From positions 186,299 through 250,298 of the forward strand of contig CAKOWQ010000003.1 of the NCBI GenBank assembly GCA_934122395.1: a DNA stretch of 64,000 bases, read 5' to 3'. The translations under genes and the position numbers were made by a program. Shown here piece after piece: positions 1 through 64,000 of the stretch. The notes below the pieces were generated by a model that saw nothing but the letters and a program-made list of their open reading frames with translations, did no database searches and was not told the origin of the DNA. The DNA is from an uncultured Bacilli bacterium. Its GTDB lineage: Bacteria; Bacillota_I; Bacilli_A; RF39; UBA660. Numbering within the stretch: position 1 is the stretch's first letter; each line of letters starts with the position of its first letter.

Positions 1-680
1 TATCTGATATACATGATTTGTTAGCACTTAAAATAATGGTAGATGAAGTAGAAAATTGCTATAGAACATTATATTTAATACATAATGAGTATCATCCAAT
101 AAACGATAAATTTAAAGATTATATTTGTAATCCAAAAACAAATATGTATCAAAGCTTACATACAACAGTTTTTGGACCTGATGATAGGTTAGTACAAACA
201 CAAATTAGAACTTTTGATATGGATAAAGTGGCATCCTTTGGTTTGACTGCATACTGGGATGAACAAAAGGGAAAAGCAAGAGATGCAATGCAAGATGATT
301 TAAAACAAAAATTTCAATTTTTCAAATCATTAACAGAAATTAATTCCATGTTCGGAGATAATCAACAATTTGTAAATCAAGTAAAGACTGAATTATTTGC
401 GGACAAAGTTTATGTTTATACCACAAAGGGTGATATAATAGAATTGCCAAAAGGGGCTACACCAATAGATTTTGCATATAAAATACATACTGATATAGGA
501 AATACAATGGTAGGAGTATTTGTAAATGATGAGTTTGTACCAATAGATTATGCATTAAGAAACAAAGATAGAGTTAGAATTGTCACTGATGAATTATCTT
601 ATGGACCAAGAGAAGATTGGATAGATAAAGCTCAAACAAGTTTAGCAAAAAGAAAAATAAGAGAATTTAATAAAAAGTAG
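1..680 (+). CDS. rel: RelA/SpoT-family (p)ppGpp synthetase/hydrolase, 3' part (gene begins upstream of the window); ends just after the TGS domain
   Basis: Synthetase-domain motifs DYICNPKTNMYQSLHTTV and QTQIRTFDMD, then TGS-like VYVYTTKGDIIELPKGATPIDFAYKIHTDIGN; the reading frame is open from the window edge; stop at 678-680. Confidence 0.9.
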   Translation, partial: SDIHDLLALKIMVDEVENCYRTLYLIHNEYHPINDKFKDYICNPKTNMYQSLHTTVFGPDDRLVQTQIRTFDMDKVASFGLTAYWDEQKGKARDAMQDDLKQKFQFFKSLTEINSMFGDNQQFVNQVKTELFADKVYVYTTKGDIIELPKGATPIDFAYKIHTDIGNTMVGVFVNDEFVPIDYALRNKDRVRIVTDELSYGPREDWIDKAQTSLAKRKIREFNKK

Positions 681-690
681 ACTGGAAGTA

Positions 691-1230
691 ATGAATGTGA
701 AAAGAAAATTTTCTAAGATTACAGAAACTAAATTTGTAAAAAAAGATATTATTTATCAAGATACAAAAGGAACGGTTTTTTGCATAAAATTTGATTCTAA
801 TATAACCCCTTCATTTGTTGAAGATGAAATACCTAAAATATGTATAAAAGATAAAGATTATATTTGGTTTGAATTTTATCCGAATGAAAAATCTTATTTA
901 TTAACTATAATGTTTGATGATAAACTAAATATTATTCAATGGTATTTTGATGTTTCCAAATTTGTTGAGTGTAACAATTGCATACCATATCAAGATGATT
1001 TATATCTAGATTTAGTTATTAAACCAACTGGGAAATTTAAAATACTTGATGAAGATGAATTGTATGAAGCATTACAAAAAAAAGAAATTACAATTGATGA
1101 ATTTAATTATGCATATGAAATATTAAATCAACTGATGAAAAAATTTGCTAATAATTATAATTACTTACTAAATTTAACTAACCATATCTTGAAGATGTTT
1201 GAGGAGGAAATAAAGAATGGAAAAATATAA
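691..1230 (+). CDS. DUF402-family protein (Ntdp/FomD-like nucleoside di/triphosphatase fold)
   Basis: WYFDVS...DDLYLDLVIKPTGKFKILDEDELYEA pattern typical of DUF402; ATG lies 10 nt after the rel stop. Confidence 0.6.
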   Translation: MNVKRKFSKITETKFVKKDIIYQDTKGTVFCIKFDSNITPSFVEDEIPKICIKDKDYIWFEFYPNEKSYLLTIMFDDKLNIIQWYFDVSKFVECNNCIPYQDDLYLDLVIKPTGKFKILDEDELYEALQKKEITIDEFNYAYEILNQLMKKFANNYNYLLNLTNHILKMFEEEIKNGKI

Positions 1231-2092
1231 TGGAAAATATGTAACTATAATGTTATGTTCACAATGTAATAATAATTGTAAACATTGCTATATAAGTTAT
1301 TCAGGAAGATTTGCTGATGAAGAATTATCAAGAATAATTCCAAATTTAAATGAAAAATATACAATTTTATTAAATGGTACAGAACCGATTATGTATCCTG
1401 AATATTATAAATATTTTAAAATGGTAAACGAACATAGAATAATAACAAACGGAATAACAATTCTTGAAAATCCAAATGTTTTGGATCAATTATCGGAAAA
1501 TGGAATTAATGAAGTTTGGCTTTCATACCATTTTGGTATTCAAAACGAAATATCAAGAATTAATGAAAATCAGTTAAATAATGTTATTCAGATTCTTAAA
1601 AAGAACAATTTTTTAGTAAAATTGATGTGTTCTTTATCAAAACATAATTATCAAAATGTTTCTAAATTCTGTGAAAGAGCATTAGAAATTGGAGCTGACA
1701 AAATAAAATTTACTAATTTTATTAGTCAAGGAAGTGCAAAAAGCAACTTTGATAACTCAGAATTTTTAAATCAAGAACAAATAAATTTTGTTTTGGAAGA
1801 AATAGAAAAAATGAGATCAATTATACCAAAGGAAGATTTGAATATACAAAGATGTGGAACATTTGGACCAAATATTCATAAAAACAATTTTCGATGTTTG
1901 GCTGGACAAGATATGATAGTTCTTACTCCAGATAGAAAACTATACAATTGTGTATTTAACATATCAAGTGATGATTGCATTGGATATATGGATAATGACT
2001 ATAATTTAATTATAAATTCAGAAGTTGCACCAATAAATCAATCATATTGTAAGGTACTAAAAAAACACAACGGAGTTGGAGGAATAAATTGA
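1217..2092 (+). CDS. Radical SAM protein with Cys-rich C-terminal (SPASM/twitch-like) region
   Basis: CNNNCKHC (CX3CX2C) near the N-terminus, GTEP (GGEP-like), C-terminal CGTFGP..FRCLAG..LYNC; SD GAGGAGG; overlaps the upstream gene by 14 nt. Confidence 0.8.
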   Translation: MEKYNGKYVTIMLCSQCNNNCKHCYISYSGRFADEELSRIIPNLNEKYTILLNGTEPIMYPEYYKYFKMVNEHRIITNGITILENPNVLDQLSENGINEVWLSYHFGIQNEISRINENQLNNVIQILKKNNFLVKLMCSLSKHNYQNVSKFCERALEIGADKIKFTNFISQGSAKSNFDNSEFLNQEQINFVLEEIEKMRSIIPKEDLNIQRCGTFGPNIHKNNFRCLAGQDMIVLTPDRKLYNCVFNISSDDCIGYMDNDYNLIINSEVAPINQSYCKVLKKHNGVGGIN

Positions 2093-3126
2093 AAATTTGT
2101 GGAAGAATTATAAATGTAAAACTAAAAACAAATGTATTGTTTTTATTGATTGAAAACAATAAAATCACACAAATAGTCATAAAAAATAATATTGAATATT
2201 TCTTAAATAATTTGAATGCTGGTGATATAGTTGAATGTCTCGTCACTAAAGATAGAAATAACAACGGAAAATATAAGCCAAAATATGATTCTTTTTTACT
2301 TAGAAGTCTAAAGATAATTAGTAAAAATAAAAAAAATTACAAATTAACATTAAATAAAACAAATATTATAAAATATAGTGATGTTAAATATGAAATAAGA
2401 AAATATTTACACAAATTAGGATATTTAGAAGTTACGTTGCCTATTTTAACTAATGGAGAAGTATCTTCAAAGTCAGAATCATTTTGTACTTTATATTCTA
2501 AGAAAAATATTAAATTATATTTGCGAAAAACTATGGACATATTTTTAAGAATGTATTCTTGTAGTGATTTTAATAAAATTTATTGTATAGGAAATTGCTA
2601 TAGAAATGAATATCTTACAAGTAAATATAAGCCAGAATTCGAAATGCTTTCCATCTTTAGCAATTATCTAAGTAAAAATAATGCAATAAAATTAGCTATA
2701 AAAATAATAAAAATTATAACTTCCAAGGATATTGAATGCAGTTTTATAGATGAAAAATCATATAATGAAATCACCCCGAGTGATAATACTTTTTATGTGA
2801 TAAATAATTATGCCAATTCTACAAATAGTTACTGTGATGTGCTTGAAAATGACAAAACAGATGAATTTAAAGTTAAATACAAAGGTGTTACCATTGTTCA
2901 TGGTGTAAGTGAAATATGCAATTATGATGAATATGTAAAAAAAATAGAGCTTCAAGGGAAAAAAGATGATTATGGTGAATTGCAAATTATTGAGAATTTA
3001 ATTGATTCTGGTGCTCCACAATGTTATAATCTGGGTATTAGTATAGTCAGACTTTTAAGTTTATATAATAATCTAAAAATTAAAGATTATGATATATTTT
3101 CATTTGATAGATTAGGAGAAATTTAA
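2089..3126 (+). CDS. Shortened class IIb aminoacyl-tRNA-synthetase paralog (LysRS/EpmA-like core with N-terminal OB fold), 345 aa
   Basis: OB-like KICGRIINVKLKTNVLFLLIENNKITQIVI..GDIVECLV; motif-1-like IRKYLHKLGYLEVTLPILT; motif 2 YCIGNCYRNE..YKPEFEMLS; motif-3-like GAPQCYNLGISIVRL; TTG start 7 nt after GGAGG, 4-nt overlap with the upstream gene. Confidence 0.65.
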   Translation: MKICGRIINVKLKTNVLFLLIENNKITQIVIKNNIEYFLNNLNAGDIVECLVTKDRNNNGKYKPKYDSFLLRSLKIISKNKKNYKLTLNKTNIIKYSDVKYEIRKYLHKLGYLEVTLPILTNGEVSSKSESFCTLYSKKNIKLYLRKTMDIFLRMYSCSDFNKIYCIGNCYRNEYLTSKYKPEFEMLSIFSNYLSKNNAIKLAIKIIKIITSKDIECSFIDEKSYNEITPSDNTFYVINNYANSTNSYCDVLENDKTDEFKVKYKGVTIVHGVSEICNYDEYVKKIELQGKKDDYGELQIIENLIDSGAPQCYNLGISIVRLLSLYNNLKIKDYDIFSFDRLGEI

Positions 3127-4203
3127 ATGAAAGAAGAAATTGATTTAAAAAAACTAACAAAAGAATATTTAAAATCTTATTATTCTATTAATTCTTATAT
3201 AGGATGTACAATAAATTGTGGATACTGTTTTTTAGCACCAATTAAAATAGTTCCAATGCGTCCAATAAAAGTCATAGATGAAAAAGAATTGATACGTAAT
3301 ATGATTAATGACAATTATTTTGAAAAAGGTAAAACTGTTATATCTTTGAATAATAGAACAGACCCATTTATATCACAAGAAGTTAAAAATAGTACTTTTA
3401 AATTATTAGATATTATGGAAGAATTGAATCTTAAAAATATTGTTACAATAACATCAAAAGGTCTATTAACTGAAGAAGATGCAAAAAAATTAGATAGTTA
3501 TAATAATATTAAAATCGTTATTATTGTAACTTATAATGGAATCCCTTTAAAAATACAACCTATTAATAAAATAAATCAAGAAAATACTATGAAAAATGTT
3601 TCAAAATGTAAAAATGTTTATTTGTTGCATCAATTTAGGCCTATTATTCCTGGGGTAAATGATGATGAAAAAACAATTAGAGAAGTAGTTGATTTTGCTA
3701 AAAAGTATTGTGATGCAACGATTTTCCAAGGAATTAGAGTTAACGATTATATAAAAAATAGACTTGAAGAAAGAGAATACTTGTATAGTGGTACAGTTGG
3801 TGATTCACATAAACAAAAAAGTGCGAGTACGGACGCGATATTTGAACAACTAAGACTTGAAGATAAAAATTATCAAATTTTCGATCATACATCCTGTGCT
3901 TTAAGTTATATTTTTAAAACGGCAGATTATAACTTACATTATTCTAAAAATAATTGCTCTAAATTGTGTAAAAATTATGAATTATGTCATAACTTAAATT
4001 ATAAATTACCTGTAGACTTAGAAGGTAAACTAAGAAAAATTGGTGTTAATTCCAATTGGGAGCTAAGGGATAAAACTTTAATAATTGATGGTTCATTAAA
4101 TGATGAACAAAAATCTTATATTAAACATATATTGAATCTTAATGTGAAAGCTAAAATTAGGGAAAATACATATTCAGAAAAAATAATGGAGGGAAAAAAG
4201 TGA
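3127..4203 (+). CDS. Radical SAM protein, COG1533/SplB-like (photolyase-like) family
   Basis: GCTINCGYC (CX3CX2C); NNRTDPFISQE, VTITSKG and FRPIIPGVNDDE match the family pattern; ATG directly abuts the upstream stop. Confidence 0.75.
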   Translation: MKEEIDLKKLTKEYLKSYYSINSYIGCTINCGYCFLAPIKIVPMRPIKVIDEKELIRNMINDNYFEKGKTVISLNNRTDPFISQEVKNSTFKLLDIMEELNLKNIVTITSKGLLTEEDAKKLDSYNNIKIVIIVTYNGIPLKIQPINKINQENTMKNVSKCKNVYLLHQFRPIIPGVNDDEKTIREVVDFAKKYCDATIFQGIRVNDYIKNRLEEREYLYSGTVGDSHKQKSASTDAIFEQLRLEDKNYQIFDHTSCALSYIFKTADYNLHYSKNNCSKLCKNYELCHNLNYKLPVDLEGKLRKIGVNSNWELRDKTLIIDGSLNDEQKSYIKHILNLNVKAKIRENTYSEKIMEGKK

Positions 4204-5474
4204 ATATAAAAATATTTTTTGATTTTCACGATGTATTTGTTGATGCAAAAAGCGCGTGGATTAAAGCATTAAAAGAAAAAACTAAATCAAATAAGGCAGA
4301 AATTGACTACAATAGAGGGTTATCAAAAAAAATAATATGCGAAAAATATAAATTAAATTATGAACAACTAGAAAAACTTTACAGAGTATATTTAAATCCA
4401 ATTAATGATAATATTGATTTTGCTGAAAAATTGAGTCAATCATATAAAATAAATATTTTATCTATGTCTAGAAAAGACAGATTACTTAAAGATATGCAAA
4501 AATTCAAACTTATTAATTTGTTTGATACGATAATCTCTAAAGAAGATATAATAGAATATAAAACAAAAGATGAATATTTAGTTTCTATTTCTTCTGATTA
4601 TGATTGGATTATATATTTTAATCATGAAAGTAATACTATTATTCAGAAAGATAATATTATTTATTTACCAGTAAATTTAAAAGGAGATTTATCTAAATTT
4701 AAAAATATTAGTTTTACTGAACATGCTAAAAACAAATTGCTATATAATGACTTATCTAAATATTATATGTATGCGATTGCTAATGATACTTCTTTGGAAA
4801 CAAACTTTTTATCAGAAATATATAAAAGATATAATTTGCCAACCGATGGAAAAATCCTTGATTGCTGTTGTGGTGTAGGACGACATGACTATTTACTTGC
4901 AAATGCTGGCTATCAGGTCACTGGAATCGATATTTCTAAAGAACAAATAACTAATGCAAAAAGAATTCATAATCATAAGAACATTGATTATCATGTTATG
5001 GATGTAAGGCATATTGATTTATTAGAAAAAAATTATGATATGTCAATTTGTATGTGGACAACTTACAATTATCTTTCCCAGGATAGTGATTTTGTAAGCT
5101 TTATCAAGTCAAATTATCAGCACCAACATAAAGGATCATTGATAGTATTAGATTCAAAAAACATTCCTAGATTAAATAATAGACGAGTTTATAAAAGAAA
5201 TAGTTCAACTGATAACGGAATAGAAATAGAACTAATTGTAAACAAATATATTATTAACAACATACAAAATTCACAATACCTATACTTTATAAAAGATAAA
5301 GACGATAAGAAATTTTATTTTGATGATGAATTCGTAAGATTTTATACTCTTGATGAAATTACAAAATTGGTAAATGAGTATTACGAAGTGGTAGATGTAT
5401 TTGGAGATTTTGATTTTAGTTCCTATGATAAAAAAATGAGTAATAGATTTATTGTGGTATTAAGGAGAAAGTAA
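4200..5474 (+). CDS. Two-domain protein: degenerate HAD-like N-terminus fused to a class I SAM-dependent methyltransferase
   Basis: MTase motif I ILDCCCGVGRH and VTGIDIS; N-terminal IFFDFHDVFVD resembles HAD motif I, but the second Asp position is His; GTG start after GGAGGG; 4-nt overlap. Confidence 0.7.
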   Translation: MNIKIFFDFHDVFVDAKSAWIKALKEKTKSNKAEIDYNRGLSKKIICEKYKLNYEQLEKLYRVYLNPINDNIDFAEKLSQSYKINILSMSRKDRLLKDMQKFKLINLFDTIISKEDIIEYKTKDEYLVSISSDYDWIIYFNHESNTIIQKDNIIYLPVNLKGDLSKFKNISFTEHAKNKLLYNDLSKYYMYAIANDTSLETNFLSEIYKRYNLPTDGKILDCCCGVGRHDYLLANAGYQVTGIDISKEQITNAKRIHNHKNIDYHVMDVRHIDLLEKNYDMSICMWTTYNYLSQDSDFVSFIKSNYQHQHKGSLIVLDSKNIPRLNNRRVYKRNSSTDNGIEIELIVNKYIINNIQNSQYLYFIKDKDDKKFYFDDEFVRFYTLDEITKLVNEYYEVVDVFGDFDFSSYDKKMSNRFIVVLRRK

Positions 5475-5983
5475 TGAATAATGAATTAAAAAAATTAAAT
5501 TCATTATTTGATGGTAGTGATGAATCTGCTATGAATATTGCATATGACATTGCACATAAATATTCTTCTTGCAGATTATGTGGAGTTGGTAAAGGTGTTG
5601 GTGCAGTTATAATTAAAGATAATAAAATAATTTGTTATGGATATAATGGTATAATTGATAATATTAAACCATGCACTAAAGATAGTTGTCTAAGAATATC
5701 TAGAAATATTGAACATGGCACAAGAAGAGATGAATGTTATGGAGATTGTGCAGAAAAACGTGCATTCATTAATGCTTACCAAAATAATATAGACATAAAA
5801 AACTCAAAAATATATATTACAAAATCTCCTTGTGTATCATGCTGTAAATTACTAATTAATTTAGGAATAAAAGAAGTCATATATAATGAAATATATAGTA
5901 ATTCAGATTTTTCTTTTGAACTTTTAAATTTAGCTAGAATTAAATATAAAAAATTAGAAAATTTTTATAGAGATGATCATTAA
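5474..5983 (+). CDS. dCMP/cytidine-deaminase-superfamily zinc enzyme (ComEB/dCMP-deaminase-like)
   Basis: CAEKRAF ... SPCVSCCKLLINLGIKEVIY (C/H-A-E ... PCxxC); extra Cys/His cluster KPCTKDSCLR..H..C upstream as in dCMP deaminases; SD AAGGAG; 1-nt overlap. Confidence 0.8.
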   Translation: MNNELKKLNSLFDGSDESAMNIAYDIAHKYSSCRLCGVGKGVGAVIIKDNKIICYGYNGIIDNIKPCTKDSCLRISRNIEHGTRRDECYGDCAEKRAFINAYQNNIDIKNSKIYITKSPCVSCCKLLINLGIKEVIYNEIYSNSDFSFELLNLARIKYKKLENFYRDDH

Positions 5984-6015
5984 AATTTTAAATATATAAT
6001 TTTTTTTAAAAATAG

Positions 6016-6044
6016 TTGAAATTTTAAAAAAGAAATTGTAAAAT
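6016..6044 (+). promoter_or_regulatory. Sigma-A-type promoter for the thrS leader
   Basis: TTGAAA (6016-6021), 17-nt spacer, TAAAAT (6039-6044). Confidence 0.5.
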
Positions 6045-6049
6045 AATAA

Positions 6050-6265
6050 ATATGTTAAATGTATTGATTGGGACACGGCTAATAACAATTATTTACAAAG
6101 CGAATTGTGGAAGGTGAAAGGCAATTAAATAACTTATTAGTTACTACCCATAAACAGGACTCGAAAGATGTTCCCGGTAATAGCCGTTATTAGTAATTAA
6201 GTTAAACCAAGGATGGTACCGTGTAATTCACTCCTGTTAGAATTTCTAGCAGGAGTTTTTATTTT
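6050..6265 (+). promoter_or_regulatory. T-box leader (tRNA-Thr-responsive transcription attenuator) of thrS
   Basis: T-box core AACCAAGGATGGTACCGTG (6206-6224); intrinsic terminator CTCCTGTTAG/CTAGCAGGAG plus T-run (6231-6265); candidate Thr specifier ACU/ACC at 6143-6148; sits upstream of thrS. Confidence 0.85.
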
Positions 6266-6279
6266 TAGGGGGAAAATAA

Positions 6280-6465
6280 ATGAACGAAACAAAGAAAGAG
6301 TTAAAAAGACAATTATTTGAATTAAGATTAGCTCAAGCATTTTATATATCAGAACATAAAGAAGATAGTGAAGAAATAGTAAAAGATATTAAGGTATTGA
6401 AAAAGAAATATGCAAGAGTATTGCTTAATGAAAAAATGGGAGGAAAAGAAAATGATAAACATTAA
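6280..6465 (+). CDS. Small helical Lys/Glu-rich protein (61 aa), unknown function, between the T-box terminator and thrS
   Basis: ATG preceded by GGGGGA SD; 3' end overlaps the thrS start by 14 nt; no recognisable domain. Confidence 0.45.
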   Translation: MNETKKELKRQLFELRLAQAFYISEHKEDSEEIVKDIKVLKKKYARVLLNEKMGGKENDKH

Positions 6466-8197
6466 AGAAGATGAAAAATTAAGTGTTATGAATCACTCAT
6501 GTGCTCATTTACTAGCACAAGCAGTAAAACATTTATATCCAAAAGCATTATTTTGGGTAGGACCTGTTATAGAAGATGGATTCTATTATGATATAGATTT
6601 AGGTGATGAATCTATTAATGATGAAGATTTAGCAAGAATTGAAAAAGAAATGAAGAAAATTGCTAAAGATGGAAAGAGAATTGTAAGAGAAGAAATAAGT
6701 AAAGAAGAAGCTTTAGAAAGATTTAAAAATGATCCATATAAAATAGATTTAATTTCTAGGATGGATGAAAATGATACAGTTATTTCTTGCTATACTCAGG
6801 GAGATTTTACTGACCTTTGTAGAGGACCACATCTTGAAAGTGTTAAAGAATTAAAGTATTTTAAATTACTCAAAGTAAGTGGTGCTTATTGGAAAGGTGA
6901 TTCTAATAACAAAATGCTTCAAAGAATTTATGGCATTTGTTTTGATAATGAAAATTCTTTAAGTGAATATTTGGCTTTTTTAGAAGAAGCTAAGAAAAGG
7001 GATCATAAAAAACTAGGTAAGGAATTAGATTTATTTATGATGAGTGAATATGGTCCAGGATTTCCTTTCTTCTTAAATAATGGAATGATTTTAAGAAATC
7101 AATTAGAAAATTTTTGGTATGAAGAACATACTAAAGAAGGGTATGAATTTGTTAAAACTCCAATTATGTTAAATAAAGAACTTTGGGAATTATCTGGACA
7201 CTGGTTTAATTATAGAGAAAATATGTATACAAGTGAAATTGATGATAAAGTATTTGCAATTAAACCTATGAACTGTCCTGGTGGAATGCTTGTATATAAA
7301 AATTCTCTTCATTCTTATAAAGATTTACCATTAAGAATCGGAGAATTAGGTCAAGTACATAGACATGAAGCAAGCGGAGCATTAAACGGTCTATTTAGAG
7401 TTAGAACATTTACGCAAGATGATGCTCATATATTTATGAGAGAAGATCAAATAGAAGAAGAAGTTATAAGATTAATTAACTTTATAGATAGAATGTATTC
7501 TATATTTGGATTAACTTATGATATTGAATTATCGACTAGACCAGAAGAAAAATATATTGGAAGTATTGAAATTTGGAATAAATCTGAAAAAGCTTTAGAA
7601 GAAGCATGTCATAGAGCAGGACATGATTGTAAAATAAATCCTGGTGATGGTGCTTTCTATGGACCTAAATTAGACTTTCATATTAAAGATTCTTTGGGTA
7701 GAGTATGGCAATGTGGAACAATTCAACTTGATATGAATTTACCAGAAAGATTTGATTTAACATATATTAGTTCTGATGGAAGTAAGAAAAGACCAGTTAT
7801 GTTACATCGCGTAATATATGGCTCAATTGAAAGATTTATTGGTATTTTAATTGAACATTATGCTGGAGCATTTCCACTTTGGCTTAGTCCAGTACAAGTA
7901 AATATTATTCCAGTTAATAATGAACTACATATGAATTATTGTAATGAAATTAAGAATTTACTTGAAGAAAATAATATTAGGGTTAAAGTTGATGCTAGAG
8001 ATGAAAAATTAGGATATAAAATGCGTGAAAGTCAAATCAAAAAAATACCTATAACTTTAATTATTGGAGATAATGAAGTTAATAAAAAACAAATTAGTTA
8101 TCGTAAATATGGAAATCAAGAAACTTATACTTGTGAAATTGATGAATTTATTAGTGAAATTAGTAAATGCTTAAAAGATAAAAAATATAATATTTAA
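6452..8197 (+). CDS. thrS: Threonyl-tRNA synthetase (no N-terminal TGS domain)
   Basis: HSCAHLLAQAV editing-domain motif at the N-terminus, class II core (FRVRTFTQDDAHIF, GAFYGPKLDF), anticodon domain; start moved to ATG 6452 (GGAGG 8 nt upstream) from the ORF-track 6410. Confidence 0.95.
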   Translation: MINIKEDEKLSVMNHSCAHLLAQAVKHLYPKALFWVGPVIEDGFYYDIDLGDESINDEDLARIEKEMKKIAKDGKRIVREEISKEEALERFKNDPYKIDLISRMDENDTVISCYTQGDFTDLCRGPHLESVKELKYFKLLKVSGAYWKGDSNNKMLQRIYGICFDNENSLSEYLAFLEEAKKRDHKKLGKELDLFMMSEYGPGFPFFLNNGMILRNQLENFWYEEHTKEGYEFVKTPIMLNKELWELSGHWFNYRENMYTSEIDDKVFAIKPMNCPGGMLVYKNSLHSYKDLPLRIGELGQVHRHEASGALNGLFRVRTFTQDDAHIFMREDQIEEEVIRLINFIDRMYSIFGLTYDIELSTRPEEKYIGSIEIWNKSEKALEEACHRAGHDCKINPGDGAFYGPKLDFHIKDSLGRVWQCGTIQLDMNLPERFDLTYISSDGSKKRPVMLHRVIYGSIERFIGILIEHYAGAFPLWLSPVQVNIIPVNNELHMNYCNEIKNLLEENNIRVKVDARDEKLGYKMRESQIKKIPITLIIGDNEVNKKQISYRKYGNQETYTCEIDEFISEISKCLKDKKYNI

Positions 8198-8227
8198 AAT
8201 TAGAAATGTAAGATGTTATTGGTTATA

Positions 8228-8251
8228 AAGACGAGATTTCGTCTTTTTTTA
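8228..8251 (+). terminator. Intrinsic terminator after thrS
   Basis: AAGACGA-GATT-TCGTCTT followed by a T-run. Confidence 0.8.
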
Positions 8252-8293
8252 GTTTGTGGTATAATTTTGTTAGAAATATAGGTGTGATTAAAT

Positions 8294-8890
8294 ATGAAAA
8301 AAGATATTAAACATTATAAACAATCTGGAAACGCTTGTGCTATAGCATGTTTGTTAATGATTTTGGAGTATTATGATGTGATTACAAAAGCTAATTATGT
8401 TTATGAGAAAAAGTACTATAATTCATATTCTTCTCAATATTTATTAGGAGTTCCGTTATCAGCAGTATTTTGGCATTTAATAAAGAATAATATAAATGCT
8501 GAAATGTTTCATTCAGAAAAAAACTTGTTTTCTAATAATAAACAAATAATTGACAATAATATTTTTAATCTTGCAATTATTGAATATAAAGAGTATCTGG
8601 AATATGCAATTCTAAAAGGCGCCAAAGTATACAATGGTGTAAATATAAATATCGATTTAATACAAGAAAAGGTCAAAGACAATTTCATTATTCTTGCTGG
8701 GGTAATCAATCAGAATTTTCATACTATTTTAATTACTTCTTTTAAAAATGATTACTTTATAGTTAATAATCCTGCAGTTAATGTATCTACAAATATAGAA
8801 GGTGAAAAAGTTAATGAGTTTATGAATACTGATATTGGAAAATGGTTTATCGCAATACCAAAAGGAGAAGTCTATGAAAAAGAAATATGA
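8294..8890 (+). CDS. Stand-alone C39-like (papain-fold) cysteine peptidase domain protein
   Basis: N-terminal Q-x4-C motif YKQSGNACAIACLLMILEYY; later FHTILITSF and VNNP could supply the His and Asn/Asp. Confidence 0.55.
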   Translation: MKKDIKHYKQSGNACAIACLLMILEYYDVITKANYVYEKKYYNSYSSQYLLGVPLSAVFWHLIKNNINAEMFHSEKNLFSNNKQIIDNNIFNLAIIEYKEYLEYAILKGAKVYNGVNINIDLIQEKVKDNFIILAGVINQNFHTILITSFKNDYFIVNNPAVNVSTNIEGEKVNEFMNTDIGKWFIAIPKGEVYEKEI

Positions 8891-9569
8891 AGATGATAAT
8901 TATGTTATATATTATCCTGATGCTTTAGAGGAGTTTGTAAATGATATGATAATTTGTACTAAGGCACAGATAAATAATATATATACTTTCTTTAATGTAA
9001 AAAATCTTAGAAAAATTCAAGTTAATTTATTTGATAATATAGATGAATTTAGAAAATTTGTTATTGATTTGCGTAGTGGTGATGAAAAATCATTACCTCA
9101 GTATGCAAAGGGAACTTTTGATGATGGGATGATTAATGCTTATATTGAACCTAACTTCATTAAAACTTCTAGTCTTTATGAAAAAAGAAAACGCATGATG
9201 CTACATGAAACTGTTCATTTGATATATAATGAAATTCTTTTAATGAATAATTTTGATAATAGAGTAGTATGGCTTGATGAAGGCCTTGCTCAAAACTTAT
9301 CTTTAGAAGAAGAGAAAAATGATAAAAAAATTAAGCAAAGTATTATTTCTAACAATATAGCAATTGATATAAATGATTTGAGTCATGGGGATATTTTTAT
9401 TACTAGTGAATATAACGGTTATGATTTATCATATTTTGCAGTTAGATATTTATTAGATACTTTGAATAGTAAACAAATAATAGAAATTATAAAAGATAAA
9501 GATAAGGCAATTAAACTTGGTAAGACAATAATTATAGACGCAATTAATTTTTATAAAAGGAGAGTATAA
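8874..9569 (+). CDS. Putative zinc metallopeptidase (peptidase MA-like, HExxH)
   Basis: MLHETVHLIY (HExxH) followed by WLDEGLAQ; start set at ATG 8874 (AGGAGAAG SD); overlaps the upstream gene by 17 nt. Confidence 0.55.
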   Translation: MKKKYEDDNYVIYYPDALEEFVNDMIICTKAQINNIYTFFNVKNLRKIQVNLFDNIDEFRKFVIDLRSGDEKSLPQYAKGTFDDGMINAYIEPNFIKTSSLYEKRKRMMLHETVHLIYNEILLMNNFDNRVVWLDEGLAQNLSLEEEKNDKKIKQSIISNNIAIDINDLSHGDIFITSEYNGYDLSYFAVRYLLDTLNSKQIIEIIKDKDKAIKLGKTIIIDAINFYKRRV

Positions 9570-9570
9570 T

Positions 9571-10587
9571 ATGAAAGAATTTATAACTAATGATAATAAT
9601 TTAAAAGAAGAAGATGTAACTGAAATAGTAAAGAGAGTAAAAGTATTAATAATTAATTCAAGTAATGAAGTGTTACTAGGATATTCTCACAATGATTATC
9701 AATTCCCTGGGGGACATGTTGAAGATGGTGAAACTTTGTTAGATACTGTTAATAGAGAAGTTATGGAAGAAGTAGGGATTAACTTAAATGTTAAAGAACT
9801 AAAACCTTTTGCAAAGATGATAGGTTATTATAAAGATTGGCCAGCAATAGGGAAAAATAGAAAAATCGAAATATATTATTATGAAGTTAAAACTGATGAA
9901 AAACCTAACTTGGATAATTTGCAGTTAACTGAGTATGAAAAGGATGGGGGATTTTGTCTTAAATATATTCCTCTTGAAAATATAGAAGAAGAACTTATTA
10001 ATAATATCAATATATATAGTGATAAACATGGTATAACCAAAGAAATGTTAGAGGTGCTTGAGTATTATAAAAAAGAAAAAAGCAAACTAAAACTCGAAAA
10101 TTTGAAATGTGTAGATAATAATATTGATTTGGATAAATACATAAATTTTTATAATAAATTAAAAGCAACTATGGAAGATCCGTCATGGTTAGGAGATTTT
10201 ACTAAAACCGATATAGAATTTATACTAAATAATGGTGGTAAGATATGGATTTATTATTTAAATAATGATCCTGTTTGTTCTATGATGTATATTCCATCTT
10301 CTATAAAAAGTTGTCAAAAACTATTAGATGGTAAGTATGATTATAGAGAAGTTATAGATTATGGCCCTATGATGGTATGGTGCGATTATTTTGGTAATAG
10401 TCTTCAATATCAAATGTTAGAGGTATTAGATGAGTATTCAAGAAATAATGGCAAGAAATATGCTGTTAGCACAGTTCATCCTGATAATGTTTATTCTATT
10501 AATAATTTATTAAAAGATGATTTTAAACATATTGGTACTAAAACTTTTACTAGAGGAGAAAGAAATATATATTTCAAAGCACTTTAG
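9571..10587 (+). CDS. Nudix hydrolase fused to a GNAT-like C-terminal domain
   Basis: Nudix box GGHVEDGETLLDTVNREVMEEVGI; the C-terminal half has a GNAT-like pattern (..NSLQYQMLEVLDEYSRNNGKKYAVSTVHPDNVYSINNLLKDDF). Confidence 0.7.
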   Translation: MKEFITNDNNLKEEDVTEIVKRVKVLIINSSNEVLLGYSHNDYQFPGGHVEDGETLLDTVNREVMEEVGINLNVKELKPFAKMIGYYKDWPAIGKNRKIEIYYYEVKTDEKPNLDNLQLTEYEKDGGFCLKYIPLENIEEELINNINIYSDKHGITKEMLEVLEYYKKEKSKLKLENLKCVDNNIDLDKYINFYNKLKATMEDPSWLGDFTKTDIEFILNNGGKIWIYYLNNDPVCSMMYIPSSIKSCQKLLDGKYDYREVIDYGPMMVWCDYFGNSLQYQMLEVLDEYSRNNGKKYAVSTVHPDNVYSINNLLKDDFKHIGTKTFTRGERNIYFKAL

Positions 10588-10688
10588 ACAATTAATTTAC
10601 ACTTTTTTACTTTTCGCGTTTCTATAATCCGTTGCTTGTTTTTATAATCTATGTTAGGATCAAAGTATAAAATAAGGGAGGATATGTA

Positions 10689-12140
10689 ATGAAAAAGAAA
10701 AGCTTATTTATTTTTATATGTGCTGTTATATTTTCTTTAGGAATGGGTGTAGATGCTAAAGAAATAACAGTATGCTCTGATGCAGCAACTTGTGATTATA
10801 CAGTTTTAAGAGATGCTACTGATGCTTCAATTGCAGGGGATGTAGTAAAATTAAAAGAAAATACTACTATAACTAGAGGAGTGTTATTACATAGTGAAAC
10901 TACATTAGATTTAGGTGGATTTACATTAACAGCTGAACCTGGTACATTTATTGCGGTAATAAACGGTAATAAAGATGTTAAAATTGTTAATGGTACAATT
11001 GAATTAAACAATGCTGCTAATGCTACAGGGCAAAATGCTAATGTGGTAATGCAAGGTGTTACTACTAAAGATGGAGCTACTACTTCATTAACAATTGCTG
11101 AAGACGTTACTATTAATTCAAATTTAAATGGTATTGTTATTCAAGCAGAGGATAAAGAATCATACAACACAATTTTAAATCTTTATGGTAAAATTAATGC
11201 TAAAGAAGTAGGTATTACAATTAATGGTTTTATTAGTGTTGTTGATGCACTTCAACCGGTAGTTAATATTTATGAATCTGCATCAATTAAAACAACAGAA
11301 GGACCTGCAATATATGCTGCTGGTTACGGAAGCTGGAACATTTATGGAGGATACTTTGAAGGAACAGAAGCTGTAAGTGTCAAATCAGGTAATATTAATA
11401 TATCTGGTGGTACTTTTAAAGCAATTGGTGAATATAAGGAAACGCCAACAGTAAATAATCGTGGATGGGAAGATACAGGTGCCGCTTTATCAATTACTTC
11501 GAGTACGAATTCTTATGCTAAAAATGTTACATTAAAAATTACTGCAGGACAATTTATAAGTAAAAATGGTCACGCATTATATGAGGGAATAACTGATGCT
11601 AATACTTCTGCTATAGTAAATGCAAGTATTACTGGTGGTATATTTACTTCAGCTACAGGAAAAGATAGTGTTAAAATCACTTCTAATAGTGATACTTTAA
11701 ATGGAGTTATTACTGGAGGAACATTTAGTACTACTCCAAGAGAAGAATTAGTTAATTCTAATGTTTCATCTTCTACTTTGGATGATGGTACTGTATTAGT
11801 TGGTTCTAAACATGGAATTACTGTAGGAACAATTGAAAATGGTATTGTAACTTTAGATAAAAACGTTGGAATTAAAGGTGAATTAATCAAACTTACTATT
11901 ACCCCAAAAGAAGGGTATGAAATAGATAAGATTGAAGTCTTGTGTGATGGTGATGAAGTATTAAGAACTGATAACGGATTTATTATGCCAGACGGTGACG
12001 TTGAAGTAAAAGTTACATTTAAGAAAGTTATTACTAATCCTAATACTTTTGATAATAGCTTAAATACATTGATAATATTAGGGGTTTGTGCATTAGGCGG
12101 ATTTATAACTTATAGAAAACTTGAAAAAAGTGCTAAATAA
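10689..12140 (+). CDS. Cell-surface protein: signal peptide, parallel-beta-helix-like repeats, Ig-like repeat, C-terminal NPNTFDN + TM + basic tail
   Basis: Signal MKKKSLFIFICAVIFSLGMGVDA; recurrent GG[YTI]F turns (IYGGYFEG, ISGGTFKA, ITGGIFTS, ITGGTFST); ..GYEIDKIEV..MPDGDVEVKVTF module; C-terminus NPNTFDNSLNTLIILGVCALGGFITYRKLEKSAK. Confidence 0.7.
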   Translation: MKKKSLFIFICAVIFSLGMGVDAKEITVCSDAATCDYTVLRDATDASIAGDVVKLKENTTITRGVLLHSETTLDLGGFTLTAEPGTFIAVINGNKDVKIVNGTIELNNAANATGQNANVVMQGVTTKDGATTSLTIAEDVTINSNLNGIVIQAEDKESYNTILNLYGKINAKEVGITINGFISVVDALQPVVNIYESASIKTTEGPAIYAAGYGSWNIYGGYFEGTEAVSVKSGNINISGGTFKAIGEYKETPTVNNRGWEDTGAALSITSSTNSYAKNVTLKITAGQFISKNGHALYEGITDANTSAIVNASITGGIFTSATGKDSVKITSNSDTLNGVITGGTFSTTPREELVNSNVSSSTLDDGTVLVGSKHGITVGTIENGIVTLDKNVGIKGELIKLTITPKEGYEIDKIEVLCDGDEVLRTDNGFIMPDGDVEVKVTFKKVITNPNTFDNSLNTLIILGVCALGGFITYRKLEKSAK

Positions 12141-12152
12141 TGAACGATTTTA

Positions 12153-12178
12153 AAAGACTTAGTTATAAGTCTTTTTTG
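12153..12178 (+). terminator. Intrinsic terminator
   Basis: AAGACTTA-GTTA-TAAGTCTT followed by a T-run. Confidence 0.75.
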
Positions 12179-12194
12179 CTTGAAGAGATAAAAC

Positions 12195-12223
12195 TGGACA
12201 AAATTTAAAAAGTGTGGTATAAT
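12195..12223 (+). promoter_or_regulatory. Strong sigma-A-type promoter (extended -10)
   Basis: TGGACA, 17-nt spacer, TGgTATAAT. Confidence 0.55.
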
Positions 12224-12235
12224 CTGTCTCATTGA

Positions 12236-12283
12236 AGCGCTAGTATAGGCTTTTATAGTTTTTGTACTGCGCTTTTTATTTTT
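12236..12283 (+). terminator. Terminator-like hairpin plus T-run about 10 nt downstream of the predicted transcription start (attenuator or tiny RNA)
   Basis: AGCGCTAGTA ... TACTGCGCT (one bulge, 19-nt loop) followed by TTTTTATTTTT. Confidence 0.35.
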
Positions 12284-12308
12284 GGAAATGTCAATTTTTG
12301 TTAGATAT

Positions 12309-12336
12309 TTGCATTTTTAAAAAAATATGGTATATT
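12309..12336 (+). promoter_or_regulatory. Second promoter upstream of the AMP-ligase gene
   Basis: TTGCAT, 16-nt spacer, TGgTATATT. Confidence 0.45.
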
Positions 12337-12367
12337 TAGTATGTACTTACTAAATTAGGGGGTTAAT

Positions 12368-14323
12368 ATGGAAAACTTTAAAATTAATGAAAAAAAATTA
12401 GAAGAATTAGATAATACATCTATTTCTAAAAAACAATTAACAGGGTATGCATCTATTGATACACCTTGGATGAAGTGGTATAACGAATCATTAAAAGATG
12501 TTGATTTTAAACATACTAACTGTTACGATTACTTTTTTGAAGTAACAAAAGAATTTAATTGGCCATTATGGGAATATTATGGTCGTAAATATACTGTTAA
12601 GGACATAAAGAAAGAAACGGATAAAATTATTAAAAAGTTAACAGCTATGGGTATTAAAGAAGGGGATACAGTATCATTTATATTCTTAAATGTACCTGAA
12701 ACTTTATTCTTCCATTTGGCATTATCTAAAATGGGAGCAATTACTAATTTAATTAAATTTGATGAACCTGCTGAACGTATTAAGTTCATGTGTGATTTAG
12801 CAAAATCTAGATATTTATTTGCAACAGAGATTCCACCTATTATAGATAATGTATTAGAAGCCTTAGATTTAGGTTGTGGTGTTGACCAAGTTATTTCTGT
12901 ACCGCTTACTGAAGCTATGCCTAAAGTTGCAGTATTAAACATGTTACATGAACAAAGTAAAAATAACATTCTAGAAGGTAAATCTACTGCTAATATATTG
13001 GTTGAAATGTCAAATCAATATAAAAGAACTCTTGAAATGCAAAAAAAATTGCAATCAAAGATTCTTACAAATCCACGTTTTATGACATATGATGATTGGA
13101 AGAAGAAATATAATGGGAATGACATGAATGTTATTACAGGTGGTGCTGATAACGTATCAGTTATTGTATATACTGGAGGTACTACTGGTAGTCCTAAAGG
13201 TGTAGAATTAACTAATGATAATTTAAATGCAAGTTCTCATGCTTTTACTAGAAGTGATATGGACTTTGATCCAAAAAGAACTTCTATGAGTATATTACCA
13301 CCATCAATTGCTTATTACTTCAATGCTACATACCAATTAATGTGTTGCGGTGTTAGTGTTAATTTGATTTCTAACTTTACTGTTCCAGAATATCCAAAAT
13401 TAATCGCTAAACATAAGCCTAATATATTTATGGCTGGTCCAATATTATTAAAAGAAATAGCAAAAGCTGATATTATGGATGATGTATCATTTATGATTGC
13501 ACCAATATCAGGTGGAGATAAATTAGAAGTATCTTTAGAGGAAGCATTTAATAATTACTTAAAAGAACATAATGGAGACACTATAGTTCGTCAAGGTTAT
13601 GGTTCAAGTGAATGTACTGCTGCTGCTACTTATATTAATAGACATGCAGCTAAATCAGATTGCCTTGGAAGTATTGGTATACCATTAATAGATATGACAG
13701 TTGCTATATTTGATTATATTCCATATGATGAATTCGATATGAATAATTTGGAAGAAAAGAAATATGGAGAAATAGGTGAGATTTGTATAACTGGACCTAC
13801 AGTAATGAAAGGTTATAGAGACAATCCTGAAGCAACTAATCAAGTGTTAAGAACGCATAAAGATGGTAAAGTATGGTTACATACTGATGACCTTGGATTT
13901 ATGGATGAGGATGGTAGAGTATACCACCGTGGTAGAGCTAAACGTATGCTTACAAGATCTGGTTCTAAAGTATGGTTATCACCTATAGAAGATGAGATTT
14001 CTAAACATCCAATGGTTGATGCTTGCTGTTGTGTTAAACTAGCTGATGAAGAAGAAAGTGAAGTTCCAGTAGCTCATATCGTATTAAAAGATGGTGCTTC
14101 ATTTGAAGAAGTTGCAAATGAATTGGATACCATGGTATCTAAAAATAATCCAGAAGTATATGTTCCAAAATATTATGTTAAACGTGATGAATTGCCAGTT
14201 ACAGAAGTCAACAAAAAAGTTAACTTTAGAGCATTAGAAAGTGAAGATATCTTTGATACCAAAGATTATTCAGTAAATGGTAAATTAATTACTAAGAAAA
14301 ACAAAGTAAAAGTTATGAAATAA
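12368..14323 (+). CDS. AMP-dependent synthetase/ligase (acyl-CoA-synthetase-like adenylate-forming enzyme)
   Basis: AMP-binding motif YTGGTTGSPKGVELT; GYGSSECT; GEICITGPTVMKGY; DGRVYHRGRAKRM. Confidence 0.85.
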   Translation: MENFKINEKKLEELDNTSISKKQLTGYASIDTPWMKWYNESLKDVDFKHTNCYDYFFEVTKEFNWPLWEYYGRKYTVKDIKKETDKIIKKLTAMGIKEGDTVSFIFLNVPETLFFHLALSKMGAITNLIKFDEPAERIKFMCDLAKSRYLFATEIPPIIDNVLEALDLGCGVDQVISVPLTEAMPKVAVLNMLHEQSKNNILEGKSTANILVEMSNQYKRTLEMQKKLQSKILTNPRFMTYDDWKKKYNGNDMNVITGGADNVSVIVYTGGTTGSPKGVELTNDNLNASSHAFTRSDMDFDPKRTSMSILPPSIAYYFNATYQLMCCGVSVNLISNFTVPEYPKLIAKHKPNIFMAGPILLKEIAKADIMDDVSFMIAPISGGDKLEVSLEEAFNNYLKEHNGDTIVRQGYGSSECTAAATYINRHAAKSDCLGSIGIPLIDMTVAIFDYIPYDEFDMNNLEEKKYGEIGEICITGPTVMKGYRDNPEATNQVLRTHKDGKVWLHTDDLGFMDEDGRVYHRGRAKRMLTRSGSKVWLSPIEDEISKHPMVDACCCVKLADEEESEVPVAHIVLKDGASFEEVANELDTMVSKNNPEVYVPKYYVKRDELPVTEVNKKVNFRALESEDIFDTKDYSVNGKLITKKNKVKVMK

Positions 14324-14331
14324 AGTGTCAA

Positions 14332-14367
14332 AAAGATGATTTTTATATAGATAAATCATCTTTTTTT
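14332..14367 (+). terminator. Intrinsic terminator
   Basis: AAAGATGATTT ... AAATCATCTTT followed by a T-run. Confidence 0.75.
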
Positions 14368-14393
14368 GTTATAATAATAATAGAGGTGACGAT

Positions 14394-16190
14394 ATGAATA
14401 GTATAGCTTATACAATAATTTCATGTATATTTAGTATTATTCTATTAATTGTTTATTTTAGCAAAGAAAGAATCAATTATATAGAAAACAAAATTTACTC
14501 AATAATAGTAATTACAACATTTGTAAGTTGCTTTACTGAGATAGTTAGCTTTGTTTTAGTTAAGAGTGGAGTATCAGCTTCTTCACTACTATATCATTAT
14601 GTTATTAAGTTATTGTTTTTAGGCTTTTTAACATGGCTTTATTTGTTTACTCTTTATACGGTTGCGGTTGGTCGAAAACTAAGGGGTGTACTAAGAGACA
14701 ATGCTCTACCTGCAAGAAAACTTACGGCAGGTTTTGTTTTAATAGCTTTAATAGTTCTTCTTTTACCGCTTCAAATAATAGAAACTAATGGGCTATTATT
14801 ACCAGTTGGTACTAGTGTTATGTTAATCTATATTTTAGCAATGATGTGTATTATTGTAATGATTATATCGATGATTTTAGGAAGAAAAAACTTAAGAAGC
14901 AGAAAATATATTCCTTTATATTTGTTAATATTTTTCTTTTCTGTAGTTTTACTTGTTCAAAAATTATTACCAGAATTATTTTTAATAAATCCGGCTTTTG
15001 TAGTTATTACTTTCTCAATGTATTTTACTATTGAGAACCCTGATATGAATATGGTTGACGAATTAATTGAAAATAAAAAACTAATTGAGCGAGCAGCTGA
15101 AGAAAAATCTATTTTCTTATTTAAAATGAGTCAAGGATTAAAAGAACCAGTTAATGCAATCGACAAGCAAATTAAAATATTTGAATCTAATAATTTGACT
15201 AAAAAAGATGTAGCTATTCTTATGGAAAATATTAATCAAAATAATCAGAAGATGAGTTATCTAATTAACGATGTTATAGGACTTAACTCATTTAACAATA
15301 ATATTAAAAAAGTAGAGAATACGTATAATATTTATTCGTTATTGGAAGACGTAAGAGTTCGTTCTAAAGGATATATTGCTAAGAATATAGATTATAGTTT
15401 TACTTCAGTATCAAGTATGCCTAAAGAGTTATATGGAGATGCAATTAAATTAAAACAAGTACTAATGTCTGTTATAATTAATGCTAGTAAAAATACTAAG
15501 AGTGGTTATATTCATGTAGATGTTAATTCATATACTAAGTTTGATATATGTAGACTAGTAATTATGATTGATAGTTCTAGTGATATAAGTATTAAAAAGA
15601 TTAATGAAATTCTAAACCAAGATTTAGAAATTTCGGATAAGGATTATTTAAAAATAGAAAAACTAGATGTTGATTTACCACTTGCTTATAAGATTATCAA
15701 ATCAATTGGTGGTACAATGTTCATTAAGAGTGAAGATGACAAAGGAAGCCGTGTTACTATAACTATTGACCAATATATCGTTGATAATGGTGAGATGAAA
15801 TTAAATAGTAAAGTAGATGCATACTTAAAAGCTCGTTCTAATTTTAAAAGAGTTTTAGTTGTTGATGATGATGAACAAGAGTGTAGGAAAATTAAAACTG
15901 CATTAGAAAAGATGGGATATGAAGTATCAGTTTCTATGTTTGGTAATGATTGTATAGAACGTATTAAAAATGGTGAAAAATATGAGTTTCTTTTAATAGA
16001 TGATGAACTAGAAGAGATGAGTGCTTTAAGTGTTATTCAAGCGATTGATGGATTAAAAGATAAAAGTAAGCGAATAGTAATGCTTGAAGAAGATAAGTTG
16101 TTTATTGCTAAGCATTATTTAAAAGATGGATTCTATAATTACATAGATAAAACTAACTTAATAGAAGAGCTAAAAAATAAATGCCATTAA
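14394..16190 (+). CDS. Polytopic membrane hybrid histidine-kinase-like protein with C-terminal receiver; H-box His replaced by Gln
   Basis: About 6-7 N-terminal TM helices; H-box-like FKMSQGLKEPVNAI (SQGLKEPV versus the SHELRTPL consensus); N-box IINASKNT; G2-like GGTMFIKSEDDKGSRVTI; receiver VLVVDDDE ... FLLIDDELEEMS. Confidence 0.7.
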   Translation: MNSIAYTIISCIFSIILLIVYFSKERINYIENKIYSIIVITTFVSCFTEIVSFVLVKSGVSASSLLYHYVIKLLFLGFLTWLYLFTLYTVAVGRKLRGVLRDNALPARKLTAGFVLIALIVLLLPLQIIETNGLLLPVGTSVMLIYILAMMCIIVMIISMILGRKNLRSRKYIPLYLLIFFFSVVLLVQKLLPELFLINPAFVVITFSMYFTIENPDMNMVDELIENKKLIERAAEEKSIFLFKMSQGLKEPVNAIDKQIKIFESNNLTKKDVAILMENINQNNQKMSYLINDVIGLNSFNNNIKKVENTYNIYSLLEDVRVRSKGYIAKNIDYSFTSVSSMPKELYGDAIKLKQVLMSVIINASKNTKSGYIHVDVNSYTKFDICRLVIMIDSSSDISIKKINEILNQDLEISDKDYLKIEKLDVDLPLAYKIIKSIGGTMFIKSEDDKGSRVTITIDQYIVDNGEMKLNSKVDAYLKARSNFKRVLVVDDDEQECRKIKTALEKMGYEVSVSMFGNDCIERIKNGEKYEFLLIDDELEEMSALSVIQAIDGLKDKSKRIVMLEEDKLFIAKHYLKDGFYNYIDKTNLIEELKNKCH

Positions 16191-16218
16191 AGATGTCAAG
16201 TTGACATCTTTTTTTTAT
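16190..16218 (+). terminator. Intrinsic terminator
   Basis: AAGATGTCAA/TTGACATCTT palindrome followed by a long T-run. Confidence 0.8.
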
Positions 16219-16284
16219 TTTTTTTATAAAAATATTTTTTGGGTGTTTACAAAACTAAGTATTAATTATACTATAATAGTAGCA

Positions 16285-16309
16285 GTGGTTGATTGTGGTG
16301 AAAAGTGGG
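16285..16309 (+). promoter_or_regulatory. MraZ operator: three GTGG boxes with exact 10-nt period just upstream of mraZ
   Basis: GTGG at 16285, 16295 and 16305 (GTGGttgattGTGGtgaaaaGTGGggga); matches the known tripartite 10-bp-spaced MraZ box architecture. Confidence 0.7.
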
Positions 16310-16316
16310 GGATTTT

Positions 16317-16760
16317 ATGTTAATAGGTGAATATCATCATAATATTGATGAAAAAGGACGAATTATTTTACCTTCTAAGTTCCGTGAAGACTTAGGAGAC
16401 GAATTTTTTGTAACACGTGGTCTTGAAGAATGCCTATTTGTCTATCCAAAAAATGAATGGGAAAAAATCACCAAAAAACTAAAATCACTACCTTTTACGA
16501 AGAAGGACGCTCGTAGTTTTACGAGATTCTTCCTTTCAGGCGCTACTGCAACAGTATTTGACAAACAAGGTCGAATCAATATTACCTCTCCATTGACCTC
16601 TTACGCCGGCTTGAAAAAAGAATGTGTAGTTGTCGGCGTAGGGGATCGCCTTGAAATTTGGGCTGAAGACAAATGGAATGATTTTTATGAGACTAATAAA
16701 GAAGAAATGTCAAATATTGCTGAAGATCTATTTGATTCAAATTGGGAATCGGGTGAATAG
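16317..16760 (+). CDS. mraZ: Transcriptional regulator MraZ
   Basis: MLIGEYHHNIDEKGRIILPSKFRE and a second DKQGRINI SpoVT-AbrB repeat; start at ATG 16317 after GGGGGA. Confidence 0.95.
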   Translation: MLIGEYHHNIDEKGRIILPSKFREDLGDEFFVTRGLEECLFVYPKNEWEKITKKLKSLPFTKKDARSFTRFFLSGATATVFDKQGRINITSPLTSYAGLKKECVVVGVGDRLEIWAEDKWNDFYETNKEEMSNIAEDLFDSNWESGE

Positions 16761-16762
16761 TT

Positions 16763-17686
16763 ATGCATGTTAGTGTTTTACTTGAAGAAGCAATCCAAGG
16801 TCTTAATTTGAAAGATGACGGTATCTACGTTGATTGTACATTAGGATATGCTGGACATTCCAGCGAAATTTTAAAGCGAGTAAGAAGGGGTTGTCTTTTC
16901 GCCTTTGACCAAGATAGTGATGCTATTAAGTATAGTAGGGAAAAGCTATCAAAGATAGGAGACAATTTTACTATTATATATAGTAACTTTGTTAATATTA
17001 AAGAAGAATTATTAAAAAGAGATGTCACTAAAGTAGATGGTATTTTATTTGATTTAGGTGTTTCATCAGTCCAATTAGATGAAGCAGATAGAGGCTTTAG
17101 TTATCATCAAGATGCACACTTAGATATGCGTATGGATAGAAATCAAACGTTATCTGCATATGGAGTTGTAAATAATTATGAAGAAACTAAATTAAGAGAT
17201 ATATTCTTTAAATATGGAGAAGAGAAATATTCTTCAAGCATTGCAAGAGCAATAGTAAAATATCGTGAAAACAAAAAAATAGAGACGACACTTGAATTAG
17301 TAGAAATAATTAAAAGTGCTATGCCTATGAAAGCCAAAAGAGATAAACATCCGGCTAGAAAAGTTTTCCAAGCAATAAGAATAGAAGTTAATCATGAGTT
17401 AGATATTTTGGATAAAGCAATTCGTGATTCACTTAGTCTATTAGATATAAATGGACGTCTTGCAATAATTACTTTCCATTCATTAGAAGATAGAATAGTA
17501 AAAAATATATTTAAAGAAGTTACACATATAGATGAAAGAGTAAAAGGACTGCCAAATATTCCGGAAGAATATTTAAGCAATTTTAAATTAGTAAATAACA
17601 AAGCAATAATTCCTAGTGATGCGGAACTTGATAATAATAATAGATCAAGAAGTGCTAAATTAAGAATAATAGAAAGAATAAGATAG
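16763..17686 (+). CDS. rsmH: 16S rRNA m4C1402 methyltransferase RsmH
   Basis: HVSVLLEE..YVDCTLGYAGHS..DLGVSSVQLD..RGFSY family motifs; position after mraZ. Confidence 0.95.
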   Translation: MHVSVLLEEAIQGLNLKDDGIYVDCTLGYAGHSSEILKRVRRGCLFAFDQDSDAIKYSREKLSKIGDNFTIIYSNFVNIKEELLKRDVTKVDGILFDLGVSSVQLDEADRGFSYHQDAHLDMRMDRNQTLSAYGVVNNYEETKLRDIFFKYGEEKYSSSIARAIVKYRENKKIETTLELVEIIKSAMPMKAKRDKHPARKVFQAIRIEVNHELDILDKAIRDSLSLLDINGRLAIITFHSLEDRIVKNIFKEVTHIDERVKGLPNIPEEYLSNFKLVNNKAIIPSDAELDNNNRSRSAKLRIIERIR

Positions 17687-17696
17687 GGTTGATAAC

Positions 17697-18008
17697 ATGA
17701 AAAAGAAAAAACGTATGAAAAAGATAGTTAGAATGGGAAAGTTTGAGAGACTTTTATATACTTTTACTATTGTCTTATTAGTAATTACACCTTTTGCTGT
17801 CGTTTTTTCTCAAGCAACTTTATCTAAGGTAAACTTCGATGTTGAAAAAGTAAAAAAGCAAATATCAACTCAAGAGAAGAAGAATGAATCTCTTGCTATG
17901 AAAGTTAATGAACTTGCTTCTCTTGATAATATTAAGACTGTTGCTGAGCAACAGGGATTGAGTTATAATAATAATAATATTAAATCAATTATTTCAAGTG
18001 ATGAATGA
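17697..18008 (+). CDS. ftsL: Cell division protein FtsL-like (single TM plus coiled coil)
   Basis: 103 aa, basic N-terminus, one TM, coiled-coil tail; canonical position between rsmH and the PBP gene. Confidence 0.75.
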   Translation: MKKKKRMKKIVRMGKFERLLYTFTIVLLVITPFAVVFSQATLSKVNFDVEKVKKQISTQEKKNESLAMKVNELASLDNIKTVAEQQGLSYNNNNIKSIISSDE

Positions 18009-18021
18009 TAGGTGAAAAAGT

Positions 18022-20163
18022 ATGAAGAAAAAGCTAGAAAATAATAATGTTAGAATAAGTTTATTCTTAGTTGTTATTGCTCTAGTTTTTTTTGTTTTGA
18101 TTATTGCAAGAACTGCTCAACTTGCTTTATCTAAGAAGATAGATGGAATTGATATACAGGAATTTGCTAGTAGTAGAACTACTAAAAATGAAATATTAAA
18201 GGGTAAAAGAGGTACTATTTATGATAAGAATGGAACTGCTCTTGCACAAAATGTTTCATCTTATACTTTAATAGCTTATTTATCATCATCTAGAACTACT
18301 GATATAAAACATCCTAAACATGTAGTTGATAAAGAATATACAGCAGAAATGTTGTCAACAGTACTTGATTTAAGTAAAGAACAATTATTACAGTATTTAT
18401 CGAAAGAAAATGTATATCAGACAGAGTTTGGTAGTAAGGGAAGAGGGTTAACTGAACTTACTAAAGATGCTATTCTAGCTTTAGGACTTCCTGGAATTGA
18501 TTTTATTGAAACACAAAAAAGATATTATCCTTATGGAGATTTTGCATCATATACTTTAGGTTATGCTAAAACTGAAATAACTGAAAAAGATGATGGAAGT
18601 AGTTCTGAAGCAATAGTAGGTGAAATGGGAATTGAAAAACAATTTGATGAAGAGTTAAAAGGAGAAGATGGTTATACTTTCTATCAAAAAGATAGAGCTG
18701 GTTATAAAATTGCTGGCACTAAAGAAGTAACGGTACCGGCTAAAGATGGTAAAGATGTATATTTAACGATCGATTCAAATATTCAATTGTTCCTGGAACG
18801 TGCTCTTGATAAGGCTGATTGGTATAATTTTGAATGGTCTACTATTCTAGTGGCAGATGCTAAGTCTGGTGCTATTCTAGCTTCATCTTCTAATCCGTCA
18901 TTTGATCCTAATTTAAGAAATATGACTAATTATATTAACTATAATACTAGTTATGCATATGAGCCAGGATCTACTATGAAAATATTCTCTTATATGGCAA
19001 CTATGGAAAATGGAAACTATAATGGTAGTGATACATATAAATCAGGTGTTTATGTAACAAAAGATGGTACTGAAATAGGCGATCATAATCGTAATGGTTG
19101 GGGAGAAATAACTTTTGATTATGGATTTACTTTATCTAGTAACGTAGCAGTTATTAACCTTATTAATAGATACATTAGTGGTGCAATATTAAAAACATAT
19201 TATAATAAACTTGGTTTTGGTTCTAAAACAGGAATAGAGCTACCAAATGAAGTTACAGGAAAAGTAGCTTTTAAATATGAAACGGAAATACTTAATGCTG
19301 GTTTTGGACAAGGGATTACTACAACTCCTATTCAAAATATTAAGGCACTTACTTCACTTACTAATAATGGAGTATTAATGCAACCATATATTGTTGATAA
19401 GATAGTTGATCCTGATACTAATGAAGTAGTATATCAAGGTGGTAAAAAAGAGCTTGATAAAGTTGCTAGTAAAGAGACTGTTGCTAAAATGAAAAATTTA
19501 ATGCGAACCGTTATAGAAGATCCTATGGGAACAGGTCATGGTTATTATATGGAAGGTTATGATTTAATAGCTAAAACAGGTACTGCACAGGTTGCTGATA
19601 AAAGTGGTTATGGTGGTAGTGTTATTCGTGGCTTTGCAGGACTATATCCAGGAAATGACCCTAGTATCATAATATATTATGCATCTAAAGATAATGGTTT
19701 AGGTGGTTTATATGCTATGAGAACAGTTATCAAGGATCTAATTGCAAATGTCAGTAAATATTTAGAACTAGATGGTAATAGTGTAGATAATACTACAGCT
19801 TTAAAGAATTATACAATGCCTTCTTTTATAAATAAAAATACTGTTGATGTTACAAATAAATTAACTAGTGAAGGATTAACTTATATAGTTATTGGTAATG
19901 GTAATAAAATAGTTAAACAATATCCAAGTGTTGATACTAAAGTATCTGAATTAGATAAAATTTTCTTAGTTACTAATGATAGTAATCTTGTTATGCCAAA
20001 TGTAATAGGTTATAGTATAAATGATGCTAAAGTTTTATTAAATCTATTAGGTATTAATCATTCTATAACTGGAAACGGTTATATAACTTCTCAAAGTATT
20101 GCATCAGGTGTAATTATAAAAAAAGAAGATATAGTCTCTTTAGAAGCTAATCCTAAGTTTTAA
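18022..20163 (+). CDS. pbpB: Class B penicillin-binding protein (division transpeptidase, PBP2B/FtsI-type) with two C-terminal PASTA domains
   Basis: GSTMK (SxxK), LSSN (SxN), KTGTA (KTG); dimerisation domain; tandem PASTA-like C-terminus. Confidence 0.9.
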   Translation: MKKKLENNNVRISLFLVVIALVFFVLIIARTAQLALSKKIDGIDIQEFASSRTTKNEILKGKRGTIYDKNGTALAQNVSSYTLIAYLSSSRTTDIKHPKHVVDKEYTAEMLSTVLDLSKEQLLQYLSKENVYQTEFGSKGRGLTELTKDAILALGLPGIDFIETQKRYYPYGDFASYTLGYAKTEITEKDDGSSSEAIVGEMGIEKQFDEELKGEDGYTFYQKDRAGYKIAGTKEVTVPAKDGKDVYLTIDSNIQLFLERALDKADWYNFEWSTILVADAKSGAILASSSNPSFDPNLRNMTNYINYNTSYAYEPGSTMKIFSYMATMENGNYNGSDTYKSGVYVTKDGTEIGDHNRNGWGEITFDYGFTLSSNVAVINLINRYISGAILKTYYNKLGFGSKTGIELPNEVTGKVAFKYETEILNAGFGQGITTTPIQNIKALTSLTNNGVLMQPYIVDKIVDPDTNEVVYQGGKKELDKVASKETVAKMKNLMRTVIEDPMGTGHGYYMEGYDLIAKTGTAQVADKSGYGGSVIRGFAGLYPGNDPSIIIYYASKDNGLGGLYAMRTVIKDLIANVSKYLELDGNSVDNTTALKNYTMPSFINKNTVDVTNKLTSEGLTYIVIGNGNKIVKQYPSVDTKVSELDKIFLVTNDSNLVMPNVIGYSINDAKVLLNLLGINHSITGNGYITSQSIASGVIIKKEDIVSLEANPKF

Positions 20164-20174
20164 TTAATAAAATT

Positions 20175-20204
20175 ATACAAGACTTTAAGTCTTGTATTTT
20201 TATT
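20175..20204 (+). terminator. Intrinsic terminator ending the mraZ-PBP unit
   Basis: ATACAAGACTT/AAGTCTTGTAT hairpin followed by a T-run. Confidence 0.8.
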
Positions 20205-20246
20205 TTGTATTTTGTGATACAATATACCTATCAATTGAGGTGAATT

Positions 20247-21119
20247 ATGAAAATAGCAGTTGTTCCTAGTAGTAATAAAGAAATAGATAAATATACAAGT
20301 CCTTTAGTTAGTGCTATAATATTTGGACTAAAAGATTTTTCGGTTAATTATCCAGAATTAGGTCTAGAAGAAATAAAGAATTTTTCTCTTAAAAACAAAG
20401 ATATTGATATATTTGTAAGTATTAATAAAACTATTTTTAATGAAGACTTAGAAAGTGTTGAAAAGTATTTAATTGAATTAGATAAATTATCTATAAAAGG
20501 TGTTTTATTTTATGATTTAGGTATTTTAAATATTTATAAACGTCATAAATTTAAGTATTCTTTAGTTTGGCATCAAACTCATATGGTAACAAATTATAAT
20601 ACATGTAATTACTATTATAATGAAGGAGTTCAATATGGAGTGATTGCAGGAGAAATAACTAAGGATGAGATAATAGAAATAAAAAATAAAACTAAGATGA
20701 AGTTATTTGTTACTTTAATAGCTCGTCCTATTATGGCACATTCTAGAAGAAAACTGTTATCTAATTATTACAAGAGTATTGATAAGAATTATGATGGAGA
20801 GATTAAAACTATAAAAGAAGGCTTACATGATTATTTGATTAAAGAAGATAAGAATGGTACTTGTATATTAGAAGATAAAATAGTAAATGGTCTTACATAT
20901 ATAAACGAATTTAATGATAATAAAATAGAATATGGAATAATTAATGGCATGGAATTAGGAGACAAACTGCTATTAGAATTAATTCCACTAGTAAATGAAG
21001 TATTAAATAATAACGATAAAAAAAGTTTAGAAAAAATAATAAAGTTAATTGGTAATAATACTTTATTCTTTGATAAGAAAACGGTGTTTAAGGTGAAGAA
21101 AGATGAAAAAAAGAATTGA
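20247..21119 (+). CDS. Peptidase U32 family protein, YrrN/TrhP1-like
   Basis: 290-aa protein with no motif I could verify by eye; call rests on being paired with and overlapping the YrrO-like U32 gene downstream, as in B. subtilis yrrN-yrrO. Confidence 0.6.
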   Translation: MKIAVVPSSNKEIDKYTSPLVSAIIFGLKDFSVNYPELGLEEIKNFSLKNKDIDIFVSINKTIFNEDLESVEKYLIELDKLSIKGVLFYDLGILNIYKRHKFKYSLVWHQTHMVTNYNTCNYYYNEGVQYGVIAGEITKDEIIEIKNKTKMKLFVTLIARPIMAHSRRKLLSNYYKSIDKNYDGEIKTIKEGLHDYLIKEDKNGTCILEDKIVNGLTYINEFNDNKIEYGIINGMELGDKLLLELIPLVNEVLNNNDKKSLEKIIKLIGNNTLFFDKKTVFKVKKDEKKN

Positions 21120-22287
21120 GTTATTATCTCCAGCAGGAGATTTAGAAAGATTAAAAGTAACTTTATTATATGGAGCTGATGCTGTATATATCGGGGGACA
21201 ACATTATAGCCTAAGAGCTAATGCTAGTAATTTTTCGATTGATGAGATAAAAGAAGCATGTGATTTTGCACACTCTTTAGGTAAAAAAGTTTATTTAACT
21301 CTTAATATTGTTTTTCATAACGAAGATATTAAGGGCGTAGAAGATTATATTAAAGATGTAGCGAATGCTGGAATAGATGCCTTTATTGTAAGTGATCCTT
21401 TTATTATTAAATATATTAAAACAAATTTTCCTAGTGTTGAGGTTCATTTAAGTACACAAAATTCTACTTCTAATATAGAAGCAGTTAAATATTTTAAGGA
21501 TCAGGGAATAGATAGAGTAGTTTTAGCTCGTGAGTTATCTTTATGTGAAATAGAAAAAATAATTTTAGCAACAGGTATGGATATAGAAGTATTTATACAT
21601 GGCGCTATGTGTACTTTTTATAGTGGTAGATGTACTTTATCTAATTATTTGACTAATAGGGACTCTAATAGAGGAGGATGTAGTCAGGTATGTCGTTTTG
21701 CATTTAATATTGAAAATGAAGATAAAAAGTTTACTATGGCTACTAAAGATTTAAATGCAGTAAGATATATTAGTAAATTAATTGATATTGGAGTAGCATC
21801 TCTTAAAGTTGAAGGTAGAATGCGTTCGTTATATTATTTAGCTACTGTAATTGGATGTTATAGAAAAACTATTGATAGTTATTATGATGGCGTTTTAACT
21901 AACGAAGAATTAAATTATCAAGAACTCATTTTATCAAGAGTTGCTAATAGAGAAACTTCAGCACATTATTTGTACCATTTAGCAGATGATACTGATCAGT
22001 ATTACACTGGAAGACAAGAAATATCTAATCAAGATTTTTTAGGATTAGTATTGGATTATGATAAGAAAACTAAAATAGTAACTTTAACTGAACGAAATTA
22101 TTTTAGTAAAGGAGATTTGGTTCAATTATTTACTCCTAGTGGTAGTACATATTCTTTTGTGATTGATAAAATGTATAATGAAAAAATGGAAGAAATAGAT
22201 GTTGCAAGGCATCCTGAAGAAATTATTAAAATAGTAGTAGATGGTGATGACATTTGTCCTTATTCAATGTTAAGAAAGAAGGTTTAA
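21103..22287 (+). CDS. Peptidase U32 family protein, YrrO/TrhP2-like (prephenate-dependent tRNA ho5U34 pathway family)
   Basis: N-terminal IELLSPAGDLERLKVTLLYGADAVYIGG; Cys cluster CTFYSGRCTLS..GGCSQVC typical of U32. Confidence 0.8.
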   Translation: MKKRIELLSPAGDLERLKVTLLYGADAVYIGGQHYSLRANASNFSIDEIKEACDFAHSLGKKVYLTLNIVFHNEDIKGVEDYIKDVANAGIDAFIVSDPFIIKYIKTNFPSVEVHLSTQNSTSNIEAVKYFKDQGIDRVVLARELSLCEIEKIILATGMDIEVFIHGAMCTFYSGRCTLSNYLTNRDSNRGGCSQVCRFAFNIENEDKKFTMATKDLNAVRYISKLIDIGVASLKVEGRMRSLYYLATVIGCYRKTIDSYYDGVLTNEELNYQELILSRVANRETSAHYLYHLADDTDQYYTGRQEISNQDFLGLVLDYDKKTKIVTLTERNYFSKGDLVQLFTPSGSTYSFVIDKMYNEKMEEIDVARHPEEIIKIVVDGDDICPYSMLRKKV

Positions 22288-22289
22288 TA

Positions 22290-23423
22290 ATGGATTTAGA
22301 AAAAATTAAAAAGGAAATATTAAAAAGAGAAGATAATTTATCTAGTTATGCTACTCATAGTAGTAGTGCTATTAGACTAAAAGATGAAGAAGTAGATATT
22401 AGACCAGCTTTTTTTAGAGATGTCGATAGAATTATTCATAATATTTCTTATACAAGATATATTGATAAAACCCAAGTCTTTTCGTTCCGCGATAATGATC
22501 ACATATCTCATCGCGTTGTCCATGTACAATTAGTTAGTAAGATTGCCAGAACCATTGGTAGATGTTTAGGATTAAATGAAGACTTGATTGAAGCAATAGC
22601 ATTAGGTCATGATATTGGACATGTTCCTATCGGACATATTGGAGAATCTATCCTAAATGAGATTTCTAAAAAAGAGTTAAATGAATATTTTATGCATAAT
22701 GTTCAAAGTGTAAGAACATATATGAACATTGATAATAATGGAAATGGTGAGAATCTAACAGTTCAAGTGTTAGATGGAATATTATGTCATAATGGGGAAG
22801 TATTGAATAATATTTATGAACCTATTTTTACTAAAACTAAAGAGGATTTTTTAAAAGAATATAATGATTGTTATACAGTATTAGAAACATCTAAAAAAAT
22901 ACGTCCAATGACTCTTGAGGGGTGTGTTGTACGTATATCTGATGTTATCGCTTATATAGGAAGAGATGTTGAAGATGCTATTCAATTAGGAGTAATAAAT
23001 AGAAGTGATATTCCAGAAGATGTTACTAAAGTTTTAGGTAATAATAATAGAGAAATAGTTAATAATATTATTTTAGATATAATAGAAAACAGTTATGGTA
23101 AGCCTTATATTAAATTAAGTGAATCTATTTATGAAGCTATCGATAAATTAAAAGATTTTAACTATAAGAATATATATGCTAAAGCCAATGATGAGACTAC
23201 TTTAAAGTACTATAAAAAAGCTTTTAATATTTTATATAGTAAATATTTAAGTGATTTAGAATATACTAAAAAAGATAGTGAAATTTATACTTTATTTATT
23301 GATAATATGAGTGGTGATTATATTAGTAACACTTCAAATAAAAGAATAGTTATAGACTTTATTGCAGGTATGACAGATAATTTCTTTATTAAATGTTATG
23401 AAAATATAGAAAAGGCGTGTTAA
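22290..23423 (+). CDS. HD-domain dNTP triphosphohydrolase-like protein (dGTPase family)
   Basis: HRVVHVQLVS...ALGHDIGHVPIGHIGE; start set at ATG 22290 (AAGAAGG SD). Confidence 0.8.
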   Translation: MDLEKIKKEILKREDNLSSYATHSSSAIRLKDEEVDIRPAFFRDVDRIIHNISYTRYIDKTQVFSFRDNDHISHRVVHVQLVSKIARTIGRCLGLNEDLIEAIALGHDIGHVPIGHIGESILNEISKKELNEYFMHNVQSVRTYMNIDNNGNGENLTVQVLDGILCHNGEVLNNIYEPIFTKTKEDFLKEYNDCYTVLETSKKIRPMTLEGCVVRISDVIAYIGRDVEDAIQLGVINRSDIPEDVTKVLGNNNREIVNNIILDIIENSYGKPYIKLSESIYEAIDKLKDFNYKNIYAKANDETTLKYYKKAFNILYSKYLSDLEYTKKDSEIYTLFIDNMSGDYISNTSNKRIVIDFIAGMTDNFFIKCYENIEKAC

Positions 23424-23433
23424 CAAAAAGAAC

Positions 23434-23462
23434 TTGACAAATATCAAAGCTTGTAGTATCAT
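23434..23462 (+). promoter_or_regulatory. greA promoter
   Basis: TTGACA, 17-nt spacer, TATCAT. Confidence 0.5.
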
Positions 23463-23490
23463 TTTAAAGTATATAAAAAGAGGTGATATT

Positions 23491-23961
23491 ATGAGCGAAA
23501 AGAAAATATATTTGACTGAAGAAGGTTACCGCGATTTAAAGAAAGAATTAGATGAATTGATAAATGTTAAACGACCTGAAAATATTCAAGCTATAAAAGA
23601 AGCAAGAGCATTAGGTGATTTATCTGAAAATGCTGACTATGATGCAGCTAAAAACGATCAAGCTGAAATTGAAGGACGTATTAAAAGAATAGAAAAAATG
23701 TTAGAAAACGTTGAAATAATTGAGAAAAAGAGTAGCGATGTAGTAGCACTTGGTTCAACAGTAAGCATTAAATATTGTGATGATGAAGATGAAACTGATG
23801 AATATGAAATAGTTGGAAGTCAAGAAGCAGATCCATTTGTAAGTAAGATTTCTAATGAGAGCCCTATTGCTAAAGCTATCATGAATAAAAAAGTAGGGGA
23901 CGTTGTTGAGGTTGAAAGCCCAAATGGCGTTTATAAAATAGAAATTACTGCTATAAAATAG
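23491..23961 (+). CDS. greA: Transcription elongation factor GreA
   Basis: LTEEGYRDLKKELDEL...ARALGDLSENADYDAAK; start at ATG 23491 after AGAGGTGA. Confidence 0.95.
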   Translation: MSEKKIYLTEEGYRDLKKELDELINVKRPENIQAIKEARALGDLSENADYDAAKNDQAEIEGRIKRIEKMLENVEIIEKKSSDVVALGSTVSIKYCDDEDETDEYEIVGSQEADPFVSKISNESPIAKAIMNKKVGDVVEVESPNGVYKIEITAIK

Positions 23962-23968
23962 TGTAAAC

Positions 23969-23996
23969 AAAAGTGTCATTTTGACACTTTTTTATT
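23969..23996 (+). terminator. Intrinsic terminator
   Basis: AAAGTGTCA-TTT-TGACACTTT followed by a T-run. Confidence 0.8.
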
Positions 23997-24056
23997 TTTG
24001 ATATCTTTACATTTTGCCTATATATGTTATGCTTTATATATAATAAGGAGGATGAA

Positions 24057-24719
24057 ATGAAGAAGTTTAAATTAATTAGTATTGTATTAGCATTTATAGT
24101 ATTTGTTACTATGCCAGTTGTATATGCTCATGAAGTTGAATTAAGTAGTGATATTATTACTATTCCTACTACTAGCGAGTCTGCAATATGGAAAGGTACT
24201 AAAGTTCAAATTGCCAGTAGTTATGGAGAATATAATTTTTATTATCAATATGTAGTAATAACGGACGAACAATATAAAAATTATATAGGAATAAAAGAAG
24301 AACAAAAGAAATATGAAGCGGAGCATAAACCAGTAGCAGGTGCAACTAAAGAAGAACAAAATGCATATGAAGAAGAAATGAAAAACTATGAAAAATCAAA
24401 AGAAGGTATTTTACCATCATATGATGATAAAAAATGGATTGCATCTAGTGATAATACTGTACCAATAGATGAAGAAAAAAATACAGAACCTGCTAAATAT
24501 GTTTTATGGGTAAAAGTTGAAAGTAAAACAGGAACAGATAAAAATGCTAAATACAACGATTTAGTAGTTGTATATAACCCTACTACTAAGAGTGATGATA
24601 ATAGTAAAAGTGAAGAGGAAGCTAATCCAAGTACTAGTGATAATATAATACTATTTGCAGCAGGTGCAGCATTAATTGCTGGTGTTATGGTTGTAAGTTT
24701 TAAAAAATCAAGAGCTTAA
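24057..24719 (+). CDS. Secreted Lys/Glu-rich surface protein with C-terminal NPSTSDN + TM + basic tail
   Basis: Signal MKKFKLISIVLAFIVFVTMPVVYA; C-terminus EEANPSTSDNIILFAAGAALIAGVMVVSFKKSRA; start at ATG 24057 after AAGGAGG. Confidence 0.7.
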   Translation: MKKFKLISIVLAFIVFVTMPVVYAHEVELSSDIITIPTTSESAIWKGTKVQIASSYGEYNFYYQYVVITDEQYKNYIGIKEEQKKYEAEHKPVAGATKEEQNAYEEEMKNYEKSKEGILPSYDDKKWIASSDNTVPIDEEKNTEPAKYVLWVKVESKTGTDKNAKYNDLVVVYNPTTKSDDNSKSEEEANPSTSDNIILFAAGAALIAGVMVVSFKKSRA

Positions 24720-24725
24720 AATAAA

Positions 24726-24756
24726 ATAAAGTAGCAAAAGCTACTTTATTTTTTTG
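24726..24756. terminator. Hairpin plus T-run between convergent genes
   Basis: ATAAAGTAGC-AAAA-GCTACTTTAT followed by T-run. Confidence 0.7.
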
Positions 24757-24865
24757 TATAAAACATGATACCAGTTAACAGGATAAGGATTAATAATATT
24801 AAAAACATAATTAACAAATTAAATGTATCAGGAGTAATTGCTCCTGGATTTAATGCTACAAACAT
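24746..24865 (-). CDS. 39-aa mini-ORF (not in the ORF track): short polar head + PxTF motif + TM helix + KK tail
   Basis: Hand translation gives MFVALNPGAITPDTFNLLIMFLILLILILLTGIMFYTKK; its ATG directly abuts the CPBP stop (TAAATG); no SD of its own. Confidence 0.4.
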   Translation of the reverse strand: MFVALNPGAITPDTFNLLIMFLILLILILLTGIMFYTKK

Positions 24866-25534
24866 TTATAGTACTACTAATGCTAGTAAAATTAAATTAT
24901 AAATAACTCGTGCTATTATGTTTAATATAATATTATTGGTTTTGCTATATAGAAAAGATAAAAATAGTCCCACTAAATAGTAAGAAATAAAGAAAATATT
25001 TAGATTATTATATATCAAGTAAAATATTCCAATTAATATACTAGACACTAATATAAAGACTATATCATTGTTAAATGCTTTTCTTAAATTTTGTCTAAAT
25101 ATTAATTCTTCTATTATTGGTGAATATAGTATTAAGTAAAAACAAGATATAATAAAATTTTTACTGATACTATGTGTGATCGTTAAATCATTATTAGGAA
25201 TATTTATTTTTCTAGTAATTATAAAACTTAATATATTTACTGATAACATAATAAAGAATATTGCAAGGATAGATATTAGTATAATAATACTAGATTTTTT
25301 CTTATCTTTTATAGTTCTATCGATGCTTTTATCAATATCTTTTTTATAAACTAAATATATAATAAAAATATACAATGAATTTAGTATTATCTCATATACT
25401 GATATTAATTTATTATTATGAATACTTAATAGATTAAGAGGAACCTGTATAAAAGTAGACCATAATAAGTAACTAATAATAATTCCTAATGAAATAATAA
25501 ATTCTTTTCCATTTTTTTTATTTTTTAGTATCAC
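24866..25534 (-). CDS. CPBP-family (CAAX/Abi) intramembrane protease homolog lacking both conserved His residues
   Basis: Motif 1 SPIIEELIFRQNL present; the FxxxH position reads GIFYLIY and the HxxxN position reads ARVIYN; polytopic; GTG start without a clear SD. Confidence 0.75.
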   Translation of the reverse strand: MILKNKKNGKEFIISLGIIISYLLWSTFIQVPLNLLSIHNNKLISVYEIILNSLYIFIIYLVYKKDIDKSIDRTIKDKKKSSIIILISILAIFFIMLSVNILSFIITRKINIPNNDLTITHSISKNFIISCFYLILYSPIIEELIFRQNLRKAFNNDIVFILVSSILIGIFYLIYNNLNIFFISYYLVGLFLSFLYSKTNNIILNIIARVIYNLILLALVVL

Positions 25535-25757
25535 TTTTATACCTAGATTCTAATAGAAATATAGAAATTGTTTTAACCATTTTAAAAAACTTTTCATTAG
25601 GCCTCCTTTATCCTTATAGAAAGTTAACAAACAAGTAACTTTCTATTTTTAATTTTACCATAGAAAAGGTAAAAGTCAACATTTTGTTAACTTCGGCGTT
25701 GCTTATTGCAAGTAATCGAATAAAGTGTTATTATATAGGAACAAATCGGGGGATTTT

Positions 25758-26927
25758 ATGAGTGAAGTAACTTTAAAAGATAAGAAAGAAGTTCTTGTTA
25801 TGGCAAGTAAAGAAGAAAGGAAAGCTAAAATTTGTAAGGCTCTTATGGAAGCTAATTTTAGTCTTGTGTTTGATATCGCAAATATTCATAATTATTATGA
25901 TCAAGATGAATTAATTTCGGTAGGAACTCAAGGGCTTGTGAAAGCTGCTAATAGTTATGATACTACTAGAAATACACTGTTTAGGAATTATGCTTCAAAA
26001 TGCATTAGTAATGAGATTAATAATTTTTTAAAAAAGGCAAGTATAAGAAATGAAAATGTAAGTTTAGAAACACCAGTACAAACTAGTTATGGTAGTAAAA
26101 GATTAAAAGATATTATAATAGATGATGATCCATTTCGTAAAATATTCGATGAAGATGTTCATGCTTCTATTAGAAGTGCAATTACTTTATTACCATCACC
26201 TGAACGTGAAATAGTACAAATGCGATTTGGTTTTATTGATAATAAAATATTTAGTTTAAGAGATATTGCTAGTAAACTTCATTTATCATATGGTTATGTA
26301 AGTGAACTCTTAAATAATGGCGTAGAACTTGCTGCTATAATACTATCTAAAAAAGGAATAATAGATTTGAATAAGGACGAATATACTCTAGTTCACGATA
26401 AAAAAGGAAAAGTAAGAGCAATAAAAAAAGATAAGTTGTCAATATATAAGTATTTTAGCGATTATAGTGAAGATGAAATTAATTATGCATTATCAACTTT
26501 GACTCAAAGTGAAAGAGGATTGTTACCAAGTGCTTGTGGTGAAGCAATTCCTAATGAAATGTCTGAATTTATATATATTAGTCGAAAATTAAAAAAACGA
26601 CTTGATGCTTTTAGAGAAAATAAAGGTGCTGGTGCTGATAGGTTAACTACTGATGACTATAAAGAAATAGTTGATATATTAAATGGTGATAATATGCCAA
26701 AAAGAATTCAGGCGTTGGAAGAAAGCGAAAAAATTGTGGCATTATTAAGTTTGGGGTATGTAAATGGGAAGTATTTTTCAAGTGAATTTGTTTCAGATAC
26801 TTTAGGTATTCCACAAGAACGCGTTTTGGAAATAATTGATAAAACTGAAGAATTTGCTAGACAAGAGAGAAAAGAAGAAATGGAAAAATATCTAACCGGA
26901 ATAAAAACCAAAAGCAAAAGACCTTGA
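25758..26927 (+). CDS. Sigma-70-family factor with about 190-aa C-terminal extension carrying extra region-4-like HTH modules
   Basis: Region 2-like FSLVFDIANIH..DELISVGTQGLVKAANSYD..FRNYASKCISNEINNFL; region 4-like LPSPEREIVQMRFG..SLRDIASKLHLSYGYVSELL; then LTQSERGLL and EKIVALLSLGYVNGKYFSSEFVSDTLGIPQERVLEII. Confidence 0.65.
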   Translation: MSEVTLKDKKEVLVMASKEERKAKICKALMEANFSLVFDIANIHNYYDQDELISVGTQGLVKAANSYDTTRNTLFRNYASKCISNEINNFLKKASIRNENVSLETPVQTSYGSKRLKDIIIDDDPFRKIFDEDVHASIRSAITLLPSPEREIVQMRFGFIDNKIFSLRDIASKLHLSYGYVSELLNNGVELAAIILSKKGIIDLNKDEYTLVHDKKGKVRAIKKDKLSIYKYFSDYSEDEINYALSTLTQSERGLLPSACGEAIPNEMSEFIYISRKLKKRLDAFRENKGAGADRLTTDDYKEIVDILNGDNMPKRIQALEESEKIVALLSLGYVNGKYFSSEFVSDTLGIPQERVLEIIDKTEEFARQERKEEMEKYLTGIKTKSKRP

Positions 26928-26976
26928 ATTAAAACGCTAATTCATATATAATATAATAAGTATTGGAGGAAATATT

Positions 26977-28239
26977 ATGTCAAAAAAAGATAATAAACAT
27001 GAAATTACAGTTAAAATAGAAGGTGAATCTTGGAAAAATGCCTTAGACAAAGCATTTAACGAAGAAGTAAAAAAAGTAAATGTTGATGGATTTAGAAAAG
27101 GTAAAGTACCAAGAGAAATATTTGAAAAGAAGTTTGGTAAGGAACGTTTATATATTCCTGCTGTTGATAACGTTATTGAAGAAGGATATGTTAAAGCATT
27201 AGAAGAATCTAAATTAATACCAGTAGTACAACCAAAACTTGATATTAAAAGTATTGATGAAAATGGTGTTGAATTAATGTTTACTATTATTACTAAACCT
27301 GAAGTTAAAATTAAAAAATATAAAGGATTAAATGTTAAACCAGAAAAAATTAAAGTAACTAAAGAAGAAATCGAACATGAACTTCATCATGTATTAGAAA
27401 GATACAGTGAAGAACGTGTTAAAGAAAATGGTGAAGTTGCTATGGGTGACGTTGCTATTATCGATTTTGAAGGATTTAAAGATGGTGTAGCATTCGAAGG
27501 TGGAAAAGGTGAAAACTATGAATTAGAAATTGGTAGTCATTCATTTATTCCGGGATTTGAAGAACAATTAGTAGGGATGAAAACAGGTAGCAAAAAAGAA
27601 ATAGAAGTAACTTTCCCAGAAGAATATCCAGCTAAAGATTTACAAGGACAAAAAGCTACATTTAAAGTAAAAGTAAATGAAGTAAAAGAAAAAGTTCAAA
27701 GAGAATTCGATAAAGAACTATTTGATGATTTAGGAATTGAAGGCGTTGATTCTAAAGAAAAACTAGAAAAAGAAATAGAAGAAAACCTTAAAGCTCATAA
27801 AGAAGTTGATGCTGAAAATAATTATGTAGATAAATTACTAGAAACAGTTGGAAAAGAAACTGAAGTTGATATTCCTGAAGAAATGGTTAATGAAGAAGTA
27901 GATAGATTATTACATAGATTTGAGGATCAAATTAAAATGCAAGGTATCTCACTAGACTTATATTACCAATTTACTAATACTAAAGAAGAAGATTTAAGAG
28001 CACAATTAGAAAAAGAAGCATACAGTCATGTATTATATCGTTTAATGCTTGAAGAAGTTGCTAAACAAGAAAAAGTTGAAATTACTGATGAAGAAGCAGA
28101 AAAAGAAGCTGATAGTTTATCTAGTAAGTACCAAATGGAAAAAGAAGAATTCTTAAAAATGTTTGGTGGACTAGATATGATTAAATATGACTTAGAAATG
28201 CGTAAAGTAATTGAACTATTAAAAGAATTTAATAAATAA
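26977..28239 (+). CDS. tig: Trigger factor
   Basis: GFRKGKVPREIFEKKFG, FKBP-type PPIase core (IDFEGFKDGVAFEGGKGENYELEIGSHSFIPGFEEQLVG). Confidence 0.95.
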   Translation: MSKKDNKHEITVKIEGESWKNALDKAFNEEVKKVNVDGFRKGKVPREIFEKKFGKERLYIPAVDNVIEEGYVKALEESKLIPVVQPKLDIKSIDENGVELMFTIITKPEVKIKKYKGLNVKPEKIKVTKEEIEHELHHVLERYSEERVKENGEVAMGDVAIIDFEGFKDGVAFEGGKGENYELEIGSHSFIPGFEEQLVGMKTGSKKEIEVTFPEEYPAKDLQGQKATFKVKVNEVKEKVQREFDKELFDDLGIEGVDSKEKLEKEIEENLKAHKEVDAENNYVDKLLETVGKETEVDIPEEMVNEEVDRLLHRFEDQIKMQGISLDLYYQFTNTKEEDLRAQLEKEAYSHVLYRLMLEEVAKQEKVEITDEEAEKEADSLSSKYQMEKEEFLKMFGGLDMIKYDLEMRKVIELLKEFNK

Positions 28240-28262
28240 GCCAGATCTTGGCTTTTTTTTTA
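28238..28262 (+). terminator. Intrinsic terminator
   Basis: AAGCCA-GATCT-TGGCTT followed by T9. Confidence 0.8.
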
Positions 28263-28303
28263 TGTTGTTTTGTGGTAGACTAATTGTAGAATAGGGTGAT
28301 TAT

Positions 28304-28795
28304 ATGACAGATAACAATGGTTCAATTAAAATGGTAGGATATTTAGGTATTTTTATCTTATTATTATTTATTATACTTCCTCCATTATTTAGAGTACTTT
28401 TTCCGGAAGATGAAAATAAAGATGTAGAAAAAGAAAAGTTAGTGATGAATTTAACTTGTACTAAAGATGAAGACTTCGTTGAATATAAACTTAAAACTAT
28501 TATTAGTACTAATTATGTAGATAGTAAAATAAGTGACTCTACTTTTACTTATGAAATTTCAGCAAGTGATTCTTATTTTTCTAGTGGTATTAGTATAGAA
28601 GAATATGAAAGCTTAAAGAAAGTATCTAATGTTGACTTTACTGAAAATAATAATAAATACATATTAAAAATTGATTATGATAAATTTGATTATAGTAATG
28701 AAGAATTATTAAAGAATCATAGTAAAGTTATATCAGAACAAATGGCAATATATAGTGATGATTCTTTTGAATGCACAACTACTAGGAAAAATTAG
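28304..28795 (+). CDS. Membrane-anchored hypothetical protein
   Basis: N-terminal TM VGYLGIFILLLFIILPPLF; SD GGGTGA; no recognisable domain. Confidence 0.5.
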   Translation: MTDNNGSIKMVGYLGIFILLLFIILPPLFRVLFPEDENKDVEKEKLVMNLTCTKDEDFVEYKLKTIISTNYVDSKISDSTFTYEISASDSYFSSGISIEEYESLKKVSNVDFTENNNKYILKIDYDKFDYSNEELLKNHSKVISEQMAIYSDDSFECTTTRKN

Positions 28796-28803
28796 GAGGA
28801 GTT

Positions 28804-30165
28804 ATGAATATTAATAAATATATATTTAGAGGATATGATATAAGAGGAGTATATCCTAAAGATTTAAATAGTGATGTTGCATATATCATTGGTAGAAGTT
28901 TTGGTACATATGTTAATAAGATGGGTAAAAAAACTTGTATAGTAGGAAGAGATAATAGATATTCATCTTTAGAGTTAGCATCATTCTTAATTGAAGGTAT
29001 TTTATCAACTGGTGTTGACGTTATTGATTTAGGACTTGTTACTACACCTATGTATTATTATGCATGTATATTAAAGAATAATCCTACTGGTATCATGGTA
29101 ACAGCTAGTCATAATCCTAAAGATGATAATGGATTTAAATTTGCATTTGATGAACGTGGTAATGCAAGAGGAGAGATGATTGAAGAGTTCCGTGATTTTA
29201 CTTTTAAGGGTGAGTTTATTAATGGTAAAGGAAAATTATCTAAGTATGATGTAAGAGATGAATACATTAAATTAATGATTGATAATATTTCATTAGGAAA
29301 ACGTCCACTTAAAGTAATATTAGATTTAGGAAATGGTACTACTACTTGTATAGCAAAAGATATATATTATAGATTACCAATAGATATTGAAACATTATTT
29401 GGAGAAAGTGATCCTAATTTTCCTAATCATCATCCAGATCCTTGCGTTGAAGAGAATTTGAATTTTTTGAAAAAAGAAGTTTTAGATAAAAAAGCAGACA
29501 TTGGTATTGCATTTGATGGTGATGGTGATCGTGTAGGTATAGTGGATGAAAAAGGAAACTATATTCCTACTGATAAATATATGATTATAATTATTAGAGA
29601 CATAATTGATAAAGTTAAGAAAAAAACATTCTTATATGATGTTAAATGTTCTAAAGCACTTGATGACGAAATAATAAAATTAGGTGGTAAAAGCATTTGT
29701 TATAGAACAGGTAACTCTTATACTAAAGCTAAAGTAAGAGATGAAGACTTGCCTTTTGGTGGAGAATTATCAGGGCATGTTTATTTTAGGGATAGATGGC
29801 CAGGATTTGATTCAGGAATATATGCTGGACTTAGATTAGTAGAAATATTATCTCATACTAATAAGCCACTTAGTGCATTATTAGATGGTATATCACATTA
29901 TGAATCAACACCAGAATTAAAATTTCCATCGCCTGATGATAAAAAATTCATAGTAGTTGATAAAATAATTAATTACTGTAGAAGTAAGGGATATGATACT
30001 TTAACAATAGATGGAGCAAGAGTAACATTTAATGATGGATGGGCTTTAGTAAGAGCAAGTAATACCGGTCCTAATATTACAACAAGATTTGAAGCAACCA
30101 CTAAAGAAAGATTAGAAGAAATACAAAAAGAATTTACTGATTTAATAAATGAATATAATAAATAA
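28804..30165 (+). CDS. Phosphohexomutase (phosphomannomutase/phosphoglucomutase family)
   Basis: FRGYDIRG N-terminus, active-site TASHNPKDDNGFK, metal loop FDGDGDR. Confidence 0.85.
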   Translation: MNINKYIFRGYDIRGVYPKDLNSDVAYIIGRSFGTYVNKMGKKTCIVGRDNRYSSLELASFLIEGILSTGVDVIDLGLVTTPMYYYACILKNNPTGIMVTASHNPKDDNGFKFAFDERGNARGEMIEEFRDFTFKGEFINGKGKLSKYDVRDEYIKLMIDNISLGKRPLKVILDLGNGTTTCIAKDIYYRLPIDIETLFGESDPNFPNHHPDPCVEENLNFLKKEVLDKKADIGIAFDGDGDRVGIVDEKGNYIPTDKYMIIIIRDIIDKVKKKTFLYDVKCSKALDDEIIKLGGKSICYRTGNSYTKAKVRDEDLPFGGELSGHVYFRDRWPGFDSGIYAGLRLVEILSHTNKPLSALLDGISHYESTPELKFPSPDDKKFIVVDKIINYCRSKGYDTLTIDGARVTFNDGWALVRASNTGPNITTRFEATTKERLEEIQKEFTDLINEYNK

Positions 30166-30187
30166 GGAACTTTGGTTCCTTTTTTTG
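30165..30187 (+). terminator. Intrinsic terminator
   Basis: AGGAAC-TTTG-GTTCCT followed by a T-run. Confidence 0.8.
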
Positions 30188-30263
30188 TGAAAAAATAGTG
30201 AAGTTGATTGACTTTATGACAAGGTGTCATATATAATGAAAAAGTACGTTTGGTGGTGATATT

Positions 30264-30869
30264 GTGGCTAAGGATAAATTCTTTGAATTAGATAAAGATA
30301 AACAAGAAAAATTGTTAAAAGCAGCTAAAGTGGAATTTTCAACTAAAAGTTATGAAGAAGCATCTATTAATAAGATAATTAAAAGTATTAATTTAGCGAG
30401 AGGTAGTTTTTACTTGTATTTTGATAATAAAGAGGATTTATATTTATATATACTTAAAAGTTATATAGAGAAATTTAGAGAAAAACTTTTAGTTATTCTA
30501 AATAATAATGACAGAGATATATTTAAAAGTTTAATTATCTTTTACGATGAAATAGTAAAGACTAAAGATAGTGACTATAATTTAGTTCATAATTTATTTA
30601 TTAATATGAATTCTAAACAATTAGATATTGCTTTTCCTAAAGTAATTGAAAGTGAAATTAATGGCTCTATTCTAAATACTATAGACTTTTCAAAGTATGA
30701 TATTTCTTTTGAAGAAAGAAAAATCTTACTTAGTATATTAATGCCTATACTATTTCATTCGATTGCAATATCATTTGATGATTTTCACCAAATTAGTGAT
30801 GTACGTGCACATTATATTGCACAACTTAATATAATTAAAAGAGGCTTAGAAAGGAAGACGTTATGTTAA
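30264..30869 (+). CDS. TetR/AcrR-family transcriptional regulator
   Basis: HTH SYEEASINKIIKSINLARGSFYLYFDNKEDLY; GTG start after GGTGGTGA; overlaps the ABC gene by 7 nt. Confidence 0.85.
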   Translation: MAKDKFFELDKDKQEKLLKAAKVEFSTKSYEEASINKIIKSINLARGSFYLYFDNKEDLYLYILKSYIEKFREKLLVILNNNDRDIFKSLIIFYDEIVKTKDSDYNLVHNLFINMNSKQLDIAFPKVIESEINGSILNTIDFSKYDISFEERKILLSILMPILFHSIAISFDDFHQISDVRAHYIAQLNIIKRGLERKTLC

Positions 30870-33052
30870 AATTATTTAAATATTTAAAAACATCAATATT
30901 TTCTATACTTATAATTATTGCTTTATTAGTATGTCAGGCTGAGCTTGATTTAGCATTACCAGATTATACTTCTAAAATAATAAACGTTGGTATTCAACAA
31001 AATGGTATAGAAGATGCAGTACCTAGTGTTATGACAGTTGATACATATAATAATTTAATGTTATTAATGAATGATCATGAAAAAGATACTGTTAGTACAC
31101 ATTACAAATTAGTAAATAAAAATGATAAAGATTATGTAGCTAAATATCCAATTTTAAAAAGTGAAGATATTTATGTATATAACGGTAAGGATAGAAAAGA
31201 TGTAAATGATTCATTGGAGCATGCTTTTGCTATATCTTATATTGCTACTATGATTGACAAGAATCCATCTAGTTTTGATATTAATTTACCTAATGGAACA
31301 TCTTTTTCCGATATGCTTAAAATGATGGATGATAATACAAGAAGTGAAATTATTAAGCGTATTGATGAAAAACTAGAAGATATGCCAGGAACCATTTTAA
31401 GTAGCGCAGCAATCGAAAGTATAAAATCAGAATATGAAAAAGTAGGTCTTGATTTAGGAAAAATTCAAACTAATTATATTTTAATTAGTGGTGCTAAAAT
31501 GCTAGGAATAGCATTATTAATAATGGCTATTGCTGTATTAATTATTTTCTTTGGATCACGTCTTGCAGCAAGACTTGCTAAAACATTAAGAGAGAAAGTG
31601 TTTGACCGAGTAATACATTTTTCTAAGAGCGAAATGAAAGAGTTTGGTACTTCATCATTAATTACTAGAACTACTAATGATATTCAACAAATACAGCAAG
31701 TAGTAGTTATGCTTATGAGAGTAGTATTCTATGCACCAATTATTGCTATAGGAGGAATACTTAAAACTACTAGTGCTGAAAACTCAATGCTTTGGATAAT
31801 TATTATTGCTGTAGCTGCACTTTTGATAATAGTTGGTACGTTATTTATTGTAGTAATGCCTAAATTTAAAATATTCCAAAGTTTAGTAGATAAATTAAAT
31901 TTAGTATCACGTGAAATATTAGAAGGAATTCCAGTTATAAGAGCTTTTAGTAATGAACGACATGAAGAAAAAAGATTTGATGATGCGAATAAAAACTTAA
32001 CTAAAGTAGATTTATTTGTTAATAGAACTATGTCTCTTATGATGCCTTTAATGATGCTACTTATGAATGTAGTATGTATTGCTATTGTATGGTTTGGTTC
32101 TAAAGGAATAGATGCTGGTACTATCCAAGTTGGAGATATGATGGCATATATTCAATATACAATGCAAATAATTATGGCTTTCTTAATGATATCTATGATT
32201 TCGATTATGTTACCAAGAGCATCTATTTCAGCTAAGAGAATTATTGAAGTAATTGATACTCCATCTAGTATAAATAATCCTTTAGAAGAAAAGAAATTTG
32301 ATAAGGATAAGACTGGTATTATAGAATTTAAAAATGTATGTTTTAGATATCCTGATGCTAATGAGGATGTAATAACTGATGTCAATTTTACAGCTAAAAA
32401 GGGTGAAGTTATAGCGTTTATTGGTTCTACTGGAAGTGGTAAATCAACTTTAATTAATTTGATTCCTAGATTCTATGATGTTACAGAAGGCTCTATTACA
32501 GTAGATGGTGTTGATATTAGAGATATAAATATTGATACATTAAGAAAAAGAATTGGTTATGTTCCTCAAAAAGGAATACTATTTAGTGGAACAATAGAAA
32601 GTAATATTAAGTATGGTAATGATAAAATTACTGATGATAAAATGATATCTTCGGCTGAAATTGCTCAAGCAACAGAATTTATTGATGCAAAAGAAGATAA
32701 GTATTTATCTCCTATAGCACAAGGTGGTACTAATGTATCTGGTGGTCAACGTCAAAGATTATCTATAGCAAGAGCAATTGCAGTTAATCCGGATATTTAT
32801 ATCTTTGATGATAGTTTCTCAGCACTTGACTTTAAAACTGATGCTAAACTTAGAAAAGAATTAAAGAAAGTTACAAAAGATAGTACTGTATTTATAGTAG
32901 CTCAAAGAATTTCTACTATTATGAATGCTGATAAAATAATTGTGTTAGATGAAGGTAAGGTAGTAGGAATAGGCACTCATAAGGAACTCATAGATACTTG
33001 TGAAGTATATAAAGAAATCGCACTATCACAGTTAAGTAAGGAGGAGATATAA
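30863..33052 (+). CDS. ABC exporter half-transporter (TMD-NBD) with about 160-aa extracytoplasmic insert and a degenerate ATPase site
   Basis: Walker A GSTGSGKST, signature VSGGQRQR, Walker B IYIFDDSFSALD (Glu to Asp), H-loop VAQRIST (His to Gln); long loop between TM1 and TM2. Confidence 0.85.
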   Translation: MLKLFKYLKTSIFSILIIIALLVCQAELDLALPDYTSKIINVGIQQNGIEDAVPSVMTVDTYNNLMLLMNDHEKDTVSTHYKLVNKNDKDYVAKYPILKSEDIYVYNGKDRKDVNDSLEHAFAISYIATMIDKNPSSFDINLPNGTSFSDMLKMMDDNTRSEIIKRIDEKLEDMPGTILSSAAIESIKSEYEKVGLDLGKIQTNYILISGAKMLGIALLIMAIAVLIIFFGSRLAARLAKTLREKVFDRVIHFSKSEMKEFGTSSLITRTTNDIQQIQQVVVMLMRVVFYAPIIAIGGILKTTSAENSMLWIIIIAVAALLIIVGTLFIVVMPKFKIFQSLVDKLNLVSREILEGIPVIRAFSNERHEEKRFDDANKNLTKVDLFVNRTMSLMMPLMMLLMNVVCIAIVWFGSKGIDAGTIQVGDMMAYIQYTMQIIMAFLMISMISIMLPRASISAKRIIEVIDTPSSINNPLEEKKFDKDKTGIIEFKNVCFRYPDANEDVITDVNFTAKKGEVIAFIGSTGSGKSTLINLIPRFYDVTEGSITVDGVDIRDINIDTLRKRIGYVPQKGILFSGTIESNIKYGNDKITDDKMISSAEIAQATEFIDAKEDKYLSPIAQGGTNVSGGQRQRLSIARAIAVNPDIYIFDDSFSALDFKTDAKLRKELKKVTKDSTVFIVAQRISTIMNADKIIVLDEGKVVGIGTHKELIDTCEVYKEIALSQLSKEEI

Positions 33053-34861
33053 ATGGCTAATGGACCAATGCATGGATCTAAAGGTCCTGATAAAGCAAAG
33101 GACTTTAAAGGTACTTTAAAGAAAATATTAAATTATACTAAAAAGTATCGTATTGCTATTATTATAGTAATGATATTTGCTATATTAAGTACAATCTTCT
33201 CTATAATAGGACCTAATATTTTAGGAGATGTTACTACTGAAATATTTAATGGATTAGTAAGAAAAATTACAAGACAAGGCGGAATGGACTTTGACTTTAT
33301 CAAAAAAACTTTATTACTTTTATTAGGCTTATATGCTTTCAGTGCTTTTTGTTCTTTTATCCAAAGTTTTATAATGAATTCAGTAGCATGTAAAATATCT
33401 TATAATTTAAGAGATCAAATAAGTAAGAAATTACATAAATTACCATTATCTTATTTTGAGACTAGAACTCATGGTGAAATATTATCTAGAATTACTAATG
33501 ATGTAGATACTTTTTCTCAGAATTTAAGTCAAACACTAAGTCAATTAGTATCATCATTTGCAACTTTAGTTGGTACTATAATAATGATGATTAGTATTAG
33601 TGGTAAAATGACTATTGCATCTATTATAATTCTTCCTATATCAGTAATGGGAATGGGATTTATTATGAAAAAATCGCAAAAGTACTTTACTAGACAACAA
33701 CATAATTTAGGTAATATGAACGGCCTTGTTGAGGAAGTGTATGGAGGACATGATGTAGTAAGTGTTTTCTGTGCTGAAGATAAAGAATTAGCTCGTTTTA
33801 AAGAGTTAAATGATAAATTATATGATTCAGGTTGGAAAAGTCAATTTGCATCAACATCAATGCATCCATTGATGAACTTTGTAGGTAATATCAATTATGT
33901 TTTAGTATCTATTTATGGTGGTTATTTAACTATAAAGAATCAAATGAAAGTAGGGGGAATATTATCTTTCTCACAATATGTTAGAAACTTAAATAGTTCT
34001 GCTGCTACACTTGCTCAAATATTTTCAATGTTACAACCTACAGTGGCATCAGCTGAACGTATTTTTGAATTTTTAGATGCTAAGGAAGAAGTGTCTGATG
34101 TTAAAAATCCAGTATCAGTTGCCAATATTCGTGGTAATGTTGAGTTTAAAGACGTTAAATTTGGATATGACGAAGATAAAGTTGTAATTCATGACTTTAA
34201 TGCCAAAGTAAAACAAGGTCAAAAAATTGCGATAGTAGGGCCAACCGGGGCTGGGAAAACCACTATGGTGAAATTATTAATGCGTTTTTATGATGTTAAT
34301 AGTGGAAAAATACTAATAGATGGACATAATATTAAGAACTTTAAGCGAAGTGATTTAAGAAGTTTATTTGGTATGGTACTACAAGATACTTGGTTATTTA
34401 ATGGTACTATTGCTGATAATATTAGATATGGTAAGTTAGATGCTGATATAGAAGAAGTTAAGAATGCTGCTAGAAGTGCTAGTGTTCATCACTTTATTAA
34501 AACATTACCAGATAACTATAATATGGTTTTAAATGAAGAAAGTGATAATATATCAGGTGGTCAAAAACAACTACTTACTATTGCTAGAGTTATTTTAGCA
34601 GACCCTAAAATATTAATACTAGATGAAGCAACCAGTAGTGTTGATACTAGAACTGAAATACTTATTCAACAAGCAATGGATAAACTTATGGAAGGTAGAA
34701 CGAGTTTTATTATCGCACATAGATTATCTACTATTAAAAATGCTGATTTAATATTGGTTATGGATAATGGTGATATTGTTGAACAAGGTAGTCATAAAGA
34801 ATTATTAAAGAAAAATGGCTTTTATGCTAAACTATATAATTCACAATTTGATAATGTATAG
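33053..34861 (+). CDS. ABC exporter half-transporter (TMD-NBD), consensus ATPase site; partner of the preceding gene
   Basis: GPTGAGKTT, ISGGQKQ, ILILDEATSSVD, IAHRLST. Confidence 0.9.
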   Translation: MANGPMHGSKGPDKAKDFKGTLKKILNYTKKYRIAIIIVMIFAILSTIFSIIGPNILGDVTTEIFNGLVRKITRQGGMDFDFIKKTLLLLLGLYAFSAFCSFIQSFIMNSVACKISYNLRDQISKKLHKLPLSYFETRTHGEILSRITNDVDTFSQNLSQTLSQLVSSFATLVGTIIMMISISGKMTIASIIILPISVMGMGFIMKKSQKYFTRQQHNLGNMNGLVEEVYGGHDVVSVFCAEDKELARFKELNDKLYDSGWKSQFASTSMHPLMNFVGNINYVLVSIYGGYLTIKNQMKVGGILSFSQYVRNLNSSAATLAQIFSMLQPTVASAERIFEFLDAKEEVSDVKNPVSVANIRGNVEFKDVKFGYDEDKVVIHDFNAKVKQGQKIAIVGPTGAGKTTMVKLLMRFYDVNSGKILIDGHNIKNFKRSDLRSLFGMVLQDTWLFNGTIADNIRYGKLDADIEEVKNAARSASVHHFIKTLPDNYNMVLNEESDNISGGQKQLLTIARVILADPKILILDEATSSVDTRTEILIQQAMDKLMEGRTSFIIAHRLSTIKNADLILVMDNGDIVEQGSHKELLKKNGFYAKLYNSQFDNV

Positions 34862-34888
34862 AATTCTTGAAAAAGAATTCTTTTTTTA
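34860..34888 (+). terminator. Intrinsic terminator
   Basis: AGAATTCTT-GAAA-AAGAATTCT followed by a T-run. Confidence 0.8.
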
Positions 34889-34938
34889 GGAATTTAATAT
34901 AGATAAGGATAATAATATAATTAGGAATATGTATATTA

Positions 34939-34967
34939 TTGACAAAATTCTTTTTAACTAGTATAAG
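34939..34967 (+). promoter_or_regulatory. topA promoter
   Basis: TTGACA, 17-nt spacer, TATAAG. Confidence 0.5.
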
Positions 34968-34991
34968 TATAAAGAGTGAAGGAGTGGTTTC

Positions 34992-37013
34992 ATGCCTAAG
35001 AATTTAGTAATTGTGGAGTCTCCAAGTAAAAGTAAAACAATTGAAAAATATTTGGGAAAAGATTATAAAGTAGTGTCTAGTAAAGGACATATTAGAGATT
35101 TATCTACTACTGGTAAATTTGGATTAGGAGTAGATGTAGATAATGATTTTAAACCTAATTATATTCCTATTGCAGGAAAGAAAAAGGTTATTAGTGAATT
35201 AAAAAAATATATAAAAGAATCAGATAAAATTTATCTTGCAACTGACCCAGACCGTGAAGGGGAAGCTATATCATGGCATTTAAAAGATGCATTAGGTATT
35301 AAAGATAAAGATTATGAACGTGTATTATTTCATGAAATTACTAAAGATAAGGTTATTGAAGCATTTAAAAGCCCACGTAAAATAGATGATAATTTAGTTC
35401 ATAGTCAAGAAACTAGAAGAATTTTAGATAGAATTATAGGATTTAGATTAAGTAGATTAATGCAATCTAAAACAGGGGGAAAGAGTGCCGGACGTGTACA
35501 AAGTGTAGCGCTTAAACTTGTTGTTGATAGAGAACGTGAAATAGAGAACTTTGTTAAAGAAGAGTACTGGACTATTACTGGTATTTTTGATGAGTTAACA
35601 AGTGAGTTATTTAACTATAATCATAAAGATATTGAAATAAAGAGTGAAGAAGCAGCAGATAAGATATTAAAAGAATTAAGTGATAAATTTACAGTAGAAA
35701 GTATTGAATCTAAAAAGAAAAATAAGAAAGCTAAACCTCCTTTTATTACAAGTACATTACAACAAGAAGCTTCTACTAAATTAGGATTTACTGCTAAAAA
35801 AACTATGTCTATTGCCCAAAAGCTTTATGAAGGAATAGATTTGGAAAATGAAACAGTAGGTTTAATTACTTATATGAGAACTGATTCTATTAGATTAAGT
35901 GATGAATTTATTAAAAGTGGATATGCTTATATAAATAAAGAATATGGTAAGGATTATGTTGGGTATGTTAAAACTACTAAGAAAAAAGAAAATGTTCAAG
36001 ATGCTCATGAAGCTATAAGACCTACTAGTGTTAATAGAGATCCGTTAAGTGTTAAAAAGTATTTAACAAATGATGAATATAAACTTTATTCAATTATTTA
36101 TTATAGAGCACTAGCAAGTATTATGGCTGATGCTAAGGTTGATGCTACTACTATTATTTTTGATAATAATAATTATCAATTTAAAACAACGGGGCAAGTA
36201 CTTATCTATGATGGGTATTTAAAAGTATATAAGGATTATGAGAAAAGTGAAGATAGAGTTCTACCATCTATAAAAGAGGGTGAAGTTTTAACATCAAAAG
36301 AGATAAAGAAGGAACAACACTTTACTCAACCGCCTGCAAGATATACTGAAGCTAAATTAATTAAAGAGATGGAAGATTTAGGAATAGGTAGACCATCTAC
36401 TTATGCTAAGACAATTGATACTATAAAAGAACGTGACTATGTAACACTTGAAGATAAGAAGTTTAAACCAACAGAAATAGGAATTGAAACTACTGATAAG
36501 TTACAAGAGTTCTTTTCTGACTTGATAAATGTTGAATATACGGCTGCAATGGAAGAGGATTTAGATAAAGTTGCAGAAGGTAATAAGGATTCTATAAAAA
36601 TATTGAGGGATTTCTATAATCAATTTGAACCAGAAGTAGAAGCAGCATTTAAAAATATGGAAAAGAAAAAAGCAGAAGAGACTGGAGAAGTTTGTCCAGA
36701 ATGTGGAAGTCCTTTAGTGATTAGAAAGGGTAGATATGGAGAGTTTGTTGCATGTTCTAACTATCCGGTTTGTAAATATATAAAAAAAGAAGAAAAAGAG
36801 ATAAAGGTAGTTTGCAAGTGTCCTAAGTGTGGAAACGATATGGTAGAAAAGAAAACTAGAAAAGGTAAGATTTTCTATGGATGCTCTAATTATCCAAAAT
36901 GTAGGGTGGCAGTTTGGGATCTTCCAACTGGAGAAACATGTCCAGAATGTGGTGAACTTCTAGTAGAAAAGAATAAGAAAATTAAATGTAGCAGTTGTAA
37001 TTATGAAAAGTAA
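34992..37013 (+). CDS. topA: DNA topoisomerase I
   Basis: Toprim LVIVESPSKSKTIEKYLG, DPDREGEAISWH, active-site region ITYMRTDS, three C-terminal CxxC..CxxC zinc ribbons. Confidence 0.95.
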   Translation: MPKNLVIVESPSKSKTIEKYLGKDYKVVSSKGHIRDLSTTGKFGLGVDVDNDFKPNYIPIAGKKKVISELKKYIKESDKIYLATDPDREGEAISWHLKDALGIKDKDYERVLFHEITKDKVIEAFKSPRKIDDNLVHSQETRRILDRIIGFRLSRLMQSKTGGKSAGRVQSVALKLVVDREREIENFVKEEYWTITGIFDELTSELFNYNHKDIEIKSEEAADKILKELSDKFTVESIESKKKNKKAKPPFITSTLQQEASTKLGFTAKKTMSIAQKLYEGIDLENETVGLITYMRTDSIRLSDEFIKSGYAYINKEYGKDYVGYVKTTKKKENVQDAHEAIRPTSVNRDPLSVKKYLTNDEYKLYSIIYYRALASIMADAKVDATTIIFDNNNYQFKTTGQVLIYDGYLKVYKDYEKSEDRVLPSIKEGEVLTSKEIKKEQHFTQPPARYTEAKLIKEMEDLGIGRPSTYAKTIDTIKERDYVTLEDKKFKPTEIGIETTDKLQEFFSDLINVEYTAAMEEDLDKVAEGNKDSIKILRDFYNQFEPEVEAAFKNMEKKKAEETGEVCPECGSPLVIRKGRYGEFVACSNYPVCKYIKKEEKEIKVVCKCPKCGNDMVEKKTRKGKIFYGCSNYPKCRVAVWDLPTGETCPECGELLVEKNKKIKCSSCNYEK

Positions 37014-37018
37014 TTAAG

Positions 37019-37046
37019 CACTAACAATTTTGTTAGTGTTTTTTAT
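37019..37046 (+). terminator. Intrinsic terminator
   Basis: CACTAACA-ATTT-TGTTAGTG followed by a T-run. Confidence 0.8.
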
Positions 37047-37119
37047 TTATTTTTGGTTGCTTAATATTAAAAAATAAACTATAATTATCTTAGAATAGAA
37101 GATAGTTGGTGATTAGGTA

Positions 37120-38400
37120 ATGAATAAGAAGATACTATTGATGTTTACTTTTTTATTTTCATTTTTCATGTTTAAAGATAATGTTTTCGCTGGTACCGTT
37201 CTAAAAGAGACTGATTATACTTTAGAATGTTTATATAGTGATGGAGGCCTTTATACCAATGAGTGGTCTAATGGAAGGGGAGCATATATAGTAAATCGTA
37301 CATCATATAATTTAACTGATGCTTCACAATCAGATACTAATAAAGGTGGAGATATGGTTTTTGTAAATACACCCGCTATTAGAGGTAGGACTAATCAACA
37401 ATACACAACATGTGCTTTAAAACTGTATTCTGCTGTGGTTCAAGGAAGTAATGATGCAGCAATGTCATATTTTAAATTCAATACCTCTTTTACTTGCAAT
37501 ACTTCTGATAATTCATGTCCTGAATTTGGCGTTGAAAAAAGTGGATGGTCAAAATTTTGGGGAACTGCTGGAGCTTTAAAAGAATATGCATCAGCTGCAG
37601 AAGCTGCTAATAATTCTCCTTATAATTTGATTTCTGAACGTTATTTATTTAGCAATAATATTCCGGAACCCAACAAGACTTTATATTATGTATTACCGGC
37701 TACTCAAAAAATAGGAACTAATATGTATGTAAAAATATATATTTACGACAATATCACTTTGTTAGATAAAGATGGGCGCATTACTAGATTAGATGGTGAT
37801 ACTAGTCTATTTTCTCAAACAACTTTGCCAGAAAAAATATATTTAAATTCCCCAGAGCCTATTCCAGTTACAGGAACTAATTCTGTTGTTTCTTATAAAT
37901 ATAATGCAGATCAAATAATTTATTCTTTTACAACTGCTTCAGATCCTACTCACACTATAGGATTTACAAATTCAACTGATAATCCACCTGATGATAGTGA
38001 TACAAGTAGTAGTTTATGTACTGAAAAATTAAAAAACACATCTCCTGTGTTGAAAAGTATCATTCAATTTGGTCAAATTTTACTTCCTGCGCTTGTTATT
38101 ATTTTAACAGGATTGGATATTGGAAAAATAGTTGTAACAGGTAATATCGAAGAAGAGTTACCTAAACGTAAGAAAACAATAATTAATAGAGCTATAGTAT
38201 TGTTAATTTTATTATTCTTACCTTTACTTGTTAAAGTTATGTTGAAGATAGTTAAGGATACTGGTAGTGATATTGCAAATAACATTGAATATATTGATTG
38301 TTTATTTGATTCTAGTGCTAAAGCAGGAACAGCTAAAAAAGGTTCAACAACAAAAAAATCAAATAATTCAAAAAATGAAAATGTTGCCGTAGAAAAGTAA
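37120..38400 (+). CDS. Secreted protein with C-terminal two-helix membrane hairpin (VirB2/TrbC-pilin-like topology) and Lys-rich tail
   Basis: Signal MNKKILLMFTFLFSFFMFKDNVFA; about 290-aa Cys-containing ectodomain; SIIQFGQILLPALVIILTGLDIGKIVV - charged loop KRKK - AIVLLILLFLPLLVKVML. Confidence 0.5.
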   Translation: MNKKILLMFTFLFSFFMFKDNVFAGTVLKETDYTLECLYSDGGLYTNEWSNGRGAYIVNRTSYNLTDASQSDTNKGGDMVFVNTPAIRGRTNQQYTTCALKLYSAVVQGSNDAAMSYFKFNTSFTCNTSDNSCPEFGVEKSGWSKFWGTAGALKEYASAAEAANNSPYNLISERYLFSNNIPEPNKTLYYVLPATQKIGTNMYVKIYIYDNITLLDKDGRITRLDGDTSLFSQTTLPEKIYLNSPEPIPVTGTNSVVSYKYNADQIIYSFTTASDPTHTIGFTNSTDNPPDDSDTSSSLCTEKLKNTSPVLKSIIQFGQILLPALVIILTGLDIGKIVVTGNIEEELPKRKKTIINRAIVLLILLFLPLLVKVMLKIVKDTGSDIANNIEYIDCLFDSSAKAGTAKKGSTTKKSNNSKNENVAVEK

Positions 38401-38442
38401 TACGGCAAAGAAAAGTAAGAAATTTAATATTGAGGTGATAGC

Positions 38443-40458
38443 ATGGTAGACTTTTTTGCGGCGGCTCAAAGAGTTATTTCAATGATTATGACTGGTACTG
38501 AGTTAGTGTTTATTGTATGGCTTACTTCTGGTGGCGTTATTTTTGTACTAAGAGGAATAAGCTTTTGGATAGATTGTACTATAGTAAAGTGCATTGGTGC
38601 AATTTATAGTTACTTTATGACATTATTAAATGGTACTATGTTTAACAAAACACTGGTTAATGCAGTTATGAAAAATGTATATATATTTATTGGAGTGTTT
38701 ATATTCTTTAGAGTAGCCATGCTTCTTATTAAATATATAATGAATCCGGAAATGGTTGCCGATCAGAAAGCCGGTGCTAATGCATTAATTAAAAGAGTAA
38801 TAATTGGTATGATGGGAATAATTTTTATACCAACTATATTTGATTATGGTTTAAAACTTCAATCTGCTGTAATTGAGGATCAACTGATTCAACAGTTATT
38901 TATTCCAAGTGATATGATAAAAGAGGTTGAAAAACAAACAACAAATGGAGGAAATGGAATAGGTACCACAATTTTTTCTGGTTTTATTAATCCTAGCTCC
39001 AAGGCGCCGGATAAAATTAAGAATGAATACAAGAAGGCCTTGGAACAGAAGGATTTATCATCTATAAATTTTAATAGCGGGGGATTCCTGGGAATAGGAT
39101 ACTCGAGTTATGATTATAGTTATTTTTACTTAATTTCGACCTTTGTTCTTGGATATGTATTGTATCTTATGCTTAAATATTGTTTAGATATAGTTGTCCG
39201 TTTCTTTAAGCTTTTTCTATTTCAATTAATTGCGCCAATTGCTATGGTGGAATATATGGCGAATGGTGCAGACGATGGCGTTTTCAAAAATTGGAAAAAT
39301 GCTGTTCTTGGTAGCTATTTGATGCTATTTACTAGAATTATGTCTATTTGGTTTGTCTTGTTTGTTATGACTTTGTTAAACGGCAATTTTCCTAATTATA
39401 GCAATGGGTCATTATTAGCTGAAAATGATTACTTATTAAAAGCCTTAATAATGATAGGATTGCTAGCATTTATGATGGATCTGCCTAAAATCATTGGTAG
39501 TATATTTGGCCTTGATCTAGAACAGGATTCATCTGCTACAGGTTTATTAAAATCATTTGGTGGTATGATCAAAGGTGTCGGATTAGGCGCTGTTTCTTTA
39601 GGCGGCGCAGCAGCAGCAGGTGGATTTAAAAGAATTCAGAATGCCGGTGGTGCTGCTAGTAAAATGCATGCCTTAAATCAACAAAAGAAGAGTGATATGG
39701 CAGCAGGAACATTTGATGCTGCTAAATATAATCAAAATAAGGCTGCTATAATGAAAGATTTCAAGACTGGAAAATCAAATGCTATGAGAGCTACAGGTGT
39801 TGGAATGCTTAAATCATTAGCTGGTAATAGTAAGATTGTTGGCGCTGCTTATAGTGGTGCTACTGGTGTTACAGAAGATATTAAAAAGAAAGAGGGTAAA
39901 GCTGAAGCTAAGGCACAAGCTGAGGAAGAAAGAGCTTATAGACAGCATCAAATAGAAGTTACTGATGAAATTAATACTAATACACATGTAATAGTTGGTC
40001 AGCAAGCTGTTGCTAATGTTAAACTTGATAATTTAGTAGACAATTCTGAACAAACATTGACTCAAACCGTTAATATTGATCATAAATTAGGCAATGTTAG
40101 TAATAATGTTGAAGCGATTGCTAAAAATACTGAAACTACAGCTCAACAAACAGTTAACATTGATCAGAAACTAGGAACAGTTAGTGGCAACGTTGAAGCA
40201 ATTGCTCAAAATACTGAGACTGCGGCTCAACATACTGTTAATGTTGATCAAAAATTAGGAAAAATTAGTGGTAAGATTGATACGATTGCAGATAATACAG
40301 AAATTTCTGCTGAACAATCAATTGATATAAATCAAAAAGTTGGTAACATTAGTGGCGATGTAAGTAATATTTCTGATAATACAGAATTAATAGGGGATGC
40401 TACTTTAAACATTGAACATAGCACTAGAGATGATGATAAAGAATCATTAAATAGTTAA
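38443..40458 (+). CDS. Polytopic membrane protein (TrbL/VirB6-like organisation) with Gly/Ala-rich linker and C-terminal 28-aa tandem repeats
   Basis: At least 6 TM helices in the first about 370 aa; GLGAVSLGGAAAAGGFKRIQNAGGAAS; repeats QTVNIDxKLGxVSGNVEAIAxNTETxAQ; SD GAGGTGA 42 nt after the upstream gene. Confidence 0.5.
   Translation: MVDFFAAAQRVISMIMTGTELVFIVWLTSGGVIFVLRGISFWIDCTIVKCIGAIYSYFMTLLNGTMFNKTLVNAVMKNVYIFIGVFIFFRVAMLLIKYIMNPEMVADQKAGANALIKRVIIGMMGIIFIPTIFDYGLKLQSAVIEDQLIQQLFIPSDMIKEVEKQTTNGGNGIGTTIFSGFINPSSKAPDKIKNEYKKALEQKDLSSINFNSGGFLGIGYSSYDYSYFYLISTFVLGYVLYLMLKYCLDIVVRFFKLFLFQLIAPIAMVEYMANGADDGVFKNWKNAVLGSYLMLFTRIMSIWFVLFVMTLLNGNFPNYSNGSLLAENDYLLKALIMIGLLAFMMDLPKIIGSIFGLDLEQDSSATGLLKSFGGMIKGVGLGAVSLGGAAAAGGFKRIQNAGGAASKMHALNQQKKSDMAAGTFDAAKYNQNKAAIMKDFKTGKSNAMRATGVGMLKSLAGNSKIVGAAYSGATGVTEDIKKKEGKAEAKAQAEEERAYRQHQIEVTDEINTNTHVIVGQQAVANVKLDNLVDNSEQTLTQTVNIDHKLGNVSNNVEAIAKNTETTAQQTVNIDQKLGTVSGNVEAIAQNTETAAQHTVNVDQKLGKISGKIDTIADNTEISAEQSIDINQKVGNISGDVSNISDNTELIGDATLNIEHSTRDDDKESLNS
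40063..40422 (+). repeat. In-frame tandem repeat, 84-nt unit x 4.3
   Basis: Units start at 40063, 40147, 40231, 40315 (partial at 40399); each begins CAA/CAT-ACx-GTT-AAx-ATT-GAT. Confidence 0.9.
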
Positions 40459-40487
40459 GAGGAATTAGTGATAATTCTTCTTTTTTT
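40458..40487 (+). terminator. Intrinsic terminator
   Basis: AGAGGAATTA-GTGA-TAATTCTTCT (one G-U) followed by T7. Confidence 0.75.
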
Positions 40488-40523
40488 GTGTCTAAAATGT
40501 TATAATATTTATAGGTGATTATA

Positions 40524-43136
40524 ATGAAAAGAGTAATATTAATAGATGGTAACAATCTTTTATTTAGAAGTTTTTATGCTACAGCATATACTGGTGCAAT
40601 TATGAAAAATTCTAAAGGATTTCCTACTAATGCTTTATATGGTTTTATTAATATGATTAATAAAATAATTAATGAAGAACGTCCTGAATATGTAATGATA
40701 GCATTTGATAAAGGTAAGACTTTTAGACATGATAAATATCAAGTATATAAAGATGGAAGAAAAGAGACACCTCCTGAGTTAAAGGAACAATTTCCGGTTG
40801 CTAAAAAATTAGTAGAAGCTATGGGAATTGCATGTTACGAAATAGATAACTATGAAGCTGATGATATAATTGGTACATTTGCTAAGAAGGTTGATGAAGA
40901 TCCAGAATATAATGCCACTATAGTAAGTAGTGATAAGGATTTATTACAATTAATTAGTGATGAGGTGGAGGTTAAGTTATTAAAACAAACTGGCTTTATC
41001 AGAATGGATAAAAATGAGTTCATTAATACCTATGGAGTTGAACCTCCTAGAATGGTTGATTTGAAAGCTTTGATGGGTGACCAATCAGATAATATCCCAG
41101 GAGTTAAAGGAATAGGTGAAAAGACTGCTATTAATTTATTAAAGGAATATGGTACTCTTGAAAGCTTATACAATAATATTGATAAAGTTAAGGGTAAAGT
41201 AAAAGATAAACTTATAGAAGATAGAGACAATGCTTTCATGAGTTATGATCTTGCTACTATTTGTAAAGAAGTTCCTATTGATACTAGCTTTGATAAAATT
41301 AAATATCAAGGAATAGACGCTTTAAAATATATCGAAATATTAGAAGAATTAGAATTCTATTCTTTATTAAAAAAAGTAAATATAGATAAAGATATGATTA
41401 GAGATAATGTTGAACATGACATAGAATATGAGGTTCTTAATAATTTGGATAATGTTACTTTTAGCAATAACTATGCAATATATTTAGAAACGTTTGGTTA
41501 TAATTATCATAAAGATACTCCTATAGGAGTTAGTATTTATGATGGGGTTAAATCATATTATATTCCTTTTGAAATATTAGAAAAATATCCTAACTTTTTA
41601 GAATCAAATGTAGAAAAATATACTTACGACTTAAAAAAATTAATTGTAGTATTATCAAGATATAATATTAAAATTAATAATTTAGTATATGATGCGATGA
41701 TTGCAGGTTACATATTAAATTTAAATGTTAAAGATGATATTGGTTACTTAATGAATAATAAAGGTTATAAAGTAGATTTCTATTTAGATTCGTTTGGTAA
41801 TCCTAATAAATTGAAAATGCCTAGCGAAGATATATATATTAAAAATATTGTTAAGAAAGCTAAATTTTTATATGAAACTAAAGATGAAATGATTTCTTCA
41901 TTAAAGAGTGAAGAAGCATATAGTTTATATAATGATATAGAAATACCTCTAGCATTTGTTCTTGCTGACATGGAAATGACAGGTATTAGAATAGACTGTG
42001 AATTCTTAAAAGAAATGGGAAAAGAATTAGATGCTAAAATAGAAATACTTGAAGATACTATTCATGAATATGCAGGAATAGATTTTAATATTTCTTCACC
42101 TAGACAACTTGCTGAAGTATTATTTATTCATTTAGGAATTCCTTATCCTAAAAAGGTAAAGGGAGATGATTATTCAACTAGTAAAGATATATTAGATAAA
42201 ATAGTTGATGTACATCCAATTATACCTGCTATTATGGAACATAGATTATTATCTAAACTAAATAATAACTATGTAACAGGACTTTTAAACGAAGTCCATA
42301 GTGATGGAAAGATTCATACGATATTTAATCAAACTTTAACTAGAACAGGTAGATTATCTTCGTCTAGTCCTAATCTTCAAAATATTCCTATTCGTCAAGA
42401 ATATGGTAAATGGATTAGAAAGGCTTTTGTTCCAGAAGAAGATTCAGTACTGTTATCAAGTGATTACTCACAGATTGAACTTAGAATTTTTGCTCATATG
42501 GCTAAAGCTAAGAACTTAATAGATGCTTTTAAACATGGTAAAGATATTCATACTAAGACTGCAAGTGATATATTTGGGGTGCCTGAATCTATGGTCACTA
42601 AAGAAATGCGTCATCAAGCTAAAGCGGTTAACTTTGGAATTTTATATGGTATAAGTAGTTTTGGGCTTGGGGAAGACTTAAATATTGATTATGTTACTGC
42701 TAAAAAGTTCATTGAAAACTATTTAGCAAGTTATCCTGAAATTAAAGAATACATGGATGCAGTTATTAAGGATGCATATGACAAAGGATATGTTAAAACT
42801 ATTATGAATCGTAAACGTAGTATTGAAGAGTTAAATAGTAAAAACTATATGGTTCGAAATAGTGGAGAAAGAATTGCATTAAATACTCCAGTTCAAGGCA
42901 GTAGTGCGGATATATTAAAGAAAGCTATGGTAGAAATATATAATGAATTTAATAAAAGAAATTTAAAGAGTAAAATGCTTATTCAAGTACACGATGAACT
43001 TGTAATAAATACTTTAAATAATGAAAAAGATGAAGTTGAAGAAATAGTAAAAGATATTATGGAAAATACTTATAAATTAGATGTTCCGTTAAAAGTAGAA
43101 ATTAGTACAGGTTCTAATTTATATGATGCAAAGTAG
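40524..43136 (+). CDS. polA: DNA polymerase I
   Basis: 5' nuclease LIDGNNLLFRSFYA, GDQSDNIPGVKGIGEKTA; polymerase motifs DYSQIELR, QVHDE; start at ATG 40524 after AGGTGA. Confidence 0.95.
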   Translation: MKRVILIDGNNLLFRSFYATAYTGAIMKNSKGFPTNALYGFINMINKIINEERPEYVMIAFDKGKTFRHDKYQVYKDGRKETPPELKEQFPVAKKLVEAMGIACYEIDNYEADDIIGTFAKKVDEDPEYNATIVSSDKDLLQLISDEVEVKLLKQTGFIRMDKNEFINTYGVEPPRMVDLKALMGDQSDNIPGVKGIGEKTAINLLKEYGTLESLYNNIDKVKGKVKDKLIEDRDNAFMSYDLATICKEVPIDTSFDKIKYQGIDALKYIEILEELEFYSLLKKVNIDKDMIRDNVEHDIEYEVLNNLDNVTFSNNYAIYLETFGYNYHKDTPIGVSIYDGVKSYYIPFEILEKYPNFLESNVEKYTYDLKKLIVVLSRYNIKINNLVYDAMIAGYILNLNVKDDIGYLMNNKGYKVDFYLDSFGNPNKLKMPSEDIYIKNIVKKAKFLYETKDEMISSLKSEEAYSLYNDIEIPLAFVLADMEMTGIRIDCEFLKEMGKELDAKIEILEDTIHEYAGIDFNISSPRQLAEVLFIHLGIPYPKKVKGDDYSTSKDILDKIVDVHPIIPAIMEHRLLSKLNNNYVTGLLNEVHSDGKIHTIFNQTLTRTGRLSSSSPNLQNIPIRQEYGKWIRKAFVPEEDSVLLSSDYSQIELRIFAHMAKAKNLIDAFKHGKDIHTKTASDIFGVPESMVTKEMRHQAKAVNFGILYGISSFGLGEDLNIDYVTAKKFIENYLASYPEIKEYMDAVIKDAYDKGYVKTIMNRKRSIEELNSKNYMVRNSGERIALNTPVQGSSADILKKAMVEIYNEFNKRNLKSKMLIQVHDELVINTLNNEKDEVEEIVKDIMENTYKLDVPLKVEISTGSNLYDAK

Positions 43137-43144
43137 GTGATGTT

Positions 43145-43966
43145 ATGCCCGAATTACCAGAGGTCGAAACAGTTAAGGAAACTTTAAAAAGAAAAATATT
43201 AAATAAAACTATAGATAATGTTATTGTACGTTATTCCGGTATTATTGAAGGAACTAGCATTGATAATTTTGTATCTAAGTTAAAAGGTCAAACTTTTAGA
43301 GATATTACAAGAAGAGGTAAGTGGTTAATATTTCATTTAGATGATTACTATTTATTGTCACATTTACGTATGGAAGGTAAGTATTTCTTAAAAGATGAAA
43401 GTATGGAATTCGGTAAACATGAACATGTTATATTTAAGTTTACCGATCATACTGATTTAAGATATCAAGATACTAGAAAGTTTGGTAGAATGATTTTGGT
43501 TGATAAGGACAAATTAAATAGTTCTAGACCAATGTTAGAACTAGGATTAGAACCATGGGATAAAAGTTTAACAATTGATTATCTTAAAGATAAATATAAA
43601 AATAAAAAACTGCCAATTAAAACAGTTATATTAGATCAAAGTATAATTACAGGAATTGGAAATATATATGCTGATGAAATATTATTTTTAAGTAACATTA
43701 ATCCATTAGTTAGTGCTTCTTCATTAAAAGATAAAGATTTGAAAAAAATTATTTCTAATACTAAAACAGTATTAGAAAAAGCTATTCTAGAAGGTGGTAC
43801 TACTATTAGAAGTTATACATCTGATTTAGGAGTTACTGGAAGATTTCAAAATGAACTTTTTGTACATTGCCGTGAAAATGAAAAATGCCAGAAGTGTGGT
43901 AGTACTATTTTAAAAACTAGAGTAGGTGGAAGAGGGACTTATTATTGTCCTAAGTGCCAAAAGTAA
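43145..43966 (+). CDS. mutM: Formamidopyrimidine-DNA glycosylase
   Basis: MPELPEVE N-terminus, H2TH, C-terminal zinc finger CQKCG...YYCPKCQ. Confidence 0.95.
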   Translation: MPELPEVETVKETLKRKILNKTIDNVIVRYSGIIEGTSIDNFVSKLKGQTFRDITRRGKWLIFHLDDYYLLSHLRMEGKYFLKDESMEFGKHEHVIFKFTDHTDLRYQDTRKFGRMILVDKDKLNSSRPMLELGLEPWDKSLTIDYLKDKYKNKKLPIKTVILDQSIITGIGNIYADEILFLSNINPLVSASSLKDKDLKKIISNTKTVLEKAILEGGTTIRSYTSDLGVTGRFQNELFVHCRENEKCQKCGSTILKTRVGGRGTYYCPKCQK

Positions 43967-43978
43967 AAGCATAGATAT

Positions 43979-43999
43979 TATATCTATGCCTTTTTTTCA
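43979..43999. terminator. Bidirectional hairpin between convergent mutM and the 43984 gene
   Basis: GCATAGATA-TTA-TATCTATGC, followed by T-run on the plus strand. Confidence 0.7.
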
Positions 44000-44490
44000 T
44001 ATAATCCTTCTATACTATATTCTTTTATTTTGCTAGATCTTCTAACTTTACTACTTTGATAGAAGTCTTGCATACTTGTTAGAGTTTTATTTATATTATC
44101 ATAACTTGTAGTGGATAGTTTTTTAACTACCAAGGTATGTGGGTCAGTATCCATTGTATTAAGATACAATTGAAGTAAAAATACTCTAGTTTGGTAACTA
44201 TCAAAAATACTATTTTGGGCTTTAGCAAAATCTAGACTAGCTACATTAGTACTTAATACTCTATTATCTACATTTAGTAAATAAAACTGTTTTAGTAAAA
44301 AGAAATAAATATTATTTTCGCTTATTAGGTTATTAGCAAAAAGAAGCTTAAATGCACCTTCATTTTTTAAAGCAAGTAATAATCTTTCTTCCCCATGAAG
44401 TTCTACTAAATTTCTGCATTTATCTTTGAAGCGACGTTCTTGTTCTGTTTCAACTTCCCACTTTATTATATCATTATTGAAATAAGACAT
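43984..44490 (-). CDS. Hypothetical protein (168 aa)
   Basis: Start at ATG 44490 after AAGGTGG; own promoter TTGCTT-17-TACAAT upstream; no recognisable motif. Confidence 0.5.
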   Translation of the reverse strand: MSYFNNDIIKWEVETEQERRFKDKCRNLVELHGEERLLLALKNEGAFKLLFANNLISENNIYFFLLKQFYLLNVDNRVLSTNVASLDFAKAQNSIFDSYQTRVFLLQLYLNTMDTDPHTLVVKKLSTTSYDNINKTLTSMQDFYQSSKVRRSSKIKEYSIEGLYEKKA

Positions 44491-44551
44491 TCCTATTACC
44501 ACCTTTGCGAAGTGTTATTGTATCACAAAAGTATATATAAAGCAAAAAAAA

Positions 44552-45913
44552 TTAGTTATTTTCTCTAACTAATTTTTTAAAAGCATTACCTTTTTCTTCA
44601 AAATTTTTAAAATATTCATAGCTGGCAGCAGCTGGTGACATTAAGCATATCATGCCTTTCTTAGTAACTAGTTTTGCCTTATCAACAGCTTCTTCCAACG
44701 TATCAACTAAGTAAATATTTTTGTTTGCTTTGGCATTGATTAAGATATTGGCAATTTTATGACCGGTACTAGGCATACATATTAAATTCTCAATGTCTGC
44801 TGTTTTTAAGTAATCAATAAATTCATTATAATTTATTCCACGATCAAGTCCCCCAAATATTAAAGTATTTACTTTTTTTAGTGCTTTAATTCCATTAACA
44901 GTTGCATCAGGTATTGTTGCTATAGCATCATTATAGTAAGTTACATCATTAAATGTTCCAACTAATTCTAATCGGTGTTCTAAAGGGGTAAAGTTGTTAA
45001 TAGCAGTTGTTGTTTTTGATAAGTCTAAATTTAATATTTCACTTAGGGTAAAGCACATCATAATATTGATTAAATTATGATCCCCAATAAGGTTTCTTTC
45101 TTCTTTTACATCATATATCTTTTTACTATTAACATAGATGAATTTATGATCACAATATGTTTCTATATCTTTAGTATCAAAATTAACCCTAAAAATATTG
45201 GAACATGGGTTTAATTTTTTTATTCGTGTATCTAATGCTTCACATCCATTATAGTATATCAATACGTCATCGCTAGTTTGATATCTTGTAATATTAAGTT
45301 TAGCGTGATAATAATCTTCTAATCCGTTAGTGTGATCTAAGTGATCTTCATAAAAATTTGTAATAAGAGAAATATGAGGAGAATTAGTTATAAACTCTAA
45401 TTGATGTGATGACATTTCTACTACTAGTAATGTATCACTTTCAATTTTATCAATATAATCGAAAATAGGCGTTCCTATATTTCCAAGTAAAAAACATTTC
45501 TTATTATTAGCTTTTAATATTTCATAAATTAATGATGAGGTAGTACTTTTTCCTTTAGTACCAGTAATACCTATAATATTTTTTCTGAAGTATTTTATCA
45601 ATATTTCAAGTTCAGATGAGATTTTATTTTTAATTTTTGATGTATCAATATCTCTAAAAGATATTCCTGGTGCTTTCATAATCAAGTCATATTCGTCTAG
45701 ATTGTCTAGATAATTTTCACCAGTTATAATAGTTGCATTCTTATCATCTTTTAATAATGATTCGTCTTTTATTTTGTCGTTTTTATCTTTTATTGTTAGA
45801 TTAATGTTTCCCAAATATTTTCTTATAAAAGAATAGGTTGATTTTCCCTCTTTACCAAATCCTAAAATAACTATTTTTTTATCTTTAAATTCATTAATTA
45901 TATCATTAATCAT
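44552..45913 (-). CDS. murD: UDP-N-acetylmuramoyl-L-alanine--glutamate ligase (MurD family), located outside the dcw cluster
   Basis: Rossmann VILGFGKEGKS, P-loop ITGTKGKSTTS, Mur ligase middle and C-terminal domains; ATG abuts the upstream stop. Confidence 0.85.
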   Translation of the reverse strand: MINDIINEFKDKKIVILGFGKEGKSTYSFIRKYLGNINLTIKDKNDKIKDESLLKDDKNATIITGENYLDNLDEYDLIMKAPGISFRDIDTSKIKNKISSELEILIKYFRKNIIGITGTKGKSTTSSLIYEILKANNKKCFLLGNIGTPIFDYIDKIESDTLLVVEMSSHQLEFITNSPHISLITNFYEDHLDHTNGLEDYYHAKLNITRYQTSDDVLIYYNGCEALDTRIKKLNPCSNIFRVNFDTKDIETYCDHKFIYVNSKKIYDVKEERNLIGDHNLINIMMCFTLSEILNLDLSKTTTAINNFTPLEHRLELVGTFNDVTYYNDAIATIPDATVNGIKALKKVNTLIFGGLDRGINYNEFIDYLKTADIENLICMPSTGHKIANILINAKANKNIYLVDTLEEAVDKAKLVTKKGMICLMSPAAASYEYFKNFEEKGNAFKKLVRENN

Positions 45914-47278
45914 TTAAATCATCTCCTTGTGTAATAGGTCAATATACTTAGTAGGAATATTATTTTCTATATTAAAGTGTTCTTCTAAATTATTGGTATA
46001 GAGTTTATAGTTATCTTTATAAAACTTTAATAAATAAGGAAGCTTTTCGCTTTTTTCTTCTAATCTAAGAATTGTCTTACTACAAGCAAATCTTACCTCA
46101 TCATATGTTCCTACACATTCAAATGGTTTATTTTTAGCATCTCCTAAGAGTTCTTTAAATGTTTCTAACATATCTTCTTTGTCTAATAAATTAGTTGAAA
46201 ATATATTTTGTAACGTATTAGTATCAATATATGGGCTTAGTATAATATATATAAATAAACACTTAGAACAATTACAACACCAGTTAGTTCCCGTTTTTTT
46301 ACTACTTAAATTACAACTTCTAAAAATGTTATAGTATTTAGGATATTTACTAAATATTTTTGCTATTTCAATTTCTAAAAGAGGTCTTAACAAACTAAAG
46401 TATTCTGTTTCTTTATTGAAATATTTATTGGTATAAATTCTAAAATCATTTTCAAATTCTAAGCTTTTAGAGTATTGATGGTTAACATTTGTTCCTTTGA
46501 CATTTCCTTCATTACTACTGTCTTCATTTGATACAATAATATATTTTTTGTTATTAAGATAAGCCATTATATATGCTGCAAAAGCTAATTGTGATGATAA
46601 TGGAACATGGCCATTTAAAAATCCTTCTTTATTTAGTTTAAGTAGGGTACTATCAATTTCAGATGTCAATATAACGATATCATCATCAGTATATCCTGCT
46701 TGATATATGGAATTATATGATGGCATGTTTTTTGGATAAATATTTCTTTCAAAAAGGAAACATAAATTATCATCTTTTTCTTCTTTTAAAATCTCCATTG
46801 AGACAATAGAATCTTTTCCACCACCAACTAGTATTAAATTGCCGCTAGGATTTAATTTAGGTATATTATGTTCTTTTTTATTACTCTTAACTATAAAGTT
46901 AGTAAACTCATCATAAGATAGGTCAATTTCATTACGATAAAAATATTCGCTTAATCCATTAAAGATCAATTTTTTAAAGAAAGATATTTGATCTTCATTT
47001 ATGTAATCTGCCTCGATAATAATTTCCTTTGGACAACTTAATTTGAAGTAATTAATAATATTTACTAATCCAAAATTAAAGAATAAATAATTTAAATAGT
47101 CTTCATCAATATCTTTGGTCTTAATATGTTCTTTATCAATATAAATACTAGGAGTAAAAGTATATTCACCAAGCATATATGTATATTTTACTTGGATGTT
47201 GGTATCATTATTTATAACTTCGTAACTTTTATATATTAACTTATTATATTTTTCTCTTAGTTCTTTGTAATTTGTCAT
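45914..47278 (-). CDS. PP-loop ATP-pyrophosphatase-like protein, candidate MurL-type partner of MurD
   Basis: LILVGGGKDSIVS (SGGxDS-like PP-loop), C-terminal Cys cluster WCCNCSKC; translationally coupled to murD; SD AGGAGG. Confidence 0.4.
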   Translation of the reverse strand: MTNYKELREKYNKLIYKSYEVINNDTNIQVKYTYMLGEYTFTPSIYIDKEHIKTKDIDEDYLNYLFFNFGLVNIINYFKLSCPKEIIIEADYINEDQISFFKKLIFNGLSEYFYRNEIDLSYDEFTNFIVKSNKKEHNIPKLNPSGNLILVGGGKDSIVSMEILKEEKDDNLCFLFERNIYPKNMPSYNSIYQAGYTDDDIVILTSEIDSTLLKLNKEGFLNGHVPLSSQLAFAAYIMAYLNNKKYIIVSNEDSSNEGNVKGTNVNHQYSKSLEFENDFRIYTNKYFNKETEYFSLLRPLLEIEIAKIFSKYPKYYNIFRSCNLSSKKTGTNWCCNCSKCLFIYIILSPYIDTNTLQNIFSTNLLDKEDMLETFKELLGDAKNKPFECVGTYDEVRFACSKTILRLEEKSEKLPYLLKFYKDNYKLYTNNLEEHFNIENNIPTKYIDLLHKEMI

Positions 47279-47410
47279 AATTCCTCCTAATAAAAGGTAT
47301 TCATTTATATATCTAATTATATCACGAATGTAAACTTATATTAACTGAAATGACAAATAGTTGACATATTATTTAAAATGATAGTAAAATAATCTTATGA
47401 TAAGGGGTCG

Positions 47411-47917
47411 ATGAACATGGGTGATAAGAATACCAAAAATGTAGTAATTGTTATGTTGCTTACCATTATTGTGGTAATGGTAACAGCTGTAGTGGTTTTA
47501 GCTCATAACAATGATATTTATAAACCAAAGCCAGAACATGGTAGATGGAATGTAGTATTTACAAGTATTGCTGAAGGTGAAAAAACTGGTAATGCTAAGA
47601 GCTTGTACTATCCTTATTACACAGCAACTTATGCTTCATTTTATGCAACTTTTGTAGCACCTGGTGACTCAATAGAGTATGATGTTCAAATATCTAATTT
47701 AGGGAATATTGATTCTAGATTAAGTAATATTGTCTATGTGACTAACCCGTATAAGGATGCTATCAAATATGAGATCGAAGGCATTAATAGAGGCGATATA
47801 TTAAAGGCGGGAGAAGTACGCAATATTAAAATAAAAATATCCTATGAGTTAACATCTACTGTAGCATATACTTTTGATAAGCCTATAGCTATATTATTTG
47901 ATTTTGTCCAAGCTTAG
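47411..47917 (+). CDS. Membrane-anchored protein with Ig-like module paralogous to the N-terminus of the 59857 gene product
   Basis: N-terminal TM; W-x-V-x-F..I, PGD-x-x-x-[FY]-x-V-x-x-x-N-x-G shared with the 59857 protein; the start could instead be ATG 47417. Confidence 0.6.
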   Translation: MNMGDKNTKNVVIVMLLTIIVVMVTAVVVLAHNNDIYKPKPEHGRWNVVFTSIAEGEKTGNAKSLYYPYYTATYASFYATFVAPGDSIEYDVQISNLGNIDSRLSNIVYVTNPYKDAIKYEIEGINRGDILKAGEVRNIKIKISYELTSTVAYTFDKPIAILFDFVQA

Positions 47918-47943
47918 ACAACCAGATGGTTGTCTTTTTTTAT
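47916..47943 (+). terminator. Intrinsic terminator
   Basis: AGACAACC-AGAT-GGTTGTCT followed by a T-run. Confidence 0.8.
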
Positions 47944-48146
47944 GATTTTTATTGACAGTTTTTTACCTGATTATAAGATATTATAAAATAGTGAAAAGTA
48001 GTGTCTAGTTTTGAAAAAATATTTCTTAAGTCTTTTGAATTGGTAGAATAATATTGTATACTGATATAGTGATAAAGTTTGAAGTGCAATAAATATGATA
48101 GCAAAAAATAAACTATATGTTATAAAAACCAATTAATGCATTAAAA

Positions 48147-48181
48147 AAGATTAAACTATTAAATGTTGATAGTTTAATCTT
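48147..48181 (-). terminator. Terminator of the lipoprotein gene (palindromic, with T-rich sequence on both sides)
   Basis: AAGATTAAACTAT ... ATAGTTTAATCTT, 13-bp stem. Confidence 0.75.
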
Positions 48182-48186
48182 TCTTT

Positions 48187-48648
48187 TTATTTACAAGTAT
48201 ACATTTCTCCTTCTTCATAATCTTTTGCAATACTTTCTTTAGTCATTGTACTAGCTTCTTCTTTGTTGTTTTCATGATTTAAATCAGCTTCTTTACTTAC
48301 AGTAAGTACATTGTCTTTTACTGATGCTTTACAATTGATATATCCATATTCTTTACCGTTTTCACAACCTTCTAGATATTTACTTTTTTCTTCGTTCATA
48401 TCTACATCTTTAGTATAAGTATAAGTTGCAATTTCATAGTATCCTAGTAATTTGTCTCCTTCTTTGTTAAAGTCATAAATTTTAGTTATTGTAACTTCAC
48501 CATTACCATTATACATTTTTTCTGTTCTTGTACATTCAAACTTATTAGTATAATCTTTCTTTATAATATCTTCATCTTTTGTTAGCTCTTTACCACCACA
48601 TCCAGTTAGTAGTAGAGCTACACCCATTAATAATAAACCTTTTTTCAT
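48187..48648 (-). CDS. Lipoprotein, unknown function
   Basis: Lipobox LLLTGC in MKKGLLLMGVALLLTGCGG. Confidence 0.75.
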   Translation of the reverse strand: MKKGLLLMGVALLLTGCGGKELTKDEDIIKKDYTNKFECTRTEKMYNGNGEVTITKIYDFNKEGDKLLGYYEIATYTYTKDVDMNEEKSKYLEGCENGKEYGYINCKASVKDNVLTVSKEADLNHENNKEEASTMTKESIAKDYEEGEMYTCK

Positions 48649-48763
48649 TATATTCTCCTTATATTTATTTAACTAAATTATATTATTATTAATGCATTTT
48701 TACAAGGAAATGTTGAATACAAAAATGATTTTTAGTATAATAGTGATCAGTTTGGAGGTATAT

Positions 48764-50488
48764 ATGAATAATCAAAATATTTTCAATGAAATAAGAGAAA
48801 AAATTGATATAGTTGATTTAATCGGTGAATATGTACCTCTTGTTCAAAAAGGTCGTAATTACTTTGGAGTGTGTCCATTTCATAATGATACTAATCCATC
48901 AATGAGTGTTTCTCGTGAAAAACAAATATACAAGTGCTTTTCTTGTGGTGCTAGTGGTAATATCTTTACGTTTGTAAAAGATTATGAACATGTAGATATG
49001 AGAGATGCTTTAGAGATACTTGCAAATAAAGCAGGAGTAACACTAAGGAACAATAATATAGCTAGAAAAACTACTAAATATGATAAATTTTATGAAATAT
49101 ATGACCTTGCTAATAAGTTTTATCAAAATAATATAAATACTAAGGAAGGTATTAATGCTAAAGAGTATTTAAAAAATAGAAATATTAATGAAGATATTAT
49201 TAAAGAATTTGAAATAGGTCTATCTCTTGATAGTATGGATTCACTTACTAAATTATTAACTAAAAAGGGATATGATGACTTAACTTTAGATAAACTAGGA
49301 CTTTCTAGTAATAATCATGACTTATTTATTAATCGAATAATGGTTCCTATCCAAGATATGAATGGTAGAGTAGTAGCGTTTTCTGGACGTGTTTATAATA
49401 AGAAGAGTGACCATAAATATGTAAATACTAAAGAAACTGAAATATTTAAAAAAGGTACTATCCTTTATAATTATCATAGAGCTAAGGAAGAAGCACGTCG
49501 TAATAAATATGTAATTATAATGGAAGGCTATATGGACGTATTTAGAGCATCATCGGTGGGATTTAAAAACGTTGTAGCAATAATGGGAACAGCTTTAACG
49601 ATAGATCAAACTAATTTGGTTAAAAAATTATCTAATAATGTCTATTTATGTTTAGATGGTGATAATCCCGGCCAAAAGGCTATGTTATCAGTTGGTGCTG
49701 AGCTTGAAAAAGCAGGAGTTAATGTAAAAATAGTACTTCTTACGAATGATGAGGATCCTGATACATATATATTAAAGTATGGAAAAGAAAAATTTAGTAA
49801 TTTAATTGATAGTGCTATTAGTTTCAGTGACTTTAAGTTACAAGCATTAAAAAAGGGGGTTAACTTTAATAGTGATTTGGAATTATCACATTATGTTAAC
49901 TCTGTAATTAAGGAAGCTAGTTTAATTGATGACGAGATAAGAAGGGAAATAATACTAAAAAAACTTGCATTAGAAGTGAATTTGAGTTATAATACCCTAG
50001 AAAAAAGGTTGAATGAGTATTTAGAAAAAAGAAAGCCAAAAGATGTAATCATAAAAGAAGTTGTGCCAACTAATAAATTATCTAGATATGATAAAGCAGT
50101 TTATGGAATGATTTATGCTACTTTGATGGATAAGAAATATTTAAAAAGATTTGAAGATGAATCACTATATTTTGTTAATCAAAAAGCTAGATACTTATTG
50201 ATGGAAATTGAATATTATTATAAGAAATTTGGTAACATACAAATAGCGGACTTTTATACTTATTTAATGGACAAAGAAGAACTCTTAGAACTATATAATA
50301 ATATTATTAACTATGTTGATAGTAATAGTATTAGCGATGAAGCAGTTACTGATTTTATGAATGTCATTAGGTCATATAATATGAGGCTAGAGATTAAACG
50401 CCTAACTGATAAATTGAGAAACGAGACGGATGAGTTGGAAAAATCAAAAATTGCTGAGGAGATTAGGTTACTAAGAATAGGGGAGTGA
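48764..50488 (+). CDS. dnaG: DNA primase
   Basis: Zinc finger [23 protein letters not shown], Toprim EGYMDV; start at ATG 48764 after GGAGG. Confidence 0.95.
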
Positions 50489-51582
50489 ATACAGTGGTCG
50501 GAGAAATAAAAACAATAGAAGATAGAAAAAAATCTTTATTAAAGTTTGGAAAAGAAAACGGATATGTCACTTATGAAAAATTAGCAGAAGAATTAAAAGG
50601 ATTAGATGTTGATAGTGATACACTAGATGATATCTATAATATGTTAGTAGAAAATAATATTGAGATTATGTCTGATACAACAGATAATAGTGAAGAAGAT
50701 GAAGATCCTTCTAATTTAGTAGTAGAAGATTTGACCTTAACTAAAGATATTAAAATTAATGATCCAGTACGTATGTACTTAAAAGAAATCGGTCGTATTA
50801 ACTTACTTACAACTGATGAGGAATTTGAATATGCTCGTCTTGCTGAACAAGGCGATGAATACGCTAAAAAGATGCTAGCAGAATCTAACTTACGTTTAGT
50901 AGTATCTATTGCTAAAAGGTATGTAGGTCGTGGTATGTTATTTTTAGACTTGATTCAAGAAGGTAATATTGGACTTATGAAAGCTGTAGATAAATATGAT
51001 CCTGATAAAGGATTCAAGTTTTCTACTTATGCAACATGGTGGATACGTCAAGCAATAACAAGAGCTATAGCAGACCAAGCAAGAACAATACGTGTTCCTG
51101 TTCATATGGTTGAAACTATTAATAAACTTGCAAGGGCACAACGTCAATTAACTCAAGAATTGAATCGTGAACCAACCGAAGAAGAACTTGCAAAAAAATT
51201 AAATATAACAGTAGATAAAGTAAGAGAAGTATATAAAATATCTCAAGATCCTGTATCTCTTGAAACACCTATTGGTGAAGAGGATGATTCTCATTTAGGA
51301 GATTTCATTAAGGATGAGAGAACAATGTCTCCAGAAGAGTATGCAACTGTAGAAATGTTAAAAGAAGAATTAGCAAATGTTTTATTAACTTTAACAGATA
51401 GAGAAGAAAAAGTATTACGTCTTCGTTTTGGACTTGATGATGGACAATGCAGAACACTTGAAGAAGTTGGACAGATTTTTGGTGTAACTAGAGAAAGAAT
51501 TCGTCAAATTGAAGCTAAAGCGCTAAGAAAATTAAGACATCCATCAAGATCTAGAAAATTAAAAGACTTCTTAATAGATTAA
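50485..51582 (+). CDS. sigA: Primary sigma factor SigA/RpoD
   Basis: [64 protein letters not shown]; the start may be GTG 50494 (GGGGAG 9 nt upstream). Confidence 0.95.
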
Positions 51583-52244
51583 TGAAATTAAGTAAAAGAC
51601 TTATATCTATAAGTAATTTTATAGATGATAATAGTAAAGTAATAGATGTCGGGTGTGATCATGCACTTTTAGACATCTATTTATTTAAGAATAAAAAAAA
51701 CATTTCGCTAATAGCATCGGATGTTAGAAGTGGTCCTTTAAAACAAGCTAAACGTAATATTGATAAGTATAATTGTGATATTAAAGTAAAATTAGGATAT
51801 GGCATTTCTACTATTGAAAGTGATGTTGATACTGTAGTTATTGCTGGTATGGGTGGAGATACTATTGTTGATATCTTAAATAATGATAGTAATTTATTAG
51901 TTAATGTAGAAAAAATGGTTCTTTCTCCTCAAAGTGAATGGATGAAAGTTAGAAAAGTTATTTCTTCTTTAGGTTTTTATATTAGTAATGAAATACTAGT
52001 TGAAGATGGTACTAAGTATTATTTAATAATTGAAGCTAAAAAGGGGTATAAGGATTATAATGATTTAGAATTAGAATATGGTCCTCTTCTATTAAAAAAT
52101 AAATCTTTAGAATTTTTATCTTACTACAAAAAAGTTTTAGCTGAAGAGAAAAAGGTATTAGAAAAGATTCCTAAAGAAAAAATAGAAGAATATAAGAATA
52201 AAGAAAAAGAAATAAATATATTAAAAAACATGATTAATGAGTAA
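51582..52244 (+). CDS. trmK: tRNA (adenine22-N1)-methyltransferase TrmK-like
   Basis: LSKRL..IDVGCDHALLDIYL N-terminus; conserved position after sigA. Confidence 0.8.
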   Translation: MKLSKRLISISNFIDDNSKVIDVGCDHALLDIYLFKNKKNISLIASDVRSGPLKQAKRNIDKYNCDIKVKLGYGISTIESDVDTVVIAGMGGDTIVDILNNDSNLLVNVEKMVLSPQSEWMKVRKVISSLGFYISNEILVEDGTKYYLIIEAKKGYKDYNDLELEYGPLLLKNKSLEFLSYYKKVLAEEKKVLEKIPKEKIEEYKNKEKEINILKNMINE

Positions 52245-52304
52245 TAGTCATGCTTTTTTATTGAATAGAAAATAATTTAATGATATATTTTTATCGGTGA
52301 TATA

Positions 52305-52835
52305 ATGCAAGTAAAAAGAGTAGTTACTGGTGATTTATTAGAGAATTGTTATATTTTAATTAATAATAACAAATGCTTAGTAATTGATCCAGGAGATGAT
52401 TATTTTAAAATAAAAAAAGAGTTGGGCTCTTTAAAAATAGAAGGAGTTCTTTTAACGCATAAACATTTTGATCATATAGGGGCATTAAATGAATTGTTGC
52501 AAGACTATAATACTTTGGTTTATTCTAAAGATAATTTAAAAGAAGGTGTAATTAATATAGACTCTTTTAAATTTGAAGTTATATATACTCCTGGACATAC
52601 TATGGACTCTGTAACTTATTATTTTGAAAGTGATAAAACAATGTTTACTGGTGACTTTTTATTTAAGAATAACATTGGTAGATGTGATTTACCAACTGGG
52701 GATTTTGATATGATGAAGAAGTCTTTGTCTAAGATTAAAAAATATCCTTGTGATACAATTATTTATCCTGGACATAAAGAGAGTTCTACTTTAGATTATG
52801 AATTTAATAACAATTATTATTTATTTACGAACTAG
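52305..52835 (+). CDS. MBL-fold metallo-hydrolase
   Basis: THKHFDHIG (HxHxDH), TPGHT. Confidence 0.8.
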   Translation: MQVKRVVTGDLLENCYILINNNKCLVIDPGDDYFKIKKELGSLKIEGVLLTHKHFDHIGALNELLQDYNTLVYSKDNLKEGVINIDSFKFEVIYTPGHTMDSVTYYFESDKTMFTGDFLFKNNIGRCDLPTGDFDMMKKSLSKIKKYPCDTIIYPGHKESSTLDYEFNNNYYLFTN

Positions 52836-52878
52836 AAAAATTATGATATAGTTATCTATATGATAAAGAGGTGTTAAG

Positions 52879-53187
52879 ATGTATATTGATGTGATAGTAT
52901 TATTAGTTTTATTAGGTGTAGTTATATTCTTGTTTAGAAAGTTTTCTAGTTTTGTTTATGCTGTTGCAATAATAGATATATTTTTAAGAATTTTAACTTT
53001 TATTAGAGATAATAGTGTTCCGGAATTAAAAAGTTTAATTGGTAAATATTTTCCAGAGTCTATTGCAGGTATTATAGGACATTATTCTAGTGGAATATTT
53101 TATACATTATTAATGTGGGCATATGTAATAATATTTGCAATATTCTTAGGATATATAACTAAATACTTTATAAAGAAAAGAAAATAA
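52879..53187 (+). CDS. Small integral membrane protein (3 TM)
   Basis: Hydrophobic 102-aa ORF with SD AGAGGTG. Confidence 0.5.
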   Translation: MYIDVIVLLVLLGVVIFLFRKFSSFVYAVAIIDIFLRILTFIRDNSVPELKSLIGKYFPESIAGIIGHYSSGIFYTLLMWAYVIIFAIFLGYITKYFIKKRK

Positions 53188-53210
53188 TAGCAGTTGCTAT
53201 TATTTTTTTG
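53183..53210. terminator. Bidirectional hairpin between convergent genes
   Basis: AATAATAGCA/TGCTATTATT; T-run follows on the plus strand, and revcomp of upstream GAAAAGAAAA gives TTTTCTTTTC after the hairpin on the minus strand. Confidence 0.65.
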
Positions 53211-53682
53211 TACTTTTTTCTAAATATGGATTGTATAATCCGTAATAATCATCTCTTATCCATTTATAGCCACAGCTAGCGGCAGTTCTAATACTAGGTG
53301 TATTATCGTGAGCAATTTTTACTTTTATACATTCTATTTTATTATAATTTTGAAATAAATAATCACTTACATCTTCTAAAGTTCTTTTTCCATAATGTTG
53401 TCCTCTTAAATCTTTATCGATTGCAGCTCTTAAATATACACATTTTTCTTCAGTACTAAATTGACCTATTTCTACAAAGCCTACTAATGTATCTTCATCT
53501 GAAATGAAAAAACCTTTTCCTAGTATTCCATCTTCACTATCTTTTGTTAATTGAGGAAGCATTCCGTTAAATCTGTTAGTAATAGAAGTATCACTAACCA
53601 GTTTTTTTAAAAATAATAAATGCTTTTTATTTTCTTTATCAAATGTCCTTAAAGATAAAGTATTTAATTTTATATCTTCCAT
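53200..53682 (-). CDS. GNAT-family N-acetyltransferase (RimJ/RimL-like)
   Basis: RGQHYGKRTLEDV..IAHDNTPSIRTAASCGYKW. Confidence 0.75.
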   Translation of the reverse strand: MEDIKLNTLSLRTFDKENKKHLLFLKKLVSDTSITNRFNGMLPQLTKDSEDGILGKGFFISDEDTLVGFVEIGQFSTEEKCVYLRAAIDKDLRGQHYGKRTLEDVSDYLFQNYNKIECIKVKIAHDNTPSIRTAASCGYKWIRDDYYGLYNPYLEKSTKK

Positions 53683-53786
53683 AATATCACCACAAATATA
53701 TTAACATATTCTTTTATTAATATAAAGAATAATGTTATTGTACATTTGTTTGCAATGTGTTATAATCTTATGTGAGGGTGAAGAGA

Positions 53787-54344
53787 ATGTACGATTATAT
53801 TATAGGTAAAATTACAGGTGTTTATAGTACACACATAGTTCTTGAATGTTATGGGATAGGTTATGCTATTAATACTCCTAATCCTTATTCATTTCAAGAA
53901 GGTAATGAATATAAAGTTTATTTATATCAACAAGTAAAAGAAGACGAGTTATCATTATATGGATTTAAAACAGTAGAAGAAAAAGAAATGTTTTTAAAAC
54001 TTATTAGTGTTAAGGGATTAGGTCCTAAAATGACACTTCCTATTTTAGCAACAGGATCAGTTGCTGGTGTATGTGATGCTATAGAAAGAGAAAATCTATT
54101 GTATTTAAGAAAGTTTCCAAAAATTGGTGATAAACTTGCTAAACAAATAATTCTTGACTTAAAAGGTAAGCTAGGTAATGTATCAACATTAGAGTTAAAA
54201 GATAATAGTTATGAAGAATTAATTGAAGTATTAAAAGGCTTAGGTTATAAAGAAAAAGAATTTAAAGCTATTATACCTAAAGTTAATAGTGAATTATCAA
54301 TAGAAGAACAAGTAAAAGAGGCTTTAAAATTGTTACTTAAATAA
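53787..54344 (+). CDS. ruvA: Holliday junction helicase subunit RuvA
   Basis: MYDYIIGKI.., Hh[11 protein letters not shown]; start at ATG 53787. Confidence 0.9.
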
Positions 54345-54355
54345 GAGGTGATAGT

Positions 54356-55375
54356 ATGATTGAAAATAAAATATTAACTGGGGAAGAGCTTAAAGAAGAT
54401 GTATATGAAGAAAGTATTCGCCCTAGCTTATTTAAAGATTATATAGGACAAAGTGATGTCAAAGAAAATATTAAAGTTTTTGTAGAAGCTGCTAAAATGC
54501 GTGAGGAAAGTTTAGATCATGTTTTATTATATGGACCTCCTGGATTAGGTAAAACAACCCTTGCTTATATAATTGCTAATGAACTTGGTACCAATATTAA
54601 AACGGCCAGTGGACCTTCCATTGAAAAAGCAGGAGATTTAGCAGCAATATTATCTTCGCTTGAACCAGGGGACGTATTATTTATTGACGAAATACATAGA
54701 ATGCCATCATATATAGAAGAAATATTATATCCTGCTATGGAAGACTTTACACTAGATATTATAGTTGGTGGAGAAGGGAATAGTAGGAATATTAAAATTA
54801 ATCTACCGCCATTTACTTTAGTTGGAGCAACTACAAGAGCAGGCGATCTAACAAGCCCTTTAAGAGATCGTTTTGGGATTATTTCAAAACTTCAATATTA
54901 TACTGATGATGAACTATTTAGTATTATTAAAAGAACAGCTAAAGTTTTAGGAGTTGAAATAGAAGATGATGCAGCATTAGAACTTGCTAGTAGAAGTAGG
55001 GGAACTCCTAGAATTGCTAATAGACTTTTAAAACGTGTACGTGATTTTTCACTAGTAAAAGGTAACGGAGTTATTGACTTAGAAATTACTAAGATGGCTT
55101 TGGATAAGTTAAAAGTTGATAAGATTGGTCTTGATGAAACTGACTATTTACTACTTAAAACCATCGCATTAAAATTTAATGGAGGTCCAGTTGGAATTGA
55201 ATCCCTTGCTAGTATAATAGGTGAAGAAGTATCAACTCTTGAAGATGTTTGTGAACCATTCCTATTACAAAGAGGACTACTTAAGAGAACACCTAGAGGA
55301 AGAATGCTTACTGATTTAGGATATAAACATCTTAATATGAATAAACAAGGTACTTTGTTTGATTGGAGTGAATAA
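54356..55375 (+). CDS. ruvB: Holliday junction helicase RuvB
   Basis: Walker [10 protein letters not shown], Walker B LFIDEIHR, sensor [10 protein letters not shown]. Confidence 0.95.
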
Positions 55376-55376
55376 A

Positions 55377-56009
55377 ATGGCAAGAAAGTTTTTATTTTCT
55401 AATCCTAATATGAGCTATGGTGATTATTTAGAAACTGTTAAAGAAAATTCTAAAGATGGCAGTATTATTTTTGCTTCAAAAGAGTGTGCTGAATTAGGAC
55501 TTTTATCTCTTGCTAAATTGGATGATGAAGAAAAGATTAAGAGAATTATGGATTTTTCTTTATTTGTAGATAGAGAATATAATAGTCCTCCTGGGAATAA
55601 TGCTAGTCACAAATTGGCTTATATTTTTAGTGGTGTTAATATGATTTGTAATTATTCTAGTTATGTTGAGGGACTAAATAATAATGAATTGAGTTTACTT
55701 ACATTTTTCTCTTATGTTGTAGATGATTGCTATATGAAGGATCACTTAATGCTTTTTGCGTCACCCGATCTATTAGATTCTGTGTTAGAAAAAACACCAA
55801 AAAGAAGTGAGCAAGCATCTATTTTAGGCATAATAGAAGATAAATATTTTGAATTTGATATTGACACACATAACGAATCTGAGTTTAATAGGTTTAAGCA
55901 AACAAGTATAGATTTTGTTAGAAATAATTCTACCGAAGAACTTTTAAGTCACGTTCAAACTTATAATGATAGAATAGATAAATTAGCAAGCGAAGGAATA
56001 TATTTCTAG
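55377..56009 (+). CDS. Hypothetical protein inserted between ruvB and queA
   Basis: ATG 55377 after GGAGTG, 1 nt after the ruvB stop; no recognisable motif. Confidence 0.5.
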   Translation: MARKFLFSNPNMSYGDYLETVKENSKDGSIIFASKECAELGLLSLAKLDDEEKIKRIMDFSLFVDREYNSPPGNNASHKLAYIFSGVNMICNYSSYVEGLNNNELSLLTFFSYVVDDCYMKDHLMLFASPDLLDSVLEKTPKRSEQASILGIIEDKYFEFDIDTHNESEFNRFKQTSIDFVRNNSTEELLSHVQTYNDRIDKLASEGIYF

Positions 56010-56021
56010 TTAGGAGTTATT

Positions 56022-57059
56022 ATGAAATTAGAAGATTTTGATTATGATTTACCAGAAGAGTTGATTGCACAAACCCCATTAAAGGAAAGAGATTCTTCTA
56101 AATTATTAGTTTTAGATAAAGATACAGGTGAAGTGAGTCATTATCATTTTAAAGATATAATTAATTATTTGGATCGTGGTGATGCATTAGTTATTAATGA
56201 TACAAAAGTAATACCTGCAAGAATTATTGGTGAAAAAGAAGATACTAAGGCAGTTATTGAATTACTTTTATTAAAAAATATAGAAGGCGATACTTGGGAA
56301 TGTTTAGCACGACCTGCTAAAAGAGTAAAAGAAGGAACTATTATTAGTTTTGGTAATGGAAAGTTAAGAGCTAAATGTACTTTTATTGGTGAGGATGGAA
56401 TAAGACATGTTAACCTTATTTATGATGGTATTTTATATGAATTATTAGATGAATTAGGAACTATGCCACTACCGCCTTACATTCACGAACAACTAGAAGA
56501 TCAAAGTAGATATCAGACAGTGTATGCAAGATTAGAAGGAAGTGCAGCAGCTCCTACCGCAGGGCTTCATTTTACTAAAGAATTATTAGATGAAATTAAA
56601 GCTAAGGGCGTAAATATTGTTCCAGTAACACTACATGTTGGATTAGGTACTTTTAGACCTGTTAATGTTACTGATGTAGAAAAACATAAAATGCACAGTG
56701 AATTTTATTCTTTAAGTCAAAGTACAGTTGATATATTGAATAAAACTAAAGAAAATAACAAGAAAATAGTAGTAGTTGGTACTACTTCAGTAAGAGTATT
56801 AGAAACTGTTATGACAAAGTATGGCGAATTAAGAGAATGTAGTGGTTGGACAGATATTTTTATCTATCCAGGATATAAATTCAAAATAGTAGATAACTTA
56901 ATTACAAACTTCCATTTACCAAAGTCTACTTTGATTATGCTAATTAGCGCTTTAGCTGGACGTGATCATGTTTTAAGAGCATACAATGAAGCAGTAAAAA
57001 ACAAATATCGTTTTTTCTCTTTTGGAGATAGTATGTTTATTAAAAGTAGTAACAAATAA
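56022..57059 (+). CDS. queA: S-adenosylmethionine:tRNA ribosyltransferase-isomerase
   Basis: [37 protein letters not shown]. Confidence 0.95.
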
Positions 57060-57104
57060 TATTAATATATTTTAATTTTCTTCATATTATTTACTGGTGA
57101 TATT

Positions 57105-58304
57105 ATGAAGAAATTAATAGTAGTAATGATTATATTTGTAGTTATTACTTTTTTTATTATTGAAAATAAAAAAGAATCATCAAAAGATGAAGCAACGCTT
57201 TCATATAATTTAAAAGATGAAAAAAGGGCAATCTTTATCTCTTACATAGAACTTCAAGAATATTTAAAAGAAAAAGATATCGAAGAAGGAAAAAACGCTA
57301 TCAAAGAGATGGTAAATAATCTTTATAACGATAACTTTAACATGATAATTTTGCATGTTAGACCTTTTTCGGATGCAGTATATAAATCAAGTATTTTTCC
57401 TTATAGTAAAGTAATTTCTAAAGCTGAAGGAAAAGATCCAGGGTACGACGTATTAGAAGTCTTTATAAATGAGGCACACAAAAAGAATATGCAACTACAT
57501 GCTTGGGTAAACCCTTATAGAATAAGAAATACCACAGATACTAGTGATATTTCAAAAGATAATCCTGCTTATAAATATTTAGATACTAATAATGTTAAGG
57601 TAATTGAAAATAAAGGAATTTTTTATAATCCAGCAAGTGATGTTGTGACTGAACTTATAATAGATGGAATAAAAGAGATAGTAAGTAATTATAATGTTGA
57701 TGGAATTCATTTTGATGATTATTTTTATCCGGATGATACAATCGATTTAGAAAATTATCAAGAATATATTGATAATGGTGGAATGTTATCCTTAAGTGAT
57801 TATAGGCTTAATAATACTTCTAATATGATAAAGAAAGTATATGAAACAATTAAAAAAGTTAATAAGAATATTACATTTGGAATATCTCCTGAAGGAAATA
57901 TTAATAATAATTATGATAGTAATTATATAGATACTAAAAAAATATTAAGCGAAGAAGGTTATATTGATTATATAATGCCACAAATATATTTTGGATTTTC
58001 TAATGAATTAATGCCATTTATGGATGTTATTAATATGTGGAACTCTTTGATTAAAGTAAAAAGTGTTAAATTAATGCCTGCTTTAGCTTTTTATAAAGCT
58101 GGTATTAGTGATACTTTTGCTAAAAGTGGTGAAGATGAATGGATTTGTAATAATGATATTATAAAAAAGCAAGTATTAACTAGTAGAAATGTGAGTAATT
58201 ATTCTGGTTATTCTTTATTTAGATATAGTTACTTATATAATGATAATTATAAAACTGATGCAGTTTCTAATGAATATAATAACTATCTTTCAATTGTAAA
58301 ATAA
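57105..58304 (+). CDS. Membrane-anchored glycoside-hydrolase-like protein (GHL10/YngK-type, DUF187)
   Basis: N-terminal TM; ..MQLHAWVNPYRI.., DGIHFDDYFYP pattern of the family. Confidence 0.6.
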   Translation: MKKLIVVMIIFVVITFFIIENKKESSKDEATLSYNLKDEKRAIFISYIELQEYLKEKDIEEGKNAIKEMVNNLYNDNFNMIILHVRPFSDAVYKSSIFPYSKVISKAEGKDPGYDVLEVFINEAHKKNMQLHAWVNPYRIRNTTDTSDISKDNPAYKYLDTNNVKVIENKGIFYNPASDVVTELIIDGIKEIVSNYNVDGIHFDDYFYPDDTIDLENYQEYIDNGGMLSLSDYRLNNTSNMIKKVYETIKKVNKNITFGISPEGNINNNYDSNYIDTKKILSEEGYIDYIMPQIYFGFSNELMPFMDVINMWNSLIKVKSVKLMPALAFYKAGISDTFAKSGEDEWICNNDIIKKQVLTSRNVSNYSGYSLFRYSYLYNDNYKTDAVSNEYNNYLSIVK

Positions 58305-58305
58305 A

Positions 58306-58337
58306 AAAGCTTTGCAAAAATATTTGCAAGGCTTTTT
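58306..58337. terminator. Bidirectional hairpin between convergent genes
   Basis: AAAGCTTTGCAAA-AATA-TTTGCAAGGCTTT (one G-U), T-run. Confidence 0.7.
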
Positions 58338-58596
58338 AGTAGTAATAATAGTTTTCAGTATATGATGGATAATTATTAGGGGCATAATAAGGCATTGGCA
58401 GAGGGTAAGGATATGGTGCAGGATAATTAGGTCCAAATCCACCTGGCCTTGATAAAATTCCTCCAGTAATTCCACCTAAAATAAAAGGCACAGCAAATCC
58501 ACCACCAAAGAATCTATCACCGTTATTTCTAATATTTCTAAAGCCACCTCTAGGCATATTCATACGATATTGGGGCATAATATTATTTGAATACAT
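58336..58596 (-). CDS. Small Gly/Pro/Tyr/Asn-rich low-complexity protein (86 aa)
   Basis: GGGFAVPFILGGITGGIL core flanked by PNYPAPYPYPLPMPYYAPNNYPSYTENYYYY; GGAGG lies 12 nt upstream of the ATG. Confidence 0.5.
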   Translation of the reverse strand: MYSNNIMPQYRMNMPRGGFRNIRNNGDRFFGGGFAVPFILGGITGGILSRPGGFGPNYPAPYPYPLPMPYYAPNNYPSYTENYYYY

Positions 58597-58654
58597 AAAA
58601 CACTTATTCCTCCTTCAGAGTATTTTATGTGTAAAATAAGATAAGGGTGATAAT

Positions 58655-59779
58655 ATGGAAGAAAAACAAGAAAAATTAGCAGATACAATAGTTAATTATT
58701 CATTACATGTAAATGAAAACGATAAAGTACTAATAACGTATCAAAGTATTGAATCAAAAAGCTTTGTTGAAAAATTAATTAAAAAAATATTTTTAAGAGG
58801 AGGTATACCTTTTACTAATTATGTAGATCCTTTTATTAGTAATTTATTAAAAGAAAACTCTACATCAAATAGAATTGATTTAATAAAAGAATATCAAAAA
58901 TTTGAACTTGATCATTTTGATTCATTTATAAATATAAAATATAATTTAAATGATTATGAATCTGGTAGTATCCCTAAAAAGATAAGAGATGAGATTAGTT
59001 TTAAAACTTATGAAATACATAATAAATTAGTTAATGAAAGAAAATGGGTATTATTAAATTATCCAAGTTATGTAGATAGTTATAAGGCTAAAATGAAATA
59101 TGAAGACTTTTTAAATTATAGTTTTGATGTTATGAATGTTGACTATAGTAAAATGAGCAAGGATATTGAACCATTAAAAAAACTAATGGATAAGACTAAG
59201 AAGGTTAGAATAATAGGTAAGGGAACTGATATTACTTTTTCTATTAAAGGAATGAAAAGTATTCCTTGTACCGGTGAATCTAATATTCCAGATGGTGAAA
59301 TATTTACTTGCCCTGTAAGAGATAGTGTTAATGGAGTAATAAAGTATAATACTACTAGTACTTATAATGGGGAAGTATTTAGTAACATTAGACTTGAATT
59401 TATAAATGGTAAAATAATAGATGCAACGTGTGATGATGAGTCTAAGAATGAAAAATTAAATAAAATATTTGATACTGATGAAGGTAGTAGATATGTTGGT
59501 GAGTTTTCTTTAGGATTAAATCCTAAGATTTTAATACCTATGGGTGATATTTTATTTGATGAAAAAATCTTCGGAAGTATTCATTTTACTCCTGGTGCGG
59601 CATATAAAGAATGCTATAACGGAAATGATTCTAATATTCATTGGGATTTAGTTTTGATTCAAAGAACGGAATACGGTGGGGGAGAAATATATTTTGACGA
59701 TGTATTAATAAGAAAAGATGGATTGTTTGTTCTACCAGAACTACGTCATTTAAATTATTATTTAGATACTGTAAAGTAA
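58655..59779 (+). CDS. Aminopeptidase, peptidase M29 (AmpS/PepS-like)
   Basis: NIPDGEIFTCP, GEFSLGLNP, HFTPG, IHWDLV motifs. Confidence 0.75.
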   Translation: MEEKQEKLADTIVNYSLHVNENDKVLITYQSIESKSFVEKLIKKIFLRGGIPFTNYVDPFISNLLKENSTSNRIDLIKEYQKFELDHFDSFINIKYNLNDYESGSIPKKIRDEISFKTYEIHNKLVNERKWVLLNYPSYVDSYKAKMKYEDFLNYSFDVMNVDYSKMSKDIEPLKKLMDKTKKVRIIGKGTDITFSIKGMKSIPCTGESNIPDGEIFTCPVRDSVNGVIKYNTTSTYNGEVFSNIRLEFINGKIIDATCDDESKNEKLNKIFDTDEGSRYVGEFSLGLNPKILIPMGDILFDEKIFGSIHFTPGAAYKECYNGNDSNIHWDLVLIQRTEYGGGEIYFDDVLIRKDGLFVLPELRHLNYYLDTVK

Positions 59780-59799
59780 GTTTTTAACTTACTTTTTTT
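59774..59799 (+). terminator. Intrinsic terminator
   Basis: AAGTAAGTT-TTT-AACTTACTT followed by a T-run. Confidence 0.8.
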
Positions 59800-59856
59800 C
59801 TTGATGAAATAGAAATTTAATAGTATACTATACTTGTATAATAATGGAGGCCTGTT

Positions 59857-61638
59857 ATGTATAGTAGCAAGAAAAAAGTTGTAATAATAGTAATGTGCGT
59901 TATGATGATATTTATGGCTATTGGATATGCTGTACTATCAACAAATTTAAATATAAAAGGTACAAGTAATCTTACAGGTACTTGGGGTATTAGAATTGAT
60001 TCAATTACTAGTACTGCTACAGGTAGAGCTTATAATATTACCGATCCTACATATACTGATACTAATATGACATTTAATGTAGGAGTAAAGGAACCGGGAG
60101 ATAAGATGACTTTTGAGGTTGTACTTAAGAACTATGGTTCTATCGGAGCAATATTAGATGATATTGAAGCTAGTAGTAGTGGTAGTCCTTCAATTAATTA
60201 TAGTATTAGTGGCATTAAAAAAGGTGATAAATTAAGTGGGTATGCTAGTACTACTCTTACTATAGTGACAGAGTTTGATATTAATGCAACAGAACTACCT
60301 ACAGCAACTAATAAAACATTAAATATTAAATTATCATTTATTCAAGATGATGGTCAAACTATAACAGGAGATGATCCAACAATTGATGAGAAAGTTGTTA
60401 AAGTTTATGGAAAACCTGATACTATAGGAACTGAAATGCAAATAGGCAATGAAAAATTCTATGTAATATCAAGTAATTCTACTAAAGTTGTAGCTTTAGC
60501 TAAATATGGTTTGGATATAGTTACAGCTGATCCTAATGCGACTTACAAAGGAACTGGAAGGCAGGATAAAAAAATATTAACTTATTCAGAAGATGGGGTA
60601 TTATATGGTACACTTGCATTTACGAGTGATGATTTTTCGGCTTGTTCTAGTTATTGCACAAGTTATCCGTGTGATGCTTTTAATAGTTGTTCTGCTACAT
60701 ACACACCAGTTATGAATTATAAGACTTATTTAGAAAGTTTAGGTGCTCAAATATCAAAAGCTAGATTAATAACTTATGATGAATTAATTAATTTAGGTTG
60801 TACTGGCGATGTTGATAATAGTGGTAATTGTTCAAACGCACCATTTTGGACTCATGATATTTCATATTGGACAGGTACTTCTGGTAGTGAATATAGAGTA
60901 TGGGCAGTAAGTGCTCCATATAACATGTTTGTTAATGATGATTATGATGATAATCCTAGTGCACCTGGTACAACTTATGGAATTCGTCCAGTAATAGAAG
61001 TATTGAAGTCAAATATTGACTATATAGACTTGAAACCTAAAGCAAATGGAAATATTACAAAAGTTGGTACTGATATTCAAATAGGTGATGAACATTTCTA
61101 TGTAATATCTAGTGACTCATCTAAAGTAGTGGCTTTAGCTAAATATAATCTGGATATAAATAATGCACTTCATGTGTATAAAGGCACTGGAATACAAGAC
61201 GAACACGTAAGAGGTGCCGATTCTGATTCTACTACTACTGATTATGGCACTATAGCTTTTTCAACTACTAATTATTGGACTAGTACTTGTTCAAGTTATC
61301 CTTGTTATGTGTATAATAATAATTCTAACTTATATACACATGTTGAAGCATATAAGTCATATTTAAAAAATTTAGGTGTTTCAGTCACTAATGCTAGATT
61401 AATAAAAGCGGAAGAATTAACTGCATTGGGTTGTACAATTACTGGTGGATATATGAATTGTCAAAACAGTTCATACAATTGGATATATGAAACAGCTTAT
61501 TGGGCAGGTACGGCAGCAGAAAGTACTTTGTTAATAAATTCTAATCGCATTGGAAATTCTATCGTAGGAAGCTATACACATACTAATTATCTCGGCGTTC
61601 GTCCAATAATAGAAATACCTAGATCTGAATTTTCATAG
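59857..61638 (+). CDS. Membrane-anchored surface protein: Ig-like N-module plus two tandem about 210-aa Cys-containing lectin-like (DUF1566-like pattern) domains
   Basis: N-terminal TM; internal duplication (IG[NTD]E.FYVISS..KVVALAKY.LDI ... YKGTG.QD ... ARLI..EL..LGCT ... YW.GT ... G[IV]RP[VI]IE[VI]). Confidence 0.65.
   Translation: MYSSKKKVVIIVMCVMMIFMAIGYAVLSTNLNIKGTSNLTGTWGIRIDSITSTATGRAYNITDPTYTDTNMTFNVGVKEPGDKMTFEVVLKNYGSIGAILDDIEASSSGSPSINYSISGIKKGDKLSGYASTTLTIVTEFDINATELPTATNKTLNIKLSFIQDDGQTITGDDPTIDEKVVKVYGKPDTIGTEMQIGNEKFYVISSNSTKVVALAKYGLDIVTADPNATYKGTGRQDKKILTYSEDGVLYGTLAFTSDDFSACSSYCTSYPCDAFNSCSATYTPVMNYKTYLESLGAQISKARLITYDELINLGCTGDVDNSGNCSNAPFWTHDISYWTGTSGSEYRVWAVSAPYNMFVNDDYDDNPSAPGTTYGIRPVIEVLKSNIDYIDLKPKANGNITKVGTDIQIGDEHFYVISSDSSKVVALAKYNLDINNALHVYKGTGIQDEHVRGADSDSTTTDYGTIAFSTTNYWTSTCSSYPCYVYNNNSNLYTHVEAYKSYLKNLGVSVTNARLIKAEELTALGCTITGGYMNCQNSSYNWIYETAYWAGTAAESTLLINSNRIGNSIVGSYTHTNYLGVRPIIEIPRSEFS
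60400..61638 (+). repeat. Intragenic tandem duplication (two copies, offset about 615-639 nt)
   Basis: GGAACTGAAATGCAAATAGGC at 60427 versus GGTACTGATATTCAAATAGGT at 61066; CGTCCAGTAATAGAAGTA at 60985 versus CGTCCAATAATAGAAATA at 61600. Confidence 0.85.
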
Positions 61639-61643
61639 AATAT

Positions 61644-61670
61644 AGGATATAGAAATATATCCTTTTTATT
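61644..61670 (+). terminator. Intrinsic terminator
   Basis: AGGATATA-GAAA-TATATCCT followed by a T-run. Confidence 0.8.
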
Positions 61671-61698
61671 TTGTATATCGAAATATTGTGTGGTATAA
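61671..61698 (+). promoter_or_regulatory. ftsW promoter (extended -10)
   Basis: TTGTAT, 16-nt spacer, TGgTATAAT. Confidence 0.5.
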
Positions 61699-61723
61699 TT
61701 AATTTACAATAGGAAGTGATACT

Positions 61724-62869
61724 ATGAAGATACTTAGATATATTGATAAGTGGTTATTATTAATTACTACTATTTTATTTGTAATAGGACTAGTTATGGT
61801 ATTTTCTGCATCTAACGTAGCTTCCTTTATGAGATATAAGGCGAGTCCTTATCATTTTATAATAAGACAATCTATCTTTTTGCTAGTGGGAATTATTATC
61901 TCGTTAATTGCTATTAGATTTTCTACTAAAGTATATGGGTTTGTTTCTTGGCCGGGACTTATTGCTATTACAATAGTTTTAGCTTTAGTTTTAGCTTATG
62001 GTAAAATAGCTGGTGGTGCTTCTTCTTGGATTCAATTAGGTCCTTTTAGATTCCAACCTAGTGAATTTGCTAAAGTCATTATGATAGCATGGATGGCAAG
62101 TTTTTATGATATAAATAAAAATAGTTTAAATAGATATTCAACAGCTTTGTTTCCATTACTTATATGTGGTATTATTGTGGTTTTATTAATGCTAGAACCG
62201 GACTTGGGTACTGCTATAATATTTGCGGGAATTGTAACTTTTATATTTATGATTGTACCGATAGATTTAAAAATAAAAGTGCGAACTGTTTTGATTGTAT
62301 TAGTAATTGGTCTTTTAGGCGTTGCTATTTTAATTGGTAATGGTAAGAATTTATTTTTCCATCACCAAATTCAAAGGTTAGATTTTTCAAACCCTTGTAG
62401 TGAATCTAAATTCTATAAAGAAGGTAACCAGGTTTGTAATGGGTATATTGCTATAAACAATGGAGGACTTTTTGGAAAAGGACTTGGTAATAGTACTCAA
62501 AAATATTTGTATTTACCTGATTCACACACAGACTTCATTTTCCCAATTGTTGTTGAAGAATTAGGATTGTTATTTGGAGCCTTTGTAATTTTATTATATA
62601 TATTCTTGTTAGCTCGTATTTTTATAATAGCTCATAATAGTACTAATAATAGAAATGCTATCATGTGTTATGGTGTTGCTTTTTATATTTTCTTACATGT
62701 TGTAGTTAACTTAATGGGTGTTCTTGGAATGATGCCAATGACAGGAGTACCGCTTCCATTCTTAAGTTATGGAGGAAGTTTTACTATATGTTTGATTGTA
62801 GCTCTTACTATGGTTCAAAGAGTAGCAATAGAAAATAATACAAAAAATCTTTCAAAAAATAAAGGATAA
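61724..62869 (+). CDS. ftsW: SEDS-family peptidoglycan polymerase (FtsW/RodA/SpoVE)
   Basis: 10-TM protein with FQPSEFAK, PDSHTDFIF, GVPLPFLSYGGS. Confidence 0.9.
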   Translation: MKILRYIDKWLLLITTILFVIGLVMVFSASNVASFMRYKASPYHFIIRQSIFLLVGIIISLIAIRFSTKVYGFVSWPGLIAITIVLALVLAYGKIAGGASSWIQLGPFRFQPSEFAKVIMIAWMASFYDINKNSLNRYSTALFPLLICGIIVVLLMLEPDLGTAIIFAGIVTFIFMIVPIDLKIKVRTVLIVLVIGLLGVAILIGNGKNLFFHHQIQRLDFSNPCSESKFYKEGNQVCNGYIAINNGGLFGKGLGNSTQKYLYLPDSHTDFIFPIVVEELGLLFGAFVILLYIFLLARIFIIAHNSTNNRNAIMCYGVAFYIFLHVVVNLMGVLGMMPMTGVPLPFLSYGGSFTICLIVALTMVQRVAIENNTKNLSKNKG

Positions 62870-62911
62870 TTTAAAGAAAAAGATAATAATCTCCTTAGGG
62901 AGGTTTTTTTT

Positions 62912-63622
62912 ATGATTTTAGATAAAGTAAAAGATTTTGTTTATGAGCACAAAATTAATATAGCTTTGTGGGGAGTATTGCTTTTAATAATAATATTATC
63001 CAATGCTGGTATTTATTATTGCTTAGCGGAAGAAATTAAAAATATTGATGTTTCTAGTAAAGTTGAAGTTGATACCGAAAAGACGGTGAAAGATTCTAAT
63101 AATGAAATAAAATATTATAAGTTTGATATTAAAGGAGCAGTTGCTAATCCAGGTGTTTATAAGATAGAAGAATCAGCTAGAATAATTGATGCTATTAATA
63201 TGGCAGGAGGACTATTAGAAAATGCTGATACAAGTGTAAATAATTTAAGCAAATTCATCAAGGATGAAATGGTTATTATTATATATACCAAAGATGAAGT
63301 ATTAAATTTTAGTGAGGTTATAGAAAAAGAAATTAAAGAAAATGATACTTGCAAGAAAAATAACGATGTAATACTTAATGATAGCTGTATTAATAATGAC
63401 CAAGAAAAAGAAAGTAATAATGATATAGATAAGAAAATATCTATAAATACAGCAGATTTGGATTTAATGATAACTTTACCAGGAATAGGTGAAGAAAAAG
63501 CTAAAACTATTATTGCGTATCGTAATGAGCATGGTTTATTTGAAAAAATAGAAGATATTATGAATGTTTCTGGTATTGGAGAGAAACTATTTGAAAAACT
63601 TAAAGATTATATTACAGTATAA
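62912..63622 (+). CDS. comEA: Competence protein ComEA (SLBB plus tandem helix-hairpin-helix DNA-binding)
   Basis: IKGAVANPGVYKIEESARIIDAINMAGG; ININTADLDLMITLPGIGEEKAKTIIAYRNEHGLFEKIEDIMNVSGIGEKLFEKLK. Confidence 0.9.
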   Translation: MILDKVKDFVYEHKINIALWGVLLLIIILSNAGIYYCLAEEIKNIDVSSKVEVDTEKTVKDSNNEIKYYKFDIKGAVANPGVYKIEESARIIDAINMAGGLLENADTSVNNLSKFIKDEMVIIIYTKDEVLNFSEVIEKEIKENDTCKKNNDVILNDSCINNDQEKESNNDIDKKISINTADLDLMITLPGIGEEKAKTIIAYRNEHGLFEKIEDIMNVSGIGEKLFEKLKDYITV

Positions 63623-64000
63623 TTGGATTTTTTATATTATTTTTATTAGTGCTATTATTTACTGTGTTATTTATAACTTAGTACCACATTCAAGTAAGTA
63701 TAATGTTAATGATAATAGTTTTAAAATTGTTATTATTGATATTAATATTTCTGGTAATTATCTAAAAATAATAGGTAGAGGTAAGGAAAAGATACAAGGA
63801 ACTTACTTTTTTGAAAATTATACTGAGAAAATTAACTTTATTAATGAATATAAAATAGGGGATATAGTAGAACTTTATGGCAACTTAGAAATACCTAGTA
63901 ATAATACTAACTTTAATTTATTTAATTATAAAAAATATTTGTATTATGAAGGGATTAATTTTAATTTGAAGATAGATTCTTATAAGAAAAATGTTAGTTG
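63591..64000 (+). CDS. comEC: ComEC/Rec2 DNA internalisation channel, 5' part (runs off the window)
   Basis: Hand translation gives ..NWIFYIIFISAIIYCVIY..FKIVIIDINISGNYLKIIGRGKEKIQGTYFF..GDIVELYGNLEIPSNNTNFNLFNYKKYLYYEGINF, the typical ComEC N-terminal domain; TTG 63591 lies 7 nt after GGAGAG (alternative ATG 63564); absent from the ORF track because it has no stop. Confidence 0.7.
   Translation, partial: MKNLKIILQYNWIFYIIFISAIIYCVIYNLVPHSSKYNVNDNSFKIVIIDINISGNYLKIIGRGKEKIQGTYFFENYTEKINFINEYKIGDIVELYGNLEIPSNNTNFNLFNYKKYLYYEGINFNLKIDSYKKNVS

Follow-up and report, generated by a model that had tools for sequence, protein, structure and literature searches.

A rare accessory cassette of uncultured gut bacteria that may encode a pathway to a modified pyrimidine nucleoside

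The analysed window, 64,000 nucleotides from an uncultured Bacilli bacterium, carries six tightly packed genes between rel and thrS, at positions 691–5983 (Table 1). An earlier note had described them as a coupled operon behind rel, and its reading of the ORFs, junctions, Shine-Dalgarno boxes and lack of a terminator between rel and the thrS T-box was reproduced throughout. The first gene follows the rel stop codon (680) after a 10-nt gap; the later junctions are, in order, a 14-nt overlap, a 4-nt overlap, a direct abutment, a 4-nt overlap and a 1-nt overlap. Boxes reading GAGGAGG, GGAGG, AGGAG, GGAGGG and AGGAG precede the starts, GGAAG being the sole candidate for the gene at 691. A hairpin scan of positions 1–8400 on both strands returned two terminator-like structures only, at 6230–6256 (T-box terminator) and 8227–8246 (3' of thrS), so no terminator was found between rel and 5983. 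The six genes probably share one transcript with rel, and the T-box leader marks its 3' boundary. This leader matches RF00230 over the full model length (E 1.6e-13), with 62.9 bits, under the gathering score of 93, and its specifier is ACU (Thr). The flanking synthetase is a genuine ThrRS lacking the TGS domain, not a LysRS. The full Rel protein, as read from the complete gene in L001/L002, is 480 aa long and contains no domains other than HD, RelA_SpoT and TGS. In GC and GC3 the six genes match those on either side, and composition therefore gives no sign of recent import. Neither a sensor nor an effector gene was seen at the window cassette.

Table 1. Features of the rel–thrS region (positions in the window)
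Feature	Position	Strand	Description
rel, 3' part	18..680	+	Context; Pfam RelA_SpoT and TGS
DUF402 (Ntdp/FomD-type) protein	691..1230	+	179 aa; PF04167, 46.8 bits (cut-off 23.9)
rSAM1	1217..2092	+	Short radical SAM, 291 aa; Radical_SAM E 6.7e-6
aaRSl	2089..3126	+	LysRS-derived class II ligase, 345 aa
rSAM2	3127..4203	+	SPL-like radical SAM, 358 aa; Radical_SAM match
HAD-methyltransferase fusion	4200..5474	+	424 aa; Pfam HAD_2 and class I methyltransferase
dCMP-deaminase/ComEB-like zinc deaminase	5474..5983	+	169 aa; PF00383 (dCMP_cyt_deam_1), 58.3 bits
Thr T-box leader, divergent	6055..6256	+	RF00230 match; terminator 6230–6256
thrS	6452..8197	+	Pfam content; 581 aa from ATG; Shine-Dalgarno GGGAGG before 6452

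Pfam and NCBIfam searches returned the domain families assigned earlier to all six proteins, all of which score below the curated cut-offs of the characterised NCBIfam families. The best-conserved protein of the cassette is rSAM2. Its CX3CX2C motif (C27/C31/C34) and three further cysteines (C257, C281, C287) are invariant in the alignment of homologues, C277 is kept in about 90% and a C-terminal alpha/beta domain is present. For the AF2 model (pLDDT 92), the closest PDB fold is spore photoproduct lyase (SPL; E 2e-6, TM about 0.55). The superfamily comprises 855 clusters among 1.84 billion representatives, with members fused to TIR, nucleoside-deoxyribosyltransferase (NDT)-like or TCAD9+APH domains; rSAM2 itself has no match among the PADLOC models. 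We found one other characterised SPL-like enzyme, gp53 of phage M6, which remodels an amino acid borne on the 5-methylene of thymine (PMC8989533).

The HAD domain of the fusion protein spans approximately residues 1–157 and has D-F-H-D-V as motif I. It had been called degenerate, but D8, H10, D11, S88 and H142 are invariant in the homologue alignment, the AF2 model (pLDDT 90) predicts a helical cap formed by a four-helix insertion after motif I, and HAD is a near-constant neighbour of rSAM2. The methyltransferase domain resembles the amine N-methyltransferases of the TylM1/CcbJ/CypM type. Its Foldseek neighbours in PDB are small-molecule N-methyltransferases (E 1e-17 to 1e-12), including TylM1 and DesVI, which act on dTDP-aminosugars, CcbJ, which acts on an amino acid, CypM and NmbA; the top 50 fold matches include no RNA methyltransferase. 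In type II cassettes the two domains are encoded by separate, adjacent genes. One methyltransferase homologue, 55% identical, lies in a rimM-trmD-rplS operon beside ASCH fragments and without rSAM2 or aaRSl, an RNA-flavoured context that sits uneasily with a nucleoside pathway.

The ligase aaRSl has an OB fold at its N terminus followed by a minimal catalytic core, lacks about 90 residues of the LysRS catalytic domain and belongs to a very small family of 34 clusters. Its tRNA-synt_2 match has an E-value of 2.6e-26 and its top NCBIfam match is LysRS; a profile search of PDB likewise retrieved LysRS (E 2.5e-27), and in its alignment the OB fold falls on the anticodon-binding domain. By our reading, five of the six positions that would contact lysine (E. 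coli numbering) differ in the window type, including the Glu presumed to bind the alpha-amino group. In 11 cassette homologues (19–48% identity), R6, F18, Q28 and the motif-2 Arg (R172) do not vary, position 11 is K or R throughout, and the motif-3 Arg (R321) is almost always kept. No feature of the paralog is better conserved than this basic/Phe/Gln triad, which equals the motif-2 Arg in this respect and occupies the same positions as R136, F144 and Q155 of human LysRS, which contact U35/U36 of the anticodon (PMC11643047).

The DUF402 protein and rSAM1 are lineage-specific add-ons. The former scores 16.5 bits against the FomD equivalog cut-off of 320; it is present in the window group and in L009, absent from L006, L023 and L024, and in L003 it is fused to GNAT downstream of thrS. 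With its CX3CX2C motif and SPASM/twitch-like C-terminal Cys motif, rSAM1 gives weak, sub-threshold matches to SPASM/twitch maturases, MoaA and BlsE, and outside the window group was found only in L006/7 and L010. The deaminase is frequent in the cassette subtype of the window (present in L003, L008, L011, L023 and L024, absent from L006). It scores 71.9 bits against ComEB (cut-off 219), and its nearest PDB entry is the S. mutans dCMP deaminase 2hvv (E 2.7e-16), which has H-A-E where the window protein has C-A-E.

Comparison across genomes indicates that the region is one version of a rare accessory cassette from uncultured gut bacteria, of which we found no published description. The recurrent unit is rSAM2 plus HAD, usually with the amine-N-methyltransferase-like domain and the LysRS-derived ligase. 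Ligase, rSAM2 and HAD(-methyltransferase) co-occur down to approximately 30% ligase identity in three gene orders, and HAD follows rSAM2 at almost every locus. Conserved co-occurrence in other genomes, the check suggested in the earlier note, holds for these three and, in this subtype, for the deaminase, but not for all six genes as a fixed unit: DUF402 and rSAM1 are lineage-limited, some cassettes lack the deaminase and some the methyltransferase domain, and several versions have no ligase. Linkage to rel is confined to one group of related low-GC genomes, in which two cassette types occur, and the wiring to the stringent response proposed in the earlier note is accordingly speculative; a close relative whose Rel is 85% identical carries an approximately 28%-identical cassette in the same slot behind rel. 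The window subtype is flanked by thrS in at least six lineages, one of them in reversed order (adjacency was seen in L003, L006, L008, L009, where thrS is upstream, and L011). More generally, genes for genuine synthetases, whether ThrRS or class I or class II LysRS, are recurrent neighbours of cassettes. In L038 and L043 a class II LysRS of canonical appearance occupies the ligase slot or the gene beside it, and in L039, L044 and L047 a class I LysRS does so; L038, L039 and L044 carry both paralog and genuine LysRS, which argues for separate roles.

The cassette behaves as an accessory element, with versions swapped between close relatives, a deletion in L011 that fuses aaRSl to rSAM2, and links to mobile elements, since some versions adjoin recombinases or IS elements or sit on plasmids. 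Partner genes in other versions act on free nucleotides; they encode thymidylate-kinase (Tmk)-like, thymidylate-synthase (TS)-like and NDK-like proteins, a P-loop ATPase and HD protein, NUDIX and a P-loop kinase-like protein. Three further observations are unfavourable to a nucleoside pathway: the operon of the window has no exporter or obvious immunity gene; the S66, GNAT and NUDIX neighbours of other cassettes are generic by NCBIfam; and the hosts are small-genome gut Bacilli MAGs with native cassette composition, which is unusual for antibiotic clusters.

We tentatively propose, at somewhat less than an even chance, that the cassette encodes an accessory route to a pyrimidine nucleoside or nucleotide that is modified and possibly aminoacylated. 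All assignments are at the level of fold or superfamily. The predicted core comprises the SPL-like rSAM2, a phosphohydrolase of the capped HAD type, an amine N-methyltransferase of small-molecule type and an ATP-dependent ligase derived from LysRS. The substrate would be a pyrimidine (deoxy)nucleotide, whose C could be edited to U by the dCMP-deaminase-like enzyme; rSAM2, helped in this lineage by rSAM1, would remodel it by radical chemistry, and the HAD domain would strip the phosphate handle. The LysRS paralog would convert a lysine-like or other amino acid to the adenylate for attachment or delivery, the methyltransferase would N-methylate an amino group, and DUF402 might trim nucleotide forms or render them harmless. 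Such a pathway would yield a nucleoside or nucleotide that is modified and probably bears an amino acid. The cassette is patchily distributed and swappable, which suggests that the product serves in microbial or phage conflict, with an aminoacyl-tRNA synthetase as a possible target. Among the hypotheses of the earlier note, the aminoacyl- or peptidyl-nucleoside metabolite is the best fit to the enzyme-level evidence.

A possible but rather doubtful alternative is the tRNA hypermodification also raised there, here placed in the anticodon loop. The OB fold would dock on a tRNA-Lys-like tRNA with U35/U36, and the paralog would activate an amino acid and transfer it to a loop base, as GluQRS does on queuosine-34; the SPL-like enzyme and the N-methyltransferase would assemble or complete a side chain of the 5-substituted uridine type, for which MnmL/MnmM and the action of gp53 on the deoxy analogue of cmnm5U offer analogies. 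The invariance of the anticodon-binding triad keeps this hypothesis in play. For a pure small-molecule ligase an anticodon-binding OB fold is superfluous, and the conservation of the triad fits a tRNA substrate better. The LysRS genes in or near the ligase slot, the translation-related neighbourhood (rel, T-box thrS, lysK), the action of gp53 on glycinyl-thymidine within nucleic acid (PMC8989533) and the rimM-trmD-rplS methyltransferase homologue are also in its favour. However, the HAD is capped, the methyltransferase is of small-molecule type and the recurrent partners (deaminase, Tmk-, TS- and NDK-like proteins, NUDIX, DUF402) act on free nucleotides. In addition, several versions are ligase-free, a base-insertion enzyme is absent, and a patchy, swappable, mobile-element-linked spread with TIR, NDT and TCAD fusions is atypical of tRNA modification genes.

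It is unlikely that the cassette makes an antiviral nucleotide in the manner of viperin plus a kinase. On infection it would turn a cellular pyrimidine nucleotide into a toxic or chain-terminating analogue or signal whose phosphorylation state the remaining enzymes control. The fusions of rSAM2 relatives and the swapping of cassette types are consistent with this, as are relatives beside a HerA/FtsK-like ATPase (PADLOC HerA and mad8 matches), an HSP70-like protein and a Tmk-like kinase, and plasmid relatives beside a DEDDh exonuclease, P-loop ATPase and HD protein, at loci adjoining an N6 DNA methylase, toxin-antitoxin genes and recombinases. The contexts reminiscent of defence come from distant (about 26–53% identical), ligase-free versions. 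The window cassette sits among housekeeping genes and is apparently transcribed by read-through from rel; its deaminase lacks a partner domain and, with 52.6 bits, falls far short of the 400 set for the anti-phage dCTP deaminase family. LysRS-derived ligases play no part in the nucleotide-based defences known. Nucleotide depletion, suggested earlier, gained no specific support. As a variant of the nucleoside pathway, the paralog could be a drug-insensitive replacement LysRS that protects the cell from a LysRS-directed nucleoside produced by the remaining enzymes; its retained anticodon triad and ATP-binding arginines, its remodelled pocket, the LysRS genes in its slot or beside it and the ligase-free cassettes would agree with this. 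We consider it quite improbable in view of the extent of the pocket changes, the truncated catalytic domain, the co-residence of paralog and genuine LysRS and the ThrRS flank. Finally, unrelated housekeeping genes might merely share a rel–thrS transcript in one lineage. Native composition, the housekeeping genes on either side, the expectation that any small genome has a dCMP deaminase and the origin of most thrS- or rel-linked cases in related low-GC genomes are compatible with this, but we regard it as very improbable: the aaRSl-rSAM2-HAD/methyltransferase set recurs without rel or thrS in genomes of 51% GC (L023, L024), in another gene order with different neighbours (L014) and as the approximately 28%-identical type II version; none of the proteins attains a curated family cut-off, and the ligase family and the rSAM2 superfamily are both very small.

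The proposed nucleoside pathway has parallels among known systems. The analogy with blasticidin S drawn in the earlier note holds in logic only, as rSAM1 scores 22.9 bits against the BlsE cut-off of 400. In polyoxin and nikkomycin biosynthesis, PolH and PolJ act through cryptic phosphorylation, and the order of radical SAM chemistry on a nucleotide, phosphatase, amino-acid ligation and N-methylation would be mirrored by that proposed for the cassette. Synthetase genes are known inside clusters for synthetase inhibitors, such as the SerRS gene of the albomycin cluster; if the product targets a synthetase, the recurrent genuine aaRS neighbours of the cassettes would be target- or immunity-related.

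When the window proteins were blasted against the contigs carrying distant members of the LysRS-derived ligase (aaRSl) family, the ligase, the SPL-like radical SAM enzyme rSAM2 and the HAD or HAD–methyltransferase (HAD/MT) protein were found to recur together, with or without the dCMP-deaminase-like protein, in the arrangements collected in the table. The earlier note had made its shared pathway depend on conserved co-occurrence in other genomes. This now holds for these genes, whereas DUF402 and rSAM1 proved to be add-ons. From the co-occurrence across loci we conclude that aaRSl, rSAM2 and HAD(-MT), with the deaminase where it is present, form a real functional unit. In L011, a locus from a MAG labelled Oscillospiraceae, an in-frame deletion has joined ligase residues 143–225 to rSAM2 residues 208–355; HAD/MT, deaminase and thrS are intact, and asnS and asnA lie upstream. 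Another locus, L008, was considered as a decayed cassette and rejected: the frameshifts are probably assembly errors, because they also break thrS. Reading its genes with translation tables 4 and 25 does not restore them. The C39_2-like, MA_2 and NUDIX genes that follow thrS in the window were not counted in the cassette, as they are conserved only in near-identical genomes; they differ in the 94%-identical L019 and L020.

Features and gene arrangements of the window and of the compared loci
Locus	Position	Strand	Feature or gene order
Window	18-680		rel
Window	691-1230	+	DUF402
Window	1217-2092	+	rSAM1
Window	2089-3126	+	aaRSl
Window	3127-4203	+	rSAM2
Window	4200-5474	+	HAD-MT fusion
Window	5474-5983	+	deaminase, 169 aa
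Window	6230-6256		T-box terminator (12 bp) and U-run
Window	6280-6465	+	61-aa ORF
Window	6452-8197	+	ThrRS, 581 aa
Window	8294-10587		C39_2-like peptidase, MA_2 (HExxH) peptidase, 338-aa NUDIX protein
Window group			rel, DUF402, rSAM1, aaRSl, rSAM2, HAD/MT, deaminase, thrS
L001	7150-8592		rel
L003			aaRSl, rSAM2, HAD only, deaminase, thrS, then GNAT-DUF402 fusion
L003	13560-15476		ThrRS, 638 aa
L006			rel, rSAM1, aaRSl, rSAM2, HAD/MT, thrS
L009			thrS, DUF402, aaRSl, rSAM2, HAD/MT
L011 (GC 43%)			aaRSl-rSAM2 fused by deletion, then HAD/MT, deaminase, thrS
L011	7998-8723		241-aa ORF (the fusion)
L023 and L024 (GC 51%)			aaRSl, rSAM2, HAD/MT, deaminase; neither rel nor thrS
L016	995-10042		HSP70-like, HerA/FtsK-like, rSAM2 locus
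L044 (set also in L039)	1-8477		LysRS-like ligase, B12-type radical SAM, SPL-like radical SAM, HAD, methyltransferase, S51 peptidase, class I LysRS
L055, Streptomyces coelicoflavus plasmid	6812-12063		rSAM2-like, DEDDh 3'-5' exonuclease, AAA_28 P-loop ATPase, then aldo/keto reductase
L056, Labrenzia sp. CP4 plasmid	9094-12713		rSAM2-like, DEDDh 3'-5' exonuclease, AAA_28 P-loop ATPase, then HD protein
L058, Acetivibrio cellulolyticus JH556653.1	9578-11134		methyltransferase homologue, 44% identity, next to ASCH
L060	9287-11098		methyltransferase homologue, 55% identity, in SpoU-rimM-trmD-rplS...ylqF-rnhB housekeeping operon, ASCH fragments adjacent

The six reading frames of the window lie exactly as first described, with a 10-nt gap after the rel stop, overlaps of 14 and 4 nt, one direct abutment, and overlaps of 4 and 1 nt. 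GGAGG-type boxes precede five of the six starts, the gene at 691 having GGAAG only. A hairpin scan of positions 1–8400 returned two terminator-like structures, one in the T-box and one 3' of thrS, in agreement with the operon drawn in the earlier note, which had found no terminator between rel and the thrS leader; it is thus plausible that rel and all genes up to 5983 share a single transcript. The cassette of the window contains no non-coding gap, and its six genes have the same base composition and GC3 as the flanking genes. The thrS leader matches positions 1–219 of model RF00230 with E 1.6e-13; its 62.9 bits fall short of the gathering score (93), and its specifier is ACU (Thr).

The Rel protein of this lineage, about 480 aa with HD, synthetase and TGS domains, ends ~30 residues past TGS and, like that of L006, is without the regulatory C-terminal half found in long RSH proteins. 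The ThrRS of the window is devoid of the N-terminal TGS domain present in that of L003. A strong Shine-Dalgarno box (AGGGGG) precedes a 61-aa ORF (56 aa in L001) located between the T-box terminator and thrS; the stop codon of this ORF overlaps the start of thrS, and its product is helical and lysine-rich. It looks L29-like by eye, but a ribosomal protein L29 paralog was rejected: it has no Pfam match and occurs only in near-identical genomes.

The Rel protein of L044 is 85% identical to that of the window; directly after its gene, across a 19-nt gap, lies a type II cassette with an rSAM2 that shares only ~28% identity. Thus, two very divergent versions of the cassette fill the same slot after rel in close relatives. 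Type II cassettes consist of a LysRS-like ligase, a B12-binding-type radical SAM enzyme, an rSAM2 (25–33% identical to that of the window), a separate HAD protein and a separate class I methyltransferase. Their 3' genes vary: an S51 peptidase with class I LysRS, a small P-loop kinase-like protein, or a GT2 protein with a SPASM radical SAM enzyme. Genuine ThrRS flanks at least six lineages of the window-like type I (in one of them from the opposite side), L039, L044 and L047 are flanked by class I LysRS, and in L038 and L043 the ligase position is held by essentially canonical class II LysRS proteins. The adjacency of LysRS genes fits the ancestry of the ligase. No second thrS, and no lysS or lysK, was found within the window.

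The family profile of aaRSl retrieved LysRS among solved structures at E 2.5e-27, and its N-terminal 85 residues align to the anticodon-binding OB fold of LysRS (residues 61–160). Across 11 aligned cassette ligases (19–48% identity) the only columns without any change are R172, the arginine of motif 2, and R6, F18 and Q28 in the OB fold; position 11 holds K or R throughout, and the arginine of motif 3 is all but invariant. Of the class II signature, a motif-1 Pro, a motif-2 RNE...PEF and a motif-3 Arg, residues P118, R172, N173, F184, E185 and R321 are invariant in the family alignment A1. In human LysRS, F144 stacks on U35/U36, while R136 and Q155 bond to U35/U36 (PMC11643047); the equivalents of R136, F144 and Q155, namely K/R11, F18 and Q28, are kept in all cassette homologues. 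Given these contacts, the invariant OB residues and the class II arginines, aaRSl has very probably retained the binding of ATP and of an anticodon-like loop. It is nevertheless short, with 345 aa against about 490 aa in LysRS, and ~90 residues between motifs 2 and 3 are absent. Its close relatives form only 34 clusters, full-length or fragmentary (42–97% identity), all from metagenomes or MAGs, two of them labelled Bacilli or ‘bacterium’.

The best-conserved member of the cassette is rSAM2 (model pLDDT 92). Its closest solved structures by Foldseek are those of spore photoproduct lyase (4k9r, 4fhc; E 2e-6, TM 0.53–0.57), and its CX3CX2C motif (C27, C31, C34) is invariant; it carries three to four more conserved cysteines and a C-terminal alpha/beta domain. 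The SPL family model gave no match, PDB sequence searches with the single sequence and with the family profile returned nothing significant, and in NCBIfam only weak matches (E about 3e-4) to the uncharacterised rSAM mobile pair B and PA0069 appeared, far below the cut-offs. The only other characterised SPL-like enzyme found is gp53 of Pseudomonas phage M6, an isomerase of N-alpha-glycinyl-thymidine in DNA (PMC8989533).

Scanning metagenome contigs with an rSAM2 profile yielded 36 more loci, which were then clustered; at E≤1e-3 the superfamily comprises 855 clusters among 1.84 billion representatives. In the subtype of L014 and its relatives the order is rSAM2, HAD/MT, aaRSl, with a ligase of 444 aa that is 30% identical to that of the window over its full length; S66 peptidase, NUDIX and GNAT genes come next, and a recombinase is nearby. 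A further subtype, from MAGs labelled Selenomonas sp., combines rSAM2 with a thymidylate-kinase-like gene and with a methyltransferase devoid of the HAD head, behind HSP70-like and HerA/FtsK-like genes. At L016, L018 and L025 (GC 41–60%, some labelled Selenomonas sp.) rSAM2 lies downstream of the genes for an HSP70-like protein, a 1,100-aa HerA/FtsK-like ATPase (PADLOC HerA, mad8), a pair of paralogous 195-aa proteins and a protein resembling thymidylate kinase. A radical SAM enzyme of roughly 26% identity is encoded on plasmids of cultured Streptomyces, rhizobia, Labrenzia/Roseibium and Nostoc, where it is accompanied by a DEDDh exonuclease, a P-loop ATPase and, in some, thymidylate-synthase-like, NDK-like or HD genes; DNA methylases, toxin–antitoxin genes and recombinases adjoin it. 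The module of L055 and L056, an rSAM2-like core with optional thymidylate-synthase-like and NDK-like genes that adjoins an N6 DNA methylase, toxin–antitoxin genes and recombinases, looks like an undescribed nucleotide-centred system. Fusions within the superfamily (proteins P0330, P0296, P0366 and P0328) link the enzyme to TIR, to a nucleoside 2-deoxyribosyltransferase-like (NDT) domain, to TCAD9 with an APH-type kinase, and to a GT2 glycosyltransferase. Methyltransferase homologues without radical SAM or ligase were also found directly 3' of ASCH-domain genes (L058, L060).

Pfam and NCBIfam gave the same folds as had been called from the sequence alone (DUF402, two radical SAM enzymes, a LysRS-like class II core, HAD with class I methyltransferase, and a dCMP-deaminase type), and all six proteins score far below the curated cut-offs of every characterised family. 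The earlier note needs correcting on the HAD head (PF13419, 25.5 bits, above 23.8), which it took for degenerate; the domain is unusual but not degenerate, as D8, H10, D11, S88 and H142 are invariant. Motif I reads D8-F-H10-D11-V, with His at Asp+2, and motif IV is N-H142-E in the window type and G-N-D..E-D in type II; the invariance of these motif residues suggests that the domain is catalytically competent. In the AF2 model of the HAD-MT fusion (pLDDT 90) a four-helix insertion directly follows motif I of the HAD core; C1-type caps such as this one go with small substrates in HAD enzymes. All fold neighbours of the methyltransferase domain are small-molecule enzymes, mostly amine N-methyltransferases (CgnL, CcbJ, CypM, NmbA, KedS8, CalS10, DesVI and TylM1; Foldseek E 1e-17 to 1e-12, target-normalised TM mostly 0.64–0.85), whose class I SAM fold with a beta-rich C-terminal lid it shares, and its SAM motif DCCCGVGRH is invariant.

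The deaminase has the CDA fold and a PCxxC motif, and its nearest PDB entry is the dCMP deaminase of S. mutans (2hvv, E 2.7e-16); its first motif is C-A-E instead of H-A-E, which makes Cys the first zinc ligand. Additional cysteines occur in the insertion preceding C-A-E. It scores 71.9 bits against 219 for ComEB (TIGR02571), short of curated membership, and 52.6 bits against 400 for the anti-phage dCTP deaminases (NF041025), matching only positions 340–393 of 437 and lacking their long N-terminal partner domain. DUF402 matches PF04167 (46.8 bits versus 23.9), with 16.5 bits against 320 for the FomD equivalog and a weak nearest PDB entry, S. aureus SA1684 (E 0.087).

The capped HAD, the small-molecule type of the N-methyltransferase and the recurrent free-nucleotide partners (the deaminase; Tmk-, TS- and NDK-like proteins; NUDIX; DUF402; HD; P-loop kinases) point to a cassette acting on free, probably pyrimidine, nucleotides or nucleosides. 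The near-constant pairing of rSAM2 with HAD suggests that rSAM2 would perform radical chemistry on a phosphorylated substrate, which HAD would then dephosphorylate, and an amino-acid-activating enzyme with an amine methyltransferase could yield an N-methylated nucleoside that bears an amino acid. The scattered distribution of the cassette, with swappable and sometimes mobile versions, suggests together with the TIR, NDT and TCAD fusions a role in conflict and not in housekeeping. A pathway to such a nucleoside, used in conflict, is the reading that we favour, albeit tentatively. The viperins of prokaryotes likewise combine a radical SAM enzyme with neighbouring nucleotide kinases and make modified nucleotides in conflict, and the type Ic and plasmid versions share a similar layout. 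However, viperin systems have no ligase, HAD or methyltransferase, and rSAM2 is not viperin-like: it matched no viperin model in NCBIfam or PADLOC, rSAM1 being the only radical SAM enzyme with weak generic matches (PADLOC pVip, E 3.8e-7; NF038283, 16 bits versus 180). A viperin-like antiviral nucleotide factory appears improbable to us. That the six genes form a chance operon is hardly credible beside the recurrence of the unit.

The main weakness of the small-molecule reading is the OB triad, which argues for tRNA as substrate, donor or guide. As a small-molecule ligase has no need of this triad, hypermodification of the tRNA anticodon loop is the chief rival, although still an unlikely one. 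It has precedents in GluQRS, TilS, TmcAL and MnmL/MnmM, and cmnm5U is the ribo-analogue of the gp53 substrate. The methyltransferase homologues of L060, beside ASCH fragments in a rimM-trmD-rplS operon, and of A. cellulolyticus, beside ASCH, are also in its favour. In its most explicit form, which we consider doubtful, aaRSl would be an anticodon-guided ligase that reads U35/U36 tRNA through the OB triad and adds an amino acid to a base of the anticodon loop, while the SPL-like radical SAM enzyme, HAD and N-methyltransferase would build or finish the side chain: a new amino-acid-bearing tRNA hypermodification or tRNA-directed conflict system, present in swappable versions by rel and genuine ThrRS or LysRS genes in gut bacteria. 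Finally, aaRSl could be a drug-insensitive LysRS, which is quite improbable. The canonical lysine pocket (in E. coli E240, E278, Y280, N424, F426 and E428) is kept in the cassette proteins of L038 and L043; it is not conserved in the window ligase (D150, S188, F190, H271, V273 and E275 at the aligned positions), which scores 74.6 bits against a cut-off of 468 (NF001756) and 68.2 against 427.6 (TIGR00499) for LysRS.

If the small-molecule reading is true, abundant uncultured gut Bacilli carry a compact route to a new metabolite of the amino-acid/nucleoside type, a class in which translation inhibitors abound, and a synthetase paralog performs the ligation or delivery for which ATP-grasp or amide ligases are usual. 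Should the tRNA reading be true, the cassette represents a new chemistry of the wobble position or anticodon loop, with a ligase dedicated to reading the anticodon. Either would give a first functional handle on the small SPL-like radical SAM family, and the cassette is a clean test case for the recruitment of aaRS paralogs.

Our full-text literature search found no published description of the cassette or the rSAM2 family, and no curated HMM covers them. Known defence systems were rejected: PADLOC gave only generic domain matches for the cassette proteins, and none for rSAM2. Matches in PHROGs were only generic too. EpmA/PoxA and GluQRS/YadB are, like aaRSl, truncated synthetase paralogs that put an amino acid elsewhere than on the tRNA 3' end, and EpmA is also LysRS-derived and partnered by a radical SAM enzyme, EpmB. 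EpmA (beta-lysylation of EF-P) and GluQRS (glutamyl-queuosine in tRNA-Asp), however, are not known to have the anticodon-binding domain, whereas aaRSl keeps it with an invariant U35/U36 triad. EF-P modification was rejected, given the OB domain, a score of 63.4 bits against a cut-off of 264 for the EpmA model NF006828, and the absence of an aminomutase-type radical SAM enzyme: no lysine-2,3-aminomutase family appears among the NCBIfam matches of rSAM1, which is twitch-type, and rSAM2, which is SPL-like. A pyrrolysine-type orthogonal aaRS/tRNA pair was discarded because no tRNA gene lies inside the cassettes of the 20 loci scanned. SplB is the best structural match of rSAM2 and has CX3CX2C near its N-terminus, but shares 12–14% identity; additional invariant cysteines and a C-terminal domain set rSAM2 apart, and neither organisms nor context suggest a link to spore DNA repair.

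The pathway of phage M6 gp53 also uses an SPL-like radical SAM enzyme in joining a free amino acid to a pyrimidine (PMC8989533), and partners of the kinds that it employs, P-loop kinases and thymidylate-synthase-like enzymes, also adjoin distant rSAM2 relatives. Unlike phage thymidine hypermodification, the cassette has no 5-HMUDK or aGPT-Pplase, activates the amino acid by an aaRS-type enzyme and is chromosomal, and its accessory enzymes resemble small-molecule and not DNA enzymes. A phage origin or phage DNA hypermodification module was rejected, as scans of IMG/VR and tblastn against GenBank phages returned no relatives; fold matches in BFVD were generic radical SAM enzymes.

In logic, the cassette resembles the pathways to the peptidyl- and aminoacyl-nucleoside antibiotics (polyoxin/nikkomycin, blasticidin S, albomycin), which combine a radical SAM enzyme that has a nucleotide substrate, loss of the phosphate handle, attachment of an amino acid driven by ATP, N-methylation and a CDA-fold deaminase. 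PolH and PolJ of polyoxin/nikkomycin biosynthesis follow the order of radical chemistry on a phosphorylated substrate and then dephosphorylation, and the albomycin cluster holds a genuine aaRS gene. No enzyme is orthologous, however (rSAM1, for example, reaches 22.9 bits where the BlsE cut-off is 400), and where those pathways use an ATP-grasp or amide synthetase, the cassette has a paralog of class II LysRS whose anticodon-binding signature is intact. Glycosyl- and enolpyruvyl-transferases and an exporter are absent, and the hosts are small-genome gut Bacilli. A microcin C-type peptidyl-nucleotide system was rejected, as the window cassette contains no ThiF-like (MccB) gene; the S66 and GNAT neighbours of the L014 version, which are of generic kinds according to NCBIfam (LdcA-like, 86 bits versus 378; RimI/RimL-like), give no more than a weak hint of MccF/MccE-type immunity. 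Overall, the parts belong to known enzyme superfamilies and their logic, by analogy, resembles that of nucleoside natural-product and nucleotide-conflict pathways; should the tRNA reading prove right, the system could be categorically new.

Follow-up and report, generated by a model that had tools for sequence, protein, structure and literature searches.

The open reading frame (ORF) at positions 2089 to 3126 on the plus strand of the 64,000-nucleotide stretch of uncultured Bacilli DNA that we analyzed (the window) encodes a 345-aa protein that profiles, alignments, and an AlphaFold2 (AF2) model identify as a class IIb aminoacyl-tRNA synthetase (aaRS) paralog, with LysRS as its nearest relative and an OB domain joined to a compact catalytic core. 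Judged by its sequence, this LysRS-like protein is a LysRS descendant that has lost the role of a lysyl-tRNA synthetase, and it has most likely remained a ligase of the ATP-dependent, adenylate-forming kind. Its family is real, rare, and undescribed. We favor, with a probability of roughly 35%, the reading that the protein is active as an amino-acid ligase in the synthesis of an aminoacyl-nucleoside or aminoacyl-nucleotide metabolite, possibly aided by tRNA in the manner of AcmF and AbmF.

The gene begins with a TTG codon, overlaps the stop of the radical SAM gene upstream by 4 nt, and encodes a start residue that is the same in homologues. The ORF is as an earlier note on this DNA had described it, and all the peptide strings quoted there are found in it. 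Compared with three orthologues, the gene has a dN/dS of 0.09 to 0.17; it is under purifying selection, and these values mark a functional gene and exclude a chance ORF. Antisense ORFs across positions 2089 to 3126 are as expected for DNA of 23% GC.

The protein matches Pfam PF00152 (tRNA-synt_2) with an E value of 2.6e-26, and positions 55 to 289 of the 488 in the NCBIfam LysRS model PRK00484 cover its residues 2 to 213, OB domain included. A profile built from 25 family members finds LysRS structures at 1e-26, EpmA at 2e-11, and AspRS at 6e-10. In the AF2 model (mean pLDDT, 88.9), residues 2 to 78 fold into an OB domain of five strands into which a helix is inserted, and the class II core comes after it. 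A Foldseek search of the PDB gives only LysRS structures among its best 50 matches, with a TM score of ∼0.8 across the whole query and E values of ∼1e-24. Profiles, model, and fold search thus agree with the earlier proposal of a miniaturized class II paralog of LysRS/EpmA type that carries an OB fold of the anticodon-binding type. By its profile scores, the protein falls in neither the LysRS nor the EpmA family, because it lies far under the cutoffs of both: 74.6 versus 468 bits (NF001756) and 68.2 versus 427.6 bits (TIGR00499) for LysRS, and 63.4 versus 264 bits (NF006828) and 37.5 versus 286.9 bits (TIGR00462) for EpmA.

Alignments and the AF2 model place the OB-fold domain at residues 1 to 78 (positions 2089 to 2322, plus strand). 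Its residues K11, F18, and Q28 are invariant or nearly so and occupy the alignment columns of the U35/U36-contacting residues in LysRS, and a loop of the form D55-x-x-N58 is invariant in the family. In human LysRS, R136, F144, and Q155 make the anticodon U35/U36 contacts (PMC11643047). On the same strand, the alignments locate motif 1 (LGYLEVTLPIL; 2416 to 2448), with an invariant P118; motif 2 with its loop (CYRNE...KPEFEMLS; 2596 to 2652), with R172, N173, and F184 invariant and E174 nearly so; and motif 3 (GISIVRL; 3034 to 3054), with G316 and R321 invariant. The motif 2 loop is identical in length to that of LysRS. All three class II motifs and the ATP-binding arginines of LysRS are kept across the family, among them R172 and R321, the motif 2 and motif 3 arginines whose conservation the earlier note had wished to see checked.

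The amino-acid pocket is where the family departs from LysRS. We take the lysine pocket of LysU to consist of E240, E278, Y280, N424, F426, and E428 and its Mg ligands to be E414 and E421, as numbered in the LysU structures. In the alignments, E240 corresponds to D150, E278 to S188, Y280 to F190, N424 to H271, and F426 to V273, and E428 is kept as E275. Four of the six pocket residues are replaced, with the replacements held invariant; S188 occupies the place of the lysine-binding Glu of LysRS, and the GGAxARPF loop of LysRS reads E-x-S-S-x-x-x-S-F. The Mg-ligand position E421 is an invariant Thr (T268), and the E414 position is K261, with a Glu two residues earlier (E259-F-K261). Given the Thr at the former position and the swap at the latter, adenylation by the LysRS-like protein is plausible but not assured.

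A search of 1.84 billion proteins yielded 19 representatives of the family, and only two or three of 185,579 GTDB species genomes carry the gene; a literature search found no publication that describes it. The hosts are uncultured Bacillota from human and animal guts. In one of them (L011), the cassette that holds the gene is inserted after thrS, and conspecific contigs (L029 to L031) lack it at the same site. In another (L023), the cassette forms an island of 49% GC, adjoined by a resolvase, in a host of 60 to 64% GC. In L005 and L018, it adjoins DnaB/DnaD-like replication genes and recombinases. In the lineage of the window, it is chromosomal and carries no mobility genes. The cassette is mobile and sporadic, and an origin by local duplication is dismissed. 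Presence and absence between strains show that it is dispensable within species, and the existence of conspecific genomes without any cassette means that the LysRS-like gene cannot be the essential LysRS, which answers indirectly the concern of the earlier note that it might be the sole LysRS-type gene of its genome.

We found no family member among PLSDB plasmids, in which only lysS genes were matched, or among INPHARED phages, whose matching proteins are ordinary LysRS fragments; IMG/VR held no match for the LysRS-like family and none for the radical SAM family. An apparent fusion of KsgA with a radical SAM protein (P0116) was dropped as a probable chimera, as it came from a 2.7-kb contig with 1.7x coverage. 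Metagenomes hold further compact LysRS-like proteins (360 to 403 aa) with an OB domain, one of which clears the LysRS cutoff.

The LysRS-like gene does not travel alone. The order LysRS-like/radical SAM/HAD(-methyltransferase) is unchanged in all loci, at identities of 31 to 97%. Directly downstream in the window lies a gene for a 358-aa radical SAM protein (3127 to 4203, plus strand; assigned by profiles, fold, and neighborhoods), which adjoins the LysRS-like gene wherever flanking sequence was covered (all loci but L025), in L013 as a fused remnant. The protein has a CxxxCxxC motif (C27/C31/C34) and four further conserved Cys residues, and its fold is nearest to those of PFL-activating enzyme and spore photoproduct lyase. 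No KamA/EpmB family match was found for the radical SAM partners, and lysine 2,3-aminomutase ranks 12th by fold. Next comes a HAD-like domain fused to a class I SAM methyltransferase (4200 to 5474, plus strand; profiles and neighborhoods). The HAD-like domain (residues 1 to 180) is present in all loci, and the methyltransferase, which is missing from L005 and L008, is nearest to small-molecule N-methyltransferases acting on amino sugars and phosphoethanolamine. Profile matches identify the product of 5474 to 5983 (plus strand) as a dCMP-deaminase-family protein, a frequent cassette member whose nearest relatives are dCMP deaminases and whose gene is decayed or missing in several loci.

Two accessory genes on the plus strand precede the LysRS-like gene. 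A DUF402 protein (691 to 1230; profile matches) is a recurrent cassette member that occurs in three different arrangements and, in L005, is fused to a GNAT; its family includes FomD and nucleoside di- and triphosphatases. A 291-aa radical SAM protein (1217 to 2092), with weak similarity to SPASM/twitch proteins and viperin, is restricted to the lineage of the window. ARAGORN found no tRNA gene inside or adjoining the cassette in the window and ∼25 loci.

The radical SAM family comprises ∼80 members. Those homologues that lack a LysRS-like neighbor adjoin thymidylate-kinase-like, thymidylate-synthase-like, NDK-like, and small ATPase genes. More distant homologues form a module with a 3'-5' exonuclease and a small ATPase in defense islands that also carry Shedu, HEPN/Toprim, and toxin-antitoxin genes; in Streptomyces, this module comes after thymidylate-synthase-like and NDK-like genes. 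The cassette proteins matched no defined defense system of PADLOC-DB v2. Weak single-domain similarities there were to pVip (3.8e-7), dCTPase (1.2e-16), and mad2 (8.9e-12), and there were none for the LysRS-like protein or the 358-aa radical SAM protein.

Genes of translation, namely relA, thrS, dtd, and asnS/asnA, are frequent near the cassette. In the window, the 3' end of a relA/spoT-type gene (TGS region; 18 to 680, plus strand), identified through RelA_SpoT/TGS Pfam matches of the L001 orthologue, stops 10 nt 5' of the DUF402 gene, and no terminator was found before position 6230. A T-box leader with a terminator hairpin at 6230 to 6256 (6055 to 6256, plus strand) precedes thrS; it surfaced in an Rfam search only under an E-value threshold, and at the gathering threshold Rfam gave zero matches in the whole window. 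No conservation was found for the 61-aa ORF between T-box and thrS. The thrS gene itself (6452 to 8197, plus strand; profiles and neighborhoods) encodes a 581-aa ThrRS without a TGS domain and is the T-box-regulated housekeeping copy of the lineage. We considered and rejected the idea that it is a resistant copy borne by the cassette in the lineage of the window: the 581-aa ThrRS is an abundant housekeeping form, its divergence matches that of relA, and thrS is native in L011 and L029.

Across lineages, thrS adjoins the cassette in five of eight, on either side. Part of this adjacency could reflect an insertion hot spot, since the thrS flanks of L011 contain other variable genes. Two lineages have an MccF-type peptidase next to the cassette instead of thrS, and the lineage of L023 and L024 has neither. 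The peptidase, of the MccF clade of S66, overlaps or follows the cassette on three contigs from these two lineages and matches the MccF-like protein of Bacillus anthracis at 1.9e-82, versus 1e-12 to 1e-19 for LdcA. Related GNATs occur near the cassette in two lineages.

We favor a ligase because the fold and ATP-binding residues are kept at so low a dN/dS, because the pocket has been rebuilt in a conserved fashion, and because the order of the three core genes is constant. A nucleotide product is suggested by partners (deaminase, methyltransferase, and DUF402 protein) that resemble small-molecule and mononucleotide enzymes and by the nucleotide-metabolism genes that adjoin radical SAM homologues; the mobility and sporadic occurrence of the cassette and the MccF-clade peptidase and GNATs nearby also count in favor. 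MccF, GNATs, and extra aaRS genes are immunity devices against aminoacyl-nucleotide inhibitors of aaRSs (PMC8323819), and truncated aaRS-like enzymes stand beside full aaRSs in aminoacyl-nucleoside pathways, as with AcmF/AcmD and SbzA (PMC12945691) and AbmF/AbmK (PMC9032320).

On the ligase reading, the LysRS-like protein would attach the amino acid on behalf of a small, mobile accessory cassette, in which the radical SAM protein, the HAD-like/N-methyltransferase protein, and often the dCMP-deaminase-like protein and DUF402 hydrolase would tailor a pyrimidine nucleotide or nucleoside. We infer a product that mimics an aminoacyl-adenylate or the 3' end of aminoacyl-tRNA and could serve as an inhibitor, be it an antibiotic or an antiviral effector, within the cell or beyond it. 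The ligand of the OB domain may be a tRNA, which would possibly donate the aminoacyl group as with AcmF and SbzA, or some other nucleic acid, and thrS, the MccF-like peptidase, and the GNATs may serve supply or self-protection. A more specific form of this scheme, which we put forward tentatively and consider unlikely as it stands, makes the cassette a new kind of mobile pathway, in which the mini-LysRS uses a tRNA, bound by its OB domain, to build an aminoacylated, radical-SAM-modified pyrimidine nucleotide. This product would hit translation by mimicking, for instance, an aminoacyl-adenylate directed at ThrRS or the aminoacyl-tRNA 3' end, with MccF, GNATs, and thrS as protection.

Several observations count against a metabolite. 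No exporter, precursor-peptide gene, or recognizable sugar or nucleoside scaffold gene was found in the cassette; the adjoining aaRS is ThrRS, not LysRS; thrS is the housekeeping gene of the lineage rather than an obvious extra, resistant copy; L023 and L024 lack both thrS and the MccF-like gene; and S66, GNAT, and NUDIX genes turn up commonly in accessory islands. The earlier note had suggested, as an alternative, that the protein could be a self-resistance decoy in a cluster with an aaRS-directed product: the MccF-type peptidase, GNAT, and thrS neighbors lend such a product some support, but the decoy role is not favored.

The main rival, which we judge possible but unlikely, is a tRNA-directed enzyme whose OB domain binds a U35 tRNA (Lys, Asn, or Asp type) and which either charges that tRNA with a non-lysine or noncanonical amino acid or targets the partner enzymes (radical SAM, methyltransferase, and deaminase) to it; the cassette would then be a mobile system of tRNA hypermodification or noncanonical aminoacylation. 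It would account for the (near) invariance of K11, F18, Q28, and the D55..N58 loop, for a motif 2 loop as long as that of LysRS, and for neighbors that are often translation genes, and it has precedents in aaRS-type proteins that guide or perform tRNA modification, such as METTL6-SerRS and GluQRS, and in the Pyl cassette, where a class II aaRS and a radical SAM enzyme likewise occur together. However, tRNA genes are missing from the cassette and its flanks in all ∼25 loci, the similarities of the deaminase and methyltransferase are to enzymes of mononucleotides and small molecules, not to the TadA or Trm families, and the radical SAM homologues keep company with nucleotide kinases and thymidylate-synthase-like genes. 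A horizontally mobile cassette that is dispensable within species also fits poorly, and the OB domain cannot bring an anticodon base into the catalytic pocket; in class IIb enzymes, established structures place the anticodon far from the active site. Those nucleotide-metabolism neighbors lead to another rival, rather improbable in our estimate, in which a modified pyrimidine base receives an amino acid from the LysRS-like enzyme, akin to the amino-acid-decorated thymidines of some phages, so that a mobile element evades restriction or the host makes a chain-terminating or replication-blocking nucleotide. The defense-island modules of distant radical SAM homologues, their thymidylate-synthase-like and NDK-like context in Streptomyces, the dCMP-deaminase-like cassette member, the DnaB/DnaD-like genes and recombinases next to the cassette in L005 and L018, and the weak PADLOC similarities to pVip, dCTPase, and mad2 would all suit such base hypermodification or antiviral nucleotide synthesis. 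Yet the LysRS-like and radical SAM families are absent from IMG/VR and INPHARED, no known defense model is matched as a system, the cassette in the lineage of the window is chromosomal and without mobility genes, and the thrS and MccF-like neighbors would be left unexplained.

Three further readings carry much less weight. The earlier note had suggested that the protein may descend from a class IIb synthetase duplicated in place in a relA-dtd-hisS-aspS operon or, alternatively, that it could be an idle decoy that soaks up an aaRS-directed product; relA does lie directly upstream, and extra aaRS copies are known resistance devices, but both ideas are very improbable. No hisS or aspS follows relA in the window, the protein derives from LysRS rather than AspRS, and the gene sits in a mobile cassette that occurs in unrelated contexts and shows insertion polymorphism (L011 versus L029; L023). 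A decoy for a LysRS inhibitor should retain the lysine pocket, yet four of its six residues have changed and then become invariant; active-site residues that are invariant and remodeled in concert, the constant coupling to radical SAM and HAD/methyltransferase proteins, and dispensability within species likewise disfavor a decoy. We can hardly credit an EpmA-like protein ligase whose target would be a lysine of EF-P or of some other protein shaped like a tRNA and whose amino-acid substrate would come from the radical SAM enzyme, as it does from EpmB. A LysRS paralog beside a radical SAM gene recalls EpmA/EpmB, EpmA models are matched at an E value of 2e-17, and no ligase is known for the EF-P modification of Firmicutes; but the OB domain that EpmA lacks is retained, the score is far under the EpmA cutoffs (63 versus 264 bits), the radical SAM partner does not resemble KamA/EpmB, efp is missing from the neighborhood in the loci examined, and the cassette is sporadic and mobile. 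The hardest of all to credit is a genuine minimal lysyl-tRNA synthetase: the OB domain, motifs 1 to 3, and anticodon-contact residues are retained and compact LysRSs of ∼400 aa are known from metagenomes, but against this stand a score of 74.6 bits versus a cutoff of 468, the replacement of residues that bind the lysine side chain, and the lack of the gene in conspecific genomes.

Repurposed aaRS paralogs (EpmA, AsnA, HisZ, GluQRS, AcmF, and AbmF) have repeatedly exposed new biochemistry. The one described here is the first LysRS-derived paralog that we have seen in which the OB domain is kept and the lysine pocket discarded, and its gene is locked to radical SAM and HAD/methyltransferase genes in a cassette that moves among gut bacteria. 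If the product is an aminoacyl-nucleotide, the cassette would open up the uncultured human gut microbiota as a reservoir of antiviral nucleotides or of natural products directed at translation, and the protein would offer a compact, 345-aa class II scaffold for engineering; if that product targets translation, it would be the first case of a class IIb synthetase paralog at the center of aaRS-inhibitor-type or antiviral nucleotide chemistry. Should a tRNA role be true instead, the cassette would be a mobile module for tRNA recoding or tRNA modification.

Among known systems, AcmF (ascamycin), AbmF (albomycin), and SbzA, which form a functional class and not a sequence family, are likewise truncated or diverged aaRS paralogs in which the catalytic fold and a part for tRNA recognition are retained, and they are encoded beside radical SAM, methyltransferase, and complete aaRS genes, with self-protection genes nearby. 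They derive from AlaRS, SerRS, or IleRS, whereas our protein is of LysRS type. In AcmF/AcmD and AbmF/AbmK, paralog and aaRS match in type, whereas here a LysRS-type protein stands beside a housekeeping ThrRS; the ATP-binding residues lost in AcmF are kept in the LysRS-like family; and the hosts are Streptomyces there and, in our case, uncultured gut Bacillota. Microcin C resembles the cassette in that an MccF-clade peptidase, RimL/GNAT-type acetyltransferases, and SAM-dependent tailoring enzymes adjoin an adenylate-forming enzyme; the cassette differs in lacking the MccA peptide gene, ThiF-type MccB, and the MccC exporter, and its putative adenylating enzyme is of the class II aaRS type. The pylTSBCD genes likewise form a mobile cassette with a class II aaRS-type enzyme and a radical SAM enzyme; the missing tRNA gene argues against a Pyl-like cassette, and the remaining partners here are of nucleotide type. 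EpmA (PoxA/GenX), the EF-P beta-lysine ligase, is also a shortened LysRS paralog beside a radical SAM enzyme. The presence of an OB domain makes the architecture distinct from those of EpmA and AsnA, as the earlier note had argued, and the loss of that domain from truncated paralogs fits the alignment, in which EpmA structures, which have no OB domain, align only from residue ∼86 of the LysRS-like protein. The radical SAM partner here differs from the aminomutase type, and efp is not linked to the cassette, being absent from every locus examined. Finally, lysS is essential and universal, whereas the LysRS-like gene is dispensable and mobile; compared with LysS/LysU, the LysRS-like protein is ∼150 residues shorter, lacks the helix at the N terminus along with most of the segment inserted between motifs 2 and 3, and has four of six lysine-pocket residues and one Mg-ligand position replaced. 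With them it shares a class II core preceded by an OB domain, the Arg and Phe residues that contact ATP, and the residues that stack on and bond to U35/U36.

The LysRS-like gene (positions 2089 to 3126, + strand; TTG start) encodes 345 aa; it shares 4 nt with the gene before it and ends 1 nt before the next. The reading frame is as the earlier note described it, and all peptide strings quoted there occur in its translation. The product matches Pfam tRNA-synt_2 (class II D/K/N synthetases; E = 2.6e-26). Its best NCBIfam match is LysRS (PRK00484; E = 6e-21), positions 55 to 289 of which align with residues 2 to 213, anticodon-binding domain included; EpmA, AspRS, and AsnRS models rank next, all far under their curated cutoffs. 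A profile built from 25 family members matched crystal structures of LysRS (1e-26) ahead of EpmA (∼2e-11) and AspRS (∼6e-10). From the family alignment, AlphaFold2 predicts (mean pLDDT, 88.9; pTM, 0.83) a five-stranded OB barrel with an inserted helix at residues 2 to 78, followed by a linker helix and a compact class II antiparallel-sheet core. All of the top 50 Foldseek matches in the PDB were LysRS chains, aligned over the whole query with a TM score of ∼0.8 and E of ∼1e-24, and dN/dS against three orthologues is 0.09 to 0.17. Thus, the structure first proposed, a LysRS/EpmA-type class II paralog that keeps an OB fold, is correct, and the gene is functional.

Conservation was read from family alignments of 25 and 18 members. 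P118 (motif 1), R172-N173-E174 and the adenine-stacking F184 (motif 2), and G316 and R321 (motif 3) are invariant or nearly so; R172 and R321 are the motif arginines whose retention the earlier note had singled out for checking. The residues needed for ATP binding are retained, a pattern compatible with either the presence or the absence of adenylation. The amino acid pocket has been rebuilt relative to LysRS and then frozen within the family. At the pocket positions (LysU numbering, mapped through the alignments), E240 is replaced by D150, E278 by S188, Y280 by F190, N424 by H271, and F426 by V273, and E428 is kept as E275. The GGAxARPF loop becomes a Ser-rich E124-x-S126-S127-x-x-x-S131-F132, the Mg ligand E421 becomes T268, and R412-F-E414 becomes E259-F-K261. 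Such replacements make lysine activation very unlikely. K11, F18, Q28, D46, D55, and N58 of the OB domain are also invariant or nearly so. Profile-to-LysRS alignments place K11, F18, and Q28 at the positions of a LysRS Arg, Phe, and Gln; in human LysRS, R136, F144, and Q155 stack on and bond anticodon U35/U36 (PMC11643047). The OB domain has therefore preserved its nucleic-acid-binding face.

In the window, the genes from relA (18 to 680) to a deaminase-like gene ending at 5983 follow one another closely, either overlapping or no more than about 10 nt apart, and a search for terminator-like sites along this run found none. Their order is relA, DUF402, radical SAM (291 aa), LysRS-like, radical SAM (358 aa), HAD-like/methyltransferase (424 aa), and dCMP-deaminase-like (169 aa). 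The triad of LysRS-like protein, 358-aa radical SAM protein, and HAD-like domain occurs at every locus fetched for comparison, at 97% to 31% identity by tblastn (as a fused remnant in L013); the methyltransferase domain, deaminase, DUF402, and 291-aa radical SAM protein are accessory by the same searches. A 444-aa LysRS-like variant with a C-terminal extension is found in the order radical SAM, HAD/methyltransferase, LysRS-like (L018, L019, and L026). Cassette genes are split into several frames in L007 (3795 to 8816), as is thrS there, and in L009 (9050 to 11374), reflecting either pseudogenisation or assembly or sequencing errors.

The cassette is mobile. L011 and L029 to L031 represent one species, with flanking genes 92 to 100% identical and ThrRS 97% identical. 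L011 carries DUF402, LysRS-like, radical SAM, HAD/methyltransferase, and deaminase fragments inserted directly 3′ of thrS, where L029 to L031 have a short ORF only; unlike this site, that in the window's lineage lies between relA and thrS. The L023 cassette is a 49% GC stretch next to a resolvase on a contig otherwise of 60 to 64% GC. Recombinase genes lie beside the cassette in L005, L008, and L018, and in two of these so do DnaB-like and HTH_36 genes (L005) or putative replication genes (L018). In L013, an Oscillospiraceae MAG, the cassette has decayed (7178 to 14953): a 241-aa fusion joins LysRS-like residues 143 to 225 to radical SAM residues 208 to 355, the HAD/methyltransferase and deaminase genes are intact, and the remnant sits between asnS-asnA and a TGS-less thrS. 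Presence or absence among strains and the varied settings rule out the origin suggested earlier, local duplication of an operon-resident synthetase. The missing insertion in L029 to L031 and the other evidence of mobility also make the gene dispensable and hence not the cell's LysRS.

A word-indexed search of 5.8 billion proteins returned 34 clusters of ∼345-aa proteins with 42 to 97% identity, nearly all unnamed metagenome proteins; ordinary LysRS came next, at ≤26%. When 1.84 billion representatives were searched exhaustively with a profile, 19 proteins reached E ≤ 1e-30, followed by a gap above LysRS at ≤120 bits. Among 185,579 GTDB species, one genome each, there were only two intact copies and one remnant. 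Other compact OB-bearing LysRS-like proteins (360 to 403 aa) exist, one of them exceeding the LysRS cutoff, so small size and an OB domain are not unique to this family; its distinctive traits are the remodelled pocket and the gene context. Literature searches found no account of the family; besides being rare, conserved, and mobile, it is undescribed.

In five of eight lineages, thrS adjoins the cassette, on its 3′ side in the window, L001 to L007, and L013 and on its 5′ side in L009 to L011. The window's thrS (6452 to 8197) encodes a 581-aa ThrRS without the N-terminal TGS domain, a form with thousands of near relatives on contigs of up to 1.2 Mb. Some of these carry the names of Tenericutes, Mycoplasmatota, or Firmicutes MAGs, yet cell wall synthesis by the present organism follows from the rsmH and PBP2x/FtsI-type transpeptidase genes of the window. 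Upstream of thrS is a T-box leader (6055 to 6238; 62.9 bits, E = 2.6e-13, short of the Rfam gathering score of 93) with a terminator (6230 to 6256; 12-bp hairpin and U-run) and a specifier that, by eye from the cmscan alignment, is apparently ACU (Thr). The gene diverges at about the rate of relA and is native in L011 and L029. Thus, we conclude that thrS is a housekeeping gene. Its recurrence on either side of the cassette, in differing genomic settings, exceeds conserved synteny; the adjacency could reflect functional coupling, for instance with ThrRS providing Thr-AMP or Thr-tRNA or being a target under co-selection, or else a site that favours insertion, given that thrS of L011 is flanked by further variable genes.

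A 61-aa ORF (6280 to 6465), which has GGGGG as a strong ribosome-binding site, begins 3′ of the T-box terminator and runs out of frame past the thrS start codon at 6452. It lacks conservation even in the close strain L021, whose LysRS-like gene is 96% identical, and so is probably spurious or strain-specific. Directly 3′ of thrS, two overlapping genes (8294 to 9569) encode a stand-alone C39-like peptidase (198 aa) and an MA-superfamily metallopeptidase-like protein (244 aa), a pair not conserved beside thrS in L001.

An S66 peptidase takes the place of thrS in L018/L019, L026, and L008, overlapping or following the cassette. Its matches place it in the MccF clade (B. anthracis MccF-like protein, 1.9e-82; MccF, 1e-40 to 5e-30; LdcA, only 1e-12 to 1e-19). 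L018 encodes a GNAT acetyltransferase homologous (33% identity; E = 1e-19) to one that is fused to DUF402 in L005. Established self-protection against aminoacyl-nucleotide aaRS inhibitors takes the form of MccF peptidases, GNATs (MccE2), and additional aaRS genes (PMC8323819). NUDIX and HD proteins are also encoded near the cassette; the cassette-bearing relative L001 has three consecutive NUDIX genes 5′ of relA (2730 to 4226), and NUDIX genes accompany the cassette in L005 and L018.

The cassette deaminase is closest to dCMP deaminases (2hvv; 2.7e-16), and the methyltransferase domain to small-molecule N-methyltransferases (dTDP-aminosugar N,N-dimethyltransferases and phosphoethanolamine methyltransferases); the DUF402 family includes FomD (cytidylyl conjugate hydrolysis) and nucleoside di- and triphosphatases. 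In L016, which has no LysRS-like gene, a radical SAM gene 53% identical to the window's is grouped with genes for a thymidylate-kinase-like protein and a 320-aa methyltransferase (7429 to 10042), adjoining HSP70-like and HerA-like genes. Distant radical SAM relatives (26 to 27% identity; L032, 4812 to 10063; L034, 5917 to 9162; L035, 5920 to 9705; L033, 6950 to 8758) lie on Streptomyces, Gluconobacter, Sinorhizobium, and Nostoc plasmids, in a conserved module with a 3′-5′ exonuclease, a ∼195-aa AAA/ATP-binding protein, and an aldo/keto reductase or HD protein. Thymidylate-synthase-like and NDK-like genes precede the module in Streptomyces, and on other plasmids its surroundings include Shedu, HEPN/Toprim, toxin-antitoxin, and HNH genes. 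The module has the look of a candidate defence system, so far undescribed, that modifies nucleotides. In L027 (760 to 10382), a 25%-identical homologue belongs to a different cluster, with a methyltransferase/His-phosphatase fusion, a HAD hydrolase, a second radical SAM protein, and another methyltransferase; a ThiF-family (MccB-like) gene lies ∼1 kb on. Partners and relatives alike point to chemistry on pyrimidine mononucleotides, encoded by mobile, accessory DNA.

LysRS descent is clear, yet the family falls outside both LysRS and EpmA in membership tests, and a genuine mini-LysRS and an EpmA-like role are both unlikely. So is the decoy proposed in the earlier note, which would shield the cell from a synthetase-targeting product of the cluster. 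The main rival is a tRNA-directed function, noncanonical charging or the guiding of tRNA modification: the intact anticodon-contact residues and translation-gene neighbours speak for it, but the cassette holds no tRNA gene, is dispensable, and has partners of mononucleotide type, and we consider this function doubtful. Still less probable is DNA or nucleotide hypermodification or an antiviral-nucleotide role.

We rate the family as a repurposed aaRS paralog within a small biosynthetic-type cassette. The best-supported reading is a mobile pathway that joins a tailored pyrimidine nucleotide or nucleoside to an amino acid. Deamination, a radical SAM step, N-methylation, and (de)phosphorylation would tailor the pyrimidine, and the LysRS-like protein would serve as the ATP-dependent ligase attaching the amino acid, giving an aminoacyl-nucleoside or aminoacyl-nucleotide type of metabolite. 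One precedent is AcmF, a truncated AlaRS-like enzyme that keeps its aminoacylation and tRNA-recognition domains and aminoacylates a nucleoside sulfamate with Ala-tRNA from the cluster AlaRS, AcmD, which also serves as a resistant AlaRS copy (PMC12945691). Unlike with AcmF/AcmD, the aaRS neighbouring the cassette is of a different type (Thr versus Lys) and a housekeeping copy, and the ATP site lost in AcmF is kept in the LysRS-like family. Also counting against a simple aminoacyl-nucleoside analogy, the cassette has no exporter, and both thrS and an MccF-like gene are missing from one lineage; we therefore put the ligase reading at about 0.35. A tRNA-dependent mechanism like that of AcmF would account for the retention of the OB domain and its anticodon-contact residues, and further precedents are provided by SbzA (PMC12945691) and AbmF/AbmK (PMC9032320).

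Follow-up and report, generated by a model that had tools for sequence, protein, structure and literature searches.

How proteins whose C-terminal signal lacks the glycine of LPXTG would be fixed to the cell surface, and by which enzyme, is the question raised by two genes in the window, i.e. the whole 64-kb stretch of gut Bacilli DNA that was analysed. A sequence-only reading had proposed that both products end in a tripartite signal of motif, hydrophobic helix and basic tail that resembles sortase-B-type signals. When the two ORFs were re-read, the letters of both C-termini were exactly as quoted, the tripartite organisation was common to both proteins and also kept in their homologues, and position 5 of the motif was Phe (NPNTFDN) or Ser (NPSTSDN), without the Gly of LPXTG, as that reading had said. 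The features are as follows.

10689..12140, + strand: gene for a 483-aa secreted surface protein (ORF read from the sequence) with signal peptide, beta-helix, InlB-type B-repeat domain and C-terminal sorting signal
10689..10757, + strand: signal peptide of the 483-aa protein, MKKKSLFIFICAVIFSLGMGVDA, read from the sequence by eye
12036..12056, + strand: sorting motif NPNTFDN, aa 450-456 (motif scan of the window ORFs; orthologue comparison)
12066..12113, + strand: hydrophobic membrane-spanning segment TLIILGVCALGGFITY, aa 460-475, 16 residues (sequence; modelled within helix 454-482)
12114..12137, + strand: basic cytoplasmic tail RKLEKSAK, aa 476-483 (sequence)
24057..24719, + strand: gene for a 220-aa secreted protein with the same type of sorting signal (ORF; public gene call P0053 agrees on the start)
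24624..24644, + strand: sorting motif NPSTSDN, aa 190-196 (sequence; family comparison)
24645..24716, + strand: hydrophobic segment IILFAAGAALIAGVMVVSF (aa 197-215, 19 residues) and basic tail KKSRA (aa 216-220) (sequence)

The 483-aa protein, which is encoded in identical form by 39 public gut-metagenome contigs, has a basic N-terminus followed by a hydrophobic core and a VDA-K site (read by eye), a layout shared by its homologues. Its AF2 model (pLDDT 84.8) consists of a beta-helix (aa 25-372), a beta-sandwich (aa 374-446) and a helix (aa 454-482); Pfam Flg_new_2 was matched on aa 377-446 (32.9 bits against a cut-off of 23.6), and the passenger domain gave no PDB fold match at E <= 0.001, its likeness to polysaccharide lyases and tailspikes being no more than that of right-handed beta-helices in general. 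The pLDDT falls below 50 at aa 451-453, which points to a flexible linker around NPNTFDN, and the model would place the motif in this low-confidence stretch, which joins the last folded domain to the helix. The predicted scissile bond is Thr453/Phe454, which would make Asp455 the P2' residue. The gene for the 220-aa protein is flanked by terminator-like hairpins (23969-23991 and 24723-24752) and is apparently transcribed alone. The signal peptide of its product, MKKFKLISIVLAFIVFVTMPVVYA (read by eye), combines basic N-terminal residues with a hydrophobic core and an AxA-like site, and cleavage at the C-terminus is predicted at Thr193/Ser194, with Asp195 as P2'. This protein belongs to a family of 37 representatives, the close members of which are 205-230 aa long, all with signal peptide and tail. 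The motif-spanning peptides of the two window proteins are VITNPNTFDNSL (P1' Phe) and EANPSTSDNII.

A scan of 56 non-overlapping ORFs of the window (19,822 positions) returned the pattern P.T.D three times, and two of the three occurrences were NPNTFDN and NPSTSDN, both immediately ahead of a C-terminal helix with its basic tail. The motif at both C-termini is not due to chance. Orthologues of the 483-aa protein carry NPNTFDN, NPNTLDN or NPSTFDN at the motif site, further homologues carry NPxT[G/L/S/V]D, VPNTIDN, NPDT[V/S]D, NP[T/Q/A]TGD, NPKTSDN, VPQTFD or SPETGD, and the most distant ones have ETPKMG or ETPKTG at the same place; in the C-terminal part of alignment A3 the only column without variation is Pro451. 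The 220-aa family shows SPSTGDN, SPSTSDN, NSETSDN, NAETSDS, NAKTGDE and SPNTGDE, and its distant homologues LPxTG, LPxAG or IPQTG. Pro, Thr and Asp are kept amid variable neighbours, in orthologues that share 64-96% identity as well as in families where identity drops to ~30%. The tails were not consistently better kept than the passenger domains apart from these P, T and D positions, and the proposition that the whole tail is conserved more strongly was rejected, as the comparison did not bear it out. The constant core is P-x-T-x-D(-N), with a leading Asn that is replaceable by S, V, T or A; the Asn to which the sequence-only reading had drawn attention at position 1 is thus present in both window proteins but is not a constant feature.

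The anchor models NF033846 (Rumino_NPXTG) and TIGR01167 likewise describe a C-terminal motif followed by a helix and basic tail, and NF033846 also wants Gly at motif position 5, where the window proteins have Phe or Ser. The 483-aa protein matched neither model. The 220-aa protein as a whole scored 14.1 bits on TIGR01167 (cut-off 15.9) and 11.9 bits on NF033846 (cut-off 23.5), its tail alone scored 18.6 and 16.5 bits, respectively, and weak sub-threshold matches to LPXTG_anchor, Rumino_NPXTG and the IsdC C-terminus were also obtained. Membership of TIGR01167 or NF033846 was rejected for both window proteins because as whole proteins they lie under the cut-off, and standard annotation would therefore flag neither of them. 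When the tails of Gly-containing relatives were taken alone they reached 24.8 and 19.9 bits on TIGR01167 (cut-off 15.9); the F, L, V, Y and I variants had no match to the anchor models. Since non-Gly signals are missed by TIGR01167 and NF033846, the wall-anchored proteins of this gut group are under-annotated.

Hundreds of genomes and contigs of low G+C, with Bacilli or Tenericutes labels, encode a class B sortase, and the sortase-side sample comprised 80 GTDB species genomes and 80 metagenome contigs carrying this sortase clade. Across these ~160 sortase loci P.T.D was found within 16 residues in 50 of 115 C-terminal helix-plus-basic tails against 0.64 expected, a result in which the motif enrichment alone is informative, since the loci were picked for having a sortase and adjacency is partly by construction. 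Pro, Thr and Asp were without variation among the signals of the surveyed loci, T and D being present in 37/37 signals under a pattern that also permitted S, E and N. In 46 sortase-adjacent signals, P4 was N (33), V (9) or T (4), and position 5 was G (20), Y (11), F (6), V (3), S (2), L (2) or I (2); both P1' variants of the window recur in the surveyed loci (e.g. NPQTSDN, NPKTFDS), and Gly and non-Gly P1' interchange within four homologous substrate families. Gly at position 5 is just one of the permitted residues in this lineage. The sortase-adjacent substrates belong to many families and bear only weak domain-level similarity to the 483-aa protein, and the idea of a single conserved cognate substrate beside the sortase was rejected on account of this variety.

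The proposed likeness to sortase-B-type signals was strengthened not only by this enrichment of P-x-T-x-D and by a P2' Asp like that of the Bacillus anthracis SrtB (BaSrtB) substrate, but also by a homologue of the 483-aa protein (P0020, motif NPNTLDN) whose gene is convergent with that of a 282-aa class B sortase, 35 bp apart; this sortase scored 171.1 bits on TIGR03064 against a cut-off of 153.75. All seven tested sortases exceeded the same 153.75 bits (168.6-180.3), six of them spanning both subclades, the TLSTC active-site motif was present in the tested sortases, and 23 signals lay within 600 bp of a TIGR03064-type sortase. Two loci from other genomes were anchored on a substrate (n = 2), one of which (L006) contains a sortase and the other (L003) none within 10 kb. 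At the position of the catalytic Arg of the His-Cys-Arg triad, Lys was found in 110/120 L006-like sortases and Arg in 117/119 L064-like sortases. The closest relative found, L064, whose thrS matches that of the window at 80.7% nucleotide identity across 683 aligned bases, encodes a class B sortase of this clade, of the Arg type. The closest solved homologue of these sortases is BaSrtB (2oqw/1rz2, E 1e-40).

A literature search for such NPxTx sortase signals, confined to one library, returned a single sortase paper, on class C pilin sortases of pneumococcus, and nothing on this lineage. BaSrtB needs the P2' Asp of its substrate sequence DNPKTGDE for activity (PMC11987632), and B. anthracis IsdC (DNPKTGDE) resembles the window signals in its N-P-x-T (P4-P1) and its P2' Asp, followed by a helix with a basic tail. 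However, BaSrtB is associated with Gly at P1', one known substrate and a haem-uptake operon, whereas the lineage signals have F, S, Y, L, V, I or G at P1' and occur on many substrates, none of them linked to haem uptake; the loop from the catalytic Cys to the Arg/Lys is also shorter in the lineage sortases (6 residues, against 10 in BaSrtB). The signals NPQTN of Staphylococcus aureus SrtB/IsdC and NAKTN and NPKSS of Listeria monocytogenes SrtB have N or S at P1' and allow Ala at position 2 (PMC8225981). The 220-aa family shares Ala at this position with L. monocytogenes (NAKTGDE, NAETSDS) and has Ser in NSETSDN, but in S. aureus and L. monocytogenes one or two dedicated substrates are served beside a housekeeping SrtA, and neither an aromatic or aliphatic P1' nor an invariant P2' Asp is described for their SrtB signals. 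Clostridioides difficile SrtB ([S/P]PxTG) is a class B housekeeping enzyme whose varied surface-protein substrates have no connection with iron uptake (PMC8225981). SPxTGD-type variants, like [S/P]PxTG, are present in this lineage as well, although in C. difficile the motif retains Gly at P1' and no requirement for P2' Asp is reported for it. What we describe is a variant of the known sortase-B system that current annotation models have overlooked, and not a new system; as the known mechanism is unchanged, the finding is useful rather than surprising. As far as the sequence comparisons go, after the cut site P1' is free and P2' Asp constant in this uncultured, AT-rich gut Bacilli lineage.

A class B sortase whose gene lies elsewhere in the genome probably acts on both proteins, and we infer cleavage at Thr, attachment to the wall and a sortase gene in the source genome. 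In the proposed sequence of events, the N-terminal signal peptides would direct both proteins through Sec, and the C-terminal helix with its basic tail would hold them in the membrane. The sortase would recognise [N/S/V/T]-P-x-T-x-D-(N) in the exposed linker, cut after Thr and pass the Thr carboxyl on to an amine of the peptidoglycan cross-bridge, and the beta-helix or small passenger domain would thereby be fixed to the wall. The window encodes mraZ-rsmH-ftsL-PBP2B, FtsW and MurD, and a wall is therefore available for anchoring. A six-frame profile search (window, L118, L210 and L002, where L118 and L210 are the 10 kb upstream and downstream of the window) detected no sortase in the 64 kb or within 10 kb on either side, which agrees with the earlier statement that the window holds none and extends it to the flanks. 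The sortase clusters P0182, P0102, P0204, P0190 and P0075 all proved to be on contigs of other organisms or samples, a scan of JGI metagenomes yielded no sortase contig from sample 3300029711, which contains the source species, and tetranucleotide distance at 10-20 kb did not separate the source genome from related species. Relatives have the gene order comEB-srtB-fba, and two of them carry srtB 5-9 kb upstream of thrS; in the source species the stretch upstream of thrS differs between strains and contains other genes, and synteny gave no lead.

The work might instead be shared by two class B sortases, a Lys-type accessory enzyme reserved for signals whose P1' is F, Y, L, V, I or S rather than Gly and an Arg-type housekeeping sortase (comEB-srtB-fba) for NPxTGDN, so that the window proteins would need the Lys type. 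The division of Lys and Arg between L006-like and L064-like enzymes given above fits this arrangement, as do the Lys type of 45/45 substrate-adjacent sortases and the location of Arg-type genes, which lie amid housekeeping genes and have no substrate close by; up to 600 bp from a Lys-type sortase there were 20 non-Gly and 3 Gly substrate genes, and farther away 6 and 16 (Fisher p = 7e-5, uncorrected for phylogeny and substrate family). However, Gly and non-Gly residues are swapped among orthologues in the four substrate families, the paralogues of cluster L003 mix SPETGDN, APETLDN and SPNTLDN, and the nearest relative of the window organism, L064, has the Arg type. As the swaps occur in both orthologues and paralogues, one tolerant enzyme is the simpler explanation, and we consider the two-enzyme arrangement rather unlikely. 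It is distinctly less probable that both proteins are plain membrane anchors that stay uncleaved, with a motif inherited as a remnant that no enzyme of this organism uses. The failure to locate a sortase in the window and its 10-kb flanks speaks for such anchors, as does the fact that the tails outside the motif are kept no better than the passenger domains, but Pro, Thr and Asp persist amid varying neighbours, where a relic would be expected to decay, and the surveyed relatives, L064 included, encode class B sortases, although their loci were retrieved via the sortase and therefore give no measure of how frequent the enzyme is in the lineage.

Two further readings appear very improbable. A convergent gene for a CPBP/Rce1-like intramembrane protease (24866-25534, - strand), which could be a sorting enzyme of another kind, is found 147 bp past the end of the 24057 gene, but nothing similar is found beside the 10689 gene, and a CPBP homologue was present in 0/37 substrate-bearing loci (fetched flanks), and for this want of linkage in 37 other loci the protease was rejected as the sorting enzyme. 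The position of the motif, the helix and the basic tail moreover match sortase signals, and distant homologues of the 220-aa protein have a canonical LPxTG at the same place. The motif could also lead a pilin-specific class B sortase to build pili, like the FCT pili of Streptococcus pyogenes, instead of anchoring single proteins. Some class B sortases do polymerise pilins, Spy0129 (3psq) is among the structural matches (E 6e-19), and the VPxTxD-type variants resemble the xVPTG signals of such pilins. The passengers, however, are a beta-helix with a B-repeat and a small 160-residue domain, with no pilin folds, the substrates are spread over many unrelated families, and the solved structures nearest to these sortases are those of the B. 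anthracis and S. aureus anchoring enzymes; we regard polymerisation as no more credible than sorting by the protease.

For the preferred reading, anchoring of both proteins by a class B sortase, the comparative data amount to a natural mutational scan in which P3 Pro, P1 Thr and P2' Asp do not change while P1' varies freely, and which agrees with and extends the sole biochemical report of an essential P2' Asp in a class B sortase. A more tentative proposal, to which we give rather less than even weight, is that the class B sortases of this lineage may have come to recognise the P2' Asp in place of the P1' Gly (core P-x-T-x-D) and so accept a bulky aromatic or aliphatic P1', with a large subclade beside non-Gly substrates having Lys in place of the catalytic Arg. 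If true, these enzymes would form a specificity class of their own, which might serve for orthogonal ligation, and dozens of surface proteins per genome would be unannotated in a widespread gut group that is often mislabelled as wall-less Tenericutes. What the conserved Arg does in the sortase mechanism is debated, and the Lys that replaces it in one subclade is relevant to that debate. The group is abundant and uncultured in human and animal gut, and its under-annotated proteins are the ones likeliest to touch host, diet and phage.

Our analysis of the 27.3% G+C window gave exactly the same C-terminal ends for the two surface proteins as the sequence-only reading; their genes, and the gene that faces the second of them, are:

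10689-12140, + strand: protein 1 gene, ORF of 483 aa, C-terminal end ...KKVITNPNTFDNSLNTLIILGVCALGGFITYRKLEKSAK
24057-24719, + strand: protein 2 gene, ORF of 220 aa, C-terminal end ...EEANPSTSDNIILFAAGAALIAGVMVVSFKKSRA
24866-25534, - strand: CPBP/Rce1-like intramembrane protease (PF02517, 47.5 bits), convergent with the protein 2 gene

Both proteins begin with a typical signal peptide, as read from the sequence, and the tripartite arrangement of motif, helix and basic tail described in that reading is present at both C-termini and is conserved in homologues. The pattern P.T.D occurs three times in the 56 non-overlapping ORFs of the window, two of these being the sites of proteins 1 (NPNTFDN) and 2 (NPSTSDN), each directly before the C-terminal hydrophobic stretch and basic tail. 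Dozens of public contigs from human-gut metagenomes, up to 839 kb in length, encode exactly these two proteins, which are therefore products of real genes of an uncultured organism. Protein 1 contains an InlB-type B-repeat domain (Pfam Flg_new_2), and its AlphaFold model (mean pLDDT 84.8) consists of a right-handed β-helix (residues 25-372), a β-sandwich (374-446) and a terminal helix (454-482), with the motif inside a short low-confidence linker (pLDDT <50 at 451-453); a comparison of the fold with the PDB gave no significant match, only a weak likeness to β-helix lyases and tailspikes. Protein 2 is small and has no Pfam domain, and terminator-like hairpins lie on both sides of its gene. Two small predicted peptidases without signal peptide (8294-9569, + strand; Peptidase_C39_2, 31 bits, and Peptidase_MA_2, 26 bits, below cut-off) are encoded just upstream of a NUDIX gene and the protein 1 gene. 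Several large proteins that match no Pfam domain and are anchored at their N-terminus (window 59857-61638, + strand; 1-2490 of the 10-kb flank L118; 15427-16773 of L007) have similar C-terminal ...G(I/V)RP(V/I)I(N/E)... motifs in place of a sorting signal, which may be the common C-terminal domain of another surface-protein class.

Orthologues of protein 1 with 64–96% identity keep NPNTFDN, NPNTLDN or NPSTFDN, and homologues with 26–43% identity have NPNTLDN, VPNTIDN, NPDTVD, NPDTSD, NPKTSDN, VPQTFD, NPQTGD, NPTTGD, NPATGD or SPETGD in the equivalent position; another branch has ETPKMG or ETPKTG. An exhaustive search with protein 2 as query revealed a family of about 200–230 aa whose members have the ends SPSTGDN, SPSTSDN, NSETSDN, NAETSDS, NAKTGDE, SPNTGDE and similar; in remoter relatives the C-terminal signal is a classical LPxTG, LPxAG or IPQTG. 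The window motif therefore stands where a sortase recognition sequence would be. Position 5 (P1', following the predicted cut after Thr) is Gly in some orthologues and a different residue in others, and paralogues in one gene cluster (L003) mix the two (SPETGDN, APETLDN, SPNTLDN).

One homologue, P0020, with the motif NPNTLDN, is encoded convergently with a 282-aa sortase at a gap of 35 bp, and this sortase reached 171.1 bits with the NCBIfam model for class B sortases (cut-off 153.75). Scanning one genome from each GTDB species with this and related enzymes as queries yielded 585 relatives, the best 80 of which come nearly all from MAGs that bear the label uncultured Bacilli, Tenericutes, Mollicutes or ‘Mycoplasma sp. 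CAG:776’ (23–31% G+C). These 80 loci and a further 80 from a metagenome contig scan contain 115 distinct ORFs ending in a hydrophobic stretch and basic tail; P.T.D lies ≤16 residues upstream in 50 of them, against 0.64 expected from the background rate, and most of the other tailed ORFs encode polytopic membrane proteins, FtsW among them. With a pattern that also accepted S in fourth place and E or N in sixth, 37/37 signals had T and D, and with P, A or S accepted in second place, all 46 credible signals had P. Both window variants recur in these loci (e.g. NPQTSDN, NPKTFDS).

Residue composition of the 46 sortase-locus signals
Position 1: N 33, V 9, T 4
Position 5: G 20, Y 11, F 6, V 3, S 2, L 2, I 2
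Position 7: N 23, G 9, S 7, A 3; E, H, K, D 1 each

A conjugative-element-like module (L014 14760-18054, also L015–L019; SSB, TrbL-like) carries a second, small sortase of a different type (203 aa, TLITC) adjoining a 901-aa SpaA-domain protein that ends in another non-Gly signal, MPKTFNT, followed by a helix and KKKNK.

Among solved structures, B. anthracis SrtB (2oqw/1rz2, E 1e-40) comes nearest to the class B enzymes; S. aureus SrtB, C. difficile SrtB and Listeria Lmo2181 rank next. BaSrtB requires residues outside NPKTG, the P2' Asp of DNPKTGDE being essential for activity (PMC11987632); the window signals share this Asp but have Phe or Ser where B. anthracis has the P1' Gly. Absence of this Gly is itself known from class B signals, namely NPQTN in S. 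aureus and NAKTN and NPKSS in Listeria, and the general sortase of C. difficile is a class B enzyme (PMC8225981). Given these precedents, the window signals are best read as class B sortase signals with P1' unconstrained and P2' Asp fixed. The earlier view of a sortase-B-like, non-LPXTG signal is supported by homologue conservation, class B sortase adjacency in relatives and P.T.D enrichment. Formal membership of existing anchor families was ruled out, as protein 1 matched neither TIGR01167 (LPXTG anchor) nor NF033846 (NPXTG-anchored) and protein 2 fell below both cut-offs (14.1 against 15.9 and 11.9 against 23.5, respectively). Tails scored alone had no match if position 5 was F, L, V, Y or I, whereas those containing Gly pass TIGR01167.

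That the C-termini are plain uncleaved membrane anchors is improbable, since P, T and D are strictly kept over deep divergence and every relative examined, all retrieved by sortase search, has a class B sortase. Processing by the CPBP protease convergent with the protein 2 gene is very hard to credit, with no CPBP neighbour in the flanks covered at any of 37 other substrate loci, and a role in pilus assembly seems equally remote because the passenger folds disagree and the substrate families are diverse.

Within the sortase reading, specificity may, tentatively, have shifted to the P2' Asp through sortases whose catalytic Arg is substituted by Lys, a subclade represented by:

L006:3535-4380, - strand: Lys-type sortase gene after which the L006-like subclade is named

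Where BaSrtB and SaSrtB have their catalytic Arg, 110 of 120 L006-like sortases (P0068–P0187) show Lys in the alignment, and 117 of 119 sortases of the sister subclade (L064-like, P0188–P0306) show Arg; the spacing from Cys to this residue is 6 in every sortase of both subclades, against 10 in the solved enzymes. To our knowledge, a natural Lys within the His-Cys-Arg triad is unusual. In the loci L024–L103 and L130–L209, substrate-adjacent sortases are Lys type without exception, and substrate genes ≤600 bp from one are mainly non-Gly (20 against 3 with Gly), those 0.6–9 kb away mainly Gly (16 against 6); Fisher's test gave p = 7e-5, with no correction for relatedness. A division of labour, in which a Lys-type accessory enzyme would serve the non-Gly signals beside a housekeeping sortase of the Arg type, is thus conceivable but the less likely view: Gly and non-Gly forms alternate within four homologous substrate families, which favours one tolerant specificity.

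As the sequence-only reading had stated, no sortase gene lies in the window, and the profile search found none within 10 kb of either side. Five candidate sortase clusters for this genome were rejected, all belonging to other organisms or samples; sequence composition fails to separate species in this lineage. The closest relative found, L064, matches the window at 80.7% nucleotide identity along 683 aligned thrS bases; 5 kb upstream of its thrS it encodes a class B sortase of 314 aa within a comEB-srtB-fba trio, which is found again in related species. In the window organism the stretch upstream of thrS varies from strain to strain and has a different content. DUF402, two radical SAM genes, a 345-aa class-II aminoacyl-tRNA-synthetase-like gene, a methyltransferase and a deaminase (691-5983), which may form a small biosynthetic cluster, are replaced in a Hadza strain with an identical 483-aa protein (L002 1-4796) by a 1337-aa dockerin/Flg_new protein and a 535-aa cadherin-like protein.

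The window encodes mraZ-rsmH-ftsL-PBP2B, FtsW and MurD, and the organism therefore makes peptidoglycan, to which proteins 1 and 2 would be linked after cleavage. Several NCBI titles in the sortase-bearing clade (L025, L029, L032, L042, L058, L063) are Tenericutes, Mollicutes or Mycoplasma, names implying wall-less cells, whereas the window organism has PBP2B, FtsW and MurD. We take the signal to be a variant form of the sorting signal already known for class B sortases; it is characteristic of a large, uncultured lineage of wall-bearing gut Bacilli, and current annotation models miss it.
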